IMG/VR virus record: IMGVR_UViG_2061766007_000806
Length of the DNA: 56,460 nt
Source of the DNA: an uncultured virus (IMG/VR IMGVR_UViG_2061766007_000806)
Taxonomy: Duplodnaviria; Heunggongvirae; Uroviricota; Caudoviricetes
Strand: one strand, 5' to 3'
The stretch's first letter is position 1. Every line of letters begins with the position of its first letter. This document shows, in pieces, positions 1-56,460 of this stretch. Below the pieces are notes generated by a model. That model was given only the letters and a program-made list of their open reading frames with translations. It made no database searches and was not told the DNA's origin. Position numbers and translations under genes: made by a program.

Positions 1-662
1 GCTAATCGTCTGAGTACAGGCATTAATCTGTTACCCACAGCGCTAGCATAGCTTCCCATGGTACGGGTATTCTCCTCACGGACATCCTTCATATGTTCTA
101 AGCCTTCAGATACACGCTGAGCTTCTTCCTCTTCCTTTGCATATGCCTGACCTAACAGGTTGATTGTCTGGGTCAGCTCATGGATGCTTGCGCCATTATC
201 TTTATAAGCCTGTGTGTCCCTACCCTGTGTATACGCTGTACCTGAATCACGCATCTTGCGCATCTCATCATATACAGAGTATTGCCTCTCGTAGAAGCTA
301 GCTAACTTACGCTCTTCCTGATTGAACACATCCGTATGTCCGAGACCACGACTTCTTAAGCCCTCGAGCTTAGCCGTAGTGGACTGAACATATCTGTCAA
401 GCACCTTGGCTTCTGCTTCAAGCTTGGCAAACTCTTGTGTAGGGAACTTAGCCTTGCCGAGTTCTTCTGTGGAGTGAACCACACTATCTAACTCTTTTGT
501 AAGAGCCGAGATATTCTTGAGCGCATTAGCTGTACCTTTATCGAGCTTGGACATGTCCACATTGCTGAGCGTAGACTGTATCTTCGCACTCAGGGCTTTG
601 GCGTCTTTTATAGCATCGTCAGTATTGATGTGCATATTGAAATTTAACTGTTCATCAGCCAT
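1..662 (-). CDS. Tape measure protein, N-terminal part (runs off window edge)
   Basis: ATG at 662 overlaps the Gp15-like stop; open helical frame MADEQLNFNMHINTDDAIKDAKALSAKIQ... to the window edge; canonical position after tail chaperones. Confidence 0.75.
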   Translation of the reverse strand, partial: MADEQLNFNMHINTDDAIKDAKALSAKIQSTLSNVDMSKLDKGTANALKNISALTKELDSVVHSTEELGKAKFPTQEFAKLEAEAKVLDRYVQSTTAKLEGLRSRGLGHTDVFNQEERKLASFYERQYSVYDEMRKMRDSGTAYTQGRDTQAYKDNGASIHELTQTINLLGQAYAKEEEEAQRVSEGLEHMKDVREENTRTMGSYASAVGNRLMPVLRRL

Positions 663-1257
663 CTTTCTTACCTCCACTACTCCAATTAGCTCTTATCTCG
701 TCGATGAAGTCCTTCTCGTCCTTAGTATAGTTATCCCTACGATTAAACAGCTCAGGGCTGTCCTTTACGAATTTCTGTTCATACTTCTCGAGCTTCTCGT
801 TCTTCATCAGCTTTCTACGGATATTTACGACCGTGGCGAGTGTACACTCTCCTATAGCCATATAATAACTCAAAAACGTCCACCAATGCAAGTACTTTTC
901 AGCTCGTATTTCCTTACCAGCTACTTTATTAACCGCTGATATAATCATTAATGCGTCTTTGTCCCAATCAATTACCTTACCTTCAGCTTTAGCCCCGACA
1001 TTTTCCTGATTACAGTTAAAAAATAAGAACATTTGCTTGACGGCTTCTTCTATGTCACCAAGCTTATCTAATTCTTCCAAGCTTGATATATCTGCATAAA
1101 AAGTCATAAGACAAGCAAATATTCTTTCAATGTCACTAAGTTCTTCATCCTGTAATAGTCTAAAACAGTCTAGCACCATACGGAAGTCTCCGTCCCTCCG
1201 TATGGCAAAGACTGTATCATTGAGTATCACAGAAGAGGGTAACTCATACTCAAGCAT
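655..1257 (-). CDS. Gp15-family (A118-like) tail assembly protein
   Basis: LPSSV..DFR..L, IDWDKDA..IISA, YLHWWTF motifs typical of the Gp15 family; immediately before tape measure. Confidence 0.8.
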   Translation of the reverse strand: MLEYELPSSVILNDTVFAIRRDGDFRMVLDCFRLLQDEELSDIERIFACLMTFYADISSLEELDKLGDIEEAVKQMFLFFNCNQENVGAKAEGKVIDWDKDALMIISAVNKVAGKEIRAEKYLHWWTFLSYYMAIGECTLATVVNIRRKLMKNEKLEKYEQKFVKDSPELFNRRDNYTKDEKDFIDEIRANWSSGGKKDG

Positions 1258-1259
1258 AG

Positions 1260-1775
1260 TTATTTCTTCCCATTCTTTACATAATCAGGGAGCTTGCTGC
1301 TCAGACGGGACTTCATCTTATAGAACTCAGCATTAAGGTTGTTCTCGTAAAGTTTTGCAAGTGCTGTAATCACATACTCAAAACGGAGCTGTCCTTCAAA
1401 GACATCAAACAAATAGCCGTCAGGAGCACAGTTATCTGAAACAGGGGCATCAAATATAGTGTCTAGTATACTACGCATTTCAGCGTCAGTATCACGCATG
1501 GCATCTGTCAGTGCATGATTGAGTACCTCTGTTGTGTTTTCATCTTTATTAGCACCATCAGCACCCTCAGATTCGGCAACTTCCGAAAGTCTAGCTCTCA
1601 TAGTACTAAACAGCCCATAGAGCTTCTTAATACCATCATTAAGCCTTCCGTAGATACCTAAATCTGAGGTGTTGATGTAAAATACACGGTTCTCATCCTT
1701 ATCAACAACTACCTTCTTTTTCTTGGTAGCTGATAAATCAAGATTCAAAACCTGTTCCTGAGTTGTGTTCTCCAT
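1260..1775 (-). CDS. Tail assembly chaperone
   Basis: 171 aa helical protein between major tail and Gp15-like genes; GGAGG RBS. Confidence 0.6.
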   Translation of the reverse strand: MENTTQEQVLNLDLSATKKKKVVVDKDENRVFYINTSDLGIYGRLNDGIKKLYGLFSTMRARLSEVAESEGADGANKDENTTEVLNHALTDAMRDTDAEMRSILDTIFDAPVSDNCAPDGYLFDVFEGQLRFEYVITALAKLYENNLNAEFYKMKSRLSSKLPDYVKNGKK

Positions 1776-1830
1776 AATATTTTCCTCCTGTGATATTATT
1801 GACAGCCCGTTTACGGAGTGGGCTTAGGTG

Positions 1831-2070
1831 TCAGGTTGTGGTAGTTCCATCAGGCGTAAATGCAAAGTCCTCAGTAAGCTTATCAACCTTACCTGTGGTA
1901 ATCTTGTTACTGAAGTAAACTGTAATAGGCATATCAGTATGAGTGTCGCCACCAATGCTGTTATATGCGATAGTACAGTCGGTATGCTTCTCAGCCTCGT
2001 AACCTGAAGTGCTGTTGCCCTTGAAGGCTGTGATGAGATAAAGAGTGAAGTTTCCTAACTCGGAAAGAGC
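1831..2070 (-). CDS. Major tail protein, C-terminal part
   Basis: Manual translation ALSELGNFTLYLITAF...SIGGDTHTDMPITVYFSNKITTGKV...FTPDGTTTT*; continues the 2675-2956 fragment across misplaced contigs. Confidence 0.7.
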   Translation of the reverse strand, partial: ALSELGNFTLYLITAFKGNSTSGYEAEKHTDCTIAYNSIGGDTHTDMPITVYFSNKITTGKVDKLTEDFAFTPDGTTTT

Positions 2071-2081
2071 NNNNNNNNNNT

Positions 2082-2426
2082 GCTTTCAAGAAGAAGGATA
2101 AGAGCCTCGAAGGACAGACTAAGAAGGTCGGGCTTGAGAAAGTAGCTGTCAGTCTGTTAGCTGGCGTTCTTGGAGCATTAGGAATACAGGCACTTACCAC
2201 TAGTGATGAATTAGGCGTATTGACTAACGAAGGCGTTGGCTCAGCTATAACAGCGTTTGAAAACCTTGGAGATAAGGTAAGAGATGCTAATAAGGCATTA
2301 GGTGAAGATACTGAAGGTGCTACGGAGAGAGCAAAATTAGCTTTCGATAATTTATCACTGAAGCTACCTAGCGTGGATGTATCTAGCCTGAACGTGTTTG
2401 AGCAGTATGCGTACTCTGTACTTCAG
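2082..2426 (+). CDS. Misplaced contig, probable internal tape-measure fragment
   Basis: Open frame between N-gaps, Ala/Gly/Leu-rich helical sequence, opposite strand to neighbours. Confidence 0.35.
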
Positions 2427-2674
2427 NNNNNNNNNNNNNNNNNNNNNNNNNNNNNNNNNNNNNNNNNNNNNNNNNNNNNNNNNNNNNNNNNNNNNNNNNN
2501 NNNNNNNNNNNNNNNNNNNNNNNNNNNNNNNNNNNNNNNNNNNNNNNNNNNNNNNNNGCGTCTCCTTGGTCACGTAACATGGCTTTATCCCACATTGCTG
2601 TGGCTAAAGGATGATGTTCGGGATTGTGAGCTATGCCGACGCCGTAATATACCTTGCTCGCATANNNNNNNNNN

Positions 2675-2956
2675 ATTCTTACGTCTCTTCTCATTCAGGT
2701 ACTCAGCAAGAGCATCGCCTCCCATGATGGTGTAGGGCTCAAATGCCTGCTGAGGCTGTGACTTATTAACGTCAGTATAGTTATGACCTCTGATGTCGGT
2801 CATGGTAGAGATGTCAAGGTTGTAATCAACCTGAGAACTCTCAATACGGTCTCCGAGAATCTGTCTCTTCTGCTGATTGCTTGAGTCTGTCCACTCGACA
2901 ACAGTAATGAGAAGTTTACGCTCGGCTCTCTGACCTGTTTCAAGATTGAATGCCAT
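2675..2956 (-). CDS. Major tail protein, N-terminal part
   Basis: MAFNLETGQRAERKLLIT...ILGDRIESSQVDYN...DIRG; AGGAGG RBS; truncated by gap. Confidence 0.7.
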
Positions 2957-2971
2957 TGTGTTATCCTCCTA

Positions 2972-3511
2972 TTAGGTTATAGCTTTGGTGTAATCTATAT
3001 AATCCACTTGGATTGTGAAACTGTATTTGGCAAGTGCTGGCTTAATCTGAGTATCCACGCCGTTAAGAACGGGATTATCAGTAAGCACTTTCATGGAATC
3101 CACTATGCACTTATCGCCGAAATCAGGAAACTGTCGGTTGTCAGCCTGTTCCTCTATCCAATCGATTATCCCTTGGACGTCGATAAACTCTTCCACGTTT
3201 TCATTGTTGATAGGCTGTGAGGATATACCTGTATTATTATTTGTTGTTGTGGTTGTTGATTGCGTGGTCGTAGTTACGACTTCCTTGGGAATCGGTTGAT
3301 AGGTCGCTGACCTAAAATCTATCAATGTAAACGTATAACGCTTAAGCACACTGCCGTTTATGAACGGTCTATGCGTCCGTGCTTCGTTGCCAACGGTCAC
3401 GAACTGTTTATTATCGGGCTTGGCATTGATAAAATTAAAGAACAGTGGGTTATCTCGGATTTGGGGGCATTGACATATGAAGTTAATCATAGCTTCTTCT
3501 TTACTTGCCAT
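2972..3511 (-). CDS. Putative tail terminator / neck protein
   Basis: Start MASKEEAMINFI at 3511; C-terminal AKYSFTIQVDY strand; position before major tail gene. Confidence 0.6.
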   Translation of the reverse strand: MASKEEAMINFICQCPQIRDNPLFFNFINAKPDNKQFVTVGNEARTHRPFINGSVLKRYTFTLIDFRSATYQPIPKEVVTTTTQSTTTTTNNNTGISSQPINNENVEEFIDVQGIIDWIEEQADNRQFPDFGDKCIVDSMKVLTDNPVLNGVDTQIKPALAKYSFTIQVDYIDYTKAIT

Positions 3512-3866
3512 ACAACTCGCCAAACCTCCTCTCGATAATCTCCTTACACTCCTGTGCGAATACGTCTCCTTGGTCACGCAACATGGCTTTATCCCACATT
3601 GCTGTGGCTAAAGGATGGTGTTCGGGATTGTGAGCTATGCCGACGCCGTAATATACCTTGCTCGCATACGGAACAGTGTAATGAACGCCATCGGGTGTCA
3701 CGTTGTTCAGACCTGACTGAGACAATGCGCCTGTCTGATACGGAACATACGGGTCGCATCTCTTTGCAAGAGCTTCGTGTAATCTCAGCATTGTAGTATC
3801 GTCAATCACATTGGAAATGACGTCGCCCAAGTCGAGATTCGTATGTCCGTTTACAACTAGCTTCAT
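3501..3866 (-). CDS. Minor_capsid_2-like tail-completion protein
   Basis: CDPYVPYQTGALSQS...YTVPYASKVYYG...WDKAM motifs of the A118-like neck protein. Confidence 0.75.
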   Translation of the reverse strand: MKLVVNGHTNLDLGDVISNVIDDTTMLRLHEALAKRCDPYVPYQTGALSQSGLNNVTPDGVHYTVPYASKVYYGVGIAHNPEHHPLATAMWDKAMLRDQGDVFAQECKEIIERRFGELYGK

Positions 3867-3870
3867 AGTA

Positions 3871-4000
3871 TCAAATCCCCTGTGCTAGATAGTGAGGGAG
3901 ACCTCTTCCTGCTCCCGTGTTATTGGAAGCCTTCTGTATCTCCAAGCACCCCTGTAACTCTTTATATTTAGCAATCAGGTCGGTTGACCTGTGCCCTTTG
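3871..4000 (-). CDS. Head-closure protein, C-terminal part
   Basis: Manual translation KGHRSTDLIAKYKELQGCLEIQKASNNTGAGRGLPHYLAQGI*; completes 5675-5983. Confidence 0.6.
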
Positions 4001-4086
4001 NNNNNNNNNNAGATTTGGCGCTCGGGCTTATGATGAACGGATACTCAGCTTATCCTGTATGTGCGCCTATTGACGGNNNNNNNNNN

Positions 4087-4534
4087 CTGAACTCCTTAGG
4101 GTCTGTATACATCTTCTGACCAACTGCGTGCATTGCTACGTGACCAAGCTCATGGTTGTCGATGTCCCTCCATGTTGTACCTGCAGGATGGAAACCACTN
4201 NNNNNNNNNNNNNNNNNNNNNNNNNNNNNNNNNNNNNNNNNNNNNNNNNNNNNNNNNNNNNNNNNNNNNNNNNNNNNNNNNNNNNNNNNTTATTGTCGGT
4301 GTAGTCCTCGATGCCCTTCAGTCCTCCCATCCACTCGGGATACTGCTTCTTAAAATCACGGATGGTGTTAAAGACCTCCTTAAGGGTCTCGCCATCAGTG
4401 CTCATGATTATCTTTCTCGGAACGCTTATACCTGTATCAAGCTCAAACTGTCTTGTAAGTTCTACGTTCTGACTTGTATCTGACGGAAGAAGCGCAACGC
4501 CTCCACCACTTACTTCTGTACCGACACTTCCCAT
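4087..4534 (-). CDS. HEXXH metallopeptidase effector, N-terminal part (allelic copy of 14793-15510)
   Basis: MGSVGTEVSGGG...VPRKIIMSTDGETLKEVF matches the 15510 fragment; misplaced contig. Confidence 0.65.
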
Positions 4535-4606
4535 CGTATATTTCCTCCTTTATGGTATAAGATGCCTATATTACAAATAATAGTATATGCGATTATCATT
4601 TATTTT

Positions 4607-5260
4607 TCAAGTACTTTTCAAAATTTTACGCTCAAGTTCTTCCACAACATCGTAATCTTTCCAATATTGCGCCCGTACCTGTTCCTCTCGGGGCTTTTCA
4701 CCTGTTCCACCACCGACTAAATAATCTACGTGGTCTACTAAATTCGGAGCTATGTTCATGGCATGTACGTATGTATAGAACTCCTTCAGGTATGCCCTGA
4801 ACGCCCAATCATCATTCTTGCCGTTAGCCCAAAAATCTCTGTATATCGGGTTTCCTATGATATACTTGTTCACCCAATCAGCACAGTCCCTTGCGTATTC
4901 GTTTGGTATCCTGATACAAGGAAACGAAAACCACATATCCTTACGGTCAACTAAGCCTATCTTCCCTTCGCCGTCATACATCTTGCTACTGAATCCACAA
5001 ATCAGTCCGAAATCGACAGCTTCAGTGATGGTTCTGAAGTCCTTACAGATGCACACATCGTCCTGTAGATGCCATGTTCCACCACTTCCCTCACAGCTTG
5101 CAAAGGCATTCATGCAAGCTCTAAGATTGCCCTCGTGCTTCTCATCATTGTACACCCGAATGTCTCCCTCACGGATTCCCTGAGCCAGCATTGACGGGAT
5201 AAGATAGCCTTCCACGTACCACATACGTCTAGGCACGGCATGTATTAAATATTTAGCCAT
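4607..5260 (-). CDS. Putative GT-A fold glycosyltransferase
   Basis: WHLQDDVCIC DxD-like motif and PNLVDH motif; third gene of a glycosyltransferase trio. Confidence 0.55.
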   Translation of the reverse strand: MAKYLIHAVPRRMWYVEGYLIPSMLAQGIREGDIRVYNDEKHEGNLRACMNAFASCEGSGGTWHLQDDVCICKDFRTITEAVDFGLICGFSSKMYDGEGKIGLVDRKDMWFSFPCIRIPNEYARDCADWVNKYIIGNPIYRDFWANGKNDDWAFRAYLKEFYTYVHAMNIAPNLVDHVDYLVGGGTGEKPREEQVRAQYWKDYDVVEELERKILKST

Positions 5261-5262
5261 AA

Positions 5263-5664
5263 TTACTCCTTGTGCTTACGCTGATACTCAAGCTCGGTCT
5301 GACTTCCCTTGCGCATATAGTTGTAGTAGTACATCGGCATGTCCCAATCCATAAGCCTCGGATGCTTATCCATTGCCATCCTATTAAAGGTCACGTCGGA
5401 CGATAACGGCTCTCCTGAGAACTTACAGTCCTGTATAAATGACCGACGCCAACACTTATTCCAACATGCTATCCAATGGTCTCCTCTGTTGCCGAGAGGG
5501 TCAGCGTACTTCCATCCTTTGAATATGAAGCTGAAGCACAAAACATCCAAGCAAGGGAACTCTTTAAGCTTTTGGTCGAGCTGCTCCAAAACGTATTCGT
5601 GCAACCACCAGTCATCGTCATCCATGAACAGAACCCAATCGCCTTTTGCCTTAGCAAGACCTCT
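5263..5664 (-). CDS. Family 2 glycosyltransferase, C-terminal part (allelic copy)
   Basis: RGLAKAKGDWVLFMDDDDW...CWNKCWRRSFI...YYYNY GT2 motifs. Confidence 0.75.
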   Translation of the reverse strand, partial: RGLAKAKGDWVLFMDDDDWWLHEYVLEQLDQKLKEFPCLDVLCFSFIFKGWKYADPLGNRGDHWIACWNKCWRRSFIQDCKFSGEPLSSDVTFNRMAMDKHPRLMDWDMPMYYYNYMRKGSQTELEYQRKHKE

Positions 5665-5674
5665 NNNNNNNNNN

Positions 5675-5983
5675 ATCGACTTCATCTGCAACTTTGCCTT
5701 TGACTATGATGTCGCCCTGTCCCAAGGTAAAGAATCGAGCTTTGTCCTCGGAAGGAAGGTCAATCCATAAGTACTTATCCTTATAGTTTGCATCCTCACG
5801 GATACGGCATATAATCTTGTTAGATTCAAGAATAGTATCGCCAATGGTAACTTTATCGTTGACGTCTTTCCAAAAGGCATTATCCACAACTGACCTGTAC
5901 CATGTCACTGTTTGTGTGGTCGGGTCTGTATATTTGTTATAAATGGTCACTGATGTGTCCCACCAAACAGGATAATTACTCAT
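5675..5983 (-). CDS. Head-closure protein (DUF6751-like), N-terminal part
   Basis: VTIYNKY...WYRSV...FTL..GDIIVKG; follows the adaptor gene. Confidence 0.6.
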
Positions 5984-6416
5984 TCGGATACACTCCTCTG
6001 TACAATACTTTTCTTCCCAAACTGTCTACCACGTTGGCAAGATACTGATTAATAGTCGATTGAATTTGGGTCTTTGTGTTATCCACAATACCCTGTGCGC
6101 TTAATCTGTTATAGCTGATAGATACACCGTCGTTTGATTGGCTTGCGATAGTTCCACTACTATCTGCATTGGACGAAGTAGCAGGGGTCTCAACGCCACT
6201 AACTCCGTCCCGTGCCTGTAATAGTTGTATCAGCTTGTACATACATCTCTTCAGCTCATCAGGCTGCTCTTCTACGGGCATCTTCTTAAGCCGACTAAAT
6301 GTATACCAATCAACTTGTGTAGCTGCCTCGAACTCTAAATCATTAAAGGTGGTTTCATCTAATGCTCCACCCATAGCTAAATACTCAGCGAAAGTCAGAT
6401 ACATCGAATCCACCAC
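5976..6416 (-). CDS. Head-tail adaptor protein
   Basis: YLTFAEY..MGG, ASQSNDGVSISY, LYRGV motifs of A118 gp8/SPP1 gp15-like adaptors. Confidence 0.8.
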   Translation of the reverse strand: MVDSMYLTFAEYLAMGGALDETTFNDLEFEAATQVDWYTFSRLKKMPVEEQPDELKRCMYKLIQLLQARDGVSGVETPATSSNADSSGTIASQSNDGVSISYNRLSAQGIVDNTKTQIQSTINQYLANVVDSLGRKVLYRGVYPNE

Positions 6417-6425
6417 CTCTCATAA

Positions 6426-6779
6426 TTACTCTTCAGTTTTTGCCTCGCTCTTCTTGGACTTTGCCTTAGAAGCTACGGCTGATTGTGAACTCGCCTTTAC
6501 GGACGAAGCCTTAGCCTCATCAAGCTCTTTCTCAAGACTAGCAATGGTGGCTCTGAGTGAGTCGTTCTCGGCTTTAAGTGACTGATTGTCAATCTTAAGA
6601 GCCTTGATAGTCTCAGCATTCTGTCTGTAAGCAAGCTTCAAGGTAGCTAAGTCGGTAGGAACTGTTTCCTGAATGACCTGTCCACGCTCATTTACAATAC
6701 GGTAGCCCTGTTGTACACAGGCTTCAATCTGAGACTCGTTAATCTCTTTTACCTTATTTCCTTTTTCAGCTAAAAGCAT
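6426..6779 (-). CDS. Hypothetical coiled-coil protein after capsid
   Basis: 117 aa ORF with RBS and heptad-like C-terminal half. Confidence 0.6.
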   Translation of the reverse strand: MLLAEKGNKVKEINESQIEACVQQGYRIVNERGQVIQETVPTDLATLKLAYRQNAETIKALKIDNQSLKAENDSLRATIASLEKELDEAKASSVKASSQSAVASKAKSKKSEAKTEE

Positions 6780-6804
6780 AGTGTGTCGCTCTCCTTATTA
6801 TTTA

Positions 6805-7722
6805 TCAGCCGGTAGTGGTTGTTGAGCCGTTATCGGTGATATTGAACTGAATAGCTCCTGCCTTGTTGTTAAGGATGAATACGTCCTCGAATGATTCCTC
6901 GAAGTAGATGTACTTGCCTTCAGAACCTGCTGCGGGCTCATCTAACTTAGAGAATGTATAGCTTACAGGAGTGATAACTGCTGTCGGATGGATAAGCATC
7001 ATGTTGATTTGGTCAGCGCTAAGAGCGGGTCTCCAACCCTGAGTAAAGTTGTACTTTGTTTTCATCAGGGGTGCTGCAACGCCGATAACTTCAACCTCAT
7101 CAAGTCTGTCAACAACTCTGTTGATGTTAGCGTTTCTATCCTCAGCATTGAGGTTACGAACAACTGTCTGAGCTGCCTTCAGGATGTACTTAACTTCATT
7201 TGTACAATAAAGGATACGACCCTGTACAGGAACTCTAGCGTTGTCCATGTTAAGCATAAGCCTATCGAATATCTCAAGGACATTTGCTGTGGTGATAACT
7301 GTGTCGTCAGGAGTGTTGCCAAGAGCAACCCAATCACTGTAAATCTTGGATACACAGTAAGCATCCATCTCAGGGAACTTCTGTTCCTCGTTGAATACCT
7401 TTGTGATATTCGAGATTGTAGTAACGAGATTGGTCTGGTCGATGTCCATAGGATGAACAAGTGTTGACCACTTTCTCTGATTGGAGAGGGTCTTTGTCTC
7501 CCACTGATTGTCGTAGTTTCTCTGTGCTACGGCGATAGTGTCACGGTCGGAATCAACACGACCTGTGGTGCTGATGCTAGGAATTTCGATTGTCTTAGCA
7601 TTAATCCAACGATAGATGTTGTTGTTGGGTGTGTTATAGAGAGCACCGAAGTTGAGGACATAAGGAAATGCCTGTGAAAGTGCTCTACTATATTGTGTTG
7701 CATAGTTTAATGCGTTGGGCAT
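6805..7722 (-). CDS. Major capsid protein
   Basis: 305 aa; NYATQYSRALSQ, IEIPSISTTGRVD, EEQKFPEMDAY, QINMMLIHP motifs; follows scaffold. Confidence 0.9.
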   Translation of the reverse strand: MPNALNYATQYSRALSQAFPYVLNFGALYNTPNNNIYRWINAKTIEIPSISTTGRVDSDRDTIAVAQRNYDNQWETKTLSNQRKWSTLVHPMDIDQTNLVTTISNITKVFNEEQKFPEMDAYCVSKIYSDWVALGNTPDDTVITTANVLEIFDRLMLNMDNARVPVQGRILYCTNEVKYILKAAQTVVRNLNAEDRNANINRVVDRLDEVEVIGVAAPLMKTKYNFTQGWRPALSADQINMMLIHPTAVITPVSYTFSKLDEPAAGSEGKYIYFEESFEDVFILNNKAGAIQFNITDNGSTTTTG

Positions 7723-7749
7723 AGCTTTAATCTCCTTTTTGATTATTTT

Positions 7750-8797
7750 TTAATGCGCCCTTACACCTGTGAAATTGAATTGGAATCCTCCATCGGGACT
7801 ACCTGCATCGGGTCCAGGTGTAGGTGCAACAAATTCAGGTACAACCACCTTCGGCTGTTCGGGCTGTTGGGGCTGTGGAGCGGGTTCAGGAGCTTTCTCA
7901 ACGACTAACGCATCAGGATTTTCAGCGAAGTACTTCTCAGCAAAGTCGTCTCTGCCAAGAATCTTGCCATCCTCCATCTCAAGCTTACGGGAAATCATTG
8001 ACTGTGTGAAGTCACGTCTCGCTGCCTGTGAAGAGAAGTTCTTTGTCTGTGCGTATTCTTTTACGGCAAACTCATAAGCCTGTGCCTTGAGCTGATTCTG
8101 ATATGCCTGTACATCGGCATCATACTTTTGCTGTAAGCCTGTCATCTGTGCATTCAGCTCTGTGAGCTTCTGTGCGTCCTGTCCAGCTTCACTAAGTTGC
8201 TTTTGGAGATTAGCAAGGTCTGTATCNNNNNNNNNNCAACGCATCGGGATTTTCAGCGAAGTACTTCTCAGCAAAGTCGTCTCTACCAAGAATCTTGCCA
8301 TCTTCCATCTCAAGCTTACGGGAAATCATTGACTGTGTGAAGTCACGTCTCGCTGCCTGTGAAGAGAAGTTCTTTGTCTGTGCGTATTCCTTTACAGCAA
8401 ACTCGTAAGCCTGTGCCTTGAGCTGATTCTGATATGCCTGTACGTCGGCATCATACTTTTGCTGTAAGCCTGTCATCTGTGCACTCAGCTCTGTAAGCTT
8501 CTGTGCATCCTGTCCAGCTTCACTAAGTTGCTTTTGGAGATTAGCAAGGTCTGTATCACGAGTAGCAATAGTCTCATTCAGCTTGGTGATTTGACCATCT
8601 CTTCCTGTAATCTCAGCTACCTTTGCTTCAATCTCTCCGTCTTTTGCTTTGAGGTCGGCATCATACTTGGACTTACTAACATATTTGCCATCTGAAAGGT
8701 CGGCGAATTTTCCACCACCAGCCTTAACTGCGGCTTCAAACTGTTCGTAGTTCAGTGTGCCGTTCTCGGAAGCGTCGAAAATGTCTTTGATGTTCAT
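7750..8797 (-). CDS. Capsid scaffolding protein (Phage_GP20-like); internal segment duplicated across a gap
   Basis: YVSKSKYD...TIATRDTDL..L motif, coiled coil, Pro-rich tail ending FQFNFTGVR; two allelic copies around gap 8227-8236. Confidence 0.85.
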
Positions 8798-8799
8798 TC

Positions 8800-8985
8800 T
8801 CTTTGTTCTCCTTCTGACAATCATTTATATCTGTTATTTGTACATGCGGTTTACAGTTTCCGCTTGATTGTGCTCTGTTTAATCGTCCACAGCTCGACAG
8901 CGTGTTAAGCTCTTTTTAAAAGGTGGGGTATGCCCCCACCATTATGGAGAGCAAAAGTAGACATTCCATCCACTTCCACGCAATT
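8800..8985 (-). ncRNA. Structured 5' leader of the scaffold-capsid operon (candidate GP20-type cis-regulatory RNA)
   Basis: ~190 nt non-coding leader with hairpins GGTGGGG-GCATA-CCCCACC and GCGG-AAACTGTAAA-CCGC. Confidence 0.4.
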
Positions 8986-8987
8986 TA

Positions 8988-9016
8988 AGTATAACATACT
9001 TAAACATAGTTGTAAA
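8988..9016 (-). promoter_or_regulatory. Promoter of scaffold/capsid operon
   Basis: TTTACA-17-TATACT with extended TG; same form as 27856-27884. Confidence 0.6.
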
Positions 9017-9059
9017 TATATAATTTAAAATTGTTAATAAAAATTTTATAATTTAGTAC

Positions 9060-9088
9060 TTGACAGAGTCAAAAACATAGTGTATAAT
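9060..9088 (+). promoter_or_regulatory. Consensus sigma-A promoter of + strand early cassette
   Basis: TTGACA-17-TATAAT. Confidence 0.85.
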
Positions 9089-9139
9089 GATTACACAATC
9101 AAACAAAACCTCACGAACCTCACGAAAGGAGAAAACACT

Positions 9140-9301
9140 ATGAAACCTACTTATTACACAATCGAATGTATTGATATGAGATGCAAGGAAGGCAAGAACA
9201 CTTGGAAGGTAAGAGCTGATGAGTTAGCAAGATACATCAAGTGCTTACAGGATGAGGAGTGCCTTATAGTTGAAGTTAAATTAGTACAGGAGGACAAATA
9301 A
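9140..9301 (+). CDS. Small hypothetical early protein
   Basis: AAAGGAG RBS; MKPTYYTIECID... Confidence 0.65.
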   Translation: MKPTYYTIECIDMRCKEGKNTWKVRADELARYIKCLQDEECLIVEVKLVQEDK

Positions 9302-9302
9302 T

Positions 9303-9920
9303 ATGAACGAAGTAAACCTGACAGTGCATGTACTCTTTAGAAGTAGCAAGAAAACAGGTAAGGTCGATACCACTATGATAGGTCTCGGCAAGGCGATGCT
9401 TGAGCTTTGGGCTTTACAGAATACACCTAGCAACAAAAACACGATGGTATTTGAACGTGAATCGGGTAGATTAGTATTCAAGGCTGTCGGAGACATTAGT
9501 GGCTTCCCTAAGATATTCAAAGACCGACGGAATGACTTCTTATCGGAGACCTGTAATGATTATGGTATCCCTCTTGAGACACTTCACNNNNNNNNNNCTG
9601 AGAATACAAATTTAACAGTACATGTACTCTTCAGGAGTAGCAAGAAAACAGGTAAGGTCGATACCACTATGATAGGTCTCGGTAAGGCGATGCTTGAGCT
9701 TTGGGCTTTACAGAATACACCTAACAGCAAAAACACGATGGTATTTGAGCGTGAATCGGGTAGATTAGTATTCAAGGCTGTCGGAGACATCAGTGGCTTC
9801 CCTAAGGTATTCAGAGACCGACGGAATGACCTCTTATCGGAGACCTGTAATGATTATGGTATCCCTCTTGAGACACTTCACAGCATCAAAGATGACCGAT
9901 TTGATAAAAAGGAGGGCTGA
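9303..9920 (+). CDS. Hypothetical protein (~107 aa; appears doubled by two allelic contigs)
   Basis: Two near-identical copies either side of gap 9588-9597. Confidence 0.65.
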   Translation: MNEVNLTVHVLFRSSKKTGKVDTTMIGLGKAMLELWALQNTPSNKNTMVFERESGRLVFKAVGDISGFPKIFKDRRNDFLSETCNDYGIPLETLHXXXXENTNLTVHVLFRSSKKTGKVDTTMIGLGKAMLELWALQNTPNSKNTMVFERESGRLVFKAVGDISGFPKVFRDRRNDLLSETCNDYGIPLETLHSIKDDRFDKKEG

Positions 9921-9922
9921 TT

Positions 9923-10096
9923 ATGAAATGTGCATTTTGTGGTAAACGAATCACTAACAAGCGCCCTATTCACTTCTATATGGGAGACCGTGCTAAAAAT
10001 ATCGAGGCATCCGTTGGATTTGTTACGATATGTCCTGAGTGCTGTGATAAAATTAGAGACGCTCTTGACAACATCAGGGACGGGGAGGAGGACTGA
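9923..10096 (+). CDS. Small Cys4 zinc-finger protein
   Basis: Manual translation MKCAFCGKR...ICPECCDKI; GGAGG RBS. Confidence 0.65.
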   Translation: MKCAFCGKRITNKRPIHFYMGDRAKNIEASVGFVTICPECCDKIRDALDNIRDGEED

Positions 10097-10098
10097 CT

Positions 10099-10350
10099 AT
10101 GGCTAGCAAAGCATTAATTAAGCGTGTGTATGGTGTAACTATTGTTGAAAACGGCTATTACGACGCCAACGGCAAGTACAGGAAGCTCTATGACATGTAT
10201 TCAGCCGATGAATGTTGTTGGGATAAAGGCAAGCCTACTATCAAGGCTTGCTACGAGGAATGTCTTGCTTGGTCAGGAACTCTCAGAAGTATCAAGAGAA
10301 TCTGTGAAAAGTGGGACGCTGAAATGGCACAGGTACGAAAGTCAATTTGA
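10099..10350 (+). CDS. Hypothetical protein
   Basis: GGAGG RBS; allelic inverted copy at 10633-10881. Confidence 0.65.
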   Translation: MASKALIKRVYGVTIVENGYYDANGKYRKLYDMYSADECCWDKGKPTIKACYEECLAWSGTLRSIKRICEKWDAEMAQVRKSI

Positions 10351-10365
10351 AAGGAGAATAAAATT

Positions 10366-11089
10366 ATGGCAACTAAGAAGAAGAATCATTGGTATGTACT
10401 CGTGTGCTCTAGCGAGGGAGCTATGTTCGTAACAAGCATTGACAACTCTAACAAGACAGCATTTTGGAACAAACTCGAAAGACCCAAGGAGTTCAGCGAG
10501 AGTTATGCTAANNNNNNNNNNCGCTGTCTTGTTAGCGTTGTCAATGCTTGTTACGAACATAGCTCCCTCGCTTGAGCATACGAGTACATACCAATGATTC
10601 TTCTTCTTAGTTGCCATAGTTTTATTCTCCTTTTAAATTATTTTCTTTGCTTCAGCGTCCCACTTCTCACAGATTCTCTTGATATTCCTGAGAGTTCCTG
10701 ACCAAGCAAGACATTCCTCGTAGCAAGCCTTGATAGTGGGCTTGCCTTTATCCCAACAACATTCATCGGCTGAATACATGCCATAGAGCTTCCTGTACTT
10801 GCCGTTGGCGTCGTAATAGCCGTTTTCAACAATAGTTACGCCATATACACGCTTAATTAATGCTTTGCTAGCCATAATCAATCCTCCTCCCCGTCCCTGA
10901 TGTTGTCAAGAGCGTCTCTAATTTTATCACANNNNNNNNNNGGACTTAGCATTAGGTCTTATGTGCAACGGATACTCAGCTTATCCTGTATGTGCGCCTA
11001 TTGACGGCATCAGTCAGCCCTACCATTATTCAAAGGGTGGCTTTGAATGGAAATGGAACAAGAAGGAGGATAACGATGAGAAAGGCTGA
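10366..11089 (+). CDS. Hypothetical protein interrupted by a misplaced inverted contig
   Basis: MATKKKNHWYVLV...FSESYA continues as DLALGLMCNGYSAYPV... after 10942. Confidence 0.5.
10522..10931 (-). repeat. Inverted allelic duplicate of ~10045-10462 (assembly artefact)
   Basis: Near-identical reverse complement, bounded by N-gaps on both sides. Confidence 0.85.
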
Positions 11090-11263
11090 AAAACAAAGAA
11101 TCCTAGGGTTGCCTACCACGGCAACCTGTTGGGAAGATTATCCCGGGGGTGTTGAGATAAAAGAAATAGAGTATGGCATAGAGGANNNNNNNNNNATTAA
11201 GCCAGCCCTACCACTACTCAAAGGGTGGCTTTGAGTGGAAGTGGAATAAGAAGGAGGATAACG

Positions 11264-11506
11264 ATGAGAAAAGCTGAGAAACAAAGAATCCTAGGGTTGC
11301 CGACCACGGCAACCTGTTGGGAGGATTATCCCGGGGGTGTTGAGATAAAAGAAATAGAGTATGGCATAGAGGACTATTGTCTCTGTGTCACTCAGACAAT
11401 GACCGACAATCCGAGAGCGCACAGGGTTAAGATAACCTACGCCGACCGACCTTATATAAGCATAGACGGGTTCAGGATATACATGGACGATTGTCTCAGG
11501 TGTTAA
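11264..11506 (+). CDS. Hypothetical protein
   Basis: AGGAGG RBS; MRKAEKQRILGLPTT...; partial allelic copy at 11076-11184. Confidence 0.65.
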   Translation: MRKAEKQRILGLPTTATCWEDYPGGVEIKEIEYGIEDYCLCVTQTMTDNPRAHRVKITYADRPYISIDGFRIYMDDCLRC

Positions 11507-11538
11507 AAAAAATATTTGAAAATTTTTCAAAAAACCTC

Positions 11539-11567
11539 TTGACAAACATTATGATATATGTTATATT
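11539..11567 (+). promoter_or_regulatory. Sigma-A promoter with AACAT-N8-ATGTT palindrome in spacer
   Basis: TTGACA-17-TATATT; perfect palindrome at 11545-11562. Confidence 0.75.
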
Positions 11568-11625
11568 ATAATCACAGTAAGGAAAACAACAAACTCAAAA
11601 CACTTACAAAACTCAGGAGGCACAT

Positions 11626-12009
11626 ATGAAAACATTAGACATTAGACAGACCACAGTAATCAACATTAGCTTCTTAGAAGGCGTAACAGAGGAAAGAGCC
11701 GAAGTTATCGCTGAAACAATAAGCGAGCAGATATATGTAAAGCTCGATAACAAGAAGCATCATCTTGAATGCGAATACCGTAAGGGTAGCGATGGAGATT
11801 ATCAGATTATCTATACTGAGGACGGTAGCATAGATTACTACCCTAGCAATGATTGGTATGAACAGGACGCTTACGATGAGCCTACCACACTCGATGAGTA
11901 TGACTTTGAAGATGCCATTGAGAAGATACGCAAGGAAGAGACTACTGACTTATACGAAATGGAAGTTGACAGCGTTGGTGTTTACAAGAGCGAATGGGAG
12001 GAATGTTGA
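11626..12009 (+). CDS. Acidic hypothetical early protein
   Basis: AGGAGG RBS; 127 aa, very Asp/Glu-rich. Confidence 0.7.
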   Translation: MKTLDIRQTTVINISFLEGVTEERAEVIAETISEQIYVKLDNKKHHLECEYRKGSDGDYQIIYTEDGSIDYYPSNDWYEQDAYDEPTTLDEYDFEDAIEKIRKEETTDLYEMEVDSVGVYKSEWEEC

Positions 12010-12095
12010 TATGTACGATTTATATGAGATGTGGAACATCGGTTGTGAAGAAGTTTATGATTATGACCCTTCAATGGATGAGGAGGTGATTGACT

Positions 12096-12275
12096 ATGAC
12101 GAAGGCTGAAATCGTTGCTCAGCTTCAGAGCATGGGTGAAACATGGGCTAATCCCTCCTACTCCAAGGAATACTTGGAGAACTACCTGTCAGGGCTTAAA
12201 AAGGCAGCTAAGATGAGCCTGAAGGAGCTTGCAATCAAGGCTAACTATGCACATCGCAAAGGTGGAAGGGGGTAA
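12096..12275 (+). CDS. Small hypothetical protein
   Basis: GGAGGTG RBS; MTKAEIVAQLQ... Confidence 0.6.
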   Translation: MTKAEIVAQLQSMGETWANPSYSKEYLENYLSGLKKAAKMSLKELAIKANYAHRKGGRG

Positions 12276-12278
12276 GCC

Positions 12279-12641
12279 ATGAAAAAGTACGTATGTGAAT
12301 GCTGTGGGGGTCAGATTAATCCTATGACCCTCAAATGCGAGTACTGTGGGACACAGTATAAAGATGAATTTGACAGCATCATCCGTGTTGAAACCTATAT
12401 GAATCCCGTAGACACCTATCGAAGTCAGGTAATAGTCCCTCGGAACATTGTACAGCAAATGGGTGATAAGACGGCTTCCGAATACGTCATATCTAGACTG
12501 ACGAGAGAACTCTCTGATGTTATAGCGAATAACATGGTCATAACAGCACAGAACAACGTGGGACTAGATGCGCAGGTGTTCTCAGGTACAATCAAGGTAA
12601 TCAGACCTGAACGGATTGATGGTTCAGGTTGGTATAACTAA
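12279..12641 (+). CDS. Hypothetical protein with N-terminal zinc ribbon
   Basis: CECCGG...CEYCGT. Confidence 0.7.
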   Translation: MKKYVCECCGGQINPMTLKCEYCGTQYKDEFDSIIRVETYMNPVDTYRSQVIVPRNIVQQMGDKTASEYVISRLTRELSDVIANNMVITAQNNVGLDAQVFSGTIKVIRPERIDGSGWYN

Positions 12642-12675
12642 AAGGAAAAGAGGAGCTTTCGCCCCTCTTTTTTTT
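12641..12675. terminator. Bidirectional intrinsic terminator
   Basis: AAAAGAGGAGC-TTTC-GCCCCTCTTTT flanked by A and T runs between convergent genes. Confidence 0.8.
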
Positions 12676-14500
12676 ATTGCTCATTTTCAGTTTGCGTCAA
12701 AACCTTCTGTTGAGCTTGCTGAACTTCTCCCGAATTTGGTTTGGGTGTAGTCTCCTGAGCCTGCCTGCTCTGACCTGCCTGGTTTTGGATAGCCTGACCC
12801 ATTTGTGATGAAGCCACCATGTTCTTTTCGATGGCTTGCTGATTCTCTTCCTGTATCTTATCAAGCGCTGTCTGTGCCTGTCTTTCGGTTTCTCCGAAGT
12901 ACCACATACGGACTTCACGCTTGCTTGTTAATCCCGCATTTAAGAGCGTTAAGCGCTTGTTCAGCTCGGTATCGACATCGACTAATATACTGTCATCCCA
13001 TGTGAATGAAGTGTCATATAAGCCTATCTTGGATGTGTCTACCTTGCCGTCTTTCATCACTACGTCATCTACTATATTAAACAGCGTACAGTAGACATCC
13101 ATGGCGTATATACAATCCTTGAGGGCATTCTCAAGGGCTTTCTGTATCTCGAGGTTGCTAGAATAGCTACGCTGCTTAAGTATCTTCAGCTCGGTTGCTG
13201 TTCTTGCCTCAGATGCTACTTCAGCAAGCGTTCCTCTTGAGAGTGCTACCACGTCCTCTATCCTCATCAGGATGTTGTTAAGTCCATTTATCATGGAAGC
13301 GTCACGGAGCGTCGGTGCATAGGGCTTATATGTATCAGACTCACCTAAGTCGATTGTCCTGTACAGCCTCTCCTGAAGCTTGCTCATCACGCTACGTCCG
13401 TTGCCCTTAGAATCTTGCATGAACTTTATAGCATCACGGTCTATATCGATAGCAAGCTCGCCACCCTCATACTCCCAAAGAAGCCTTGAATACTGTTTAT
13501 CAGCCTCTTCTATAAGGGAAGTTGCCCGTCCGAATCCACTTATTCCTAACGGGGAGTGGGGGTCAATCGTATTGGCATCGGGCATCTTGAAATATCCGAA
13601 CAGAAGCTTGTCCACGTTCTTGATTGTGGTTTGTGTAGGAAGGTTCTTCCACTCAGGTACGGTAGACAACGGAACTTCCTTACCTAAACTAGCTACTGCT
13701 CCATCGCCATAAGCATAAGTGGCGCCAACCTTGCTCTCGTATGCCTTGTTCAGGATAGTGACGTTGTTATTTGCGAGCTTATGATACTCAAGACGGGTAT
13801 ACAGCGTATCCTTATCGGTCTTGGTCTGTATGAAAGCTACCTCCGAAAGATTGCCGTTGCTGTCAAATGCAAACGGATAGAAGCAATCAGCCTGAATAAA
13901 GTCGAACTCTATTGAATACTTGTCCTCAGGCTCTTCCTGTTTATCTGTCTCCATGCCTGCTACGGTCTGTTGTTTTGTCTTGACCACATAAGGCTTTATT
14001 ATCAATGAACCCTTGGCTATACCGAACTCCAACTGAGTACGGAGCTTAGATAACAGCTTATCGTGGTACTCCTTGTTCATAAACTCAGCTCGAGCTTCGG
14101 GGCTCTTAGCTACTTCCTTTACAAGTGTCTTAGGTTCGTCGCTAGCCTGTATGTTTCCGAAACTGTCGCTTACGGGTGGATGGTACTTGGGATTTGCTAC
14201 TTCTTTTGTCTCCTTAGGGGCTGTAATTTCCGATTGTAGCTCTATCACTGCCATTCGTGCTTTTTCGCTTGCTATGAATGCTGGCAGACCTAAAGACCTC
14301 ACTTTCGTGGGGTCGTTAAAATCAGGCTCATGCAACCAAGGCGCTTTGTCCTCGTACATATCTGTCCATAGTTCAATAGCTTCAGCCATTACATTGCTGA
14401 CAGCGGGAGCTATACTGAGTGTCTGTTCTATTGTTGATTTTAACCCGACCATACGCCTTATCATCTCCCGTATCTTATTCCAAATAGTAGAGAATATCAT
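12674..14500 (-). CDS. Portal protein (A118/SPP1 Gp6-like)
   Basis: LGLPAFIASEKA, YTRLEYH, ANTIDPHSPLGIS, TATE, WDDSILVD motifs. Confidence 0.9.
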   Translation of the reverse strand: MIFSTIWNKIREMIRRMVGLKSTIEQTLSIAPAVSNVMAEAIELWTDMYEDKAPWLHEPDFNDPTKVRSLGLPAFIASEKARMAVIELQSEITAPKETKEVANPKYHPPVSDSFGNIQASDEPKTLVKEVAKSPEARAEFMNKEYHDKLLSKLRTQLEFGIAKGSLIIKPYVVKTKQQTVAGMETDKQEEPEDKYSIEFDFIQADCFYPFAFDSNGNLSEVAFIQTKTDKDTLYTRLEYHKLANNNVTILNKAYESKVGATYAYGDGAVASLGKEVPLSTVPEWKNLPTQTTIKNVDKLLFGYFKMPDANTIDPHSPLGISGFGRATSLIEEADKQYSRLLWEYEGGELAIDIDRDAIKFMQDSKGNGRSVMSKLQERLYRTIDLGESDTYKPYAPTLRDASMINGLNNILMRIEDVVALSRGTLAEVASEARTATELKILKQRSYSSNLEIQKALENALKDCIYAMDVYCTLFNIVDDVVMKDGKVDTSKIGLYDTSFTWDDSILVDVDTELNKRLTLLNAGLTSKREVRMWYFGETERQAQTALDKIQEENQQAIEKNMVASSQMGQAIQNQAGQSRQAQETTPKPNSGEVQQAQQKVLTQTENEQ

Positions 14501-14558
14501 ATGCTATACCCTCACTTAAATATTGCCCCGCAGTCCGATAAACCACAGGGCAACTAAA

Positions 14559-14726
14559 TCACTTTTTGCCTTTCTTTGTAACAGGTGAAGTCCTCTTGGA
14601 CTCAGCAGGCTTCTTGGGGGCTACCCCGTTCCCTTTCTTCAACTGATTAACAGCGCCTTTCGGAAAGAAACCGTTCTCGATAATGAATCCGTCTTTGTCA
14701 ACACCAGCTTTATTAGGTTTTCCCAT
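14559..14726 (-). CDS. Small Lys-rich protein downstream of metallopeptidase
   Basis: Manual translation MGKPNKAGVDKDGFIIENGFFPKGAVNQLKK...PVTKKGKK*; AGGAGG RBS. Confidence 0.65.
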   Translation of the reverse strand: MGKPNKAGVDKDGFIIENGFFPKGAVNQLKKGNGVAPKKPAESKRTSPVTKKGKK

Positions 14727-14756
14727 AATATTGCCCTCCTTCTTTATGATGAAACC

Positions 14757-14785
14757 ATTTTAACATATATTATAATGTTTGTCAA
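14757..14785 (-). promoter_or_regulatory. Sigma-A promoter with palindrome
   Basis: TTGACA-17-TAAAAT; perfect AACAT-N8-ATGTT at 14762-14779. Confidence 0.75.
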
Positions 14786-14792
14786 GTACTTT

Positions 14793-15510
14793 TTATTTGT
14801 ATCTTTCCATAACGGTCATAATCGCCCTAGACAGCGCCTTGGACGCATTTTTATTAGCATGGTAATCTGTCCACGCTTCAGCAATGGTCTCGTGATAGTT
14901 CTTGGTGGCATAACGGCTGACAGCTTCCCTGAGCTTTGCTTCAGTAGGAACTTTGCCNNNNNNNNNNCTTGTTAGCATGGTAATCTGTCCATGCTTCAGC
15001 AATGGTCTCGTGATAGTTCTTGGTAGCATAACGGCTGACAGCTTCCCTGAGCTTTGCTTCAGTAGGAACTTTGCCTCTGAATCCGTAACTGTTCGGAGCT
15101 GACAGGATTTCCTGATATGCCTCGTGAACTACTCGTGCCGGGAGTGTGCCGTTATTCCAACGTCTCTTGAACTCCTTGGGGTCTGTATACATCTTCTGAC
15201 CAACTGCGTGCATCGCTACGTGACCAAGTTCATGGTTGTCGATGTCCCTCCATGTTGTACCTGCAGGATGGAAACCACTTGCAACAGTGCTCTGATACAA
15301 AGTATCTAAGCCCTGAGTATTGCCATAATATGCTGTGTTCACCTTCAGGGTAGTTCCGTTTGTCGCTGCAAACGAACTATTGTCGGTGTAGTCCTCGATG
15401 CTCTTCAGTCCTCCCATCCACTCGGGATACTGCTTCTTAAAGTCACGGATGGTGTTAAAAACCTCCTTAAGGGTCTCGCCATCAGTGCTCATGATTATCT
15501 TTCTCGGAAC
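14793..15510 (-). CDS. HEXXH zincin metallopeptidase effector (C-terminal part, with duplicated end)
   Basis: GFHP...HELGH...SRYATKNYHETIAEAW, a toxin-type MPTase signature; N-terminus at 4534. Confidence 0.75.
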
Positions 15511-16134
15511 NNNNNNNNNNNNNNNNNNNNNNNNNNNNNNNNNNNNNNNNNNNNNNNNNNNNNNNNNNNNNNNNNNNNNNNNNNNNNNNNNNNNNNNNNN
15601 NNNNNNNNNNNNNNNNNNNNNNNNNNNNNNNNNNNNNNNNNNNNNNNNNNNNNNNNNNNNNNNNNNNNNNNNNNNNNNNNNNNNNNNNNNNNNNNNNNNN
15701 NNNNNNNNNNNNNNNNNNNNNNNNNNNNNNNNNNNNNNNNNNNNNNNNNNNNNNNNNNNNNNNNNNNNNNNNNNNNNNNNNNNNNNNNNNNNNNNNNNNN
15801 NNNNNNNNNNNNNNNNNNNNNNNNNNNNNNNNNNNNNNNNNNNNNNNNNNNNNNNNNNNNNNNNNNNNNNNNNNNNNNNNNNNNNNNNNNNNNNNNNNNN
15901 NNNNNNNNNNNNNNNNNNNNNNNNNNNNNNNNNNNNNNNNNNNNNNNNNNNNNNNNNNNNNNNNNNNNNNNNNNNNNNNNNNNNNNNNNNNNNNNNNNNN
16001 NNNNNNNNNNNNNNNNNNNNNNNNNNNNNNNNNNNNNNNNNNNNNNNNNNNNNNNNNNNNNNNNNNNNNNNNNNNNNNNNNNNNNNNNNNNNNNNNNNNN
16101 NNNNNNNNNNNNNNNNNNNNNNNNNNNNNNNNNN

Positions 16135-16311
16135 GCTTCCCTCACAGCTTGCAAAGGCATTCATGCAAGCTCTAAGATTGCCCTCATGCTTCTCGTCATT
16201 GTACACCCGAATATCTCCCTCACGGATTCCCTGAGCTAGCATTGACGGGATAAGATAGCCTTCCACGTACCACATACGTCTAGGCACGGCATGTATTAAA
16301 TATTTAGCCAT
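16135..16311 (-). CDS. GT-A glycosyltransferase, N-terminal fragment at true locus (full copy 4607-5260)
   Basis: MAKYLIHAVPRRMWY..., followed by a long N gap. Confidence 0.55.
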
Positions 16312-16313
16312 AA

Positions 16314-16740
16314 TCACTCCTTATGCTTGCGCTGATACTCAAGCTCGGTCTGACTTCCCTTGCGCATATAGTTGTAATAATACATCGGCATATCCCAATC
16401 CATAAGCTTCGGATGCTTATCCATTGCCATCCTATTAAAGGTCACGTCGGATGATAACGGCTCTCCTGAGAACTTACAATCCTGTATAAATGACCGACGC
16501 CAACACTTATTCCAACATGCTATCCAATGNNNNNNNNNNCCTTGTGAGCCCATCTCTTCCGAACCCAACTCTCTCCGTGATTGCGCCATATTCTTCGGCT
16601 ACCTTCTGTGTATTATCATTGCACGAGTCACAGATTACTATAAGCTCATAATCGGTAAAGGTTTGGCTCTTAATGCTTTCTAAAGCCTTCCTTATATGGT
16701 TCTCCGAATTATGCGCCGGTATTATGATTGAGAAACGCAT
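16314..16740 (-). CDS. Family 2 glycosyltransferase (gapped)
   Basis: MRFSIIIPAHNSE...LESIKSQTFTDYELIVICD classic GT2 N-terminus. Confidence 0.85.
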
Positions 16741-18310
16741 TGTATAACTCCTTTACATCATTAATATAATTATCTTTTTCCACTGTAAGTGCCTGTCTGT
16801 AAGGAACAAAATCCAATCGGCACTGATTATAGTTGTTGAGAACATACTTAACCATCTGAACAGCATCGTTCACATCAGTCAGCTTATACTTGTCAGGTAT
16901 CCCATTATCTGTGTAGTAACCTGCCGTCCCTTTGTCGCTTGTCAGAATACAGCATCCACACATGACAGCTTCTCTAGGCAACCGTTCTCTTCCACNNNNN
17001 NNNNNATACTCATGGAGCCACCAATCGTCGTCATCCATGAACAGAACCCAATCGCCTTTTGCCTTAGCAAGACCTCTGTTTCGGGTAAGTCCGTCTCTTC
17101 CGAACCCAACTCTCTCCGTGATTGCGCCATATTCTTCGGCTACNNNNNNNNNNCCAAAGAAATCATCATTGAGACAATCGGCTATCTTTATCGGCGTTAT
17201 GCCGAGCTTCCTGAGATGGTCAACAGCATAATCTGAATTAGCAATGTGTATCGTATCAGGTCGTTCTAAGAACCTATTACGCTCTTTTGGNNNNNNNNNN
17301 AGCGAATAACAGCCTCTCCTTGAGTGCATCCGCATCAAGGATTACAGGATTGTCATCATTCTGATAATAGCCCTTTACATCTCTAGTAAAGGTACTCTTA
17401 CCACTTGCTGGACCACCACCTGTGAACNNNNNNNNNNGTTCTTTTCTGCTGTCAGCGTCCTTCGGTAGTCATCAAAATCTAATCGACACTGATTGTAATT
17501 ATTGAGCACATACTTAACCATCTGCACTGCATCATTTACATCGGTAAGCTTATATTTATCAGGTATCCCATTGTCTGTGTAGTAACCTGCCGTTCCCTTG
17601 TCGCTTGTCAGGATACAGCAACCACACATGACAGCTTCTCTCGGAAGTCGTTCTCTTCCACTGAACACTCCGAAATCAATGTACAGCTTACTGTGTTGAA
17701 AAATATCTATCAGTTCGGGTCTCGTGTATCCCTCCAACGGTCTGAACCTGATTCCAAGTTCAGTAGTGCACTTCGACATGACCACTTCCTGAAAGTGTGT
17801 GAGCTTTACCGATACAGGGTTATACAGCACCACATCCCTCCGATTAAAGCCTTCTGTCTGTACATCGAAGAAATCATCGTTGAGACAATCGGCTATCTTT
17901 ATTGGCGTTATGCCGAGCTTCCTGAGATGGTCAACAGCATAATCTGAATTGGCAATGTGTATCGTATCAGGTCGTTCTAAGAACCTATTACGCTCTTTTG
18001 GAGAGTTATGCCAATCATATACATCAACACCTTGCCAATTAATCGCCACCTGACAATCCTTATAGTCAGGGGACAATACCTGATTGCCCCACACTTCAGG
18101 CAAGATAACAGTGCCCTTAAATCCCTGTGGAAGCATCGTGATAAAATCACATTCATACTTAGCATATTCTTTCGGCTGAGGTTTTGATTTATGCGTCGTG
18201 TATAGGATTTTTGCGTTAGCTCCTACTAAATTAAGATAATGGCACAGATTGTGAATACCTTCTGTGCCACCCGTGGCTAGCCCTCCCGGGCATACTAAGA
18301 TTATGTCCAT
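16709..18310 (-). CDS. GT-B fold glycosyltransferase (main body 17438-18310; true C-terminus 16709-16995)
   Basis: TGGTEGIHNL, SKLYIDFG..SGRERLPREAVMCGCCI motifs. Confidence 0.75.
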
Positions 18311-18318
18311 AAGCTCTC

Positions 18319-18844
18319 CTATAATGTCTGTATCAGTGCTTCAGAATGTGCATCGGGTACGCCTTTGAAGTACTTGTTGAGCACTCGCTGCGCAAGATAT
18401 TTGAACTTCCTACTGTGTAAGAAAAGTGTCATAGATGACTGAAGCTTCTGTGCATCAATTATCCCGAACACCTTTACAGGGTTGTTTGTNNNNNNNNNNC
18501 TTGAACTTCCTACTGTGCAAGAAAAGTGTCATTGATGATTGAAGCTTCTGTGCATCAATTATCCCGAACACCTTTACAGGGTTGTTTGTAGATAGTCTGA
18601 GGATGGCTTTCATGCACTCTTCGAGGTTCTTGGCAAGATAAGGATGGCTTGCAAATCTTCTCAGCTCGCTACGGCTCTGTATCTCGTAATATTTTGCCAT
18701 CTCTGAGCGACCTAAGCCCTTTATCTGTGGGAATGTATACCACATCCAACAGCTTATCTTCTTGCCCTTCTTCAGTTCCTTCATTACATCGTCATGGTCG
18801 TATTTCTGTGCATCTATAAATCTCTTTATCCTCAAATAAATCAA
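18319..18844 (-). CDS. DUF1810-family protein (internal duplication at gap)
   Basis: RFIDAQ...ELKKGKKISCWMWYTFPQIKGLGRS..AKYY...DAQKLQSSMTLF. Confidence 0.85.
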
Positions 18845-19650
18845 CTACCTCTCTGTGCTTTTATAGCGTTATATTTGTTATTGTACATGTTGATTGCACC
18901 CATATCCAAATGGTATCTGTTCGGGTCAAATACCGTATCCCAAAGCCTGTCGTCAGCCTTTACTGTGGATACGTTCTTTCCACCCTTGGCAACCAAAGTT
19001 ATCTTGTTTCCTGTTCGGTCATAGACCTTTAAATCATCAACAGCCTTAAAGAGCTGTGGTATTACGGTCTGTGCCTGTTGGCTCGCCTGTATGATTCTCG
19101 GAAGGGGAACTATCCTACCTTCTCTTGCGTATCTATCAAGAGACCCCTCCAAGAGTGAGTTAGGGTCAGCCGTCATAAACCTCATCTTTGTGGTATATCC
19201 TGCCTGTGAAGCCTGATTAACCTTTTGCAAAAACTGAGGAAGTCTGACAGCCGTGCCATCGAGTACAACAGGATAATCGTTAGCAATGGCAATCTCATAT
19301 AACCTCTTCTGAAGCATTACGCTCTCGTTGTGATAATATGTACTTGTTTTGTCGTCAAGCTGTGTCTTACCCGTATCNNNNNNNNNNATTGCTACCTTTT
19401 GCTCTCCATCCTTGTACGGGCGATGTCCACTGAACACTTCCTTGATAATAGTGCTGTGGAGCTTCCTACGCTCGGTACTAAGGTTATCTCTTCTGTGATT
19501 CAGGTTATCCCTTACAGAGTTCTCGTTCTTGTCATTTACGCCATAAGAAATATCGTAAGGTGACAGGTTATTTGCCTTACCATAGCTGACACGCTTACGT
19601 CCCTGAGGGTCTGTCCAAAAGAATATATCTAATTCTGTATCAGTAGCCAT
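18841..19650 (-). CDS. Zeta-toxin-like P-loop kinase
   Basis: YHNES, VVLDGT, R...GRIVP, VYD motifs; the Walker A piece FTGGGPASGKST...ILDADALK lies on misplaced contigs 17301-17427 and 21189-21315. Confidence 0.75.
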   Translation of the reverse strand: MATDTELDIFFWTDPQGRKRVSYGKANNLSPYDISYGVNDKNENSVRDNLNHRRDNLSTERRKLHSTIIKEVFSGHRPYKDGEQKVAXXXXDTGKTQLDDKTSTYYHNESVMLQKRLYEIAIANDYPVVLDGTAVRLPQFLQKVNQASQAGYTTKMRFMTADPNSLLEGSLDRYAREGRIVPLPRIIQASQQAQTVIPQLFKAVDDLKVYDRTGNKITLVAKGGKNVSTVKADDRLWDTVFDPNRYHLDMGAINMYNNKYNAIKAQRGS

Positions 19651-19662
19651 ATCCTGTCTCCT

Positions 19663-19914
19663 TTATACGTCTCCAAGTGTCGGGGTTAATCCTTTAGCTA
19701 TCTTGTTAGCAAAATCAGCCACGTTCAGCCGATAGCTCTTATACTCAGCTTCCGATTTGAAGTAATTCTCGCCTCGGAGCTTCTTACCATCTTTTACATC
19801 CTCATACGCCAAGCGCTCTATCTCGCCATATCGGTCGGAAGGTATCGTCTTTAACTCCTGACCTGTAATCGAAATATCGCCTGTAGTATAGTAGTTAAGC
19901 AAATCTTTGGTCAA
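19663..19914 (-). CDS. Hypothetical protein directly upstream of zeta-like kinase
   Basis: GGAGGTG RBS, TTG start, 83 aa. Confidence 0.55.
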   Translation of the reverse strand: MTKDLLNYYTTGDISITGQELKTIPSDRYGEIERLAYEDVKDGKKLRGENYFKSEAEYKSYRLNVADFANKIAKGLTPTLGDV

Positions 19915-19932
19915 CGCTGTATCACCTCCTGA

Positions 19933-20232
19933 TTAATCAGCGCACACACAACGGCGACCATACTCAACAAATCTGTAAGCCACAGGATACCATGTAATCT
20001 TGTCCGAAGAATATTCTAAGTACTCCTTGTGAGTGTAAACTTCGTAGGTAGCGCACATCTGATACAATGTGTGGCTGTACCTAGAACTCTTATCCACTCT
20101 GCATCTGAGATACTTCCAATATTCGTTCTCCTGAATGTTAAATACAATGTCCTTGAGCCTGTAATTATCGCTGTCCACGGGGTAAAATCCCCTGTCCCTC
20201 ATAATAGCCGTTGTAAGCTCGCTTCTCTTCAT
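19933..20232 (-). CDS. Hypothetical protein
   Basis: AAAGGAG RBS before MKRSELTTAIMRDRG. Confidence 0.65.
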   Translation of the reverse strand: MKRSELTTAIMRDRGFYPVDSDNYRLKDIVFNIQENEYWKYLRCRVDKSSRYSHTLYQMCATYEVYTHKEYLEYSSDKITWYPVAYRFVEYGRRCVCAD

Positions 20233-20402
20233 AATAGTTTCTCCTTTTGTGAGTGTTCTGAGGTCTAAAAGTCTAAGGTTTTCGCTGACGCTAACACCTG
20301 TTGCATTATAACTTGCGAGTGATTTGACTTCGGTTTTAAGTTTCAGTTGTCCATCACCAAGAGATTTCAACTTATTACAACGTATTTCCTTGTTGTGATT
20401 AT

Positions 20403-20431
20403 ATAATAACACAGTATATAATGTTTGTCAA
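20403..20431 (-). promoter_or_regulatory. Sigma-A promoter with palindrome
   Basis: TTGACA-17-TATTAT; AACAC-N8-ATGTT at 20408-20425. Confidence 0.7.
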
Positions 20432-20436
20432 GTACT

Positions 20437-20889
20437 TTATTTATTTTTCTTACGGAGTGCGAGACCTTCCATAGCCCAAGTCTTTTCGTCGCCTTCAGGA
20501 AGTCTAGCAACCTCTTTTTCAAACACAGCAATATTCGCTGTGGGAATCTTGGAATAGTAAGCTAAGACCTGTTGACGTCTCTTTGCTCTCTTGAGCTGTC
20601 TAAGAACTACGGGATTGTTAGACATCTGTTCCTCGTACTTATCTAACAGCTCAGGGCTCATGTCCTTGAAATACTCCCAAGCCTTCTTAGCCTGAACTTC
20701 GTCCCTAGCTTCCTTGCCGTTAGGGTTAAGCTGAGCTATCTCAGCCGTACGCTTAGCAATCTGACGCTCCTTGGTGTCCTCGTTGTCCTTTGCTACGGTA
20801 CGATTATACGCATCCTGTTGACTCTCTCCATCATAGATGGGAACGTGCTTGCCGTTAATCGTAATCCACTGCTTAACTTCCTTTGCCAT
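20437..20889 (-). CDS. Protein with WITINGKHVP N-terminal module
   Basis: First ~55 aa homologous to 23738-24196; unrelated helical C-terminus. Confidence 0.7.
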   Translation of the reverse strand: MAKEVKQWITINGKHVPIYDGESQQDAYNRTVAKDNEDTKERQIAKRTAEIAQLNPNGKEARDEVQAKKAWEYFKDMSPELLDKYEEQMSNNPVVLRQLKRAKRRQQVLAYYSKIPTANIAVFEKEVARLPEGDEKTWAMEGLALRKKNK

Positions 20890-20902
20890 CTTACTTTCCT
20901 CC

Positions 20903-21605
20903 CTATACTATATCTACTGTGAGAACAGGAACACCGTTCCTGTCTATAGTCACAGCGACTATCTTATATGTAAGCCCACGGGCTAATGTTACCTCATGCT
21001 CTGTATTATCTGTAAGCATTGCTCTCGTGCCGATAGGTACTCTGATTATCATAAACACGGGGCGTCCTCCGAAAAAGTTATACTCAGTATTCTTTTGTTT
21101 GTTCGGCTTATATGATGTGCTGACAAATCCTAAATCCGTGAATGTCTTGCCGACTAATTCCAATGGATTGGCTGAATCNNNNNNNNNNGGCGTATAACAG
21201 CCTCTCCTTGAGCGCATCTGCATCAAGGATTACAGGATTGTCATCATTCTGATAATATCCCTTTGCATCTCTAGTAAAGGTACTCTTACCACTTGCTGGA
21301 CCACCACCTGTGAACNNNNNNNNNNAGTACTCATCATTAACCTCCCTGTCCAAAGCAACGGGATATTTGGTCTGTTCCATCTTGCCGTCCATTCGGTTGA
21401 TGACTTGCTGCTCTGCATTGAACAGTGGCTCATGCTTCCTGAGCTTCTGATTGATAATCACGCCCTCAAGTGTGCCATGGTATCCTTTGACCGTTCCTGA
21501 TTTGGTCAAGCCTCCGGGCATCTCTTCAAATGCACCTCTGTTGGACGTATATACCATATAGAAATTACGGGAATCCCTGTCTAACATAGAATCGCTGAAG
21601 TCCAT
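20903..21605 (-). CDS. VIP2/C3-like (R-S-E) ADP-ribosyltransferase, interrupted by a misplaced contig
   Basis: INQKLR...ALDR (21326-21605) plus FTDLGFVSTS...TEHEVTLARG (20903-21178). Confidence 0.75.
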
Positions 21606-21606
21606 C

Positions 21607-21792
21607 TTAGTCCTCCTTCTTTTCCTCTATCTCCTCAGGTTCATCGCCACCGACCTTATATTCTATCTCGGCGCCACAGTTGGTACAGTGACAGATGTGC
21701 ACGACACCTGAACCCTCGTATCCCATGTCGCTGAAATCGAAATCCGAGTCCCAAATAACAGCTCGTTGTAGACAATGAAAACATTCGTACAT
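21607..21792 (-). CDS. Small zinc-ribbon protein
   Basis: MYECFHC...CHCTNCGAEIEY; AGGAAAGG RBS. Confidence 0.65.
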   Translation of the reverse strand: MYECFHCLQRAVIWDSDFDFSDMGYEGSGVVHICHCTNCGAEIEYKVGGDEPEEIEEKKED

Positions 21793-21793
21793 G

Positions 21794-23128
21794 CTAATTT
21801 CCTTTCCTAGCCCAATACTTCTGAAGGCTATATCTGACAGCATCTATGCTGTGGTTGTTCTTATCAGGGTATGCTGATATGAAGTTGCCGTCTTTATCCT
21901 GTTCATACTCGTATGTGCTAAACTCGAAATATGTCTTGGGACAACGCTTTTGGTCTATATAGATATGGTTCAAGCCCTGAAGCCATTTGATGCCGTATCT
22001 TACGCTCTCTGGACCTTTTTCAGCAGCACGGATGAATGCGCCATATGCTTTAAAGTCGGCTACTGATTTCTCCTCAGCGCTATCGGCGATAACAGGCTCT
22101 TCCCTGTCAACGAGCTTAAGCTCATCGTATAGCTCGTGGAATACTGTCTCGTTCCTCTTCTTAAGCGTATCATACTCAGCAAACAGATACAAGTCCAAAT
22201 GTTTCGGGTCGAAATGTCCTCTGACAAATCGGAACGGGTCTCGGGCAAAGCCCCAATCGATTCCGTTATAGATATTGTCGAATGTACGCCACTTCTCTAT
22301 CTGTCCATGAGGCGAATCTACTAATATGCTCATGTCCATAGGAACACAGTTCGGGAATACGTCTCCACCTGTACCGATTGCAATACCTAAATACTCATGG
22401 ATATACGCTCTCGGGTTCTTGGTCTTAAGCTCCATTGCTTCTTCTATGAACTGAGTGCCTAGCCAATCCAACGGAACATCAAGGAATGAGTTCCTTGTTA
22501 CAAGTGTGCTTCCTTCGCCGTTCTCAAGCTCTGCTACCCTCGCATACTCGTTAGCCCAATTCAGCTTGCTGATAGGAGGGTTGAAAGTCCTGAAGTCCCA
22601 AAACAAATCGCCACCACGCATTGTAGACTGTAATACCTTACGTATCTCGTTCTCGCCTGAGAATTGGTCTAGCTCCTCCCACCATGTTATGCCTATATAG
22701 CCGAAAGGTAGCTTGACCGATTTTACCTTATTCGGGTCGTCCATACCCATGAACAGTATCCTCTGTCCCGTAGGCAAATATACTATCGGTGTCGAGTATG
22801 TCTTGGGTATGTGGAACAGGTGCTCTAGCCCTAGCTTATAAATGCCCCAAACCACCTGAGCGTATATGCTGTTCTGTATCGTATTACCGACCTTACGGAA
22901 GCACAGCGCATGTACGCCGGGATGCGAGATTATCAGCAATGGGATACAGATGCCACCGTAGAATGAGGACTTTGTAGAACCTCTACCACCTGCTCCCACG
23001 TAATGGGTATGCCTGTGTGCTAGCACATCTTCCAAAATGTCGTCGTACATCGGGATAATACAGTCTCGGAGTGGGATACTCAGGGCTGATAAATCATTAA
23101 TCGGTGCTAGTATTTCCTTCGTAGCCAT
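21794..23128 (-). CDS. terL: Terminase large subunit (PBSX-like)
   Basis: GGRGSTKSSF Walker A, WWEE, TFNPP, GIDWG, DSAE, NHSIDAVRY. Confidence 0.95.
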   Translation of the reverse strand: MATKEILAPINDLSALSIPLRDCIIPMYDDILEDVLAHRHTHYVGAGGRGSTKSSFYGGICIPLLIISHPGVHALCFRKVGNTIQNSIYAQVVWGIYKLGLEHLFHIPKTYSTPIVYLPTGQRILFMGMDDPNKVKSVKLPFGYIGITWWEELDQFSGENEIRKVLQSTMRGGDLFWDFRTFNPPISKLNWANEYARVAELENGEGSTLVTRNSFLDVPLDWLGTQFIEEAMELKTKNPRAYIHEYLGIAIGTGGDVFPNCVPMDMSILVDSPHGQIEKWRTFDNIYNGIDWGFARDPFRFVRGHFDPKHLDLYLFAEYDTLKKRNETVFHELYDELKLVDREEPVIADSAEEKSVADFKAYGAFIRAAEKGPESVRYGIKWLQGLNHIYIDQKRCPKTYFEFSTYEYEQDKDGNFISAYPDKNNHSIDAVRYSLQKYWARKGN

Positions 23129-23714
23129 TTATCTCTTCCTCTGTCATGTCTCCACCCATAAGCTCCCTGACTGTCTTGGGGGCTACTTCGGCTGTTGCTC
23201 CACGTCCCCAATCAAGCGCAATCCTGATAGTGGGCTGTTCGTTATTGGCTAGCTTCTGAGGTATGTCTATCTGTCTCTTGGCTAGCTCTACTGCAGCTCT
23301 CGTTCTCTCTGACAACGGGGCTTCAAGTCCGAATTGGTCTTTTACCTCTCCACGCATTACGGAACTGAAAAAATTCATTATCTCCGTAGCCGATGCAATG
23401 CTCTCAGCCCTTGATTGTTCAAGCCTGTGATTGATTTCAGAAGTTATATAGTTTTTGTTTAACAACTCTTGCGCTTTCTGTGCTGCTGTTTTAGGGTTCT
23501 GTTCGGGGTATGCTGTGAGTGCTGATTGTCTTCCATTACCTGTTACACAATATTCATCTATGAACTTTGCTTCTTGTGGTGTTAGGGTATGTCCTTCCCA
23601 TGTACTGAAGGATTCTCTTTTTGCTTTTTTAGCTGTTCGAGTATTGGTAGTCTTTTTCTTTGTTACGGGTTCTTTATTCCCCGCGGGTTCTTTTTTCTTC
23701 TTTGTGGTTGGCAT
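23097..23714 (-). CDS. terS: Terminase small subunit
   Basis: LTPQEAKFIDEY..TGNGRQSALTAY...ELL...IA...E...SSVMRGE. Confidence 0.9.
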   Translation of the reverse strand: MPTTKKKKEPAGNKEPVTKKKTTNTRTAKKAKRESFSTWEGHTLTPQEAKFIDEYCVTGNGRQSALTAYPEQNPKTAAQKAQELLNKNYITSEINHRLEQSRAESIASATEIMNFFSSVMRGEVKDQFGLEAPLSERTRAAVELAKRQIDIPQKLANNEQPTIRIALDWGRGATAEVAPKTVRELMGGDMTEEEINGYEGNTSTD

Positions 23715-23737
23715 ACTCTCTACTCTCCTTTGCTTAC

Positions 23738-24196
23738 TTACCTGTCTCTCAGCTTCTTCAGCAAGCCTGCTGTTGCTTCTACGTTATTGTCATTGAGCTT
23801 GAGCTTTATATCGGCGTTATTGCTGATATATCTTCCACTCAATCCGAATGTCCCGTCAACACCTTCGCCGTCAAAGAAGTTGTAGGTCGCTCTTCCCTGT
23901 ACGTCGCCTTTGCCTGTATAGATTGCCTGTTTATAATCAAGGTCTTTTGCAAGCTTCAGCTTTACGGGTGTGCCTACGTTCATCGCTTCCAAGTTCGCTA
24001 TAGCGTCCTTGCCACTCGTTATGGATACCTTGCCGTTAAGCTCATCGGCTACCTGTTTATTTTTCGCTATGTCTACGGCTTTCTTATCCTCGTTATTGCT
24101 CGCTACTACCCTGTTATACGCATCCTGAGCACTCTCGCCCTCGAACAACGGAACATGCTTGCCGTTTATGGTTATCCATCCTGTCGGTTCTTTCAT
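23738..24196 (-). CDS. Protein with WITINGKHVP N-terminal module
   Basis: AAAGGAG RBS before MKEPTGWITINGKHVPLFEGES. Confidence 0.7.
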   Translation of the reverse strand: MKEPTGWITINGKHVPLFEGESAQDAYNRVVASNNEDKKAVDIAKNKQVADELNGKVSITSGKDAIANLEAMNVGTPVKLKLAKDLDYKQAIYTGKGDVQGRATYNFFDGEGVDGTFGLSGRYISNNADIKLKLNDNNVEATAGLLKKLRDR

Positions 24197-24504
24197 ATTG
24201 CTCCTTTCGCCTCGCCCCCACAATTTGTAGAGGTTGGTGCGTGTAAAAAAATCAGCGTCCCCGTCTACCCGTTTTTCCCGAAATGCCTTGTTCTCAGGTG
24301 GGGTGGGGGTACTTTCTACGTGTCTCTCGAAAATCAAATCTGTGTTACCACCCACCGAGCCGAACCACCCTCCCCTGTCCCCTTGGGGGCTAAAGTGTTT
24401 GACCTCAGGGGCTTTGATAATCGGGCTTCTTGTCAGGTGGGGGTTAATGTCTTTTCTAGGTGTGGGGGTCTAGCCTACTTAACGCAAATTAGCCAAAAGG
24501 CTTT

Positions 24505-24660
24505 TTATGCCCTTTGGCTATTAGGTTTCTTCTTGGTCTTTACTGTTTTGCTTGCTGTCGGATATGGGTCTCTGTCTGTTATGCCTTGTGGCTTATCTCC
24601 CCGTGCCTTAGCTTTGGCTAAATCCTTATTTGCTCTCTTGAGGATGTCGTTCTTATCCAT
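24505..24660 (-). CDS. Small Lys-rich protein after metallopeptidase
   Basis: GGAGG RBS; MDKNDILKRANK...KTKKKPNSQRA. Confidence 0.6.
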   Translation of the reverse strand: MDKNDILKRANKDLAKAKARGDKPQGITDRDPYPTASKTVKTKKKPNSQRA

Positions 24661-24677
24661 GCGTTTTCTGCCCTCCG

Positions 24678-25439
24678 TTATTTTAGCATCTCTTTGATGC
24701 CGTTCCAAATCTTGATTGACATTGGTTTTGCATTTTGCCCGTTTCTTCCGTAGTCGGCTACGGCTTCAGCTAAGCATTCTGTGTAAGCAACTGTGCCTTG
24801 CCAAAGCGAATCAGCGTACCCTGAGATTGACCTTCGTGCTTGCTTCTCCGTGCTGAAGAGACTCGGCTGTTCCTTCTTAAGCTCGCTGTAAGCCTGTTGG
24901 ACGATTGCCTTGGAGTAAGTCTGATTGTGGTCGGCTAACACTAGGTTAAGTCGGTTATTGCCGTTAATGCGTCGGTTAATCAGGAACTCTAAATTGTGCC
25001 CTACTTCGTGCACGAGCACATCGCCTGCCTTGCATCCTGTCGGGTGGAATCCTGAATGCACGTCTGTGTGCATCTGTGCCTTTACCGTATCATAGCTGTT
25101 GAACTTATTAGGATTTACAGCAATGCTGTGTGCTTGTAGAGCTGTCTGTGCATAAGCCCTAGTCGCTTTCTGTCCCATAAACTGTGACTGAGACGACACG
25201 ATACGTATTCCCATCTCATCAAACACGTCTTTGCCTAGCTCGTTTACTAATCTAGCTAACGGCTCTGCTGACCTTGCTAATATCTTCGGGTCTAGATTGT
25301 CCCTATAATAGCTTCCTCCGACGTCCATGCCTAAGTTGTTCTTGTAATACGCCTGAACGGTTGCTTGGTCGGCATCGTCAGCTAATCGGTTGGATTGTAC
25401 TTGTGCTTTCTCCTGTGCGCCTGTTCCTGTTGCTCCCAT
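24678..25439 (-). CDS. HEXXH zincin metallopeptidase effector
   Basis: GFHP...HEVGH...ISGYA...ECLAEA; paralogue of 14793-15510; starts MGATG. Confidence 0.75.
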   Translation of the reverse strand: MGATGTGAQEKAQVQSNRLADDADQATVQAYYKNNLGMDVGGSYYRDNLDPKILARSAEPLARLVNELGKDVFDEMGIRIVSSQSQFMGQKATRAYAQTALQAHSIAVNPNKFNSYDTVKAQMHTDVHSGFHPTGCKAGDVLVHEVGHNLEFLINRRINGNNRLNLVLADHNQTYSKAIVQQAYSELKKEQPSLFSTEKQARRSISGYADSLWQGTVAYTECLAEAVADYGRNGQNAKPMSIKIWNGIKEMLK

Positions 25440-25450
25440 AAGCTCGCTCC

Positions 25451-25612
25451 TTAGTGAATCTTGGGTTTCTTGCTTCCTGTCTTGCTAGGATTTGCCTTGT
25501 TCTGCTTATGAACGTCTTTGAATCCCTTAGGAACAAAATTGCTGTTGAAGTCGCCGAAAATCTTATCGGCATCTCCCTTATTAAGTTTAACTTCTTTATT
25601 CTTGGTTGCCAT
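25451..25612 (-). CDS. Small Lys-rich protein
   Basis: Manual translation MATKNKEVKLNKGDADKIFGDFNSNFVPKGFKD...GSKKPKIH*; AAGGAG RBS. Confidence 0.65.
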   Translation of the reverse strand: MATKNKEVKLNKGDADKIFGDFNSNFVPKGFKDVHKQNKANPSKTGSKKPKIH

Positions 25613-25624
25613 GTTTGCTCTCCT

Positions 25625-26515
25625 TTATTCTTTGTAAATCAATACACGTCTGTCGATTACGTTGTAATAATCGCCTGTTGCGTATCCTCTGTTAGATGTT
25701 CTGATATAATTACCTGAAGCATCGGGATTATGGTCGGTGATTACGTTATAGCCCATTGCAAGTGCATAGATACTAGCGTTGCCACCCTGATTGCTACTGT
25801 ATTTACCAACGGCATTAGCAAACTTAGGATGTGTCTGAGCAAAACGTAAGGCTCTCCTTGATAACGTAGCTTCGTCGATTATCCTAGCCTTGCTTGTGTC
25901 GATAACGGCTACGGCTGTGGTACTTCCGTATCCTGTATTTGAACCACCCGTCATTGCGAAATATGCGCCAGCGCCGTATGCCTGTCCACCTTGCTTACCT
26001 CCGATGTATGTAAGCTTACTGTGCTTAAGCATATCCTGAACTTGCTGAGCTGTGTATCTTACAGTATAACCTTGCTGATTCTGATAAGTTGCTCCGTTTA
26101 CGGCTCGTGCTATGATTGTATTTTGGTCGATATTGTTATCTTTCAAATACTGATTGAAATCACTTGCGCTCAAAACAGTAGGCTTCTCATTTATACCTGC
26201 TTGGAAAACGAACTTTTGTGTAGCATCATCTCTGTCAGCTAAGAAGTTAGGCATCTTTGCTTTCTTGGAAGCAAGTACTAACGCTGCAAGCTCATCGTCG
26301 CTCATCTGTGCCACCTTCTCAGCAGCGCTTTGAGTCACGGGCGTATTTTGGTCATTAGGCGTCTGTGACTCAACTTCGGGATTATCTTCATTTACGGGTT
26401 GGATTGTTACTGTCGGTGTCAGCGACGGAGGAGTTTGTGCTGTCGGGTTTGTAGCCACAACGCCACCACCTCCACCAAGGAATCCTGTGCCTGTTGCTGT
26501 TCCTCTACTTCCCAT
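25625..26515 (-). CDS. Putative ADP-ribosyltransferase-fold effector
   Basis: Starts MGSRG; IARAV...GGQAYGAGAYFA...YG...ALAMGYNVI...YYNVIDR resembles phage ART-like toxin domains. Confidence 0.5.
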   Translation of the reverse strand: MGSRGTATGTGFLGGGGGVVATNPTAQTPPSLTPTVTIQPVNEDNPEVESQTPNDQNTPVTQSAAEKVAQMSDDELAALVLASKKAKMPNFLADRDDATQKFVFQAGINEKPTVLSASDFNQYLKDNNIDQNTIIARAVNGATYQNQQGYTVRYTAQQVQDMLKHSKLTYIGGKQGGQAYGAGAYFAMTGGSNTGYGSTTAVAVIDTSKARIIDEATLSRRALRFAQTHPKFANAVGKYSSNQGGNASIYALAMGYNVITDHNPDASGNYIRTSNRGYATGDYYNVIDRRVLIYKE

Positions 26516-26519
26516 GGTC

Positions 26520-26669
26520 TCACTTTCCTTTCTTGGGTGAATAAGGCTTTGAAGCGGGTGCGATACAATCTCCACCTCTGTCCCATCTACTCATTTTGTC
26601 CTCGCCTGACTTAACGTAGTTAGGCTTCTTGCTCTTCTTAGGGTCTACGCTCTGATTTCCTTTTGCCAT
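26520..26669 (-). CDS. Small Lys-rich protein
   Basis: Manual translation MAKGNQSVDPKKSKKPNY...PYSPKKGK*; AGGTG RBS. Confidence 0.65.
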   Translation of the reverse strand: MAKGNQSVDPKKSKKPNYVKSGEDKMSRWDRGGDCIAPASKPYSPKKGK

Positions 26670-26687
26670 GTCTGTCACCTACCTCTC

Positions 26688-27530
26688 TCAATACATCTCT
26701 ACGATAAATTCTATTTGCTTATAGCTGTTTGCACCTGAACGTCCGTTCTTACCTGTAAACTTAACGTCGGTAATTCTATAATGCTGATTGGGCGCAAGTA
26801 CCATCTCACCAAGTGCACCTCCCGGACCGTTACCGGGCATCAATCCCTGAGCATTTGCGGGTGCGTTTACTGTAATCTTAACAGCTTTGTCCGTAAACGG
26901 GTTATTTGCCGGAGCATGTGAGAAATGATTTGCTGATGTTGATACAAAACCTTTTTCATCGTAAGTCACGCCTGTAAACGCTTTCTTCAATGCTGCTTCG
27001 CTCATGTTACCAAAATTGTTGGCTGTAATGGTCTGATTGGTAAGTCCCATTTGCTTTGCAAGCTTTCCGAATGCGTCCACATATGATATACGTCCGTAAT
27101 GTTCAAGCACCATGTTCTGTCCCAAGTTGTGCATTCCTTCCATCAACGAATCACGCATGAATGCTTCCTGAGGCGTAAGAGGCTGAACTCCACTCTCCCC
27201 CTCGTGCTTCAGCTTGTAATTCATCTCCTGTGACGGAGAATACATGCTACCTCCTGTCGGCTTATCATAAAGATAATCCTGAACAGCCACCTGAGTATCA
27301 ATATTGAAAGTCTGATTGGTGTAATAGTCTCTCAACCTTCCCTCAATATCACGATACTCACCATCGTCCGTTGCGGGGAAATTAGCATTGTTTGCACTCT
27401 GAACCTGTTGCTGTGTCGCAACTATCTGTGGAGTGTCAGTCGGCTGAATCTGTCCCTGAGCTTGTGCTGCTCCACTAGTCACGCCTGTTGCACCTCCACG
27501 GGGTGTAGCATTTGCTCCTGTGCTTCCCAT
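26688..27530 (-). CDS. VIP2-like ADP-ribosyltransferase-fold effector
   Basis: Starts MGSTG; MNYKLK...YDEKGFVSTS...GEMVLAPNQHYRI; catalytic Arg and first Glu appear substituted. Confidence 0.7.
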   Translation of the reverse strand: MGSTGANATPRGGATGVTSGAAQAQGQIQPTDTPQIVATQQQVQSANNANFPATDDGEYRDIEGRLRDYYTNQTFNIDTQVAVQDYLYDKPTGGSMYSPSQEMNYKLKHEGESGVQPLTPQEAFMRDSLMEGMHNLGQNMVLEHYGRISYVDAFGKLAKQMGLTNQTITANNFGNMSEAALKKAFTGVTYDEKGFVSTSANHFSHAPANNPFTDKAVKITVNAPANAQGLMPGNGPGGALGEMVLAPNQHYRITDVKFTGKNGRSGANSYKQIEFIVEMY

Positions 27531-27531
27531 T

Positions 27532-27849
27532 TTATTCCTCTCCTTTCGCTTTGAGTTTTGCTTTTATCTCTTCCCACATCTGATTGTCTGTGGGAACTTC
27601 CCATCCGTTAATCTCATACCAAAAGTCCCTGAGGAATAAGAGAATCTGTATCTGTGACGTTGATTTGAAAAGCTCCACCGAATGTGATTTGCCTGTATCT
27701 TCATCAACAACAGCCTGTCGGATTTGGTATGTGGTTATAGGTCTGTTCTGCTTCACTGAGTAGAACTGTGATGTCGAATACAATATCTTGTATCCTTTTT
27801 GGTTTATTGCTTGCTGTAATCTGTGAATATTGGTTGAATTACTTGCCAT
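27532..27849 (-). CDS. Hypothetical protein heading the late operon
   Basis: MASNSTNIHRLQQAIN...; abuts next gene. Confidence 0.65.
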   Translation of the reverse strand: MASNSTNIHRLQQAINQKGYKILYSTSQFYSVKQNRPITTYQIRQAVVDEDTGKSHSVELFKSTSQIQILLFLRDFWYEINGWEVPTDNQMWEEIKAKLKAKGEE

Positions 27850-27855
27850 GACTTC

Positions 27856-27884
27856 AGTATAACACAATAGTAGAATTGTGTAAA
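27856..27884 (-). promoter_or_regulatory. Promoter of effector/terminase operon
   Basis: TTTACA-17-TATACT with extended TG. Confidence 0.6.
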
Positions 27885-27893
27885 CCTCCTTTT

Positions 27894-28034
27894 TCAGAAT
27901 AACTTATGCTTTTTTGTAAGTGCCTTCTGATGTTTCTCCCAACAAACCTGACCCATGCCACGCTGTTTGTTCTCAAGCGTCTTTAAGCGCTTGCCACACC
28001 TGATACAGTACGTATATAGCTTTTCTTCGTTCAT
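27894..28034 (-). CDS. DUF6011-like small zinc finger
   Basis: CIRCGKRLK......GMGQVCWEK; ATGA overlap with holA-like stop. Confidence 0.7.
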   Translation of the reverse strand: MNEEKLYTYCIRCGKRLKTLENKQRGMGQVCWEKHQKALTKKHKLF

Positions 28035-28960
28035 GTGCTCAACAGTGATACCATCACAAACGGGACGGAGAACTCTTCCTCGATTTCCCCTGTCTTTATG
28101 CCTGTCTCGATTGCTTTGATATTTCTTAAGGCTTCCACTAGCTCGCCTGTGCGATACACTCCTACGTGATTTTTTACCAAGTTGATTTCCCATGACGTTA
28201 ATCCTGTGTTTCCTGACACGTCTTTCACTTCGCAACTTTGTACTTGTAAGAGTCTCTTCACTCCCTGATAAAGAACCAACAACAGCTTTAAAGGGGGCTC
28301 TCCTAAGTCTATACACTCTTGCCATAATCTAAACGCTGACCTTGCCTTCCCTGATAACATTGCATCAACCCAACTGAATATTGCATCTGTCGGGGGCTGA
28401 TAGATTGTCCCATCTTCGATTAAGTGTCTCAGCACGTCGCCATGGTTGCTAGCCTGTCCTGAGCATCGCTTTATCTTATCTACCTCATTGAGAATCCTTC
28501 CATAGTCGCTCTCGCAAATATGAATCAAGGTCTTACAATCTTCAGCCGATAGATTAAGCTGTTCCTGTATGTGCTTTGTTAGCACCTGTTCTGTCATGTA
28601 ATCAAATGTAAGGATACGCTCTTCAAACGTAGTATAGAACTTCAGCCTCTTATCAAGTTTGGTCACTAGATAAATCAGCGTATTATCACCAAGCATCTCT
28701 TCTATCTTGCTCCATGCCTCTTCGTTCTTTTGGAACTCGGCATCGTCTCGGCATACGTAACATATCGGATTGCTGATTAAGCCTTTGCCACGGGTCTTGA
28801 TAGCCTCAGCCACAGTATCAATGCGCTTCACTGTCTGTTTATTGGTCTCGGCTATACGGTTTATATACGCTCGCTGAACCTCAAGCTCATCGCCTGTAAA
28901 GATAAAAAATCTATCAAGCTGTCGTGCTTGTAGTTGTCGCTTCATGTCGTTGAATGTCAT
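28031..28960 (-). CDS. holA: Clamp loader delta subunit (HolA-like)
   Basis: FFIFTGDE, KLDKR, RILNEVDKI, IETGIKTG motifs. Confidence 0.8.
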   Translation of the reverse strand: MTFNDMKRQLQARQLDRFFIFTGDELEVQRAYINRIAETNKQTVKRIDTVAEAIKTRGKGLISNPICYVCRDDAEFQKNEEAWSKIEEMLGDNTLIYLVTKLDKRLKFYTTFEERILTFDYMTEQVLTKHIQEQLNLSAEDCKTLIHICESDYGRILNEVDKIKRCSGQASNHGDVLRHLIEDGTIYQPPTDAIFSWVDAMLSGKARSAFRLWQECIDLGEPPLKLLLVLYQGVKRLLQVQSCEVKDVSGNTGLTSWEINLVKNHVGVYRTGELVEALRNIKAIETGIKTGEIEEEFSVPFVMVSLLST

Positions 28961-29133
28961 GTCTCATCTTCCTCTTCATCAGATTCAACAGGCTCTCCAC
29001 AGTACGGGCAAAACTTATAATCACAATGTGTCACGCCTACGTTACCATTTGTTCGGCAATAACAAACCTTTCCACAATGTGGACACCTGAACTTCTGTGT
29101 CTTTGACCTATTATCAAACTTTATCCACTTCAT
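28957..29133 (-). CDS. Small double zinc-ribbon protein
   Basis: CPHCG...FCPYCG. Confidence 0.65.
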   Translation of the reverse strand: MKWIKFDNRSKTQKFRCPHCGKVCYCRTNGNVGVTHCDYKFCPYCGEPVESDEEEDET

Positions 29134-29156
29134 GTTGCTCTCCTTATCATGCAAAT

Positions 29157-29185
29157 ATTATAACACAGTATATAATGTTTGTCAA
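29157..29185 (-). promoter_or_regulatory. Sigma-A promoter with palindrome
   Basis: TTGACA-17-TATAAT; AACAC-N8-ATGTT at 29162-29179; spacer identical to the 20403 promoter. Confidence 0.85.
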
Positions 29186-29196
29186 GTATTTTTTTA

Positions 29197-30153
29197 TTAA
29201 TCTTTTGTAAAAGCTCCAAACTTTTCTTCAATATTCTTCGGATTGCCCTTAAAGAACACTAATACGTTTTGGTGATGGCGTCCTACCTTCCTTGATTGTT
29301 CAAAGTACTTCGGGCATCTGACACCCAAACTCATTATCCTGTTCTCTAATATCATCTCGTTATAGAACTTATAGCCACAGTCTGTAAACGCCTTGATAGT
29401 GTCGGGCACGAATCCATACATTATGCCGTTAGGGTCTCGTATCTCCTCTACCACTATAACTGCAAAGCTGTCATCCTCAAGGATGTTGTATGCCTGATAT
29501 ATAATGTCCCTGTACTTACCACGGAACTGTTCGTATGTCTTGCAAGCGCTTAAATCCCTCTCATCGTCCGAATAGATTTCAAGGTTATAGTACGGAGGGC
29601 ACGTAAGTAACATGTTGTACTTCTTCTGCGCATAGTCTAGGCACTTTATCTCGGCTAAACTGTCGCCACATATCCACGTCGGCTTGCCAAAATCTTCAGA
29701 CTCGTACAGCTCTGATATTTTCTCCCAATTTTCTCTATTAGCTGCAACCTGAACCTCATTCAGGTCTACACCGTAATAGTCTCGTCCAAGTATCGCCGAC
29801 ACAGCTCCTCTCACATGTCCACCTGCGAATGGGTCGAACACTGTATCTCCCTGTCGGCTGAACCAACGAACCAATATCTCACAAAGGAACGGGTCGAATG
29901 TACTGATGTTTCCATTGCGCTCAAGCCCCTTATAGCCAATATCATAATCGAACTTGTTGATATAAGGCGTGTTAGATTTAGCTGTTATGTTCCTGACGTT
30001 AGCTGACCTGTTCTTCAGTATGTACTCCCACTCGTTACGCTTCTTCAGCCACTCTCCCACCTGAGAATCTAAAATGGAAAAAGGGGGCACAAGATAGCGC
30101 TCCCGTAATGATTTAGTTGGTAATTTTAATCTTTCTTGAGTGAATAAAGGCAT
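29197..30153 (-). CDS. N4-C/N6-A DNA methyltransferase
   Basis: FDPFAGG SAM-binding motif and TCPPY catalytic motif. Confidence 0.85.
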   Translation of the reverse strand: MPLFTQERLKLPTKSLRERYLVPPFSILDSQVGEWLKKRNEWEYILKNRSANVRNITAKSNTPYINKFDYDIGYKGLERNGNISTFDPFLCEILVRWFSRQGDTVFDPFAGGHVRGAVSAILGRDYYGVDLNEVQVAANRENWEKISELYESEDFGKPTWICGDSLAEIKCLDYAQKKYNMLLTCPPYYNLEIYSDDERDLSACKTYEQFRGKYRDIIYQAYNILEDDSFAVIVVEEIRDPNGIMYGFVPDTIKAFTDCGYKFYNEMILENRIMSLGVRCPKYFEQSRKVGRHHQNVLVFFKGNPKNIEEKFGAFTKD

Positions 30154-31189
30154 GTTTTAACTCCTCATATGCTTTCGATTTCTTGATTGAGTAAAAGAAA
30201 TATGTGTCCCACACGTAATGTAAGTCGTGTATCGGATAGCCTGTCTCCTGTTCGAGCGTGTTGAGCAACACCTCAAGGCAATGGATATAATAATCCCTGT
30301 TATATTCTAGCACATCATGGTCGCAAAACCACACATATTCAGTCGCACATTTCCAACAGCAACCACATCGATAAGGCATCAAATCGATTGTGTAGTTCCT
30401 CATCGTTCTCCTCCTGAACAGCTTTCGGAATCTGTTCGGAGTCAGACAACTGATAGTCAATGGTAAATGCTCGGGCTCTTTCAGTAACAGGTCATATGCT
30501 GTTTGGAAGTTCTTGTTTGGTATGTACATTTGGAATGACGGTATTACTTTCTGTATGATTGCCTCGTACAGCTTCCACATTTCCACTGTATCGCCTGCGC
30601 ATACCTCAAAGGCTACGTCGGCTATGTGTGCTGTTTTGAATGTACCCACAGCTATCTTAGTACTTATGCCGTTCTTTATGCCCCAAGATAACGCCATGGT
30701 TGCCATTATCATATTCTTCATAGGGTGCTCTATCCAACAGTGCGTCCCCTTATAGGCTACGCTGTCAATATATAACGGGACACCTAGCTTCTCAGCCATC
30801 TTCTCGGCTACTTCCCACTCATCGTAGTAGGTCTTATTTAAACCCTTGATATGATAGGCGTACACGTTATAGCCAAGCTTCTGATAATGCCTTATGACGG
30901 AAAAGCTGTCTTTGCCTCCCGAATAGCACACAATGATGTTCTTAGAATCCATCTGAGGCAACGGAATCGGTGTGAAACGTTGCTCTTCAAACTCCATATG
31001 TGGGAACGAATACCCCGACATCTTCTCGAATGTCTTAAGAATCGGATAAAACGTGTTATCATATGGCTGAACAAACAGCTTCGGCTTTGGTCTCTTCGGC
31101 GGCTCGGAAAGCTCGGCATACATCCTCTCAAGGTCGGTAAAGATACAGGATAACTCATAATAATCGCTCGTATGCTTTATTGTCTGCAT
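30113..31189 (-). CDS. QueC-like PP-loop ATPase
   Basis: VCYSGGKDS PP-loop; TISC...CGCCWKC zinc site; EHPMKN where QueC has VPxRN. Confidence 0.7.
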   Translation of the reverse strand: MQTIKHTSDYYELSCIFTDLERMYAELSEPPKRPKPKLFVQPYDNTFYPILKTFEKMSGYSFPHMEFEEQRFTPIPLPQMDSKNIIVCYSGGKDSFSVIRHYQKLGYNVYAYHIKGLNKTYYDEWEVAEKMAEKLGVPLYIDSVAYKGTHCWIEHPMKNMIMATMALSWGIKNGISTKIAVGTFKTAHIADVAFEVCAGDTVEMWKLYEAIIQKVIPSFQMYIPNKNFQTAYDLLLKEPEHLPLTISCLTPNRFRKLFRRRTMRNYTIDLMPYRCGCCWKCATEYVWFCDHDVLEYNRDYYIHCLEVLLNTLEQETGYPIHDLHYVWDTYFFYSIKKSKAYEELKHAFIHSRKIKITN

Positions 31190-31996
31190 TTACATCCACG
31201 CCTTTCTTACATCCAACAGCCAATTATCAAACAGCATTTGGAGATTGACGCTCGCTATACTCTGAAGCTGTCCAAGATATTTGGATGTGATGTTAATACC
31301 ATGTGCAAACTTCAAAGGGTCATCGGCTATACGGCTAAGACACTCAGCTCGGAACGCCTTAAAGAACAACTCAAGGCTATACAATTTCTCATCTGAACCA
31401 AGATTAATCTTACTCCCTATCTTGAACGAATTAGCGCCTGATACCTTCTCGATATTAGCCACTACGGTCTCGACATACTTTTGGAAGTTCTTAGGATTGT
31501 ACTTGCAAATCAGGTCAATGTCTCCGGGCACAGTACAGTACTTTTTGATTATCTCGTCATCAGAACCAATCGTCACCCGTCGGTAATATCTCAACAGCTC
31601 ATCCTCATTGTAGGCGTCCATGTGGAACAGGGTTGCTCTACTCTTGATTGTCGCAAGTACATGCTCGGGATTGTTCACTGTAAGCACGAAATACACGTCA
31701 TTAGGTGGCTCTTCCGTCACCTTCAGTAATGCGTTTTCAGCCGCAAGCGACATGGCATCAGCATTAGCAAACAGGTAGATAGTCGGCGTCATCACGGAAT
31801 AGGCTTCCTCTATCACTTCCCTTACTGATTCGGCTGAGATAGCTCGCTCCTGTATACATCCCAAAGGCGTTAAGTCCTCATGTATCAAGGTACGCCTTCC
31901 ACTTCCTGTGTCGCCGACAAAAATAGAAAATCGGGGGAACAGCCCCATAAACATCAGTTCCCCAAGTCGTTCTTTAATCTTAGTCTGTCCTATCAT
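31190..31996 (-). CDS. holB: Clamp loader delta-prime subunit (HolB-like)
   Basis: MIGQ...degenerate Walker A GDTGSGR...AENALLKVTEEPP...LATIKSR. Confidence 0.85.
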   Translation of the reverse strand: MIGQTKIKERLGELMFMGLFPRFSIFVGDTGSGRRTLIHEDLTPLGCIQERAISAESVREVIEEAYSVMTPTIYLFANADAMSLAAENALLKVTEEPPNDVYFVLTVNNPEHVLATIKSRATLFHMDAYNEDELLRYYRRVTIGSDDEIIKKYCTVPGDIDLICKYNPKNFQKYVETVVANIEKVSGANSFKIGSKINLGSDEKLYSLELFFKAFRAECLSRIADDPLKFAHGINITSKYLGQLQSIASVNLQMLFDNWLLDVRKAWM

Positions 31997-32157
31997 TCGT
32001 TTAAATCTCCATCATCATCGTCATCATTATCTTCTTCATCTTCCACTCTTCCACGTGAGCTAGGCTTCTTATCATCCTTCTCTACTGACCCACACATCAG
32101 CATACACATCCACTCAGCATCGCTCATACCTTCAGGTTTGTAAAACGTCTTTCCCAT
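31993..32157 (-). CDS. Small protein with acidic tail
   Basis: Manual translation MGKTFYKPEGMSDAEWMCMLMCGSVE...DDDDGDLNE*; fills the dnaX-holB gap. Confidence 0.5.
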   Translation of the reverse strand: MGKTFYKPEGMSDAEWMCMLMCGSVEKDDKKPSSRGRVEDEEDNDDDDDGDLNE

Positions 32158-34231
32158 CTGTCAAACTCCCTACGCAAAAACTATAAAGGTTCGCTTCAAT
32201 AACAGCCTTGGGATAATTGTCCCACTTAATGGCTGTATTAAGTGACAACAGCATCTTCAGCAACTCATTGCACTCGGTATAATAAAGGGCTTGCGTCATC
32301 CTTACTTCAATGGCGTCCTTGTAATAATTCGGAATCTGTGTAAATTCCAATGTTCCTGTAACGGCATATTTGCAAAGGTCAAGCACAAAATTCGTGAAAT
32401 TCCTGACAAACAGCTTCAGGTCTTTGCCCTGTTTATGTAAATCTTCTATGGTCGAAATAACCCTCCTAGGACTGTTACCGTCATTGTCAATCAGGTCATC
32501 CACGAGGTGTAGCATCTTGTCGTAATTGACTGTTCCGATTGCTGTAACCACATTCTCAACAGTAAGCTTATTAGAATAAGCTAAGCATTTATCCATCAAT
32601 GTAATGGCATCTCTCATACCTCCATCTGCTATTTTTGCGATATACTCAAGGGCATCATGTTCATATGTATATGTCTGTCCCATATCGTATGCTTCGTAAG
32701 GCTCATTCTCTAGGTTAAGTATCAACTGTAATCTGTCCACAATGCCTTGCTGACTTATACGCTGAAAATCGTATCTCTGTACCCTTGAAAGAATCGTCTT
32801 GGGTATCTTCTGTGGGTCTGTGGTACAAAAGATAAATATCGCCGTCTCAGGGGGCTCTTCAAGAAGCTTTAACATAGCTTGCCATGCTGAACCTGATAAT
32901 GCGTGGCAATTTCCTGTCACAAAAACAAAGCCCTCTGACCTAACAACTATCTTATGACTTGGAACTTTAACACAATAAACTGTTCCATCAAAGTACTCTG
33001 TTTCTACGGTCTTTTGTATCGCCTGACAAGATGAGTATCTAGAATCCCTTAAAAACACATTATAACGTGTTTTATATGTCTCCTTACGTTCATCCGACTG
33101 TGCCCTTAATCTTGCTGAATATCCACCCAATGTTGCCACTGCCATTACAAAATCGCTATTTTCCTTACAAGTTGAAATATACTGAACATAATTATCAGAC
33201 ACATATCCATCCCACTGTACAACTTCTTGAATAAATTCTCTTGCTGTAAAGTAATCAAAAGAATCTATACTGAAATGTGTAGACAACATCTTACTTGACG
33301 ATATTGGTAAGTCATAAGTGAATCTACGCACTCCATCTCTTCCCTTAATCTCAGAATAATGGATATTTCCACTCTTGCACAAATTAATAAATCTGTCCAC
33401 CTTACGCTGTTTTGTGAGTTGAATCGACCAATGCACATATCCACCTTTTTTAGATACTCTTTGAATCGTACCATCAGCCTGACTTGCAATAACAAGTCTG
33501 TCAACAGGTGTGAGTACTGTCTTGCTTCCTTTTCCACACCCTGCCACAATAAGACTAGCAATTTGGCTGAACTTAGTATCTTGGATATATTGCTCTCGGA
33601 TAGTTCCTGACCTATGATGATATAAAGGCTGTACATGATGTGGTGTCATTCTAACACTGCACCAATTTCTAGGAGACCACTTTACCAAATCTCCCTTATA
33701 GGGCATTCTTACCCACTCATGTGGACTGACAAATATTATGCTTCCATCATCGTTATACTGTGCGACTTGCTCTGTTCCATCACAAGCATCAAATCGCTTA
33801 AACCCTTGTGTTGTAAGGATTTCCACATCACCTGTCATACATTCGTCTACGATGAAAATCCTGTATTTACTCCCATCCAAGGTAGCCATACGGGATTGCT
33901 NNNNNNNNNNCTCATCAATGATGAAAATCCTGTATTTACTCCCATCCAAGGTAGCCATACGGGATTGCTGAATAATATTTCTAACATCATTGACGCTATT
34001 ATTGCTTGCTGCGTCCATTTCCATCGGGACACCCTGTCCCTGATTTATCTCATTGGCGAATATCCTCGCCGTTGTAGTCTTTCCTGTGCCTGCTCCACCA
34101 CAAAACAGGTAAGCGTGGCGTATTTCTCCACTCTCAAGCTGTTGAGACAGGATAGTTTTTACACTACCCTGTTCAACAACGTCATCAAATGTCTGAGGTC
34201 TGTATTTAACAGCAAGGGCTATTGTGCTCAT
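32132..34231 (-). CDS. dnaX: Clamp loader gamma/tau subunit (DnaX-like) with intein
   Basis: LAVKYRPQTF, GGAGTGKTT, MDAAS, IVDE|intein|CHALS, LLEEPP, TILSR, GGMRDAI. Confidence 0.95.
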   Translation of the reverse strand: MSTIALAVKYRPQTFDDVVEQGSVKTILSQQLESGEIRHAYLFCGGAGTGKTTTARIFANEINQGQGVPMEMDAASNNSVNDVRNIIQQSRMATLDGSKYRIFIIDEXXXXQSRMATLDGSKYRIFIVDECMTGDVEILTTQGFKRFDACDGTEQVAQYNDDGSIIFVSPHEWVRMPYKGDLVKWSPRNWCSVRMTPHHVQPLYHHRSGTIREQYIQDTKFSQIASLIVAGCGKGSKTVLTPVDRLVIASQADGTIQRVSKKGGYVHWSIQLTKQRKVDRFINLCKSGNIHYSEIKGRDGVRRFTYDLPISSSKMLSTHFSIDSFDYFTAREFIQEVVQWDGYVSDNYVQYISTCKENSDFVMAVATLGGYSARLRAQSDERKETYKTRYNVFLRDSRYSSCQAIQKTVETEYFDGTVYCVKVPSHKIVVRSEGFVFVTGNCHALSGSAWQAMLKLLEEPPETAIFIFCTTDPQKIPKTILSRVQRYDFQRISQQGIVDRLQLILNLENEPYEAYDMGQTYTYEHDALEYIAKIADGGMRDAITLMDKCLAYSNKLTVENVVTAIGTVNYDKMLHLVDDLIDNDGNSPRRVISTIEDLHKQGKDLKLFVRNFTNFVLDLCKYAVTGTLEFTQIPNYYKDAIEVRMTQALYYTECNELLKMLLSLNTAIKWDNYPKAVIEANLYSFCVGSLTDGKDVLQT
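32909..33841 (-). mobile_element. 311-aa intein with LAGLIDADG-like endonuclease region in DnaX Walker B
   Basis: Starts CMTGDVEILTTQG, ends VYCVKVP...FVTGN followed by Cys; IASQADG and VVQWDG helices. Confidence 0.9.
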
Positions 34232-34458
34232 GCTTCAGCACCACCCTTAACAAGTACATACTCAGCATAGTTTGTGGTATGCCCGTAACGATTTGTTGTC
34301 TGGCATCTGTTTGTGATAATGTTCATGCCTTCGTCATGTCTCAGCACATATATGATTGCTGATAAACGGGTAATTCCCCACATGAACGCTTTCATGCTTG
34401 TAACACGCTCTCCGTTATTGAGCTTCTCTCTGATTAAGTTGATTTGACTTCCGTCCAT
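34228..34458 (-). CDS. Small winged-HTH protein
   Basis: VTSMKAF.WGITRLSAIIYVLR...YAEY. Confidence 0.65.
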   Translation of the reverse strand: MDGSQINLIREKLNNGERVTSMKAFMWGITRLSAIIYVLRHDEGMNIITNRCQTTNRYGHTTNYAEYVLVKGGAEA

Positions 34459-34772
34459 AATTTCATAACCTCCTTGAATGTCTTTTCGTCTATGACGTAA
34501 TATCGCTCTCCATTATCCCCGAAATCAAAACACAAAGCACTTCGTGATTTGCCCGTGGAAAAAGCTTCTTCTTTGTTCTTTTCCAACCACTCTTTCTTTA
34601 TGGAAAAGCTTGATTTTTGGGTCGTTGCTGTCTTGCATTCGATTAACCAATCATCTGCAAGAACGTCTCCCTTAACCCACGGAGTTGCGCCTGAGTTAGG
34701 TGTCCTTTTGCCCCCTAACTCTTTTGCTACGGCTTTCTCCTGTTTGGTCGAAAACCACCGAGTTGGTCTCAT
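34434..34772 (-). CDS. PD-(D/E)XK Holliday-junction-resolvase-like nuclease
   Basis: QEKAVAK..GG...NSGA...GDV...IECK. Confidence 0.75.
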   Translation of the reverse strand: MRPTRWFSTKQEKAVAKELGGKRTPNSGATPWVKGDVLADDWLIECKTATTQKSSFSIKKEWLEKNKEEAFSTGKSRSALCFDFGDNGERYYVIDEKTFKEVMKLWTEVKST

Positions 34773-34807
34773 TGGCTCTCCCCCTTATCATTATTTACTA
34801 TGTTTTT

Positions 34808-34836
34808 ATTATAACACAACATCAAAACATTGTCAA
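34808..34836 (-). promoter_or_regulatory. Sigma-A promoter with tandem palindromes
   Basis: TTGACA-17-TATAAT; perfect AACAT-N8-ATGTT at 34826-34843 and 1-mismatch copy at 34787-34804. Confidence 0.85.
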
Positions 34837-34843
34837 CTATGTT

Positions 34844-35881
34844 TTACCTGTCATCCTCATTTATTTTTGAATCTATGAAGGCTTCGATAGCCTGAAGGAC
34901 TTCAATATTGGCTGAATCCTCAAGGAACGCATATACTTTAGGCTGTCCCTGTACCTTGCCTACCTCAGCTCCCGTCTCAGGGTCAAAAATCGAGAACCAT
35001 GCGCCTGACTGTTTGATAATATCATACTTGATTGCAACTTCAACCAAGTCTTTCAGGTAATCGATACCCGAGTCGTACCGAATTGTGTAGAACCCTGTCC
35101 TCCTGTTGGGTGGACAAGTCTTGTTCTTCTTCATGGTCACGAGCACGTAGTTACCTGCGGGATTTTCAGCCTGTCTTGTAAGGTCGTTGCCCTTCTCATC
35201 GATATATTTACCCATCCTAAATTCAAGTCGGACTGAGCACAGATACTTCCAACACTCACCACCTGTGGTTTTCATGCCACCCCACTGAGAGTTCATATCC
35301 ACTCTTTCCTGATTAATACCGATGATAGTTATGTTGTGCCGTGCTGCAAGCATTTCAACCTTCTTGCTGAACGTTGTAAGCCCCATTGAAATTCCACCAT
35401 AGGTCTTTTCGTCAATATCCTTCTCAAACGCCTGATTTGACATCATGGCACCGAGCGAATCTATGATGCACAGCCCTATATCACCTGTTTCAAGTAGCTT
35501 GGTAATCATATCAAAGATAGTCTCAGCTCCCTGTCCCTTCGGCTGAATCAGGTATATGTTTTCTACGTCAATACCAATCTTCTTAGCCCACACAGGGTCA
35601 AGCGTGTTCTCAACATCGGCGTAAAGAACGCCTTTTGCGTTAGGCATCCTCTGATAATTTGCTACGGCGTCGAGCGCTGTTGTAGTCTTGCCACCATGGT
35701 TCTCGCCATAAAACTCGATAAGCTTACCCATCGGAAGCCCACCATACAGCATATAGTTCAGTCTCGGGCTCGTAAGTGGAATCCTGTTGTACTCATACTT
35801 GGGTAAGCCCTGAGAAACCACTGTGTCCTTAAAGGTCTTATTCAGTTCCTTCATAACCTCTTCAATCTTCGTAGTCGCCAT
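34844..35881 (-). CDS. recA: RecA-family recombinase
   Basis: GGLPMGKLIEFYG..HGGKTT, DVENTLD, IIDS, INQ.R, TTGG, SVRLE. Confidence 0.93.
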   Translation of the reverse strand: MATTKIEEVMKELNKTFKDTVVSQGLPKYEYNRIPLTSPRLNYMLYGGLPMGKLIEFYGENHGGKTTTALDAVANYQRMPNAKGVLYADVENTLDPVWAKKIGIDVENIYLIQPKGQGAETIFDMITKLLETGDIGLCIIDSLGAMMSNQAFEKDIDEKTYGGISMGLTTFSKKVEMLAARHNITIIGINQERVDMNSQWGGMKTTGGECWKYLCSVRLEFRMGKYIDEKGNDLTRQAENPAGNYVLVTMKKNKTCPPNRRTGFYTIRYDSGIDYLKDLVEVAIKYDIIKQSGAWFSIFDPETGAEVGKVQGQPKVYAFLEDSANIEVLQAIEAFIDSKINEDDR

Positions 35882-36104
35882 CTTCTTCCTCCTTAGGCTT
35901 GATAAAATCGTCTATCTTGCACTTACACATCTCGGCAAGCCTGTATGCTATATCGAATCTAGGTAATACCTTGCCCTGATACCAATAATAAACTGTTGAC
36001 AGGTCGATATTAAACAAACGGCTTATATCCTTAGGCGTCAGATTAGCCTTCTCGCAAATGCTCTTGATATTCTCACCTGTCGCCTTCATATCAATGACTT
36101 TCAA
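35862..36104 (-). CDS. XRE-family HTH regulator
   Basis: IDMKATGENIK...STVYYWYQGKVLP...LA.M..CKIDD. Confidence 0.85.
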   Translation of the reverse strand: MKVIDMKATGENIKSICEKANLTPKDISRLFNIDLSTVYYWYQGKVLPRFDIAYRLAEMCKCKIDDFIKPKEEEDGDYED

Positions 36105-36655
36105 TACGCATCCTCCCTTCTACTGTCGCCTATGCCACTCGCCAAGTGCGTAAGCTGTTCTTCTTGCATTCTGTGTGAAAGCACCTTCTTACAGCTTGAT
36201 AAAAGCTCTTGTGCCGAATCCACCTTGGACTTCATCATCTTGTAAGCCCTCGAATAGCATACGTTTGTAAGCTGTTCATGCTGGCTCTGTAATTCAGCCT
36301 GTGTGTTCTTATCGGCAACTGTTCCTGTGGCTGTTGTATCCCTTGCTGTATTATATATCTCCTTCCACACAGCCTTGCTTATATCATCACGGATACCAAG
36401 CTGTTCACACATGCCACTTGCAAAATAAATGTACGTTGACAAATTCATACAGAAATCCTCAAGCTCCGAAGTTGTAGGTGGCTTCTCACCGTCCTTCAGA
36501 CAGCTCGCTATGAACCTCACGTAATTATCAAGGTCTCGGGAATACGGTGTTATGATGCCGAATACTATATCATCCACCTTCACTGATGCTGATTCCACCT
36601 TACCCTTAATCTGCTCCACAATGTCTTTTGTTTTCACATCCACGTCATAAATCAT
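36101..36655 (-). CDS. Hypothetical helical protein (possible UvsY-like recombination mediator)
   Basis: All-helical, next to recA; function is inference. Confidence 0.5.
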   Translation of the reverse strand: MIYDVDVKTKDIVEQIKGKVESASVKVDDIVFGIITPYSRDLDNYVRFIASCLKDGEKPPTTSELEDFCMNLSTYIYFASGMCEQLGIRDDISKAVWKEIYNTARDTTATGTVADKNTQAELQSQHEQLTNVCYSRAYKMMKSKVDSAQELLSSCKKVLSHRMQEEQLTHLASGIGDSRREDAY

Positions 36656-37217
36656 ATTTATCTCCTCTCAATAAGCTCTCGGCGTCTTTAAAGAACTTGG
36701 TCATATAGTAATCGAAAAATACACGCTTCTTCTGACCCATGAGCGTTATAGGCTCGTATAATTCACCTGTACTAGCATTTCTCATGGTTATAAACTCTGC
36801 ATCGTATCTGACGCTCTTATTACCCGATGCCCTGTGCCTAAGTAGATTCTGTATCGGTATGAACTTGGTTATATCCTTATCTACCCACCAACACATTATG
36901 CCTGCCATCACACCCTGTTTAGTGGATTCTTCCATCAAACCGTCCCACTGTGTATCTGTGATGTCACCATAATATCCTTTCAGCCGTCCATTTTTATCAG
37001 GCTTAGGATTGCTACTTATGCTGAGGGTGTTGCCATGGATTGCCTTACACTCAATCAGGTACAGAAACGGCTTCTTAAATGCCACAAAATCACAGATGTT
37101 TGAGCTGCCATAAAAGCCTGTCGTTTGGTCGTGTAGTCGAATCATTGTGACATCCTTGGTCTGACTGAAAGCTTCCTGAATGACTGACTCGAATTGCTTC
37201 CCTCTGTTTACACTCAT
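36645..37217 (-). CDS. recU: RecU-like Holliday junction resolvase
   Basis: NRGKQFE...CDF...IECK...Q motifs. Confidence 0.75.
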   Translation of the reverse strand: MSVNRGKQFESVIQEAFSQTKDVTMIRLHDQTTGFYGSSNICDFVAFKKPFLYLIECKAIHGNTLSISSNPKPDKNGRLKGYYGDITDTQWDGLMEESTKQGVMAGIMCWWVDKDITKFIPIQNLLRHRASGNKSVRYDAEFITMRNASTGELYEPITLMGQKKRVFFDYYMTKFFKDAESLLRGDKYDL

Positions 37218-38026
37218 TCGCTCACATCCCTTCTGCAAGCTGTCTTGTAATTACAATACTCGCACACTGTCCTAGGTACGTCGGTGGGCTTAAGTGGAAC
37301 GGTACTCGTTGCTATGTATCTATCGCAACTAGCTATCCTTTCTAACAGCTCGGTTTTCATCTCCTCCGTCGGAGTGAACAGGAATGCCTTCATGTCAAGC
37401 ATATCCCTGTTGATATACACGAATATCACATCATCTATACCAAAGGCTATACTATATGCTGTTGCCTGCATATAGTGCTTAGGGTCAACGCCCTTTCGTC
37501 CGACCCACTTGTTTATCCCCTCGGTCTTAAGCTCAAGAATATAGTACTTGCCCTTGTATCGGATAATGCCATCGCACAAGAAGCTCATATTGAGGTCTTT
37601 ATGGAACAGCTTGGTCTCATAGTTCTTGTTCGCAAAGTCGGGAGGTGCAACAATGTCAAGCGCCTGTAATTCCCTACTCTTTACGTACTCAGCCACATTA
37701 ACGTATTCACAATCCATGCCGTTTGCCTTCATGTCAAGCGTAGCTTGCTGAATACGCTGATGTATGTCTGACCCTGAATTACATATACCTACTAGCACAT
37801 AAGACGACTCACCACTGTCCTGTGGCTCTCCTATCCTCTGATAAAACATGTTTCGGATACAGTGCATTGACGACGGCTTGTAGGTCTGTGACGGCATCCG
37901 TGAGTTTGCCTTGTCCGTCAGTTCGATACTTCTTTTCAGGTCGGCTAAAAAGGACTGCTCAACAGGTTGTTGAACAGTCACCTCTTGTATCAGCCGACAA
38001 ATGTTTTTTAAACTTGCTCTTGCCAT
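37214..38026 (-). CDS. Cas4-like PD-(D/E)XK exonuclease
   Basis: PSSMHC.R, GSDIH, DGII...ELKT, Q...Y, CEYCNYKTAC. Confidence 0.85.
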   Translation of the reverse strand: MARASLKNICRLIQEVTVQQPVEQSFLADLKRSIELTDKANSRMPSQTYKPSSMHCIRNMFYQRIGEPQDSGESSYVLVGICNSGSDIHQRIQQATLDMKANGMDCEYVNVAEYVKSRELQALDIVAPPDFANKNYETKLFHKDLNMSFLCDGIIRYKGKYYILELKTEGINKWVGRKGVDPKHYMQATAYSIAFGIDDVIFVYINRDMLDMKAFLFTPTEEMKTELLERIASCDRYIATSTVPLKPTDVPRTVCEYCNYKTACRRDVSE

Positions 38027-38035
38027 TTGTCCTCC

Positions 38036-38380
38036 TTAATCTACTGTCTTTAAGTAGTATGTAAGCTCTTCTCCCTTAAGGTTATCACACGCATAATCAT
38101 GTGCTCTGTAATAAAGGTCTGAGTAAAGCTGTGAGTACACGTCGTTCTTTCCAAAGTGCTGCCAACACTTCCAATTCAGAACCATTACAAGCTCGGTAAG
38201 ATACTTATAGTCTTTCTTCCACTCCCTAAAAGCTCGCTTGTATGTATCCTTGATTGCACTAACGCCAACGTTATCCGCAATACTGAAATCCTCAAAGAAT
38301 GTGGTTATCTGTTTGTATCCGCAAAACGCCTCTGAATCAAAGGTCTTTATTGTCATTACGCTAGCTCCCATTATTGTCAC
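38036..38380 (-). CDS. Conserved phage hypothetical protein
   Basis: 114 aa ORF, GGAGG RBS. Confidence 0.65.
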   Translation of the reverse strand: MTIMGASVMTIKTFDSEAFCGYKQITTFFEDFSIADNVGVSAIKDTYKRAFREWKKDYKYLTELVMVLNWKCWQHFGKNDVYSQLYSDLYYRAHDYACDNLKGEELTYYLKTVD

Positions 38381-38387
38381 CCTCCTC

Positions 38388-38657
38388 TCATATCAGCTTG
38401 AATGATGCTGTTGTGGCTCTTTCCTTAGATAAAGTAAGCTCGCTTCCGAACTCGCTCTCGATAAAGGCTAAGACTCTTGCCTTATAGTCAGCGCCAAGGT
38501 CTAAGGATGTAAGATGAATGCCGAACACTTCCGAATCAATGTCAGCTAACGGGAACACCTGAACGTGCTTCATTCTGTTTCCCTCAAGGGCTTTGAGCAC
38601 CCTGTCCTTCATTTCAAATGCCTTGCGCAAATACTGTTTTTTCTGTTCATGTGTCAT
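38388..38657 (-). CDS. Hypothetical protein
   Basis: AAGGAG RBS downstream of own promoter. Confidence 0.65.
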   Translation of the reverse strand: MTHEQKKQYLRKAFEMKDRVLKALEGNRMKHVQVFPLADIDSEVFGIHLTSLDLGADYKARVLAFIESEFGSELTLSKERATTASFKLI

Positions 38658-38709
38658 AATCAAATCTCCTTTTTAAAGTGTTGTGAGTGTTGTTGTTTGG
38701 TATGTATAT

Positions 38710-38739
38710 AATATATCATAATGTTTTATCGTTTGTCAA
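38710..38739 (-). promoter_or_regulatory. Sigma-A promoter
   Basis: AAGTAC-TTGACA-18-TATATT; shares the 18-mer ATAATATATCATAATGTT with the 45225 promoter. Confidence 0.65.
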
Positions 38740-38763
38740 GTACTTTTTGAAATTTTTTCAAAA

Positions 38764-38794
38764 AAAGTAAGGGACGCCGAAACGCCCCCTACTT
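38764..38794 (-). terminator. Intrinsic terminator after clamp gene
   Basis: AAGTAGGGGGCG-TTTCGG-CGTCCCTTACTTTTTT on the - strand. Confidence 0.75.
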
Positions 38795-38805
38795 CCGTTA
38801 TTGGA

Positions 38806-39897
38806 TTATACCACCAAGCATAATATCGTTGTTACGGCATCATCCGACAGCTTAATTGACTTCAGGTCTCCAAAGCAAATGTCCACTGTATCACCCGTCT
38901 GTGCCTTTACCTGTGAGAGTAGCATACTCATATAAATAGAGCACGGATAAATAGCCTCCTTATCGCCCTCTATGTACGGAACTATCTCGATACTATCTGA
39001 CTGCTTACTTGAAAGCTCTATACCACCATCAGCGCCGAACTTCAGGTCAACCGTATCCTCATCATATTCGCTCACGAACAACGAAAGCCTCTCAAGCGCC
39101 TGAATCAGGTCGGGTTTGGAAACCTTACACTTATAAGGGTATGCTGTATCCACATAGGCGTTGATTGCATCGACAGCGAAGTTATCTACGCCGGGCATCG
39201 CATAACCTATCAACAGGAAGTTCGTGCCACTGAACAGAAGTCTATTGCCATTTTGCTCTATTACGATAGGCTCATCTCCTGCATAAACACCGAGCATGTC
39301 CATGGCTTGTGGACAAACCAACACGGGTGTAGTAGAAATCTCCTTCCGATAACAGCTCGCCGTATTCGTATCTGTTGCGAGTCCTGTCTCACCCAAGTAG
39401 TAATGAACGTACTGAGGTATGTCAGCCTTGATTGCTAATGACGGCTTCAGCGCCCTAAGGATTGTTGCTATGTCTGTGGTATCAAGCTGCCCTAAGCGCT
39501 GGTTCAACTCAGGTGAAGTCAGAATCTTCTTGAACGGGTCAGTGTATTCTACCATCTTTCCTGTGCTCACGTCAATCTCAACAGGAAGCTTATAGTTGCC
39601 GTTACCTGTAATCATTAAACAGTTATTCTTTACTTCAAGGGAGACATTCTCGCTAGTCAGCCTAGAAATCAGCTTTACAAACTGATTAGCCTGTACTACG
39701 GCATAGAAATCTTTGTCAGTCTCTACTTTGTCTGAGATGTACAGGAAGTTATCGCTATCCGTACTTATCAGGGTAAACACCCCGTTCTCTAACTTGAGCG
39801 CCATCATCTCTGTCAAGGGCTTCAGCTTGTTATTGCCGACCCCCTTGAATGATTTGGTCGCCATCTCCTGAAGTTTTGTTGTCTTGAATGTTATCAT
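38806..39897 (-). CDS. dnaN: DNA sliding clamp (beta/DnaN-like)
   Basis: 363 aa three-domain size; LISTD, LATD, L.QALERLSLF motifs; co-encoded clamp loader. Confidence 0.8.
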   Translation of the reverse strand: MITFKTTKLQEMATKSFKGVGNNKLKPLTEMMALKLENGVFTLISTDSDNFLYISDKVETDKDFYAVVQANQFVKLISRLTSENVSLEVKNNCLMITGNGNYKLPVEIDVSTGKMVEYTDPFKKILTSPELNQRLGQLDTTDIATILRALKPSLAIKADIPQYVHYYLGETGLATDTNTASCYRKEISTTPVLVCPQAMDMLGVYAGDEPIVIEQNGNRLLFSGTNFLLIGYAMPGVDNFAVDAINAYVDTAYPYKCKVSKPDLIQALERLSLFVSEYDEDTVDLKFGADGGIELSSKQSDSIEIVPYIEGDKEAIYPCSIYMSMLLSQVKAQTGDTVDICFGDLKSIKLSDDAVTTILCLVV

Positions 39898-39911
39898 ATC
39901 TATCCTCCTGT

Positions 39912-40079
39912 TTATTTATTGTCTCTCCAATGATTTGAGAAAAAGCTCCGTCTCTTCACGATTGTAGGCTTGCCATCGAAGTCCATGTAATTGTACCTAG
40001 TCTTGTTCGGCTGAGTGATGCCTGCCTGTTCCATTTGATGTTTTGCCACTGACCTCTTTAATTTTCTTAAGCTTCCCAT
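39912..40079 (-). CDS. Small basic hypothetical protein
   Basis: MGSLRKLKRSVAKHQM...; fills gap between genes. Confidence 0.5.
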   Translation of the reverse strand: MGSLRKLKRSVAKHQMEQAGITQPNKTRYNYMDFDGKPTIVKRRSFFSNHWRDNK

Positions 40080-40080
40080 A

Positions 40081-40785
40081 CTAAAACAATCCTTTCCTGA
40101 CGTTATCAAAAATATTCTCCGTACTTGTTTTCGGACACGCCCCCTCTTGTTTCGGGTACGGGAGTATGTCGTATTTCAACTTAGCTAACAGCTCCTTCTT
40201 GCGCTTCTTATCACAGTTAAAATAGATGTACCTGTGCTTGTGTGACCTCTCCTTAGCATAAATATTAGCACCGTTAGCCATTGCCTTCTTTATGCCTTCC
40301 ACCCCACCATATCGCTCACTAACTGATTTGTGATGGAGCACTTTACCATCTTTCTCTATCTCCACATAGTCGGTATGGTTGCCTTGTGTGATGCCTGTGT
40401 AATAGAAATTCGTAGCCTGATATATTATGCCGACATGGTTATAACCTATATCGGAAAAGCTCACTATAATCTCCTTATCGAGCATCTTCAAGGTATTGCC
40501 GACTAAATAGGATTCCAAGTTCCTCTCTAAGCCGTCATCGACGTATAGCCTCGTAAGCTCATAGACATTGTACTTTTCTTCCACGCCACATATCTGTTCG
40601 CACAAACCGTTACTTACGGGACTTCCATAAATCACCACGCCCACAATTCGGTTCAGCTTCCTCGAAAATAATCCGAAAGCTCTCGTGTAGGGAGCTGCCC
40701 GGTGAGCGTAGTGGCACTTAATCACAATGTCGGTAGCTGTTTGGTAATTGACCTCCTGAATATAGTAATCGTCCTTTATGCTCAT
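40081..40785 (-). CDS. Mom-like (GNAT) DNA adenine modification acetyltransferase
   Basis: HY...FGLF...GVVIYG.P...ELTRL...SFSD...H.GIIYQATNFYYTG...KHRY. Confidence 0.85.
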   Translation of the reverse strand: MSIKDDYYIQEVNYQTATDIVIKCHYAHRAAPYTRAFGLFSRKLNRIVGVVIYGSPVSNGLCEQICGVEEKYNVYELTRLYVDDGLERNLESYLVGNTLKMLDKEIIVSFSDIGYNHVGIIYQATNFYYTGITQGNHTDYVEIEKDGKVLHHKSVSERYGGVEGIKKAMANGANIYAKERSHKHRYIYFNCDKKRKKELLAKLKYDILPYPKQEGACPKTSTENIFDNVRKGLF

Positions 40786-41816
40786 TCCTCTTCTTCCTCT
40801 TCATCTTCAAACTCAAGCTCGACACCATACCAACACTTGGATACAGTTACATCGCACTTGATTGGCATTCCTAATATCTTCTCAGCCGCATTACTCATTG
40901 TCTGTGCTAACAAGGCTGAACACTCCTTAGCATTGGTCTCAGGACATTCAGCTATTATCTCATCATGCACGGGAATCAGCATCTTAAATCCAAGTTCCTT
41001 CAGACGCTTGTTAGCAAACAGGTCTATCATCGCTAACTTGGTCAAGTCGGCTGCACTTCCCTGTATTCGGGCATTAACACACTGTCGGGTCGCTGACGCT
41101 ATCTTGGTCTTGTTGCTGACAATATCTATACCATCAGCCTCGGCATCAGCAAATATCTTTTCACGTTCCCTCTTGTATCGGGCTGACATCAGCCTGTTCC
41201 AATAATAATCACAAAGTTCATCGGGTACGCTATCATCCGAGATTGTATCAAAATCCAAAGGGTCGTCGTATGGGTTCTTCTGAGGGTTTATCCACTTGAA
41301 ATCATACTCAGGTAACTGTAAATCGGGTAATCTCCTCTTGCGCCCACACACGGTAGTTACATATCCGAGTTCGTGCGCCATCTCTAGGCTGTCATGCTCG
41401 AATTTTTTAATAGCTGGAAATCCTTGGAACACGGAGTCTTTTATCGCCTGTGCCTCGTCCTCCGAACAGTGTAGTTGCTCAGCGACGCTCGCCGTGCTTC
41501 GTCCGTACAGCACACCTAACAGGATACTCTTGGCATTGCCACGGTACAGCTTGCCTTCAGGATTGGTCTTATCAGTCTTGTTGCCATGCTCATCTAGATA
41601 GAACTCGAGACAGTCCACATAATCCCTGTGGAAAGACACGCTCGCTATCTCAGCATACAGGTCTTTACCCTCCATAAAGGTGTTATACATCTGTGAATCA
41701 CCCTGTTGCCGACATAATGCCGCTAAGCATTTGGGTTCTTGCTGTGACTTTTTATGTTAAGAAAAGTCACTACTCAATAGCACATAATTTCTACGAGTTA
41801 GTAACTTTTTTGACAT
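40782..41816 (-). CDS. polA: Family A DNA polymerase, C-terminal half, with in-frame TAA at 41757-41759 (candidate ribosomal bypass)
   Basis: [28 protein letters not shown]...DLY...[14 protein letters not shown] (motif B)...[10 protein letters not shown]...VHDE (motif C); GGGGGTG RBS before ATG 41816. Confidence 0.85.
41744..41770 (-). other. Stop-containing hairpin inside polymerase motif A (putative recoding element)
   Basis: GUGACUUUU-CUUAACAUA-AAAAGUCAC perfect 9-bp stem; codons UCU UAA CAU AAA AAG UCA. Confidence 0.75.
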
Positions 41817-42252
41817 CCATATCACCCCCTCGGTTAGACAAAAACTGCCCATTTTTCTTATCTCTTCGATTTTCTAAATCTAGCTTGTGATACTCTTTTT
41901 GATGTTCACTTCTAGTCGTAAGCTCAAGATTTTCAAACCTGTTATCCAATCTGTCACCGTTTTTATGATGTACCACTTCATCACTAGTCAACGGACGTCC
42001 TAAATGCTCTTCCATAACCTTACGATGTACAAAATATCTTGCACCTTTTACAGACACACACGCATAGCCATCGTATATGTAAGTTCTCGGCTTTCGGTCT
42101 CCTCCACGTCTATTAGCGATACCCATAGCCACTACTTTATGAAGTATGGATGATTGAGACCTGTTTAAGTGATTTGCGCATTTGACTACTCCAAGAGTTT
42201 CATAATTAGCAAACAACCAAGCTTCATCTTCTTTTGACCACCATTTTCGCAT
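41791..42252 (-). CDS. Free-standing HNH homing endonuclease inserted in polA
   Basis: VHRKVME.HLGRPL...[20 protein letters not shown]....H; N-terminal WSKEDE Myb/HTH-like domain. Confidence 0.9.
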
Positions 42253-42299
42253 ATGACTTTCACCCCCTTACAAGGAATATTCTATCACATAAAGGGATA

Positions 42300-43883
42300 T
42301 TATGCAAGACTTATTACATAACTATTATTATATTTGTCATACTTAAGTTGAATATCACAGATTGTAGCTTCAGTCCCGTCCTCGAACTTCAGTATATCAC
42401 CTACGCTTAGCTTAGATGCTAATTTCCAACCAGCACTTGTAACCACTTCACACCAACGCTCAACAACAATAGTGTTATCATGCTCCTCTACTTCTCGCTC
42501 TGAACAATCAGCCACAAAAGATTTACGAATATCGTGATTCTTAGAGGGCAAATTCTGCAAGTTGGGGTCGTTACTTGAAAATCGTCCTGTGTCAGCGCCA
42601 TACTGATTGAATGAACAGTGAATCCTGTTATCCTTAGCCTCAACACAATTTGGTAGCTTATCAATATAGGTGCTGACTAGCTTCTCAAACTTCCTGTACG
42701 CTAAGACAGCCTTGCATATCGGATGGTCGATACTACCGAGAATTGCTTTTCCTGTCCCTCTGATTGGCTTCTTGGTGCGCTTATCCACGCCTGCATCTAA
42801 CTTCAGTATATCAAACAGAAATGTCTCAAGCTGAGAAGGGCTAGCCACGTTAATCGGGACATCGAGCTTCAGTTTCGGATGCGCCTGTTTATACGCCTGA
42901 ACATCCTTCTCATACGGCTTCAACAGCTCGTGCAATTCCTTCAGTTGGTCATCCAACAGCCCATGATATTTGGTCGCAAGCTCCTGATTGTAGGCGAAGT
43001 CAAAAGCCACGCCTGTATCTTCCATGTCCACCACGACATTGACGATAGGCATCTCTATGTTCTGAAATACCCATGCTACGCCGTTCATGCCGTTCCTGTC
43101 CTCAGGTGTGGTTGTTGGGTCGTATGTCAAGTAGGGTCTTTGGAAGTCGCAATATTCTGTTGTAATCACAGGGTCATGCCCTGCATAAAGCAAGGCTGTA
43201 TCCAACGGGATGTTTGTAAAGGGTACTTTCTTGAACAGGTCGTCGAATGCAAAGGCATCGCCCTCTCCATGCAAGCAATACTTATTATGGAGCTGTTTCA
43301 AGCCCTTCTGAGACTTGGGCTCGTTTTCGTTCATCAGCCTTGAGCCTATAGAAGCGTCCCATGTGCAATAAGTATCTACTATCCCGAATGCCTTCATAAA
43401 CCGAATATCGAATGCTGCGTTGAACATATCTATATCAGGTCGCCACTTATAGTTCAATAATTCTTCAAACTCCCGTATGATTATCTCAGGAGGGAGCTGT
43501 CCCTTTATAAGCTCGCCTGTAATATAGTTTATGTGGTTTATTGGGATATATGCGCCCTTTTCTCCACGTCCGTTGATACAAATACCTGCTATTCTATGTT
43601 GAAACGGATTTAAGCCTTCCGTCTCGGTATCGATTGAAATATATCTGTTGTCACGACAAGACTTCAGGTAATTGTGTAGTTGTTCCTCGCCCATGATGAG
43701 AATGTGCTTGTCTCGATATTCTCCGAGTGCTGAATCAACCTTGTGAACAATATTCTGAATCTGACTAGCAAGACCTCCACCCCGTACTGAAGTGGAGGTC
43801 TTTTTAGCCTTGCTTTTTACCTTCTGAAGTATTGCCTTATCCTGACTTGCGCCCTGTCGTATCGGAACATCGAATAACGGCAT
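42300..43883 (-). CDS. polA: Family A DNA polymerase, N-terminal half (3'-5' exonuclease + thumb/palm start) with Hint-like tail
   Basis: SIDTETEGL, FNAAFD, YAGHD, TGRFSSNDPNLQNLP..IRKSFVA, then EVVTSAGWKLASKLSVGDIL. Confidence 0.92.
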   Translation of the reverse strand: MPLFDVPIRQGASQDKAILQKVKSKAKKTSTSVRGGGLASQIQNIVHKVDSALGEYRDKHILIMGEEQLHNYLKSCRDNRYISIDTETEGLNPFQHRIAGICINGRGEKGAYIPINHINYITGELIKGQLPPEIIIREFEELLNYKWRPDIDMFNAAFDIRFMKAFGIVDTYCTWDASIGSRLMNENEPKSQKGLKQLHNKYCLHGEGDAFAFDDLFKKVPFTNIPLDTALLYAGHDPVITTEYCDFQRPYLTYDPTTTPEDRNGMNGVAWVFQNIEMPIVNVVVDMEDTGVAFDFAYNQELATKYHGLLDDQLKELHELLKPYEKDVQAYKQAHPKLKLDVPINVASPSQLETFLFDILKLDAGVDKRTKKPIRGTGKAILGSIDHPICKAVLAYRKFEKLVSTYIDKLPNCVEAKDNRIHCSFNQYGADTGRFSSNDPNLQNLPSKNHDIRKSFVADCSEREVEEHDNTIVVERWCEVVTSAGWKLASKLSVGDILKFEDGTEATICDIQLKYDKYNNSYVISLA

Positions 43884-44548
43884 TAGAATACCTCTCTTCT
43901 TCCTCCATTAGAAGGTGTGCGTCTAGGTACTTCCTGAGCGCTCTGTGCCTGTGTTGCGCCCCTACGGATTATCGGCTGTCCCTGTCCACCTTCATTAGGA
44001 AATGCGCCTGTCTGAACATAGGTTGCAAGTTCATCGGCTGTCTTATCTAAGACGATTGTGCCGAATGCGTTAGGAATCTCCTCGAATGAATCAAGTGTTG
44101 TGTCATCCTGACCTGTCTCGAATATCTCATATGTTGTCTTTGTGTCGCCGGGCTTGCCTACTCTCTCAATCTCGAATGTGTGAGATACGAGGTTGGGGAA
44201 TCTTGAACAGATTGTGGAAATCTTAGCGCCGAACTGTTTTCCACGCTCCCACGACTGTACACGCTGTTCCTTGATATTGTACAACGGGATGAAATACTTA
44301 ACGGTTACGGGCATCTTTGCTGCACAGCAAGGACACACATCAATAGGCTGTCCATAGTCCCTGAGACAGTTCACATAACGCTTCTTACCGTCTACTTCAA
44401 TCTCATGTACGGCGTATCCCTCGACATCCTCAATGCCGTTTAACAGGAATCTCACCTGAGCTACTTCATGGTCATTCTTTAAGCCGAAAAATCCAGCTCC
44501 ACCCTGACCACCATAATTGTCGGCTTCATTTACTCCAAATCTTGCCAT
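43883..44548 (-). CDS. ssb: Single-stranded DNA-binding protein (gp32-like)
   Basis: FFGLKND...VRFL...H...C...CPCC...IERVG...TTYE. Confidence 0.75.
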   Translation of the reverse strand: MARFGVNEADNYGGQGGAGFFGLKNDHEVAQVRFLLNGIEDVEGYAVHEIEVDGKKRYVNCLRDYGQPIDVCPCCAAKMPVTVKYFIPLYNIKEQRVQSWERGKQFGAKISTICSRFPNLVSHTFEIERVGKPGDTKTTYEIFETGQDDTTLDSFEEIPNAFGTIVLDKTADELATYVQTGAFPNEGGQGQPIIRRGATQAQSAQEVPRRTPSNGGRREVF

Positions 44549-44601
44549 CTGTTTTTCCTCCTTCAAGGTTTTTAGTTTTTATAGTCTCGGCTCATGCCGA
44601 A

Positions 44602-44674
44602 CAGCCCTTGGTGGATTTGAACCACCGAATCAGGGAGTCAAAGTCCCTTGCCTTAACCACTTGGCTAAAAGGCT
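44602..44674 (-). tRNA. tRNA-Gln(UUG), no encoded CCA
   Basis: Acceptor AGCCTTT/AAGGGCT, D arm GCCAAGTGGTTAAGGC, anticodon arm AGGGA-CTTTGAC-TCCCT, T arm GGTGG-TTCAAAT-CCACC. Confidence 0.92.
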
Positions 44675-44779
44675 TCGGTGGCAACAGCGCTATGTTGCCA
44701 CCTTCTCACGAAGTACTATGAAATTGGGTATATTGCCGAACATTCTATTTGCAAAAGGGCATTCTCGGCTTCGCCTTGC

Positions 44780-44836
44780 TAGCGTGGGTGGGGATTTGAA
44801 CCCCACCTATCTGACCTGTATCCGTCAGTCACGCTA
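44780..44836 (-). ncRNA. D-armless tRNA-like RNA
   Basis: TAGCGTG/CACGCTA 7-bp stem, CTGAC-8nt-GTCAG hairpin, GG-TTCAAAT-CC T-loop arm. Confidence 0.55.
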
Positions 44837-44873
44837 AAATGGAAAGTAAAATGTGTAAGTATATGGGGAAATG

Positions 44874-45158
44874 TTAAGCATTTGTGATAGAAGTAATCCT
44901 GAACATCAGATTTGTCTGAGCCTTGCTGTACTTCTCATATAAGCCGTCAGCCTTGAGAGCCTTGGTATCAACTACCTTCTTCTCATATGCTTCGTAGAAT
45001 ACCCTGTGGATACCTGTATCAATGCAATCAACGTTCTGTGCATCGAGTTCAGCCTTAATCTCAGCCTTTGCTGAATCAGCTATTGCCTTAAGTTCCTTAA
45101 TCTGTGCCTCGAGAAGTTCAATCTCGGTAATCTTTGCATTGATTTGTGCGTTTGTCAT
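44874..45158 (-). CDS. Hypothetical coiled-coil protein
   Basis: AAAGGAG RBS; VDTKALKAD motif. Confidence 0.7.
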   Translation of the reverse strand: MTNAQINAKITEIELLEAQIKELKAIADSAKAEIKAELDAQNVDCIDTGIHRVFYEAYEKKVVDTKALKADGLYEKYSKAQTNLMFRITSITNA

Positions 45159-45224
45159 AATGTTTTCTCCTTTTCTTGAGTGATTTGAGTGTTTAGCAAG
45201 TTCTGTTTCCCTTGCTGTGATTAT

Positions 45225-45253
45225 AATATATCATAATGTTTTGGGATTGTCAA
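45225..45253 (-). promoter_or_regulatory. Sigma-A promoter
   Basis: AAGTAC-TTGACA-17-TATATT. Confidence 0.75.
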
Positions 45254-45282
45254 GTACTTTTTTGAAAAATTTTCAAAACTTT

Positions 45283-46233
45283 TTAAAAATATTCTTTCAA
45301 GCTGTCAAACATCTGTTTGTCCATATCGTTTATATCCTTTGCCTGTTTTAAATCCCACTTATATTCTGTAATGATTTTGTTCGGAACGTTCTTCTTAATG
45401 CGCTCACGTGCCTGCATTCCCGCCGAATCAGCGTCAGTGGCTAGAATATACTTACGACATGGTAAAGACCGTAATTGGCGAAACTGAAGCTCTGTACCTA
45501 GTCCATTTAGCGCTACGCTCGGCTTGCCGAAAACATAGCTTGCATGTGTATCAAGCATCGACTCGCATATCACTATCTCTTTCGGGAACTCAGGCAACTG
45601 ATACAGCTCGTAGAGCCCGTATAACGGCTTTTCAGCCCCCGATGGATAATTAAAGTACTTTGTATTGACTGAGCGCCTTGCCACGAACAGTGTGCCTCCT
45701 GTCCTGTCCCTCACGGGAAATGTCAGGCATTGTGTGTTTTTATCATAGCCAATGTCGAACAGTTCAATCACCTCATCCGTAAGCTTACGCTTGCGCATGT
45801 ACGGGTGTAGGAATCTGTACCCATCAAGCTCCTCCTCTGACACGTACTGCTTTGCCGTACTGCTTCGCCGACGGCTTAAATCAAGGTCTATATCCTTCCT
45901 GTCTACCACACTGACTGTAAGGAAGTTCTTCAACAGCCATTGCCATCCGAACAGGTCGGTCTTATCATCTCCTCCGAGGGTAAATGAAATCAATTCAGGA
46001 AGGCTTACTACCTTGTCACAGGCAAAACAGTGGCATATCCCGTTATCTTTTCGGATACCCATTGACGGTCTTTGCTCCTGTCCGTCCTTGTGATAAGGGC
46101 AAGCTACCATCAGGTTGTCGGGAGTGTCCTGAACAACCTGAAGGAGCTGTATTTTGTTGAGTTGTAGCTGATTACGCAACTCTTCTATTATCTCGTTGCA
46201 TGTTGCATTAAATATTGTGCCATTTATAGTCAT
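45283..46233 (-). CDS. DNA primase (CHC2 zinc finger + TOPRIM)
   Basis: CPYH...PS...CHCFAC; ICES.LD; DAD.AG; KDIND. Confidence 0.9.
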   Translation of the reverse strand: MTINGTIFNATCNEIIEELRNQLQLNKIQLLQVVQDTPDNLMVACPYHKDGQEQRPSMGIRKDNGICHCFACDKVVSLPELISFTLGGDDKTDLFGWQWLLKNFLTVSVVDRKDIDLDLSRRRSSTAKQYVSEEELDGYRFLHPYMRKRKLTDEVIELFDIGYDKNTQCLTFPVRDRTGGTLFVARRSVNTKYFNYPSGAEKPLYGLYELYQLPEFPKEIVICESMLDTHASYVFGKPSVALNGLGTELQFRQLRSLPCRKYILATDADSAGMQARERIKKNVPNKIITEYKWDLKQAKDINDMDKQMFDSLKEYF

Positions 46234-47531
46234 CAGAACACGTCCTTTTTGTTCTTGTACTTATCTCTCTGAGTGTCTGCCTTCTCCCTTGAGCGCTCTC
46301 TCGGCTCAGGGTCATCTATTGACGGGATGTAAGTGTATCTACCTGTGTTAATGTCCCACGTGTATTTAAGCTTACCACCTCTAAAACCACTTCTATTCTT
46401 CTTCACGCCAATCTCAAGCACGTTATCTTTCTTTTGTTGGATTGACAATATCTTACTTGCGTTATGTGCAATACCATCGCTGTCCCTTATGCTCTCCAAG
46501 TCGGGTGTGCCATCTGAATCTTCCCCGACTACGCCTGACCTGTTTGCCTGTACAACAGCACATACGGGAATGCCTAACTCAACTGATAAGCCCATCAAAT
46601 CCTCGCTTATATTGGTGAGTGATTTGGTCGTGCTGTCGCCTTTCTTATATCTCTCATCGGTAAGATATGTTAAGCCGTCGATTGCTATCAGGTCAAGCTT
46701 CCATTGTTTTACCCAATTCTTAAGCTTCGTTATCGTGGTCTCGCCATCGAAATCCTTGGGTGTAGAAACTATAAACTTGTTCGGCTTCTGCTCCAACTCT
46801 TCGATATACTTCAGGTATTCTTCTTCATCAAGGTCTGAACCTCCTGACATCAATGACCTGTTTGAGTAGTGGTTTCTCAGCGTATCGAATCGGAACCCGA
46901 GCTTGGTGTCTGACATCTCGGCTGAGTAGTATCCGACATTGAATCCACAGCCCCATATATGCGAACAGATAAGCTCCAACAGCCAACTCTTACCATTACT
47001 TGTTCTTGCCACTATCAACAGGAACTCTTCTTTTCGCTCTATTCCGTCTATCAGGTCATCAAGCTCTTTAAGTCCACTCTCGAATCTCCATTTATCAGGA
47101 TTGTCCCTACGCTCTTTATACGCCTCATATCGGCGTTTTGCCTGTGAGACTATATCTGTACCACCTATCTTGTAATTAGGCTGTAAAATAGCCATCTGTG
47201 AAGCCATATACTCTGCTGCTGCGTTGCTGTCCGTCTTAAGTAGCTCAGCCATGTGTTTCATAACAGGAACGGATTGCTGATAGAGGTACTCTTCTCGTAT
47301 CGTATCGACTAAATATTTGTCACTCTCCGTTACTTCCACAAGCTCAAATTCAGGGAAGTTGGATAAGAAGGTCGCCTTATCGGGCACGTTCCCATATTTC
47401 TGAATGTGGTCTTGTATAAAATCAAACTCGTTCTCGTAACCCGTGAAGTAATCCCGTGTCAGACTATTCTCTTCCACGATAGTGTTACTCTTGGACTCCA
47501 AGATTTTCGACATTATTTGTAGTGCCGTCAC
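46233..47531 (-). CDS. DnaB-like replicative helicase
   Basis: ARTSNGKS, SAEMS, IAIDG, QANR, DSDGI, KNR. Confidence 0.92.
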   Translation of the reverse strand: MTALQIMSKILESKSNTIVEENSLTRDYFTGYENEFDFIQDHIQKYGNVPDKATFLSNFPEFELVEVTESDKYLVDTIREEYLYQQSVPVMKHMAELLKTDSNAAAEYMASQMAILQPNYKIGGTDIVSQAKRRYEAYKERRDNPDKWRFESGLKELDDLIDGIERKEEFLLIVARTSNGKSWLLELICSHIWGCGFNVGYYSAEMSDTKLGFRFDTLRNHYSNRSLMSGGSDLDEEEYLKYIEELEQKPNKFIVSTPKDFDGETTITKLKNWVKQWKLDLIAIDGLTYLTDERYKKGDSTTKSLTNISEDLMGLSVELGIPVCAVVQANRSGVVGEDSDGTPDLESIRDSDGIAHNASKILSIQQKKDNVLEIGVKKNRSGFRGGKLKYTWDINTGRYTYIPSIDDPEPRERSREKADTQRDKYKNKKDVF

Positions 47532-48202
47532 CTCATATCACCACCTTTGAATATTATCACCTCTGTGCCCGTTCCGAACACACGGCTTGTCAGCTTACGC
47601 CCGAACTTCTGTTCTAAAGCATCGGGTGTCTCTATATTGCCTGTAAAGATGTTGGACTTCAGCCCTAAGAACCTGTTGTCCATATATACAAGCAACTGAG
47701 AATAGTCATAGCCACTCATGTTGGTGCTTGCTATATCATCCCACACAACAAGGTCGGCTGAAATCAGGTGCTTCTTCAGGTGCTCAAATTCAGGGTCTAC
47801 GGTCTTGAAGTCTTTCGCCTTCATCAGGAAGGTGGGTACGTGCACAAACAGCCCTCTGACATTGAACCCGTTGCCACTCCATATTTGGTCAAAGTACTTC
47901 AGTAGCATCTTGATAGCCCAACTAGTCTTGCCATTGCCTGTGGTCGAGCTTGTGATATACAGATTCTTGCCCTGTTCTACGAACTCCACTATATTGTTCT
48001 TTATGTCAGCGAGGCGTCGGTATGCTTCCCTGTCGCTTTCAGGTGCGCTTAAAGGCTGAGGGCACTGTCTTGCTTTCGGCAAGCCACTGTTCTCCATCAG
48101 GTGCTGCATCTCTAAAAACTTGATACAGTTAAGGCACTCCGATACGTCGGCAAGGCACACGTCCTTATACCAACAATCCTCGTTCCTAGAATACTTCTCC
48201 AT
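47528..48202 (-). CDS. DnaC/IstB-like helicase loader ATPase
   Basis: TTGNGKT, DLVVWDD, IFTGN, LTSR, GGDMR. Confidence 0.88.
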   Translation of the reverse strand: MEKYSRNEDCWYKDVCLADVSECLNCIKFLEMQHLMENSGLPKARQCPQPLSAPESDREAYRRLADIKNNIVEFVEQGKNLYITSSTTGNGKTSWAIKMLLKYFDQIWSGNGFNVRGLFVHVPTFLMKAKDFKTVDPEFEHLKKHLISADLVVWDDIASTNMSGYDYSQLLVYMDNRFLGLKSNIFTGNIETPDALEQKFGRKLTSRVFGTGTEVIIFKGGDMR

Positions 48203-49136
48203 TCTCTAAAATCTCCCTTCGTTCTTCTTCACTTACTTTCCGACAGCTCATGTTCTCTGTCTCGGAGCTGATAATGTCCACACGGCGTGGACGTGAGGTG
48301 TAGCTCTTTAAATCGTAGAAGCTTGCGTATCCGAGTTCGGTGCTCTGCTTTACTATAGCGACCGGGTCTCCTGAACACGTGCCTATCTTCTTGAGCAATG
48401 CTCTCCATTGTGCCTGATACATCGGCTTATCTTTCATAGCCAACCTGAGCTTCAGGTAATCCTTGAGGGATTCCCTGAGTTCCTCATCGGCTGTATAGGC
48501 TTCTATATCCTGTACACATTTATCCCATAGGGACAGCTTCTTTGTCTTTTGTGGTTGCGCCCCTTCTATTTTGCGTTTCTTTCTAACATCCTCACTGTAC
48601 ATATGCTGTTCATATTCTGTTAGGGATTCTATATCAGATTCCTGTATAGGATTTTCAGTGGGGGCTTTTGCTACTATATCTTTAGATATAGTATTATCTA
48701 ATTTATTATCTAAATTTACTAGATTATATGAGGGGACATTTTTTACCCCTAATCCCCCGCTATTAGGGGACATTTTTGACCCCTGTTCTGATTCGGTGTG
48801 GTCATATCTTAGTTTCTCGCATGTTTCCGTGATTCCATAATAGGCTCTCGAACCTCTGACACCATTCACAGCAACCTGCTGAGAACATATCAAATCACTT
48901 TCCACAAGATGATTAATAAATCTCTTTAGTTGTCGTTCCTCTACGTTAAGTATAGGTAAATCTGATTGGATTTTCGCATGATTCAGCCACGTATACACGT
49001 TCCCGTTGTCAATAATGTGAGACATCGTAGGGCTAGCTTGTGCGTCATAGATATAAGACAACAATAGAATTTCGTTTAAATCAAGCCTGTATGATAACAG
49101 TTTTTCCTGATTAAACCCCATGATAGAATATTTCAT
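48186..49136 (-). CDS. Replication initiator (N-terminal wHTH, internal origin)
   Basis: MKYSIMGFNQ...DLPIL; upstream of loader/helicase; iterons in linker. Confidence 0.8.
   Translation of the reverse strand: MKYSIMGFNQEKLLSYRLDLNEILLLSYIYDAQASPTMSHIIDNGNVYTWLNHAKIQSDLPILNVEERQLKRFINHLVESDLICSQQVAVNGVRGSRAYYGITETCEKLRYDHTESEQGSKMSPNSGGLGVKNVPSYNLVNLDNKLDNTISKDIVAKAPTENPIQESDIESLTEYEQHMYSEDVRKKRKIEGAQPQKTKKLSLWDKCVQDIEAYTADEELRESLKDYLKLRLAMKDKPMYQAQWRALLKKIGTCSGDPVAIVKQSTELGYASFYDLKSYTSRPRRVDIISSETENMSCRKVSEEERREILENGEVF
48670..48784. repeat. Putative replication origin: two 20-bp iterons plus AT-rich tract
   Basis: AGGGGACATTTTT(T/G)ACCCCT at 48731-48750 and 48765-48784, next to AT-rich 48670-48730. 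Confidence 0.7.
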
Positions 49137-49162
49137 AGTCCCTTACTCCTTTTTAGAATATC

Positions 49163-49340
49163 AAAAGGCTTCTTCCTCGGTACAGGCAGGTACTTCGGAA
49201 AAAGCCTTTGGATGTTGACTGATATTAAGTTAAACATCGGCTGATGCCTGCCTTCATCAGTCAACGGATATTTTTATCGGGTATGCCTACCCGATTTGTT
49301 ACTAATCTAATCTCCGACACAAGCCCTAGTTAGGGGTGTC
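49163..49340 (-). ncRNA. Highly structured 5' leader of initiator gene
   Basis: Four hairpins and 7-nt loop-loop complementarity AGGCAGG/CCTGCCT. Confidence 0.55.
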
Positions 49341-49398
49341 ATATGGAGTTCTTCTTAGCAACTATTATATTATCACAGCATGTGAATTTTGTCAACTA

Positions 49399-49632
49399 CT
49401 AATTTCGACTATTTTTCACAGCTTCGACAATATCATGGATTTGGTTATCCACTTCTGCATTGACAGTATCCCAAAGAACCTGTCTCTCCATAATAATATC
49501 CACGTCCTCGGTATCAGGGATAATACGCTCTTCGCAGTATTCCAAGGTGTAATAGCTGTCGCCAATCTTGACGCTAGCTCTACTTGTAGCCTTGATAGTG
49601 GATATGATTGCCTGACTTGCATATGCTGCCAT
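49399..49632 (-). CDS. Hypothetical protein
   Basis: AGGAGG RBS; MAAYASQA... Confidence 0.65.
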   Translation of the reverse strand: MAAYASQAIISTIKATSRASVKIGDSYYTLEYCEERIIPDTEDVDIIMERQVLWDTVNAEVDNQIHDIVEAVKNSRN

Positions 49633-49634
49633 GA

Positions 49635-50072
49635 TTAATCCTCCTTCTTCTTTACCTCTGTGCATCGTAAAGCCACTGTGGTCTTGCTCTCACGACAGGT
49701 ATCTAAACCCTGAACAATTTCAGTCGGAATAGTACCCTGATAGATTGCTGATTCAAGAGCTTCAAAATCAACATATTCTTTTGTCTTGATTATGCCGAGC
49801 TGTACGGCAAGGTCTTTGTTCTCCTCAAGAACATCGAGTACCTTAGCCTCATTAAGGGTCTCTGTGGTGGATTCCACCCTAGATACTTTAAAACTGCCTG
49901 CCGTCCAACTAACAATGTTGTGGAACTCCATAAGAGACTTAATCCGTTCCTTGGTGTTGTCATTCTCCTTCTTTAACAGCTTAATCTGTTGGTCTTTTGC
50001 GCCATAAGTCCTAACGAGTGTATCAAGCTTAGTGACGTCGTTCAGGATAATCGCATCTGTGTTTTCGTTCAT
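49635..50072 (-). CDS. Hypothetical protein (Gam-like coiled coil)
   Basis: IIKTKEYVD..ALE motif; family call is tentative. Confidence 0.55.
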   Translation of the reverse strand: MNENTDAIILNDVTKLDTLVRTYGAKDQQIKLLKKENDNTKERIKSLMEFHNIVSWTAGSFKVSRVESTTETLNEAKVLDVLEENKDLAVQLGIIKTKEYVDFEALESAIYQGTIPTEIVQGLDTCRESKTTVALRCTEVKKKED

Positions 50073-50088
50073 ACTTTTGCTCTCCAAT

Positions 50089-50361
50089 TCATGTCTTTTT
50101 TACATATTTCTGTGTGACGTCGCCCATTAACCCATTACGCCCCTGAACAATGCTCTCCTTGAACTTCCTCAGTCCGAGAACATCGCTAGGCTTCCAATAA
50201 CGAGTGCGTTTGTTCCCGACCTGAGTATAGTCGGGAAGCAGTTTCGCCATCTCATGCTCAGGGTGTAGAGACTTCCACTTGTACCAACTCGAGATGGTTT
50301 GGATGGAAGCCCCTACGCAAACGGCAACTTCAGTCACATTAAGTAACTTCTCGTCTCCCAT
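50089..50361 (-). CDS. MerR/excisionase-like HTH protein
   Basis: LNVTEVA..VG.S.QTI..W...RYW. Confidence 0.65.
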   Translation of the reverse strand: MGDEKLLNVTEVAVCVGASIQTISSWYKWKSLHPEHEMAKLLPDYTQVGNKRTRYWKPSDVLGLRKFKESIVQGRNGLMGDVTQKYVKKT

Positions 50362-50371
50362 TTGTGCCTCC

Positions 50372-50620
50372 TCATAACTGTATTCCTTCTACTTCGGCTC
50401 TTACCTCAAGGGTGTACAGGTAGCGTCTCATCTGACGTGCCTGAGTCTTGAGCAACTCTAAGCTGCATTTCGGCTCAAAGTCAAGCGTTCCAGCCTCGTA
50501 CTTGATAATCATAGCCCTAAGCTTGTCGTAGCGTATCTTGAGCTGATAATATTCAGCCTTGAAGCGCTCTGCAAAATCCTCCGAGCACATAAGCTCAACT
50601 GTGTCTTTAAGTTCGTTCAT
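50372..50620 (-). CDS. crAss001_48-like hypothetical protein
   Basis: ERFKAEYYQL.IR..KL...LL..Q...M..YL..LE.R. Confidence 0.7.
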   Translation of the reverse strand: MNELKDTVELMCSEDFAERFKAEYYQLKIRYDKLRAMIIKYEAGTLDFEPKCSLELLKTQARQMRRYLYTLEVRAEVEGIQL

Positions 50621-50651
50621 TTTAAGTTCCCCTTTCTGTGATTTAGATTTA

Positions 50652-52343
50652 TCAACTTAACAGGTAGTCGATGATAGCGCCTTTGTCACCAACGACTTTG
50701 CCATCAACCAACATATCTGCCATAGCTCCTTTTTGCATTACCAACTCATGGATTCTCTCATCAATAGTGTTTTTGGTGAGAAGTGTATAGATTGTAAGGT
50801 TTTCAGTCTGACCGATTCTGTGGCATCTGTCCTCAGCCTGTTCCTTATTAGCTCTGTTCCAAGGCTCATCCATGAAGATTTCAACTGTGCCTGCCGTGAG
50901 GGTCAAGCCTGTACCCATAGCTCCGATAGTGCCAACAAGTACGTCAAGTTTACCTTCTTGGAACATCTGAACAACTGTCTGTCTATTGCTATCAGGTGTT
51001 TCGCCTGTAATAAGCCCAATACCATATTTATTTCTGAGCCTGTCACAAATTGCACCTGTCATCTGTGTCCAATTAGAGAAGATAACAACCTTCTTGCCAT
51101 TGGCGATTGCATCCTCAACAAGCTCTTCCATCCTGTCGAGCTTAGCGCTCTCCTGTATCGTGCTAGAAAGAATGCCTGTATAGCCTGTTGCCTGTCTGAG
51201 CCTAATCATTTCAGCTAATGGATTGCTTGCTGCTTTGATAAGGTCGAGATTAGCTGTAATGGAGTTATAGACTTCTTTGTAAATCTGTGCCTGTTTAGCT
51301 GTCATTTCAACATATTCGTTGATATAAGTCTTTTCGGGTAAGTCTAATACATTGCTCTTCAGTCTCCTGAGCATGAAACCATTAAGCTGACTTTGTAAGC
51401 TATCAAGGTTTTTGTATCCGACTATCTGATAGTTTCCAAAACCACCCATCGTGCAATAGTGGTTCTTGAAAGTATAGAAGCTGTGGTTTTCGTAGCCGAG
51501 CCACTTGAGTATTATATAAAGGTCAAGTGGTGAGTTCATAAGTGGAGTACCTGTCATAGCTATCATCGTATCAGCCTGTACCTTCAGGAAGCCCTTGCCT
51601 TGCTGACTTTGAGGGTTCTTCATCTTGTGCACCTCATCAGCTGCAACCATGCCGATTACGTTTGATTTGCAAAGCTCCACGAGTGCGCCTGTAACCTCAT
51701 CTGACCTGAGCGATTCGACATTAGTTATAAGGAAGTACGCTCCACCGACAACATCCTCGTCGCCTTCAAGGAGACTGACGAGCTGATTAACTTTGTCTTG
51801 TGTAGTACCAACCACTGTCTTGCCTGCTCTTGTTATCTGTCCGATGACCCAAGCACCTTCATTGGAGTGGGTCTTGATTTCCTCCACCCAATTCCACTTA
51901 AGTCCGTTTACGCCACAGACTATAAGGCAATGCTTGTATCCTCTTTGCTGTTTTCTAGCAACGGCAATATCGATAACCTGTTTGGTCTTTCCAAGTCCCT
52001 GTTCATCTCCTAAGAGCCATCTGTTATGAGAGATTCCGTATTCAAATCCTTCAATCTGATGCTGAAAAGGTGTGGTCTTAAAGTTGAAAGCTATTTTATG
52101 TTCGTCAGCCTTGTTAGCCAACAGGCTTGCATCAACCTTAATCTCGATTTCGTGCTTTTCAAAATCAGGAAGAAGTTTATCAAGCGCATTATATGGAACT
52201 TCCCACTCCTTGTTATCAGGATGCCATCTGTTCTGATGCTGAGACTTGATAGCGAATATCAAATCGGCATTGAACGGGAACGATATAAAAGCACTGAGGT
52301 CTTTGCCCCACGTATTCGATTCTCTGATGTTTATCGTTATCAT
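50652..52343 (-). CDS. SNF2-family helicase
   Basis: DEQGLGKT, DEVH, MTGTP..N, LRR, GTGLTL, QAEDRCHRIGQ. Confidence 0.93.
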   Translation of the reverse strand: MITINIRESNTWGKDLSAFISFPFNADLIFAIKSQHQNRWHPDNKEWEVPYNALDKLLPDFEKHEIEIKVDASLLANKADEHKIAFNFKTTPFQHQIEGFEYGISHNRWLLGDEQGLGKTKQVIDIAVARKQQRGYKHCLIVCGVNGLKWNWVEEIKTHSNEGAWVIGQITRAGKTVVGTTQDKVNQLVSLLEGDEDVVGGAYFLITNVESLRSDEVTGALVELCKSNVIGMVAADEVHKMKNPQSQQGKGFLKVQADTMIAMTGTPLMNSPLDLYIILKWLGYENHSFYTFKNHYCTMGGFGNYQIVGYKNLDSLQSQLNGFMLRRLKSNVLDLPEKTYINEYVEMTAKQAQIYKEVYNSITANLDLIKAASNPLAEMIRLRQATGYTGILSSTIQESAKLDRMEELVEDAIANGKKVVIFSNWTQMTGAICDRLRNKYGIGLITGETPDSNRQTVVQMFQEGKLDVLVGTIGAMGTGLTLTAGTVEIFMDEPWNRANKEQAEDRCHRIGQTENLTIYTLLTKNTIDERIHELVMQKGAMADMLVDGKVVGDKGAIIDYLLS

Positions 52344-52372
52344 AGTGTTTTCCTTTCCTGAGTGTTATAAAC

Positions 52373-52401
52373 ATTATATACTAGTTTTTAAAGATTGTCA
52401 A
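52373..52401 (-). promoter_or_regulatory. Consensus sigma-A promoter with two imperfect palindromes
   Basis: TTGACA-17-TATAAT; palindromes at 52370-52387 and 52391-52408. Confidence 0.85.
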
Positions 52402-52615
52402 CTATGTTTTTTTTATCCTTACGAATAGCCCAAACCATATTGAGCCAACTGATGATAGTTGCCCTACGGCAAGTTATCAAACTCTGTACATTAAGCCTGA
52501 AGCCATCGGGAAAGATGCAATGGAGACCCTGATTCAGGTCAACCTTAATCTTGCAATCACAGTGTTCTGATGCTTCCTTAATCTTGCCAATCTGTTGAAA
52601 ATTTGTCCAACTCAT
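52388..52615 (-). CDS. Hypothetical protein
   Basis: AAAGGAG RBS; MSWTNFQQIG... Confidence 0.6.
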   Translation of the reverse strand: MSWTNFQQIGKIKEASEHCDCKIKVDLNQGLHCIFPDGFRLNVQSLITCRRATIISWLNMVWAIRKDKKNIVDNL

Positions 52616-52657
52616 AGTATTTTCTCCTTTTCTGAGGTTTTCTTTGTTTATGTAAAC

Positions 52658-52686
52658 ATTATATACCATGTTTAATCAAATGTCAA
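52658..52686 (-). promoter_or_regulatory. Consensus sigma-A promoter with palindrome
   Basis: TTGACA-17-TATAAT; perfect AAACAT-N8-ATGTTT at 52654-52673. Confidence 0.85.
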
Positions 52687-53101
52687 GTACTTTTTTTAAA
52701 TCTTTTGGAAGGTCATCAAATTCGGGTTTGTTGATAAGCGTCCACATAAGTCCACACAGATTCCAAAGGATAGCCCTGTTATGTGGTTCATCCGTCCATC
52801 CGTCATACCATTTAAGAAGATGCCTGACAGTGCTATCTACGTAGCAATGCGTCGGGATTCCCTTCTCCCAATTCCTCTCAGCGTATTTACGTGCCCCGTT
52901 TTCATAGTGTTTTGAAAGCTCCATGAACGCCTCCCCAAAGTTATCGGCATATTCACGGGATATGAAAGCATTGATACATCTGTTGATTCGCTGAACATAG
53001 TTAGTGTCGGGGTCATGCACGATATGATTAAGCTCATTACAGATTACGTCTCCCACGACAGCCTTAGCCTTGTTAGGATTAGTATCCACGATTTGCTGAT
53101 T
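52676..53101 (-). CDS. DUF5664-like dATP/dGTP diphosphohydrolase, C-terminal part
   Basis: HYENGARKYAERNWEKG...DS..RH...DEPH.RA..WN; N-terminus at 56159. Confidence 0.75.
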   Translation of the reverse strand, partial: NQQIVDTNPNKAKAVVGDVICNELNHIVHDPDTNYVQRINRCINAFISREYADNFGEAFMELSKHYENGARKYAERNWEKGIPTHCYVDSTVRHLLKWYDGWTDEPHNRAILWNLCGLMWTLINKPEFDDLPKDLKKVLDI

Positions 53102-53111
53102 NNNNNNNNNN

Positions 53112-53452
53112 TCCTCAATAATATTGCCGATAATTTTTACTGTATCGCCCCAACTCTTAACAGCTACTCGGCAATGCTTTCCTTTTAATGATTGAAATCT
53201 TGCTACTCCAATAGTATCCATGATATGCATAATATAAACTAACCCTGAACCATTAGAACTAAACTCCTTTGCTCCAAGATAACCATGTCCCAAAGCAATC
53301 CCACCATAACAAACGCCTCCACACTCTAATTGCATTGGCATTCGCAATACTAAGCATCCATGGTCTTCCATATCTAAATCTGCTGCTTCAATATATGCAT
53401 TAACAATATGATATCCCGCCGTTATCAGTTCATCTTTTGTCCATGTTTTCAT
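53112..53452 (-). CDS. Hypothetical protein (partial; separate contig)
   Basis: NAYI...EDHG...YGG..L...IGNII; fused to DUF5664 only across the gap. Confidence 0.55.
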
Positions 53453-53739
53453 GTTTTTCTCCTATTCTTCTTTTGATTTTGTGATAAAATTTTAATCTCT
53501 TTCTTAAGTGCATCAATTTCATCACGTAAGGTTTGAGACGTTACTTGTAACAATGTGTTTACTTGGCTTATCGGAATGTTACATAACATTTTATAATTCT
53601 TACAATCTTCTACACTACCAATATCTGTATATTGACCATATTCAAATTGCATTTTATGTAACAGGTCATGCATCTTTTTATCTTCAACAGTATCGATGTA
53701 ATGTATGACATCAGACATTTCTATAATATTAAGACTCAT
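53449..53739 (-). CDS. Hypothetical protein
   Basis: MSLNIIEMSDV...; ATGA overlap with next gene. Confidence 0.5.
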   Translation of the reverse strand: MSLNIIEMSDVIHYIDTVEDKKMHDLLHKMQFEYGQYTDIGSVEDCKNYKMLCNIPISQVNTLLQVTSQTLRDEIDALKKEIKILSQNQKKNRRKT

Positions 53740-53879
53740 TCTNNNNNNNNNNNNNNNNNNNNNNNNNNNNNNNNNNNNNNNNNNNNNNNNNNNNNNNNNN
53801 NNAATGACAAAATGTGCCACCACCAAATTTGTCTTCTGTTCTTATGTTATGTCGGCAATTACAACAAACCTTTCCATTT

Positions 53880-54068
53880 TCAACACTCATGTTTCTCCTC
53901 GTCTGTTATATTAAACTGATAAGCCGCAGAAATAGTAATGCCCGTTGTGTTCTCACGCCTACCGGAAAACACACCTTGCTCTTTCAGTTTCTTTTCGTAT
54001 TCATCGGCAAGTATTCTACCCTGTTTAGTATTTGGATAATTCGTCATTTCGTAGCGATATATAATCAT
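53880..54068 (-). CDS. Small hypothetical protein
   Basis: GGAG RBS, 62 aa. Confidence 0.5.
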   Translation of the reverse strand: MIIYRYEMTNYPNTKQGRILADEYEKKLKEQGVFSGRRENTTGITISAAYQFNITDEEKHEC

Positions 54069-54400
54069 TTACATCTCTCCTCTGATTGCTTATCGTTGAT
54101 TAACCTAGCCATTTCAGAACTTGTATATGCCTTAATAATTTCTTTTGCCCGATTAAGACCAACGATTGTTCCAAATATACGTCCATTATCAAATTTATCA
54201 TTGTCATTTGAGATTTTTGATGTGGTTTTATATANNNNNNNNNNNNNNNNNNNNNNNNNNNNNNNNNNNNNNNNNNTCATCGTACGCTGATTTCATATTA
54301 TTCACCTCTGTCCGCAGGTATCACTGTCCCAATCATCCTTAAAGCCTTTAAAATTACAGGAGCATTCCCCCTGTCATAACGATTTACGTCTGGCGTAGGA

Positions 54401-54622
54401 TTAGTAAGCATANNNNNNNNNNNNNNNNNNNNNNNNNNNNNNNNNNNNAATATCACCAAGTCTACCGTGTCCTATAGGAAGTTCAATACCATTATCTACG
54501 GCTTTCATAAGTTCATCACAAACATATTCCGTTTCTAATTCACCGTTTTGGTGCTTTATCCCTTTATATAAGTCTTTTGATAACCTAATTACCACTTCAA
54601 TCGTTTCAGTCATTCTTGCCAC
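54401..54622 (-). CDS. LPxGHGRL-family small protein (gapped)
   Basis: IEVVIRL...NGIELPIGHGRL. Confidence 0.5.
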   Translation of the reverse strand: MARMTETIEVVIRLSKDLYKGIKHQNGELETEYVCDELMKAVDNGIELPIGHGRLGDIXXXXXXXXXXXXYAY

Positions 54623-54729
54623 CTCTATCCGCCGGAATTACTGTCTGTGTAGTAGCAATCATATCTTTCAANNNNNNNNNNTTCCCTGAGTATTTAAGTC
54701 CAATTCATATTTATTAAGGAGGTAAATAA

Positions 54730-55140
54730 ATGCAAATAGTAGTTACTTTATCTGAAGAAGATTATAATTTGCTTGTTAATGTAAACGATGATAAACTACC
54801 TTCAATGAATGCTCGTCGTCATCTGCATGAACAGTTGAAGATAGGAATTGTACTCCCGAAGGGACATGGTAGGCTGATTGATGTTGATGCTTACAGAAAG
54901 GAAATGTTGGATAGTAGAGAATTTGATTTTTTCAAAAGGCTTGATATGCAACCAACAATCATCGAAGCAGACCAGGCAGGCAGCGCTGAGAGTCCTACAC
55001 CTTCAGAGATACGTCCGACAAGCTTACCTGTTGCAACAGTAATTTCAAATGGACAGGAGTTTGAAATACCATACACTCCTAAACGTGGCACTCTTGATGT
55101 CAGTACAGGCAAATTCAGTACGGAGGATAACAGATGTTAG
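54730..55140 (+). CDS. LPKGHGRLID-family small protein
   Basis: AAGGAGG RBS; GIVLPKGHGRLIDVDA...PTIIEAD. Confidence 0.65.
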   Translation: MQIVVTLSEEDYNLLVNVNDDKLPSMNARRHLHEQLKIGIVLPKGHGRLIDVDAYRKEMLDSREFDFFKRLDMQPTIIEADQAGSAESPTPSEIRPTSLPVATVISNGQEFEIPYTPKRGTLDVSTGKFSTEDNRC

Positions 55141-55288
55141 ATAAGATAGCACGACACATACTCATGCCTACTGTCTTGGCATTGATACTTAACGGAACTA
55201 TAACAACGTGTGACCAACTTAAGGGAGAAGTTGACCCTGTGGAGCATCAGCAGCTTTCAGGAGTCATGGAGATTNNNNNNNNNNAGAG

Positions 55289-55546
55289 GTGATACAGATG
55301 GAAACAGTTGAGGTTGTGATTAGGATTCCAAAAGAATACATAGACAAACAGCATATTTTTATAACGCAAGACAGAGTTAGGTTAGCTTCTGCGGTTCAAA
55401 ATGGTACTGTACTCCCGAAGGGACATGGTAGGCTGATTGATGTTGATGCTTACAGAAAGGAAATGTTGGATAGTAGAGAATTTGATTTTTTCAAAAGGCT
55501 TGATATACAACCAACAATCATCGAAGCAGATAAGGAAAATACATGA
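55289..55546 (+). CDS. LPKGHGRLID-family small protein
   Basis: C-terminal half nearly identical to 54730-55140, different N-terminus. Confidence 0.6.
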   Translation: MIQMETVEVVIRIPKEYIDKQHIFITQDRVRLASAVQNGTVLPKGHGRLIDVDAYRKEMLDSREFDFFKRLDIQPTIIEADKENT

Positions 55547-56025
55547 TAAACTATATACGGATACAGTGCATAGCCCCCATAGTTTTAGTGCTAATACTTA
55601 AAGGAGTCATAACTTCTCCGTCACAGCTACGAGACGTCGAGCCTACACCTTTGCAACACCTGTCAGGGACTATGGCGATAGAGAATGAGAACCCCGGTGG
55701 GTACAGTGTATTGCAAGACATGATAAGGCTACTACTCACGGGAGCTGTGGTTATGAACAGAGTGAACTCACCGAGATGGAGTGGAAGTACTATTGAAGCT
55801 GTTGTATTAGCCAAAGGTCAGTACGCAAGCGTAACACGGAGAGGCTTCAAGACAAGGCAAGCAAAAGAACAGACAGTGCTGTTAGCCAAGTATCTGTTGC
55901 TATATGGGACTAAATGGGTATGCCCGAGCAATGTGGTATATCAGGGACAGGGCAAGAACGGCTCAAGCGTATATCTGAGGATTAAGGTAAAGGGAGATAA
56001 GCCTGAATTGTTCTGTTACGAATAA
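55543..56025 (+). CDS. SleB-like cell wall hydrolase (Hydrolase_2) with hydrophobic N-terminus
   Basis: E....G...TGAVVMNRVNS..W..TI..VV..KGQY. Confidence 0.75.
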   Translation: MINYIRIQCIAPIVLVLILKGVITSPSQLRDVEPTPLQHLSGTMAIENENPGGYSVLQDMIRLLLTGAVVMNRVNSPRWSGSTIEAVVLAKGQYASVTRRGFKTRQAKEQTVLLAKYLLLYGTKWVCPSNVVYQGQGKNGSSVYLRIKVKGDKPELFCYE

Positions 56026-56027
56026 AC

Positions 56028-56060
56028 AAATAGAGCTGACGGGCAAGGTCAGCTCTATTG
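56028..56060 (+). terminator. Hairpin / terminator after hydrolase
   Basis: AATAGAGCTGAC-GGGCAAG-GTCAGCTCTATT. Confidence 0.65.
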
Positions 56061-56158
56061 TCGTTGATAAAATATCAAGATGGCTTATCGTGCTGTAACA
56101 CGAACTCTAGCAAGGCTAATTATAGCATACTATATTATAAAACACAAGGAGAATCTTT

Positions 56159-56460
56159 ATGGAAATTTTAGACACAGGACACAGAAAAGAATTTGAGAGT
56201 GGCGCTGTACGGGATTGCGCCGAGGGACGTGGAAGATGTGATTTGCTTCCACTTGACGTGCTTGCGATGTGTTTTAATCAGCAAATCGTGGATACTAATC
56301 CTAACAAGGCTAAGGCTGTCGTGGGGGACGTAATCTGTAATGAGCTTAATCATATTGTGCATGACCCCGACACTAATTATGTTCAGCGAATCAACAGATG
56401 TATCAATGCGTTCATATCCCGTGAATATGCCGATAACTTCGGAGAGGCATTCATGGAGCT
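56159..56460 (+). CDS. DUF5664-like diphosphohydrolase, N-terminal part (runs off window)
   Basis: Manual translation MEILDTGHRKEFESGAVRD..EGRGRCDLLP...; overlaps in sequence with 52917-53101 in opposite orientation. Confidence 0.75.
   Translation, partial: MEILDTGHRKEFESGAVRDCAEGRGRCDLLPLDVLAMCFNQQIVDTNPNKAKAVVGDVICNELNHIVHDPDTNYVQRINRCINAFISREYADNFGEAFME

Follow-up and report, generated by a model that had tools for sequence, protein, structure and literature searches.

The window analysed here is a 56,460-nt stretch of uncultured phage DNA (Caudoviricetes), and its minus strand carries, at 40782..43883, a family A DNA polymerase gene whose two halves, polA-N and polA-C, are separated by a free-standing HNH endonuclease gene. 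The first-pass annotation had assigned coordinates to polA-N, the HNH gene and the restart of polA-C, all of which hold on re-reading. From upstream to downstream, the locus contains the following features:

43883..42300, minus strand: whole polA-N open reading frame, 527 aa
42507..43883, minus strand: polymerase part of polA-N, with the 3'-5' exonuclease, the thumb and the start of the polymerase domain to '...DIRKSFVAD'
42300..42506, minus strand: C-terminal extension (CTE) of polA-N, 68 non-polymerase residues and the stop
41791..42252, minus strand: free-standing HNH gene between the polymerase halves, 153 aa (Pfam HNH_3, E 2.4e-15)
41821..41831, minus strand: Shine-Dalgarno site of polA-C, GAGGGGGTGAT, within the 3' end of the HNH reading frame
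41790..41816, minus strand: start codon of polA-C and its N-terminal extension (NTE), a basic leader kept across split relatives
41760..41789, minus strand: native motif A codons with the catalytic Asp, ending in the candidate take-off codon TCT (41762-41760)
41745..41759, minus strand: coding gap of 15 nt, TAA CAT AAA AAG TCA, made up of a stop, a spacer and the candidate landing codon TCA (41747-41745)
41744..41770, minus strand: gap hairpin GTGACTTTT-CTTAACATA-AAAAGTCAC, assessed by folding energy, its stem shared with the related locus L113
40782..41744, minus strand: rest of polA-C, from QQEPK via motifs B and C to the stop (Pfam DNA_pol_A, E 8.4e-43, from 41690)

Across both halves, the gene has the exonuclease and polymerase Pfam domains and the motifs A, B and C of a family A polymerase. 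polA-N matched DNA_pol_A_exo1 and profile positions 3-149 of DNA_pol_A, its similarity to family A polymerases ending at residue 458-459 (tblastn against phage polymerases and alignment with phiCTP1), and the rest of polA-C shares 49% identity with the phiCTP1 polymerase and 60-88% with metagenomic relatives. The gene between the halves matched HNH endonuclease families in PHROG (best 5.5e-19). Translation of polA-C would begin at the ATG at 41816-41814, which lies 5-7 nt past the Shine-Dalgarno site and inside the 3' end of the HNH reading frame; 19 codons are read before a TAA at 41759-41757, and the frame goes on past this stop to 40782. Codons 41760..41789 align with GYVLMSSDFS of uninterrupted relatives, and in the alignment with these relatives motif A is whole only when the 15 nt are skipped.

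Set against 60 distinct relatives without an interruption (...SSD[FY]SQQEPK...), the window has exactly 15 extra bases, TAACATAAAAAGTCA (41759-41745), between DFS and QQEPK, while the D-x-S-x-Q-E spacing is constant across all 60 uninterrupted motif A sites. The 15-nt form is not an assembly slip, because contigs from runs X1 and X2, both possibly from the window's own sample, match it with 0 differences, and a contig from an unrelated study (X5), about 93% identical over 41500-42599, differs in length only there, with 9 bases fewer at 41749 that leave TAGTCA, a 6-nt gap. From these comparisons, we infer that ribosomes most likely hop over the 15 nt in polA-C. A ribosome starting at ATG 41816 would translate the 19 codons until peptidyl-tRNA(Ser) stood on TCT with TAA in the A site, slide by 15 nt, let the same tRNA re-pair with TCA and restart decoding at CAG 41744, restoring the uninterrupted DFSQQEPK. 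This scheme assumes that a single tRNA(Ser) reads both the take-off and the landing codon.

The same arrangement recurs among relatives. In a protein-based search from which the best 80 of 244 related loci were kept, 10 loci were split with a gap at the same codon, one was split without a gap, 66 were uninterrupted and three had no call, so that, within these 80, the gap tracks the split (10/11 split loci versus 0/66 unsplit loci). Pattern scans added further loci, true hits numbering 13 of 20 among viral contigs, 30 of 30 among metagenome contigs and 2 of 2 among MAG contigs. Pooled together, 56 loci from viral, metagenome and MAG contigs have the same split, extensions and gap codon; they represent 35 distinct contexts, which are not 35 independent trials because the cassettes share ancestry. 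Each downstream half has a Shine-Dalgarno site and a start codon of its own, with a GGAGGTGAT-like site before the start in 17/17 split loci inspected, and the NTE is a basic leader of the form M-K/R-K-L/S-L/I-R/T-x-R-K in all split relatives, including the gap-less L047.

The gaps obey strict rules at their ends and vary in between. Their lengths are 4, 6, 7, 8, 9, 11, 15 and 16 nt, not a multiple of three in 23 of the 35, and 6-nt and 7-nt gaps stand behind near-identical leaders (L101 versus L102 and L089). A stop codon directly follows the Ser codon of D[FY]S in 35/35 gaps (TAG in 32, TAA in 3), and a Ser codon directly before QQEP closes every gap. Take-off is at TCT (30), TCG (3) or TCC (1), all with landing at TCA, a tally in which codon choice is sampled without bias only by the 10 loci from the protein search, since the pattern scans demanded TCN, TAR and TCA. 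The sole AGT take-off, in L023, reads AGT[TAGT]CAA; its landing codon is also AGT, 4 nt on and with the frame adjusted, making it the only case of identical take-off and landing codons, which are synonymous but not identical in the other 34.

Gap lengths in several frames mean that no fixed-frame reading, readthrough or stop recoding could serve all members. An ordinary +1 or -1 frameshift or stop readthrough, adding 1-5 residues to motif A, could in principle read the in-frame gaps (6, 9 and 15 nt; 12/35), and a +1 shift at the stop, as known from prfB, would suit gaps of 7 nt and 4 nt. Nevertheless, every gap length, 8, 11 and 16 nt among them, would call for a mechanism of its own, the D-to-E spacing of motif A is invariant in the 60 distinct uninterrupted relatives, and TCT with its next bases is not slippery for tRNA(Ser), which makes this explanation highly improbable.

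Within the mini-ORF, variation among 32 distinct cassettes is 0.34 at third positions versus 0.24 and 0.17 at first and second positions, and after the landing codon, too, third positions are the most variable; since this holds on each side, both flanks of the gap are under coding selection. Read literally, the sequence is three ORFs, and it might be supposed that no hop occurs, the polymerase being assembled from polA-N, a 19-residue peptide with the Asp strand and an internally started C-terminal piece, or the gene being dead and another polymerase at work. Split polymerases held together non-covalently are described in the relevant part of Dassa et al. 2009 (PMC2677866), and a conserved extension could clamp extra pieces. 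We consider such an arrangement very unlikely, however, as neither the window nor most relatives have a start codon after the gap, and a free peptide of 17-19 residues with a metal-binding Asp would be unprecedented. It would also leave the duplicated Ser codon, the co-variation of AGT with AGT in L023 and the stop right after Ser without reason. Because coding-type variation is seen on both gap sides across 35 distinct cassettes, the gene is not decaying, and no second polymerase gene was found in the 56-kb window, which is possibly less than the whole genome.

The hairpin insert noticed in the first-pass annotation is present, but the 15-nt hairpin form is just one of several in a family in which gaps of 6 and 7 nt are the most frequent. 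In the window, the arms GTGACTTTT and AAAAGTCAC form 9 bp around a 9-nt loop that contains the TAA, starting 21 nt past the HNH stop, and the fold reaches -9.3 kcal/mol (z -2.0), with equally good folds in 9 of 200 shuffles. The 5' arm ends within the take-off codon, which reaches into the loop; the stop lies in the loop and the landing codon in the 3' arm. At take-off, the arms would be within the ribosome. An identical 9-bp stem occurs in L113, the other locus with a 15-nt gap. Most cassettes have hairpins, with a mean energy of -7.1 kcal/mol versus -3.0 kcal/mol at uninterrupted sites, and z<-2 in 12/30 cassettes versus 4/58 uninterrupted sites; in some members, such as L117 (-1.9 kcal/mol), the hairpin is weak or missing. 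Given that the base of the hairpin brings both junctions of most gaps together, the gap could also be imagined to be removed from the mRNA by micro-splicing or editing, or to be skipped by RNA polymerase at the hairpin, leaving translation ordinary. Among the sequencing runs listed as containing this DNA, none was an RNA run. Removal at the RNA level nevertheless seems very unlikely: no bacterial or phage mechanism is known to excise 4-16 nt from mRNA, Rfam finds nothing at the gap locus, some gaps have very weak hairpins, and neither the stop at the first gap position nor the matching Ser codons at both ends would be needed.

In all split relatives, the CTE of polA-N is conserved as a small beta domain (15 distinct homologues aligned). 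It had no match in Pfam, but its AlphaFold2 model (pLDDT 88.9) has six strands, and its top structural matches are the N-terminal halves of intein/Hint domains (VIA Z 6.6, rmsd 1.7 over 55 residues; Foldseek E 0.016). An intein-like insert lies in the clamp-loader gene of the window phage. Comparisons of the CTE with inteins by profile also gave middling scores (PDB profile search, E 0.05-0.9; hhalign against the phage's own intein-like insert, E 0.13).

Introns and inteins are the usual carriers of homing endonuclease genes, and group I introns with HNH genes occur in some Bacillus phage polymerase genes. A classical self-splicing element, either a group I intron with the HNH gene or an active (split) intein, therefore has to be weighed, the more so as the CTE resembles a Hint N-terminal half, the clamp-loader gene has its own intein-like insert and a group I intron (Rfam RF00028) does match in the relative L016, at another site of this polymerase family. 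The first-pass annotation had seen no room for a group I intron here, which is in effect correct: upstream of the HNH gene lies a conserved coding extension, RF00028 had no match at E<=10 in 41400-42900 and none at the gathering score in the cassettes of L009, L018 and L068, and no in-frame placement of splice sites combines an exon-end U with an intron-end G. As to an intein, CTE position 15, the structural match of intein residue 1, is V/T/I/M/E among the 15 members where a nucleophilic Cys, Ser or Thr would be expected, and the first CTE residue is not conserved either (DC, DN, RT, S, T). The NTE, with 8-10 residues, no His-Asn and then N/Q/S-Y-V-L, differs from a C-intein of about 35 residues ending in His-Asn and followed by Cys, Ser or Thr. 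Neither element would account for the separate gap 30 nt downstream, and self-splicing is thus extremely unlikely.

The fractured genes with split inteins of Dassa et al. 2009 (PMC2677866) nonetheless offer a parallel, as far as that paper describes them: an N-half, a GIY-YIG or other nuclease gene and a C-half, in phage-like metagenomic DNA, with an extension on the N-half that is Hint-like, as the CTE may be. In the present polymerase, the intein residues are absent and the C-side extension is far too short, so that protein splicing is not expected, whereas the fractured genes of that account are without a coding gap. Further parallels are the nrdA of Aeh1, with a MobE-type HNH gene, and gp43 of T4-like phages, with a GIY-YIG gene, where a replication gene is fractured by a homing endonuclease without intein or intron and the halves, with added tails, form one enzyme; the portions of PMC2677866 and bioRxiv 10.1101/2022.08.31.505936 dealing with these genes report no bypass gap.

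We judge it likely that a mobile homing-endonuclease cassette, together with a programmed stop-hop, has entered the family A polymerase gene immediately ahead of motif A. Such a cassette would bring onto the upstream half a CTE of about 65 residues, with a putatively Hint-like beta fold and no catalytic residues, then a nuclease gene (HNH in the window), and for the downstream half a new Shine-Dalgarno site, a start codon and a short basic NTE, followed by the cassette's own version of some 120 nt of downstream coding sequence, in which the non-coding gap would lie exactly between the DFS and QQEPK codons. The polymerase would be made as two polypeptides, presumably joined via both extensions.

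Mobility is apparent from the distribution of the cassette, which is scattered over the polymerase tree, in places beside 98%-identical cassette-free relatives; its state on the PolC tree needs 11 changes, at least seven of them forced by well-supported branches. L018, with a cassette, is 98.5% identical upstream to L014, which has none; the first 120 nt downstream of the cassette, gap included, contain 23 differences, and beyond them there are 0-3 differences per 60 nt, save one 60-nt window about 500 nt downstream with 12. The core of the first-pass annotation, in which a free-standing endonuclease gene fractures an essential polymerase gene and a short insert just downstream is bypassed, like T4 39-mobA-60, is strongly supported by this comparative evidence, because the design is recurrent and conserved, gap lengths are independent of frame, take-off and landing codons co-vary and the cassette is present or absent between near-identical phages.

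The insert had also been tied to the HNH gene, with which it was expected to co-occur across relatives; the gap does go with the split, but it is not bound to HNH. Homologous HNH genes occupy the same position in L009, L116, L117 and L122, yet the gene between the halves in the 35 distinct cassettes is of the GIY-YIG type in 18, HNH_3 in 5, another type in 4 and unclassifiable in 1, and 7 of the 35 are nuclease-free. Since gaps occur with two unrelated nuclease families and in seven cassettes without a nuclease, immunity to this particular HNH is not singled out as the purpose of the insert. By analogy with what is reported for T4 MobA, the most likely purpose of the gap would be to break the conserved motif A DNA recognised by such nucleases, so that cassette genomes would stay uncut.

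The T4 39/mobA/60 element has a 50-nt translational bypass (Bonocora et al. 2011, as cited in Manning & Atkins, bioRxiv 10.1101/2022.08.31.505936), and the sections of that preprint on the element state that MobA adds conserved C- and N-terminal extensions, that the bypass is kept after loss of the nuclease and that a GIY-YIG or VSR nuclease is possible instead. As far as it is described there, the likeness to the polymerase cassette is extensive: in each, a free-standing homing endonuclease gene interrupts an essential replication gene, and both resulting halves have conserved extensions; the second half is started separately and soon reaches a non-coding gap, which opens with a stop right behind the take-off codon and closes with another codon for that amino acid. 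A hairpin stands at the take-off site, and the motif interrupted by the gap is a catalytic one that binds metal (...DADHDG| in T4, SSDFS|QQEPK here). Nucleases of different types (HNH, GIY-YIG) can replace one another or disappear without loss of the gap, one member is split without a gap, and the distribution among close relatives is patchy. Even so, the polymerase cassette works like 39-mobA-60 without being a member of its family, because the host gene is a family A DNA polymerase rather than topoisomerase II, the gaps are 4-16 nt rather than 50 and the T4 gap is unrelated in sequence. Furthermore, take-off and landing are at Ser codons (TCT to TCA; GGA to GGA in T4), the hairpin in most members joins the stop and landing codons to codons ahead of take-off, whereas the T4 hairpin is downstream, and the upstream extension here is probably Hint-like, unlike that of T4. 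Take-off comes at codon 17-19 instead of codon 46, so that any nascent-peptide signal must be short.

The commonest natural form, TCT TAG TCA, also resembles the engineered stop-hops of 1987 and later work, which the recoding review of 2016 (PMC5009743) presents, in the part concerned, as low-efficiency events: a sense codon, a stop and a synonymous codon, from which one Ser residue would result. Unlike these, the event proposed here would be obligatory for an essential enzyme, also with out-of-frame spacers. The same part of the review holds that a natural in-frame stop-hop is not known and that shorter counterparts of gene 60 have long been expected, and the 2022 survey of gene 60 relatives (bioRxiv 10.1101/2022.08.31.505936), in its portion on the cassette, still terms it unique. 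Within open-access papers and bioRxiv, with subscription journals outside the scope, no description of a hop in a family A polymerase was found.

If ribosomes do hop at these sites, the 'endonuclease plus bypass' design would have arisen a second time, in another essential gene, and the polymerase cassettes would be the minimal natural form of bypassing. To our knowledge, T4 gene 60 is the one bench-proven programmed bypass among bacteria and phages. Dozens of natural variants, with gaps in all three frames, various take-off codons and with or without a hairpin, would make the rules of take-off and landing directly testable, and, should the stop-hop family be real, its 35 natural variants would be a ready-made mutational series on how a ribosome chooses its landing site.

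A wider proposal, which we regard as possible but rather doubtful, is that the cassettes represent a second, independently evolved family of obligatory programmed bypass, a minimal 'stop-hop' of 4-16 nt. The tRNA would detach from a Ser codon with weak pairing (UCU/UCG) and be caught at UCA, where pairing is strong, aided by a hairpin in which the stop and landing codons are sequestered. The elements could then serve as a modular kit, composed of a clasp from an inactivated split intein, a new downstream start and the hop, with which different homing endonucleases (HNH, GIY-YIG) might invade the catalytic motifs of phage replication genes while the host gene is kept alive. For annotation, gene callers will show such polymerases as broken or as three ORFs.

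The family A DNA polymerase gene of the window is divided on the minus strand into an upstream half (polA-N) and a downstream half (polA-C, its product PolC). Reading frames, Pfam and tblastn matches and alignments with relatives confirmed the first-pass annotation of a gene split around a free-standing HNH gene and carrying a short insert, with the following features:

43883-42300, minus strand: polA-N, open reading frame of 527 aa
42252-41791, minus strand: HNH_3 gene, beginning 47 nt after polA-N (Pfam HNH_3, E 2.4e-15; PHROG HNH endonuclease families)
41816, minus strand: ATG start of polA-C, preceded by GAGGGGGTGAT, both within the 3' end of the HNH gene
41770-41744, minus strand: 9-bp hairpin enclosing the extra bases (-9.3 kcal/mol, z -2.0)
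41759-41745, minus strand: 15 extra bases, TAACATAAAAAGTCA, in motif A, at the precise junction of DFS and QQEPK
down to 40782, minus strand: rest of DNA_pol_A, continuing in frame past the TAA that ends the reading frame opened at 41816 (Pfam)

PolA-N contains a 3'-5' exonuclease domain and positions 3-149 of the DNA_pol_A profile (Pfam), and in all tblastn matches from 1059 phage records its similarity ended at residue 458-459, '...NHDIRKSFVAD'; its last 68 residues are not polymerase. The ATG at 41816 opens a reading frame of 19 residues, closed by TAA. Since the native sequence, by alignment with Clostridium phage phiCTP1 and five uninterrupted metagenomic relatives, is ...F-x-A-S/T-x-G-YVLMSSDFSQQEPK..., the gene is interrupted twice in the window, once by the 15 bases and once by a block of 717 nt that separates FVAD from NYVLL and is made of extension, spacer, HNH gene and new start. 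The uninterrupted polymerase of phiCTP1 was the best cultured match (42% identity). Close DNA relatives were not found among cultured phages, the sole match being a 53-nt HNH stretch shared with Streptomyces phages, and a search of viral contigs for HNH relatives with genomic context returned zero loci. The gapped stretch was unchanged in Logan contigs of sequencing runs X1 and X2, which may both be the window's own sample and are thus not independent confirmation. A contig from run X5, of another study, was ~93% identical over 1100 nt, and its sole indel against the window was 9 bases missing at 41749, by which the gap becomes TAGTCA.

The same design recurs as a cassette consisting of a C-terminal extension (CTE) on polA-N, usually a nuclease gene, a new Shine-Dalgarno sequence and start, an N-terminal extension (NTE) on PolC, and a short stop-led gap in motif A. 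A profile search of viral contigs found 244 related loci, and reading frames were inspected in the best 80; 10 of these 80 had the split and a gap at the same codon, one (L047) had a split and leader with no gap, 66 were uninterrupted at the site, and three (L031, L077, L082) could not be assigned a state. DNA pattern scans added true matches in viral contigs (13/20), metagenome contigs (30/30) and contigs of metagenome-assembled genomes (MAGs; 2/2). The false viral matches were two intact genes matched in another frame, namely the uninterrupted polymerase of L086 and L094, dropped by analogy with L086 on the same downstream protein, and five stretches of unrelated DNA (L088, L091, L093, L097, L103). 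Pooled, the profile and pattern searches gave 56 loci in 35 distinct contexts. The two cassette-bearing MAG contigs were labelled Paludibacteraceae and Firmicutes; because binning of phage contigs is unreliable, no host is named for the window phage.

In all 35 contexts the D[FY]S Ser codon is followed at once by the stop codon (TAG in 32, TAA in 3) that opens the gap, and the gap closes with a Ser codon directly before QQEP. Its length is 7 nt in 16 contexts, 6 nt in nine, 16 nt in four, 15 nt in two, and 4, 8, 9 and 11 nt in one each, so that 23/35 gaps change the frame; gaps of 6 nt (L101) and 7 nt (L102 and L089) even stand behind closely similar leaders. Variation is highest at third codon positions: upstream of the gap it is 0.34 there versus 0.24 and 0.17 at the first and second, and downstream of the gap 0.59 versus 0.44 and 0.34. 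The parts on either side both appear to be translated in those frames. A recoded TAG was ruled out because most gaps have lengths not divisible by three and the sole tRNA of the window (44602-44674, minus strand) is an ordinary tRNA-Gln(TTG). Readthrough of the gap, or a frameshift with inserted residues, would break the motif, since D-x-S-x-Q-E spacing is otherwise fixed, being invariant in 60 distinct uninterrupted sites.

These rules strongly suggest, rather than demonstrate, that ribosomes probably hop over the gap, from the take-off Ser codon before the stop to the landing Ser codon at its end, which would yield a single PolC of about 320 residues with the junction peptide ...LLSSDFSQQEPK... 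and no inserted residues. No RNA dataset was listed as containing 41500-42600, an outcome that is neutral as evidence. The take-off codon was TCT in 30 contexts, TCG in 3 and TCC in 1, all with landing TCA, in a set to which the pattern scans, demanding TCN, TAR and TCA, contributed. Codon choice is unbiased only in the 10 protein-found loci, where take-off was TCT in 8, TCC in 1 and AGT in 1, and landing TCA in 9 and AGT in 1. The Ser codon in the 60 uninterrupted sites was TCA (22), AGT (18), TCC (8), TCT (6), AGC (4) or TCG (2). The remaining context, L023, takes off at AGT and reads AGT[TAGT]CAA, a second AGT lying 4 nt on, directly before QQEP. Such a paired AGT/AGT change is predicted by tRNA re-pairing and is needed by no other reading.

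In the predicted fold of most cassettes, the stop and landing codons are base-paired with codons upstream of take-off, as in the 6-nt form GUGACUA-UUCU-UAGUCAC; for the 15-nt form, the window and L113 have a 9-bp stem in common. Mean hairpin energy was -7.1 kcal/mol in 30 cassette contexts versus -3.0 in 58 uninterrupted ones, the cassette sequences being 4-16 nt longer; mean z against shuffles was -1.6 and -0.3, respectively, with z<-2 in 12/30 versus 4/58. Some members have a weak hairpin (-1.9 kcal/mol in L117). The hairpin may serve take-off, hide the stop codon, act at the DNA level or be a trace of the insert's origin. A 121-nt fold of window positions 41700-41820 (minus strand) gives an alternative in which the 5' arm of the take-off hairpin is bound by the leader codons AAAAAGUUACUA and not by the downstream arm, so that the two structures at the take-off site exclude each other.

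Group I introns are found in some Bacillus phage polymerase genes. At the cassette the absence of an intron core, as earlier proposed, was borne out: an Rfam scan of 41400-42900 gave no core at E<=10 and only a chance snoRNA-like match (E 9.3). An intron or RNA structure ahead of the HNH gene was likewise rejected, the stretch being a conserved protein extension. The related locus L016 does hold a group I intron (3101-3348, Rfam 56.7 bits) at ...SSxDP|NLQN..., a site that differs from that of the cassette, and L023, L069 and L082 are also interrupted there, with no Rfam match. Several kinds of selfish insert have settled in the window's polymerase family, a hot spot for such elements. Exactly where the cassette splits the gene in its relatives, L082 has a single additional base (ACT AAG C GGT TAT, 3900-3930), which puts ...LFGATK and GYILMSSDFS in different frames; a sequencing error, a scar and a +1 shift site are all candidate explanations.

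Comparisons among relatives indicate a mobile cassette. A quick IQ-TREE tree built from 85 rows of C-terminal halves requires 11 changes of the split-plus-gap state, at least 7 of them being forced by well-supported branches. L018, with the cassette, and L014, with none, are 98.5% identical over 2968 nt upstream, after which ~945 nt of cassette stand in place of ~10 nt; the first 120 nt downstream, including the gap, hold 23 differences, and beyond that there are 0-3 per 60 nt, except for 12 in one 60-nt window ~500 nt downstream. L047 and L046 differ in the same way. Between the halves lies a GIY-YIG gene in 18 distinct cassettes, HNH_3 in five (window, L009, L116, L117, L122), other ORFs in four and nothing in seven, where polA-N is followed directly by the new start; one has too little sequence. 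Therefore the gap goes with the split cassette and not with one nuclease, and of the co-occurrence of HNH gene, split and insert proposed in the first-pass annotation, the link between split and gap held and that with HNH did not. Immunity to the HNH, the role put forward for the insert in that annotation, is a candidate function. In L047 (1606-3866) the place of the nuclease gene is taken by two large ORFs of 458 and 302 aa, and PolC apparently uses ATT or ATA instead of ATG as its start, downstream of AGGAGG. The window's nearest relative among the best 80 of 244 loci in viral contigs, L008 (87-88% PolC identity), has an intact motif A. A different GIY-YIG gene divides its polA (1274-4747) within motif B (...GNAKS | ILLGVLYG...); the C-terminal tail is short, the N-terminal leader is 47 residues long, and a stop-led gap is absent.

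The CTE is conserved in 15 distinct versions and is predicted to fold into six strands (pLDDT 88.9). Its best structural matches were inteins, with MchDnaB-1 (VIA Z 6.6, rmsd 1.7 over 55 residues) followed by Prp8, PI-SceI domain I and gp41-1. Foldseek gave E 0.016-0.05, and a PDB profile search weak intein and BIL matches (E 0.05-0.9); as all these scores are middling, the predicted Hint likeness is a lead and not a result. Protein splicing is not expected, because members have V, T, I, M or E at the position equivalent to intein residue 1 and the NTE has only 8-10 residues. The two extensions may bind each other. The CTE had no Pfam match and only a chance tblastn match in phages (E 0.5), and a search of 5.8 billion proteins gave, at near lengths, just the cluster of the window itself (1/8 candidates) and, among longer proteins, none (0/15).

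In a preprint by Manning & Atkins (bioRxiv 10.1101/2022.08.31.505936), the T4 MobA element is described as a nuclease gene that divides a single essential gene at a single place, with conserved tails on both halves, bypass kept after nuclease loss, some members with the split but without bypass, MobA replaced by GIY-YIG or VSR, and patchy, recent insertions; the T4 bypass cassette is there called unique. All of these features (split, tails, persistence and loss of the presumed bypass, nuclease exchange, patchiness) are also present in the polA cassette, in a different gene. The T4 gap also lies within a catalytic motif, starting GGA TAG and landing on GGA. The polA cassette differs in host gene, gap length, codons, hairpin geometry and take-off position (codon 17-19). 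The earlier analogy with T4 39-mobA-60 holds as a way of working, not as membership of the T4 family. Engineered stop-hops use matched codons around a stop, and no natural in-frame stop-hop was known as of 2016, according to a review of that year (PMC5009743). Fractured genes, as described in PMC2677866, also have a nuclease gene between the two halves; they carry split inteins and no gap.

Elsewhere in the window, a clamp-loader (DnaX-like) gene (32135-34231, minus strand) has an insert of ~300 residues that looks like an intein in its sequence, beginning with Cys directly after Walker B '...IFIVDE' and ending '...TGN' before Cys. Just upstream, an N run (four X in translation) between copies of a duplicated 19-residue stretch resembles an assembly join. 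Interspersed with the replication genes (29200-31189, minus strand) are a DNA methylase gene and a weak QueC-like one, and a Mom-like DNA modification gene (40081-40785, minus strand) overlaps the polA stop.

What the first reader, a model, noticed from the sequence alone, without database searches (positions are those of the whole stretch)
41690..41830. Candidate programmed ribosomal bypass inside DNA polymerase motif A
Seen: the polA C-terminal half reads YVLLSSD-F-S(UCU)-UAA-CAU-AAA-AAG-S(UCA)-QQEPK in one frame. Skipping 15 nt restores canonical motif A (DFSQQEP). The stop lies in the loop of a perfect 9-bp stem, GUGACUUUU-CUUAACAUA-AAAAGUCAC, and the extra AAAAG is exactly what completes the stem. 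The annotated ORF starting at 41690 lacks the catalytic Asp, so it cannot be an active polymerase alone. Motifs B and C are intact, which argues against decay. Known: T4 gene 60 bypassing uses a take-off codon, an adjacent stop in a stem-loop and a matching landing codon; one Ser tRNA can read both UCU and UCA. Inference: a UCU-to-UCA hop. Alternatives are stop readthrough (would put 5 extra residues in the active site) or RNA-level excision.
Basis: partly seen in the sequence, partly recalled or inferred. Interest (0 to 1): 0.95.

Follow-up and report, generated by a model that had tools for sequence, protein, structure and literature searches.

The report
Ribosome-hop gap in phage polymerase gene
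A selfish nuclease gene has split this rumen phage's only DNA polymerase gene and left 15 extra bases starting with a stop codon inside the catalytic motif; forty related copies suggest ribosomes hop over the gap, a very rare way of reading a gene.

Summary
An in-frame TAA and 15 extra bases interrupt polA motif A, and an independent assembly of the source sample has the same letters.

This leaves a 527-aa N-fragment with a 70-aa tail. The C-fragment starts with its own ribosome-binding site and a 19-codon leader that ends ...SSDFS-TAA. A near-identical uninterrupted 790-aa allele exists.

I found 40 distinct relatives of this cassette, with an HNH, a GIY-YIG or no endonuclease.
- All have a Ser codon plus stop, a gap, then a same-box Ser codon before CAR-CAR-GAR.
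- The take-off to landing distance is 4 to 16 nt, and 30 of 40 are not multiples of 3. Readthrough therefore cannot be the general answer.
- Both flanks are under purifying selection.

A different hairpin, spanning the whole leader, is conserved with covariation.

Best reading: a programmed UCU-to-UCA hop inside a homing-endonuclease cassette, a short counterpart of T4 gene 60. It is untested at the bench.

This scan noted the same polA family before on other DNA (e1-5849978). My paper searches found no report.

The parts
42300..43883 (-). polA N-fragment ORF (527 aa). It holds the 3'-5' exonuclease and the first part of the polymerase domain, ending ...NLPSKNHDIRKSFVAD, followed by a 70-aa C-terminal extension. 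The stop is TAA.
   Evidence: ORF list. Pfam DNA_pol_A_exo1 and DNA_pol_A, profile positions 3-149 of 381. Alignment with the uninterrupted allele P0003.
42303..42508 (-). C-terminal extension (CTE) of the N-fragment, CSEREVE...YVISLA. It is absent from intact alleles, homologous in all cassettes, beta-rich, and weakly like the N-terminal half of an intein (Hint) fold.
   Evidence: Alignment A7 of 11 CTEs. AlphaFold model with pLDDT 81.9. Foldseek best hits are inteins at E 0.017. VIA-align best hit is the MchDnaB-1 intein, Z 6.7, rmsd 1.8, 55 residues aligned, mixed with phage tail-hub barrels. No Pfam hit. The Cys after W is not conserved.
41791..42252 (-). Free-standing HNH homing-endonuclease gene (153 aa) with its own ribosome-binding site. 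Its last 26 nt overlap the start of the C-fragment leader in another frame.
   Evidence: Pfam HNH_3, E 2.4e-15. A 95%-identical variant, P0007, exists on another contig. Relatives carry GIY-YIG genes at the same place.
41821..41829 (-). Shine-Dalgarno sequence GGGGGTGAT for the C-fragment leader, with 4 nt between it and the ATG at 41816.
   Evidence: Sequence. The same GGAGGTGAT-like element precedes the leader in the relatives.
41757..41816 (-). Leader mini-ORF of the C-fragment: ATG, then the 9-residue basic N-terminal extension (MSKKLLTRR), then [10 protein letters not shown], then TAA. It carries the motif A strand and the catalytic Asp.
   Evidence: Translation. Homologous leaders in 39 other cassettes carry synonymous changes; Val uses GTG, GTT, GTC and GTA, and Ser uses AGT, TCT, TCA and TCC. 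pN/pS is 0.31 over the 9 conserved codons.
41762..41809 (-). Conserved 5' hairpin spanning the leader. Its 3' arm ends at the first base of the take-off codon. The core helix pairs AGUUA (41802-41806) with UGACU (41765-41769).
   Evidence: -15.2 kcal/mol, z -3.81, 0 of 200 shuffles as good. 19 of 19 cassettes fold alike, against a mean z of -0.32 in 65 intact alleles. The core 5 bp are kept in 38 of 38 sequences, with AU 19, GC 17, GU 1 and UA 1 at one pair.
41760..41762 (-). Take-off codon TCT (Ser).
   Evidence: TCT is the take-off codon in 36 of 40 cassettes. It codes this Ser in only 3 of 63 intact alleles.
41757..41759 (-). In-frame TAA stop directly after the take-off codon.
   Evidence: All 19 cassettes found by protein similarity have a stop here. 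Over all 40 the counts are TAG 32, TGA 5, TAA 3.
41748..41756 (-). Spacer CATAAAAAG, the rest of the untranslated gap.
   Evidence: Two other 15-nt gaps carry related spacers: CAGTGAAAG in L047 and CAATAAAAG in L202.
41745..41747 (-). Landing codon TCA (Ser). Decoding would resume at CAG 41742-41744.
   Evidence: It is the first TCN triplet downstream of the take-off codon, as in 40 of 40 cassettes. TCA is the commonest codon for this Ser in intact alleles, 28 of 63.
41744..41770 (-). It is real here but competes with the 5' hairpin for GUGACUUUU and is not conserved in the family.
   Evidence: In the 75-nt fold the 5' hairpin wins. The pair at columns 67-92 is broken in 5 of 12 sequences, with no covariation.
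40782..41747 (-). Rest of the polA C-fragment from the landing codon: [12 protein letters not shown]..., motifs B and C, stop TGA. There is no start codon between the gap and the ATG at 41690.
   Evidence: Translation. Pfam DNA_pol_A, E 8.4e-43. pN/pS is 0.40 over the first 20 codons after the gap in 19 cassettes.

Best explanation
The window is a phage genome whose only DNA polymerase gene (family A) has been invaded by a mobile homing-endonuclease cassette.

The cassette has three effects.
(a) It splits polA between ...IRKSFVAD and NYVLLSSD.
(b) It adds a 70-aa tail to the N-fragment. It also gives the C-fragment a Shine-Dalgarno site, a start codon and a 9-residue basic leader.
(c) Thirty bases further on, it places 15 untranslated bases between the Ser and Gln codons of motif A (D-F-S | Q-Q-E-P).

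Proposed decoding (inferred):
1. Ribosomes start at ATG 41816 and translate 19 codons.
2. They pause with peptidyl-tRNA-Ser on UCU and the UAA stop in the A site.
3. The tRNA lets go of UCU, the mRNA slides 15 nt, and the same tRNA re-pairs with UCA.
4. Translation resumes at CAG, giving the canonical DFSQQEPK active site.

Two further inferences:
- The hairpin that spans the leader can only re-form its outer 9-12 bp if the mRNA is pulled out of the ribosome's exit side. That would give the slide its forward direction. The basic nascent leader may help hold the tRNA.
- The weaker U:U wobble at UCU and the Watson-Crick U:A pair at UCA would favour landing.

The two polymerase fragments then assemble without a covalent link. 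By analogy with T4 mobA, the gap also breaks the endonuclease's target and so protects the carrier.
For: Shown by sequence:
- The split, the HNH gene, the leader and the gap.
- No second DNA polymerase among 62 ORFs scanned, although clamp, clamp loader, helicase and primase are present.
- The same letters in an independent assembly.
- A near-identical uninterrupted allele, P0003 (790 aa). A contig of an independent sample (X4) joins 41744 to 42528 with 54 other letters between, which equals 18 codons.
- A diverged carrier lineage keeps the 527-aa N-fragment and the 153-aa HNH gene intact (P0005, P0007).

Comparative evidence, from unbiased protein-based searches:
- 12 of 80 polA loci and 16 of 80 GIY-YIG loci carry the cassette.
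- All 19 distinct sequences have a Ser codon plus stop, a gap, then a Ser codon before CAR CAR GAR.

With 21 more sequences from a pattern scan, making 40:
- Distances are 4 (1 sequence), 6 (7), 7 (18), 8 (4), 10 (2), 11 (1), 15 (3) and 16 (4). 30 of 40 are not multiples of 3.
- Take-off and landing codons are always in the same codon box: TCT/TCA 27, TCT/TCT 6, TCT/TCC 2, TCT/TCG 1, TCC/TCA 1, TCG/TCG 1, TCG/TCA 1, AGT/AGT 1.
- The landing codon is the first same-box triplet downstream in 40 of 40.
- TCT is the take-off codon in 36 of 40 but codes this Ser in only 3 of 63 intact alleles.

Selection and genetic code:
- pN/pS is 0.31 before the gap and 0.40 after it.
- Long ORFs in these loci end with all three stops: TAA 50, TGA 31, TAG 17.

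RNA structure:
- The leader hairpin is present in 19 of 19 (-11.5 to -19.1 kcal/mol, z -1.5 to -5.6). The same stretch in 65 intact alleles has a mean of -9.06 kcal/mol and mean z -0.32.
- The core helix is kept in 38 of 38 with four pair types at one position.

A gap-free cassette product, P0119 (MRKLLTRKQYVMMSSDFSQQEPK...), encodes directly what the hop would make.

Precedent: the T4 39-mobA-60 element with its 50-nt bypass (Manning and Atkins preprint, intro and section 12).
Against: - No protein, ribosome-profiling or reporter data exist. The one RNA run laid (X13) covers only 43125-43715, far from the gap.
- UAA is read by both release factors. By my recall of the literature cited in PMC5009743, synthetic stop-hops in E. 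coli run at about 1%, so efficiency here is unknown.
- The host and its tRNA-Ser set are unknown. A tRNA with anticodon GGA reads UCU but could not re-pair with UCA. The phage carries only tRNA-Gln.
- The 21 sequences from the pattern scan were selected for a stop-like triplet and a W-S-N landing codon. For those, only the choice of TCN and the leader are free observations.
- Many cassettes are related, so the covariation counts are not independent events.
- The role of the 5' hairpin, the nascent leader and the immunity function are inferences.
- The AGT/AGT case (L013) sits in a locus with a broken HNH gene and an extra split, and could be a decaying copy.
Confidence: 0.8

Rival explanations
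1. Dead or dying gene. The cassette and its 15-nt insert have knocked out polA. The genome survives as a defective or recently mutated variant, perhaps complemented by co-infecting phages that carry the intact allele.
For: An intact, near-identical allele circulates (P0003; X4 contig). The cassette is a selfish element. One relative (L013) has a broken HNH gene and further fragmentation.
Against: All pieces keep open frames. A carrier lineage diverged by about 7% in protein (A2) keeps the same 527-aa and 153-aa ORFs. 40 distinct cassettes on very different polA backbones keep the leader, the Asp strand and the post-gap codons under purifying selection. Many sit on 50-70 kb contigs. Random knock-outs would not always be Ser-stop...Ser at one codon.
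Confidence: 0.07
2. Stop-codon readthrough. UAA is read as an amino acid, giving [13 protein letters not shown] with five extra residues in motif A.
For: The window's gap is in frame (15 nt). So are 9 other cassettes: 7 at 6 nt and 2 more at 15 nt. Two protein records read DFS-Q-SQQEPK (P0061, P0079), as if a gene caller or the cell read TAG as Gln.
Against: 30 of 40 gaps are not multiples of 3. L047 has a second in-frame stop in its 15-nt gap. Motif A has no length variation in 63 intact alleles. TAA, TAG and TGA all end ordinary ORFs in these loci. The only tRNA gene is a normal tRNA-Gln with anticodon ttg.
Confidence: 0.04
3. Three-piece enzyme with no recoding. The 19-aa leader peptide (carrying the Asp strand), the N-fragment and a C-fragment starting at Met 41690 assemble without covalent links.
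For: Split polymerases and other endonuclease-split enzymes do assemble from fragments (PMC2677866 passages; Manning and Atkins section 12). The leader has a good ribosome-binding site and ends at a stop.
Against: The 19 codons between the gap and Met 41690 (QQEPK..., including the conserved Glu) have no start codon, yet are conserved in protein across cassettes. A 19-aa peptide supplying a catalytic strand has no precedent that I know of. This reading does not explain the duplicated same-box Ser codon or the first-triplet rule.
Confidence: 0.05
4. Removal at the RNA level. The 15 nt, or the whole 0.77-kb insert, is spliced out by a group I intron, a micro-intron or a cleave-and-ligate step.
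For: Phage polymerase genes are known to carry group I introns with HNH genes (recalled; Bonocora and Shub 2004 appears in the reference list of PMC2677866). The gap lies in a hairpin.
Against: No Rfam family matched at E<=1 in 40500-44200 on either strand. The endonuclease gene has its own ribosome-binding site, and the C-fragment has a conserved site and start of its own. Gaps of 4-8 nt cannot be introns. Splicing would need neither a stop codon nor a repeated Ser codon.
Confidence: 0.02
5. Protein trans-splicing. The N-fragment tail is a split-intein half that ligates the two fragments.
For: The CTE model's best structural matches are inteins: Foldseek E 0.017 and VIA Z 6.7. The layout of gene half, endonuclease, gene half is that of the 'fractured genes' (PMC2677866, abstract and passages).
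Against: The would-be nucleophile is not conserved; C, S, I or T follow the Trp, and the junction residue varies. The C-fragment leader is only 8-10 residues, does not end in a conserved Asn, and is followed by Tyr. The tail is too short for a Hint domain, and Z values below 8 are common for unrelated small barrels. Trans-splicing would not deal with the gap anyway.
Confidence: 0.02

Closest known systems
Phage T4 gene 39 - mobA - gene 60 element with the 50-nt translational bypass (T4 record; Manning and Atkins, bioRxiv 10.1101/2022.08.31.505936: abstract, introduction, section 12 and passages read)
   Same: - A free-standing homing endonuclease splits an essential replication enzyme at a metal-binding motif.
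- Conserved tails are added to both halves.
- A short distance into the second half there is an untranslated gap that starts with a stop codon right after a take-off codon and ends with a matched landing codon.
- The flanks are diverged and cassette-linked.
- The endonuclease is swapped (HNH or GIY-YIG) or lost while the gap stays.
- A stem-loop lies 5' of the take-off codon, and the nascent peptide is basic.
   Different: - The target is polA motif A, not the topoisomerase II large subunit.
- The phages are rumen or gut phages with Gram-positive-type ribosome-binding sites, not T4-like.
- The gap is 4-16 nt (15 here), not 50.
- The codon is Ser, not Gly or Asp.
- Take-off happens at codon 17-20 of the leader, not 46.
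- There is no conserved take-off stem-loop.
- There is no detectable sequence similarity to the T4 mobA remnants.
- That preprint says the element is exclusive to the topoisomerase gene and never mentions 'polymerase'.
Synthetic 'stop-hops' in E. coli (Weiss et al. 1987, as described in Atkins et al. 2016, PMC5009743; passages read)
   Same: Matched codons flank a stop codon, so that 9 nt specify one amino acid. This is exactly the TCT TAG TCA form in 6 relatives. The slow-to-decode A-site stop is the trigger.
   Different: Those were engineered, low-level events. The review states that no natural occurrences of in-frame stop hopping are known. Here the hop would be obligatory for an essential enzyme. 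It comes with a conserved hairpin and leader, and extends to 16 nt and to any frame.
Mitochondrial 'byps' of Magnusiomyces capitatus (as summarised in the Manning and Atkins introduction)
   Same: Short mobile inserts inside essential genes are made harmless by translational bypassing with matched take-off and landing codons.
   Different: Byps are 27-55 nt, number 81 per genome, spread like GC clusters, are not linked to endonuclease genes, and use an undecodable sense codon rather than a stop.
Endonuclease-split genes without recoding: mobE-split nrdA of phage Aeh1, split gp43 of T4-like phages, and 'fractured genes' with split inteins (PMC2677866 abstract and passages; Manning and Atkins section 12)
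   Same: A free-standing HNH, GIY-YIG or Vsr endonuclease gene lies between two halves of a replication or nucleotide-metabolism gene. Added tails help the halves work together.
   Different: Those need no recoding. Here the second half carries an additional stop-containing gap, and the tail is at most a degenerate intein-like remnant.

Membership tests
T4 MobA / gene 60 bypass element | Inserted in the topoisomerase II large-subunit gene at the Toprim motif | tested here: not met
   The host gene is family A DNA polymerase (Pfam DNA_pol_A). The split lies before motif A.
T4 MobA / gene 60 bypass element | Homing-endonuclease gene between the two halves, with conserved C- and N-terminal tails on the halves | tested here: met
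   HNH_3 ORF at 41791-42252. CTE alignment A7. Leaders aligned.
T4 MobA / gene 60 bypass element | Take-off codon followed by a stop, with a matched landing codon next to the resume codon | tested here: met
   TCT TAA ... TCA CAG in the window. The same design is found in 40 of 40 cassettes.
T4 MobA / gene 60 bypass element | About 50-nt gap with a take-off stem-loop, an internal Shine-Dalgarno-like element and a forward slippage barrier | tested here: not met
   The gap is 15 nt here and 4-16 nt in relatives. The stem-loop over the gap is not conserved.
T4 MobA / gene 60 bypass element | Endonuclease homologous to MobA | tested here: inconclusive
   BLASTP against the T4 60.1 product and the 37-aa mobA remnant found nothing. 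T4's copy is defective, and no intact MobA was compared.
T4 MobA / gene 60 bypass element | Bypass shown by protein sequencing or reporters | not testable with these tools
   No proteomic or reporter data are available. The RNA run X13 does not reach the gap.
Stop-hop (matched codons flanking a stop) | The same tRNA can pair with both the take-off and the landing codon | tested here: met
   The same codon box is used in 40 of 40 cassettes. That one tRNA-Ser (anticodon UGA with modified U34) reads both UCU and UCA is established knowledge and was not tested here. The host tRNA set is unknown.
Stop-hop (matched codons flanking a stop) | Nine nucleotides specify one amino acid | tested here: not met
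   The window uses 18 nt (TCT + 12 + TCA). Six relatives have the 9-nt form TCT TAG TCA and one has TCG TAG TCA.
Group I intron carrying a homing endonuclease | Conserved catalytic RNA core around the endonuclease ORF | tested here: not met
   No Rfam match at E<=1 in 40500-44200 on either strand. The C-fragment has its own ribosome-binding site and start.
Split intein ('fractured gene') | Conserved nucleophile at intein position 1, and a C-intein ending in Asn followed by Cys, Ser or Thr | tested here: not met
   The junction residue and the residue after the Trp both vary. The leaders are 8-10 residues, end in N, S, Q or P, and are followed by Tyr or Lys.
Split intein ('fractured gene') | Hint fold of the N-fragment tail | tested here: inconclusive
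   The best matches are inteins, but weakly so (Foldseek E 0.017; VIA Z 6.7), and they are mixed with tail-hub barrels.
Stop-codon readthrough or reassigned code | The gap keeps the reading frame, and the stop codon is not used as a terminator elsewhere | tested here: not met
   30 of 40 gaps are out of frame. TAA, TGA and TAG all terminate long ORFs in these loci.

The most novel reading that the evidence does not exclude
This would be a natural, obligatory short ribosomal hop (4-16 nt, 15 here) in the active site of a phage's replicative polymerase. It would be the first family of utilised 'stop-hops'.

- The hop would be programmed by a leader-spanning 5' hairpin, whose re-zipping behind the ribosome pulls the mRNA forward, and by a basic 8-10-residue nascent leader.
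- The gap would belong to a modular selfish cassette made of an intein-like tail, an exchangeable HNH or GIY-YIG endonuclease, a leader and the gap.
- The cassette would home between the polA genes of rumen and gut phages and use the gap as self-immunity.

Together with the scan's notes on dnaE, family B polymerase and uvsW, this would make endonuclease-linked bypassing a general phage strategy rather than a T4 oddity.
Probability: 0.6. Interest if true: 0.92.

Novelty: new variant of a known kind. Interest (0 to 1): 0.88.

Why it matters
Programmed translational bypassing has been demonstrated in bacteria and phages only for T4 gene 60 and its homologues. The 2016 review by Atkins and colleagues (PMC5009743, passages read) says that shorter counterparts were long presumed to exist and that no natural stop-hops are known.

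This cassette family offers about 40 natural variants of one hop site. They differ in distance (4-16 nt), frame, stop codon and codon pair, and they share a co-varying hairpin. That makes a ready-made mutational series for testing what makes a ribosome take off, slide and land.

It also matters for annotation. Gene callers report these polymerases as truncated or frameshifted. Of the 120 best C-fragment-sized relatives, 78 start downstream of the active-site Glu and 22 start in the landing frame without the Asp.

It also shows how a selfish endonuclease can sit in the most conserved motif of an essential gene without killing its carrier.

Tried and rejected
Searches that led nowhere:
- Megablast of the polA locus against GenBank phages found no match. 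The best cultured relatives are only 47% identical in protein: Clostridium phage phiCTP1-like and Streptococcus phage Dp-1.
- No cultured phage with this cassette turned up. tblastn with the L016 GIY-YIG protein gave at most 42% identity, in other contexts. The HNH protein gave at most 37% over most of its length.
- No whole genome is held for the window.
- The exact 27-mer of the hairpin is not in IMG/VR.
- The HNH protein in IMG/VR gave one weak partial hit. The HNH alignment in JGI metagenomes gave nothing.
- The search with the CTE region found only the window's own protein.
- The search for DNA of the gap-free cassette P0119 found only intact alleles or known gapped ones. Whether gap-free cassettes lack the endonuclease therefore stays open.

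Laid reads that did not help:
- RNA run X13 and DNA run X8 do not cover the cassette, so they say nothing about the gap.

Negative tests:
- Rfam found nothing at E<=1.
- Pfam found nothing for the CTE.
- There is no similarity to the T4 mobA remnants.

Ideas I dropped:
- I considered -1 or +1 frameshifting at A AAA AAG or at UCU UAG. The slippery run shifts in the wrong direction, and re-pairing at CUU is poor. Frameshifting would also add 1-5 residues to an invariant motif, a different number for each gap length.
- I considered that the similarity of the N-fragment's end (SYVISLA) to the motif A strand meant a duplicated target. Only about 12 of 27 bases agree by eye, so I dropped it.

Other limits:
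- In the metagenome pattern scan, 38 of 72 matches were unrelated: 31 from one soil protein with TGG TGG, and 7 others.
- Supplementary files of the bioRxiv preprints are closed. Table S2 of Manning and Atkins could list elements I did not see.
Full report
**1. The observation**

On the minus strand the window reads ...AGT AGT GAC TTT TCT TAA CAT AAA AAG TCA CAG CAA GAA CCC.... This translates as ...[18 protein letters not shown]..., and the frame continues without a break into the 302-aa ORF 40782-41690.

- The TAA is at 41757-41759.
- Deleting 15 nt restores DFSQQEPK.
- The perfect 9-bp stem is at 41744-41770. It has -7.5 kcal/mol and z -3.86.
- Perfect 9-bp stems with short loops are about five times more frequent in this window than in simulations: 13 hits against a mean of 2.45. 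The stem alone is therefore not extraordinary.
- A Logan contig of 8975 nt from run X1, the likely source sample, covers the whole locus with no difference. This rules out an assembler's artefact, though not on independent reads.

**2.

polA is not simply interrupted by 15 nt. It is split.

- ORF 42300-43883 (527 aa) carries the exonuclease and the polymerase domain up to ...IRKSFVAD. It then runs on for 70 residues that no intact relative has.
- ORF 41791-42252 is a free-standing HNH endonuclease (HNH_3, E 2.4e-15).
- Inside its 3' end lies GGGGGTGAT and, 4 nt downstream in the polA frame, an ATG at 41816. This opens a 19-codon leader, [19 protein letters not shown], ending at the TAA.

The motif A strand and its catalytic Asp are therefore encoded only in this leader.

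The window looks like a whole phage genome. It has terminase, scaffold and capsid proteins, RecA, DnaB, primase, clamp, clamp-loader subunits, Mom and a methylase. No other DNA polymerase appears among the 62 ORFs scanned.

**3. Presence/absence polymorphism**

The protein-cluster look-up found P0003, an uninterrupted 790-aa polA. It is almost identical to both window fragments and reads ...[24 protein letters not shown]....

In an independent sample (run X4), a 2053-nt contig aligns to 40782-41744 and to 42528-43283. It skips 783 nt, with 54 other letters between. That is 18 codons, as expected for [18 protein letters not shown]. The bases next to the insert are too different to align at 80% likeness, while the rest differs at 39 of 963 and 27 of 756 bases. 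Cassette-linked, diverged flanks of this kind are what homing with co-conversion leaves.

A second carrier lineage has the same architecture.
- Its N-fragment P0005 is 527 aa and 93% identical.
- Its HNH protein P0007 is 153 aa and 95% identical.
- It shares the junction markers L, S, V and D.
- Its tail differs at 10 of 70 residues, by my count.
- Its DNA could not be fetched.

**4. Relatives**

The five closest IMG/VR relatives found with the single protein are intact.

The search for C-fragment-sized proteins returned 770 hits at E<=1e-40. Many sit on 40-105 kb contigs. Of the 120 listed:
- 78 start downstream of QQEP;
- 22 start in the landing frame with peptides such as MFLCQVTILESQQEPK, which is the +1-frame reading of YVLMSSD;
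- 18 contain D[FY]S[QS]QEP;
- 2 read DFS-Q-SQQEPK.

This pointed to short inserts, often not multiples of three, at the same codon.

DNA confirmed it.
- polA alignment search: of the 80 IMG/VR loci, 66 passed my regular expression as intact.
- One more locus (L069) is intact with QQEV, and L009 has a different interruption further downstream.
- The remaining 12 loci carry the cassette.
- GIY-YIG alignment search: of the 80 loci, 16 carry the cassette and 10 of those are on new contigs. The other 64 are GIY-YIG genes elsewhere.
- Degenerate pattern scan of metagenome contigs: 72 matches, of which 34 are polA cassettes, 21 of them new and distinct, and 38 are unrelated.

That gives 40 distinct sequences including the window. 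L097, L098 and L099 are identical in this region and come from three metagenomes, and L057 and L061 from two. The gaps are therefore not sequencing noise.

**5. The cassette**

Every carrier has the same parts:
- the N-fragment plus a homologous tail (...F.V.RW.EV.T..GW.YA..I.VGD.L...);
- an endonuclease gene, or none;
- GGAGGTGAT;
- a start codon and an 8-10-residue basic leader, such as MKKLLTRKN, MKRSIRTRKS or MKKSIRVRKN;
- Y-V-[LM]-[LM]-S-[SA]-D-[FY]-S;
- a stop.

The endonuclease varies.
- It is HNH in the window and in L008.
- In L013 the HNH gene is broken in two.
- It is GIY-YIG in L016, L031, L047, L048, L057, L060, L061, L067 and L068 (Pfam).
- It is absent in L024, where the tail runs into ...VTNS*, the same ending as the window's HNH protein.

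This modularity mirrors what Manning and Atkins describe for the MobA element (section 12).

The tail folds confidently (pLDDT 81.9). Its best structural matches are inteins, but weakly so, and no nucleophile is conserved. I read it as a possible degenerate Hint remnant, not as an active split intein.

**6. The gap obeys the rules of a hop**

All figures in this section come, over the 40 sequences, unless another call is given.

The gap always starts with a stop directly after the motif A Ser codon (TAG 32, TGA 5, TAA 3). It always ends with a Ser codon directly before CAR CAR GAR.

| Distance, take-off to landing (nt) | Sequences |
|---|---|
| 4 | 1 |
| 6 | 7 |
| 7 | 18 |
| 8 | 4 |
| 10 | 2 |
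| 11 | 1 |
| 15 | 3 |
| 16 | 4 |

So 30 of 40 distances are not multiples of three.

| Take-off / landing codons | Sequences |
|---|---|
| TCT / TCA | 27 |
| TCT / TCT | 6 |
| TCT / TCC | 2 |
| TCT / TCG | 1 |
| TCC / TCA | 1 |
| TCG / TCG | 1 |
| TCG / TCA | 1 |
| AGT / AGT | 1 |

- No pair mixes the UCN and AGY boxes, although 24 of 63 intact alleles use AGY for this Ser.
- The landing codon is the first same-box triplet downstream in 40 of 40.
- TCT is the take-off codon in 36 of 40 but is rare (3 of 63) at this Ser in intact alleles. TCA, the usual landing codon, is the commonest native codon (28 of 63).

A caveat applies. For the 21 sequences from the pattern scan, the stop-like triplet and a W-S-N landing codon were part of the query. 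The 19 sequences found by protein similarity are free of that bias, and all 19 obey the rules.

The window's 15-nt gap has two relatives with related spacers: L047 (TAA CAG TGA AAG, with a second in-frame stop) and L202 (TAG CAA TAA AAG).

**7. Both sides are translated**

Between cassettes the leader's conserved codons differ mostly synonymously. Val uses all four GTN codons, and the first Ser uses AGT, TCT, TCA and TCC.

Pooled pairwise pN/pS is 0.31 for the nine codons before the gap and 0.40 for the twenty after it. These are uncorrected proportions, and pS is near saturation.

There is no start codon between the gap and Met 41690. The conserved QQEPK... codons can therefore only be reached by ribosomes that cross the gap.

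TAA, TGA and TAG all terminate ordinary long ORFs in these loci (50, 31 and 17). The phage's only tRNA gene is a normal tRNA-Gln. A changed genetic code is therefore not the answer.

One protein record, P0119, has the leader and no gap (MRKLLTRKQYVMMSSDFSQQEPK). It encodes directly the product that a hop would give.

**8. RNA structure**

It is not general. On 12 sequences one of its pairs is broken in 5, and there is essentially no covariation.

RNAalifold instead finds a helix between leader codons 3-5 and the Ser-Asp codons just 5' of the take-off codon.
- On 38 distinct sequences its five core pairs are intact in 38 of 38. L207 was left out for lack of upstream sequence, and L249 as a near-duplicate of L231.
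- One pair occurs as AU 19, GC 17, GU 1 and UA 1. Another occurs as CG 19 and UG 19.
- 85% of cells are paired, against 25-49% when the partner is slid by 1-3 columns.
- One side of the co-varying pair is a synonymous third position (AGT, AGC, GCC, TCA). The other side changes the leader's amino acid (TTA, TCG, TCA, TTG, TCT).

Folded alone, the leader from start codon to take-off codon forms one long hairpin in 19 of 19 cassettes (-11.5 to -19.1 kcal/mol, z -1.5 to -5.6). The same-length stretch of 65 distinct intact alleles averages -9.06 kcal/mol and z -0.32.

In the window the hairpin has -15.2 kcal/mol and z -3.81, and no shuffle out of 200 does as well. When the downstream arm is also offered, the 5' hairpin still wins.

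Relatedness inflates such statistics, so I treat the helix as well supported but its function as inferred.

**9. Mechanism (inferred)**

With UCU in the P site and a stop in the A site, the last 12 or so bases of the hairpin's 3' arm are inside the ribosome. Their partners are free behind it.

Completing the helix requires the mRNA to be drawn out of the exit side, which moves the ribosome forward. The length of the buried arm matches the maximum observed hop of 16 nt.

This is the role proposed for the gene 60 5' stem-loop (Manning and Atkins, introduction; Wills, Parsawar and Atkins 2024 preprint, title and abstract).

The basic leader, wholly inside the exit tunnel at take-off, may play the part of the gene 60 nascent-peptide signal. 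Weak U:U pairing at UCU against U:A at UCA would bias landing. This assumes a tRNA-Ser with anticodon UGA, which is established decoding knowledge, in an unknown host.

By analogy with MobA, the gap would also disrupt the endonuclease's target. I could not test this.

**10. Comparison and novelty**

The closest known system is the T4 39-mobA-60 element. The design is the same, but the gene, the phage group, the gap length and the codon all differ, and I detect no homology.

The 6-nt relatives are natural versions of the synthetic 'stop-hop'. The 2016 review (passages read) says no natural in-frame stop hopping is known.

Three full-text searches found no paper describing bypassing in a phage polA gene:
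-, terms: translational bypassing, homing endonuclease, gene 60;
-, terms: bypassing, DNA polymerase, homing endonuclease, take-off, phage;
-, terms: split DNA polymerase, GIY-YIG, HNH, motif A, phage.

The Manning and Atkins preprint does not contain the word polymerase. Its supplements were not visible to me.

Within this scan, earlier AI notes report the same polA motif A family from another genome (e1-5849978, an 8-nt version). They also report analogous short gaps in dnaE, family B polymerase and uvsW. These were leads, not evidence. I re-derived the polA family independently here.

**Verdict**

- The hop interpretation is supported by comparative evidence (confidence 0.8).
- The hairpin emphasis is corrected.
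- This is a new variant of a known kind, of high interest, and still to be shown at the bench.

Noticed in passing
window 32132-34231 (-): The clamp-loader (DnaX-like) ORF of 699 aa has its AAA part at residues 42-108 and the rest of the delta-prime-like domain at 436-492. The roughly 326 residues in between have no Pfam hit even at E<=1. This may be an unrecognised inserted element or domain.
   Followed up: partly
window 18841-19650 (-) and 21108-21605 (-): A Zeta_toxin / AAA_33-type kinase domain is shared between two ORFs. Profile positions 13-57 fall in one and 68-191 in the other. Three small unknown ORFs lie between them (19663-20889). This may be another split gene.
   Followed up: partly
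window 7750-8313 (-) and 8210-8824 (-): Two overlapping ORFs in different frames both match Phage_scaffold. This could be a frameshifted or duplicated scaffold gene.
   Followed up: no
window 2071 onward: The window holds 1223 N letters, starting at 2071. Part of the structural-gene region therefore cannot be read.
   Followed up: no
window 40081-40785 (-), 30113-31189 (-), 52676-53452 (-): A Mom-family protein lies directly downstream of polA. There is also a weak QueC-like ORF and a dATP/dGTP diphosphohydrolase-like ORF. Together these hint at modified DNA bases in this phage.
   Followed up: no
L009 (IMG/VR contig, 88% identical C-fragment); protein P0013: The closest IMG/VR relative has an intact motif A, but its polA is interrupted about 55 residues further on, before ...[10 protein letters not shown]. 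The family seems to be invaded at several conserved motifs.
   Followed up: no
L013 1110-3432: Here the N-fragment stops earlier (...SSSEPNL...). An HNH gene broken into two ORFs follows. The MFVA-plus-tail piece is a separate 79-aa ORF. polA is therefore in at least four pieces, and this locus also carries the 4-nt AGT T AGT gap.
   Followed up: partly
L060 1924-2622 and L068 763-1332: An extra ORF of 232 aa in L060 and 189 aa in L068 lies between the N-fragment and the GIY-YIG gene. The L060 ORF has no Pfam hit. So the cassette can carry cargo.
   Followed up: partly
proteins P0108 and P0116 (no DNA available): Their landing-frame N-termini read MFLC.VTFRRLQQEPK, with Leu rather than Ser before QQ. 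This may be a variant with a different take-off or landing codon. It remains unresolved.
   Followed up: no
proteins P0061 and P0079 (no DNA available): They read MSSDFS-Q-SQQEPK. This is what you would expect if a gene caller read the gap's TAG as Gln, or if TAG had mutated to CAG. If it is real, it would mean a two-residue insertion in motif A.
   Followed up: no
L180 and 30 other metagenome loci: The hop pattern also matched an unrelated, conserved protein (...HHPLEKQG...QQEPN...) on 31 metagenome contigs, through TGG TGG. This is a false-positive class for such pattern scans.
   Followed up: yes
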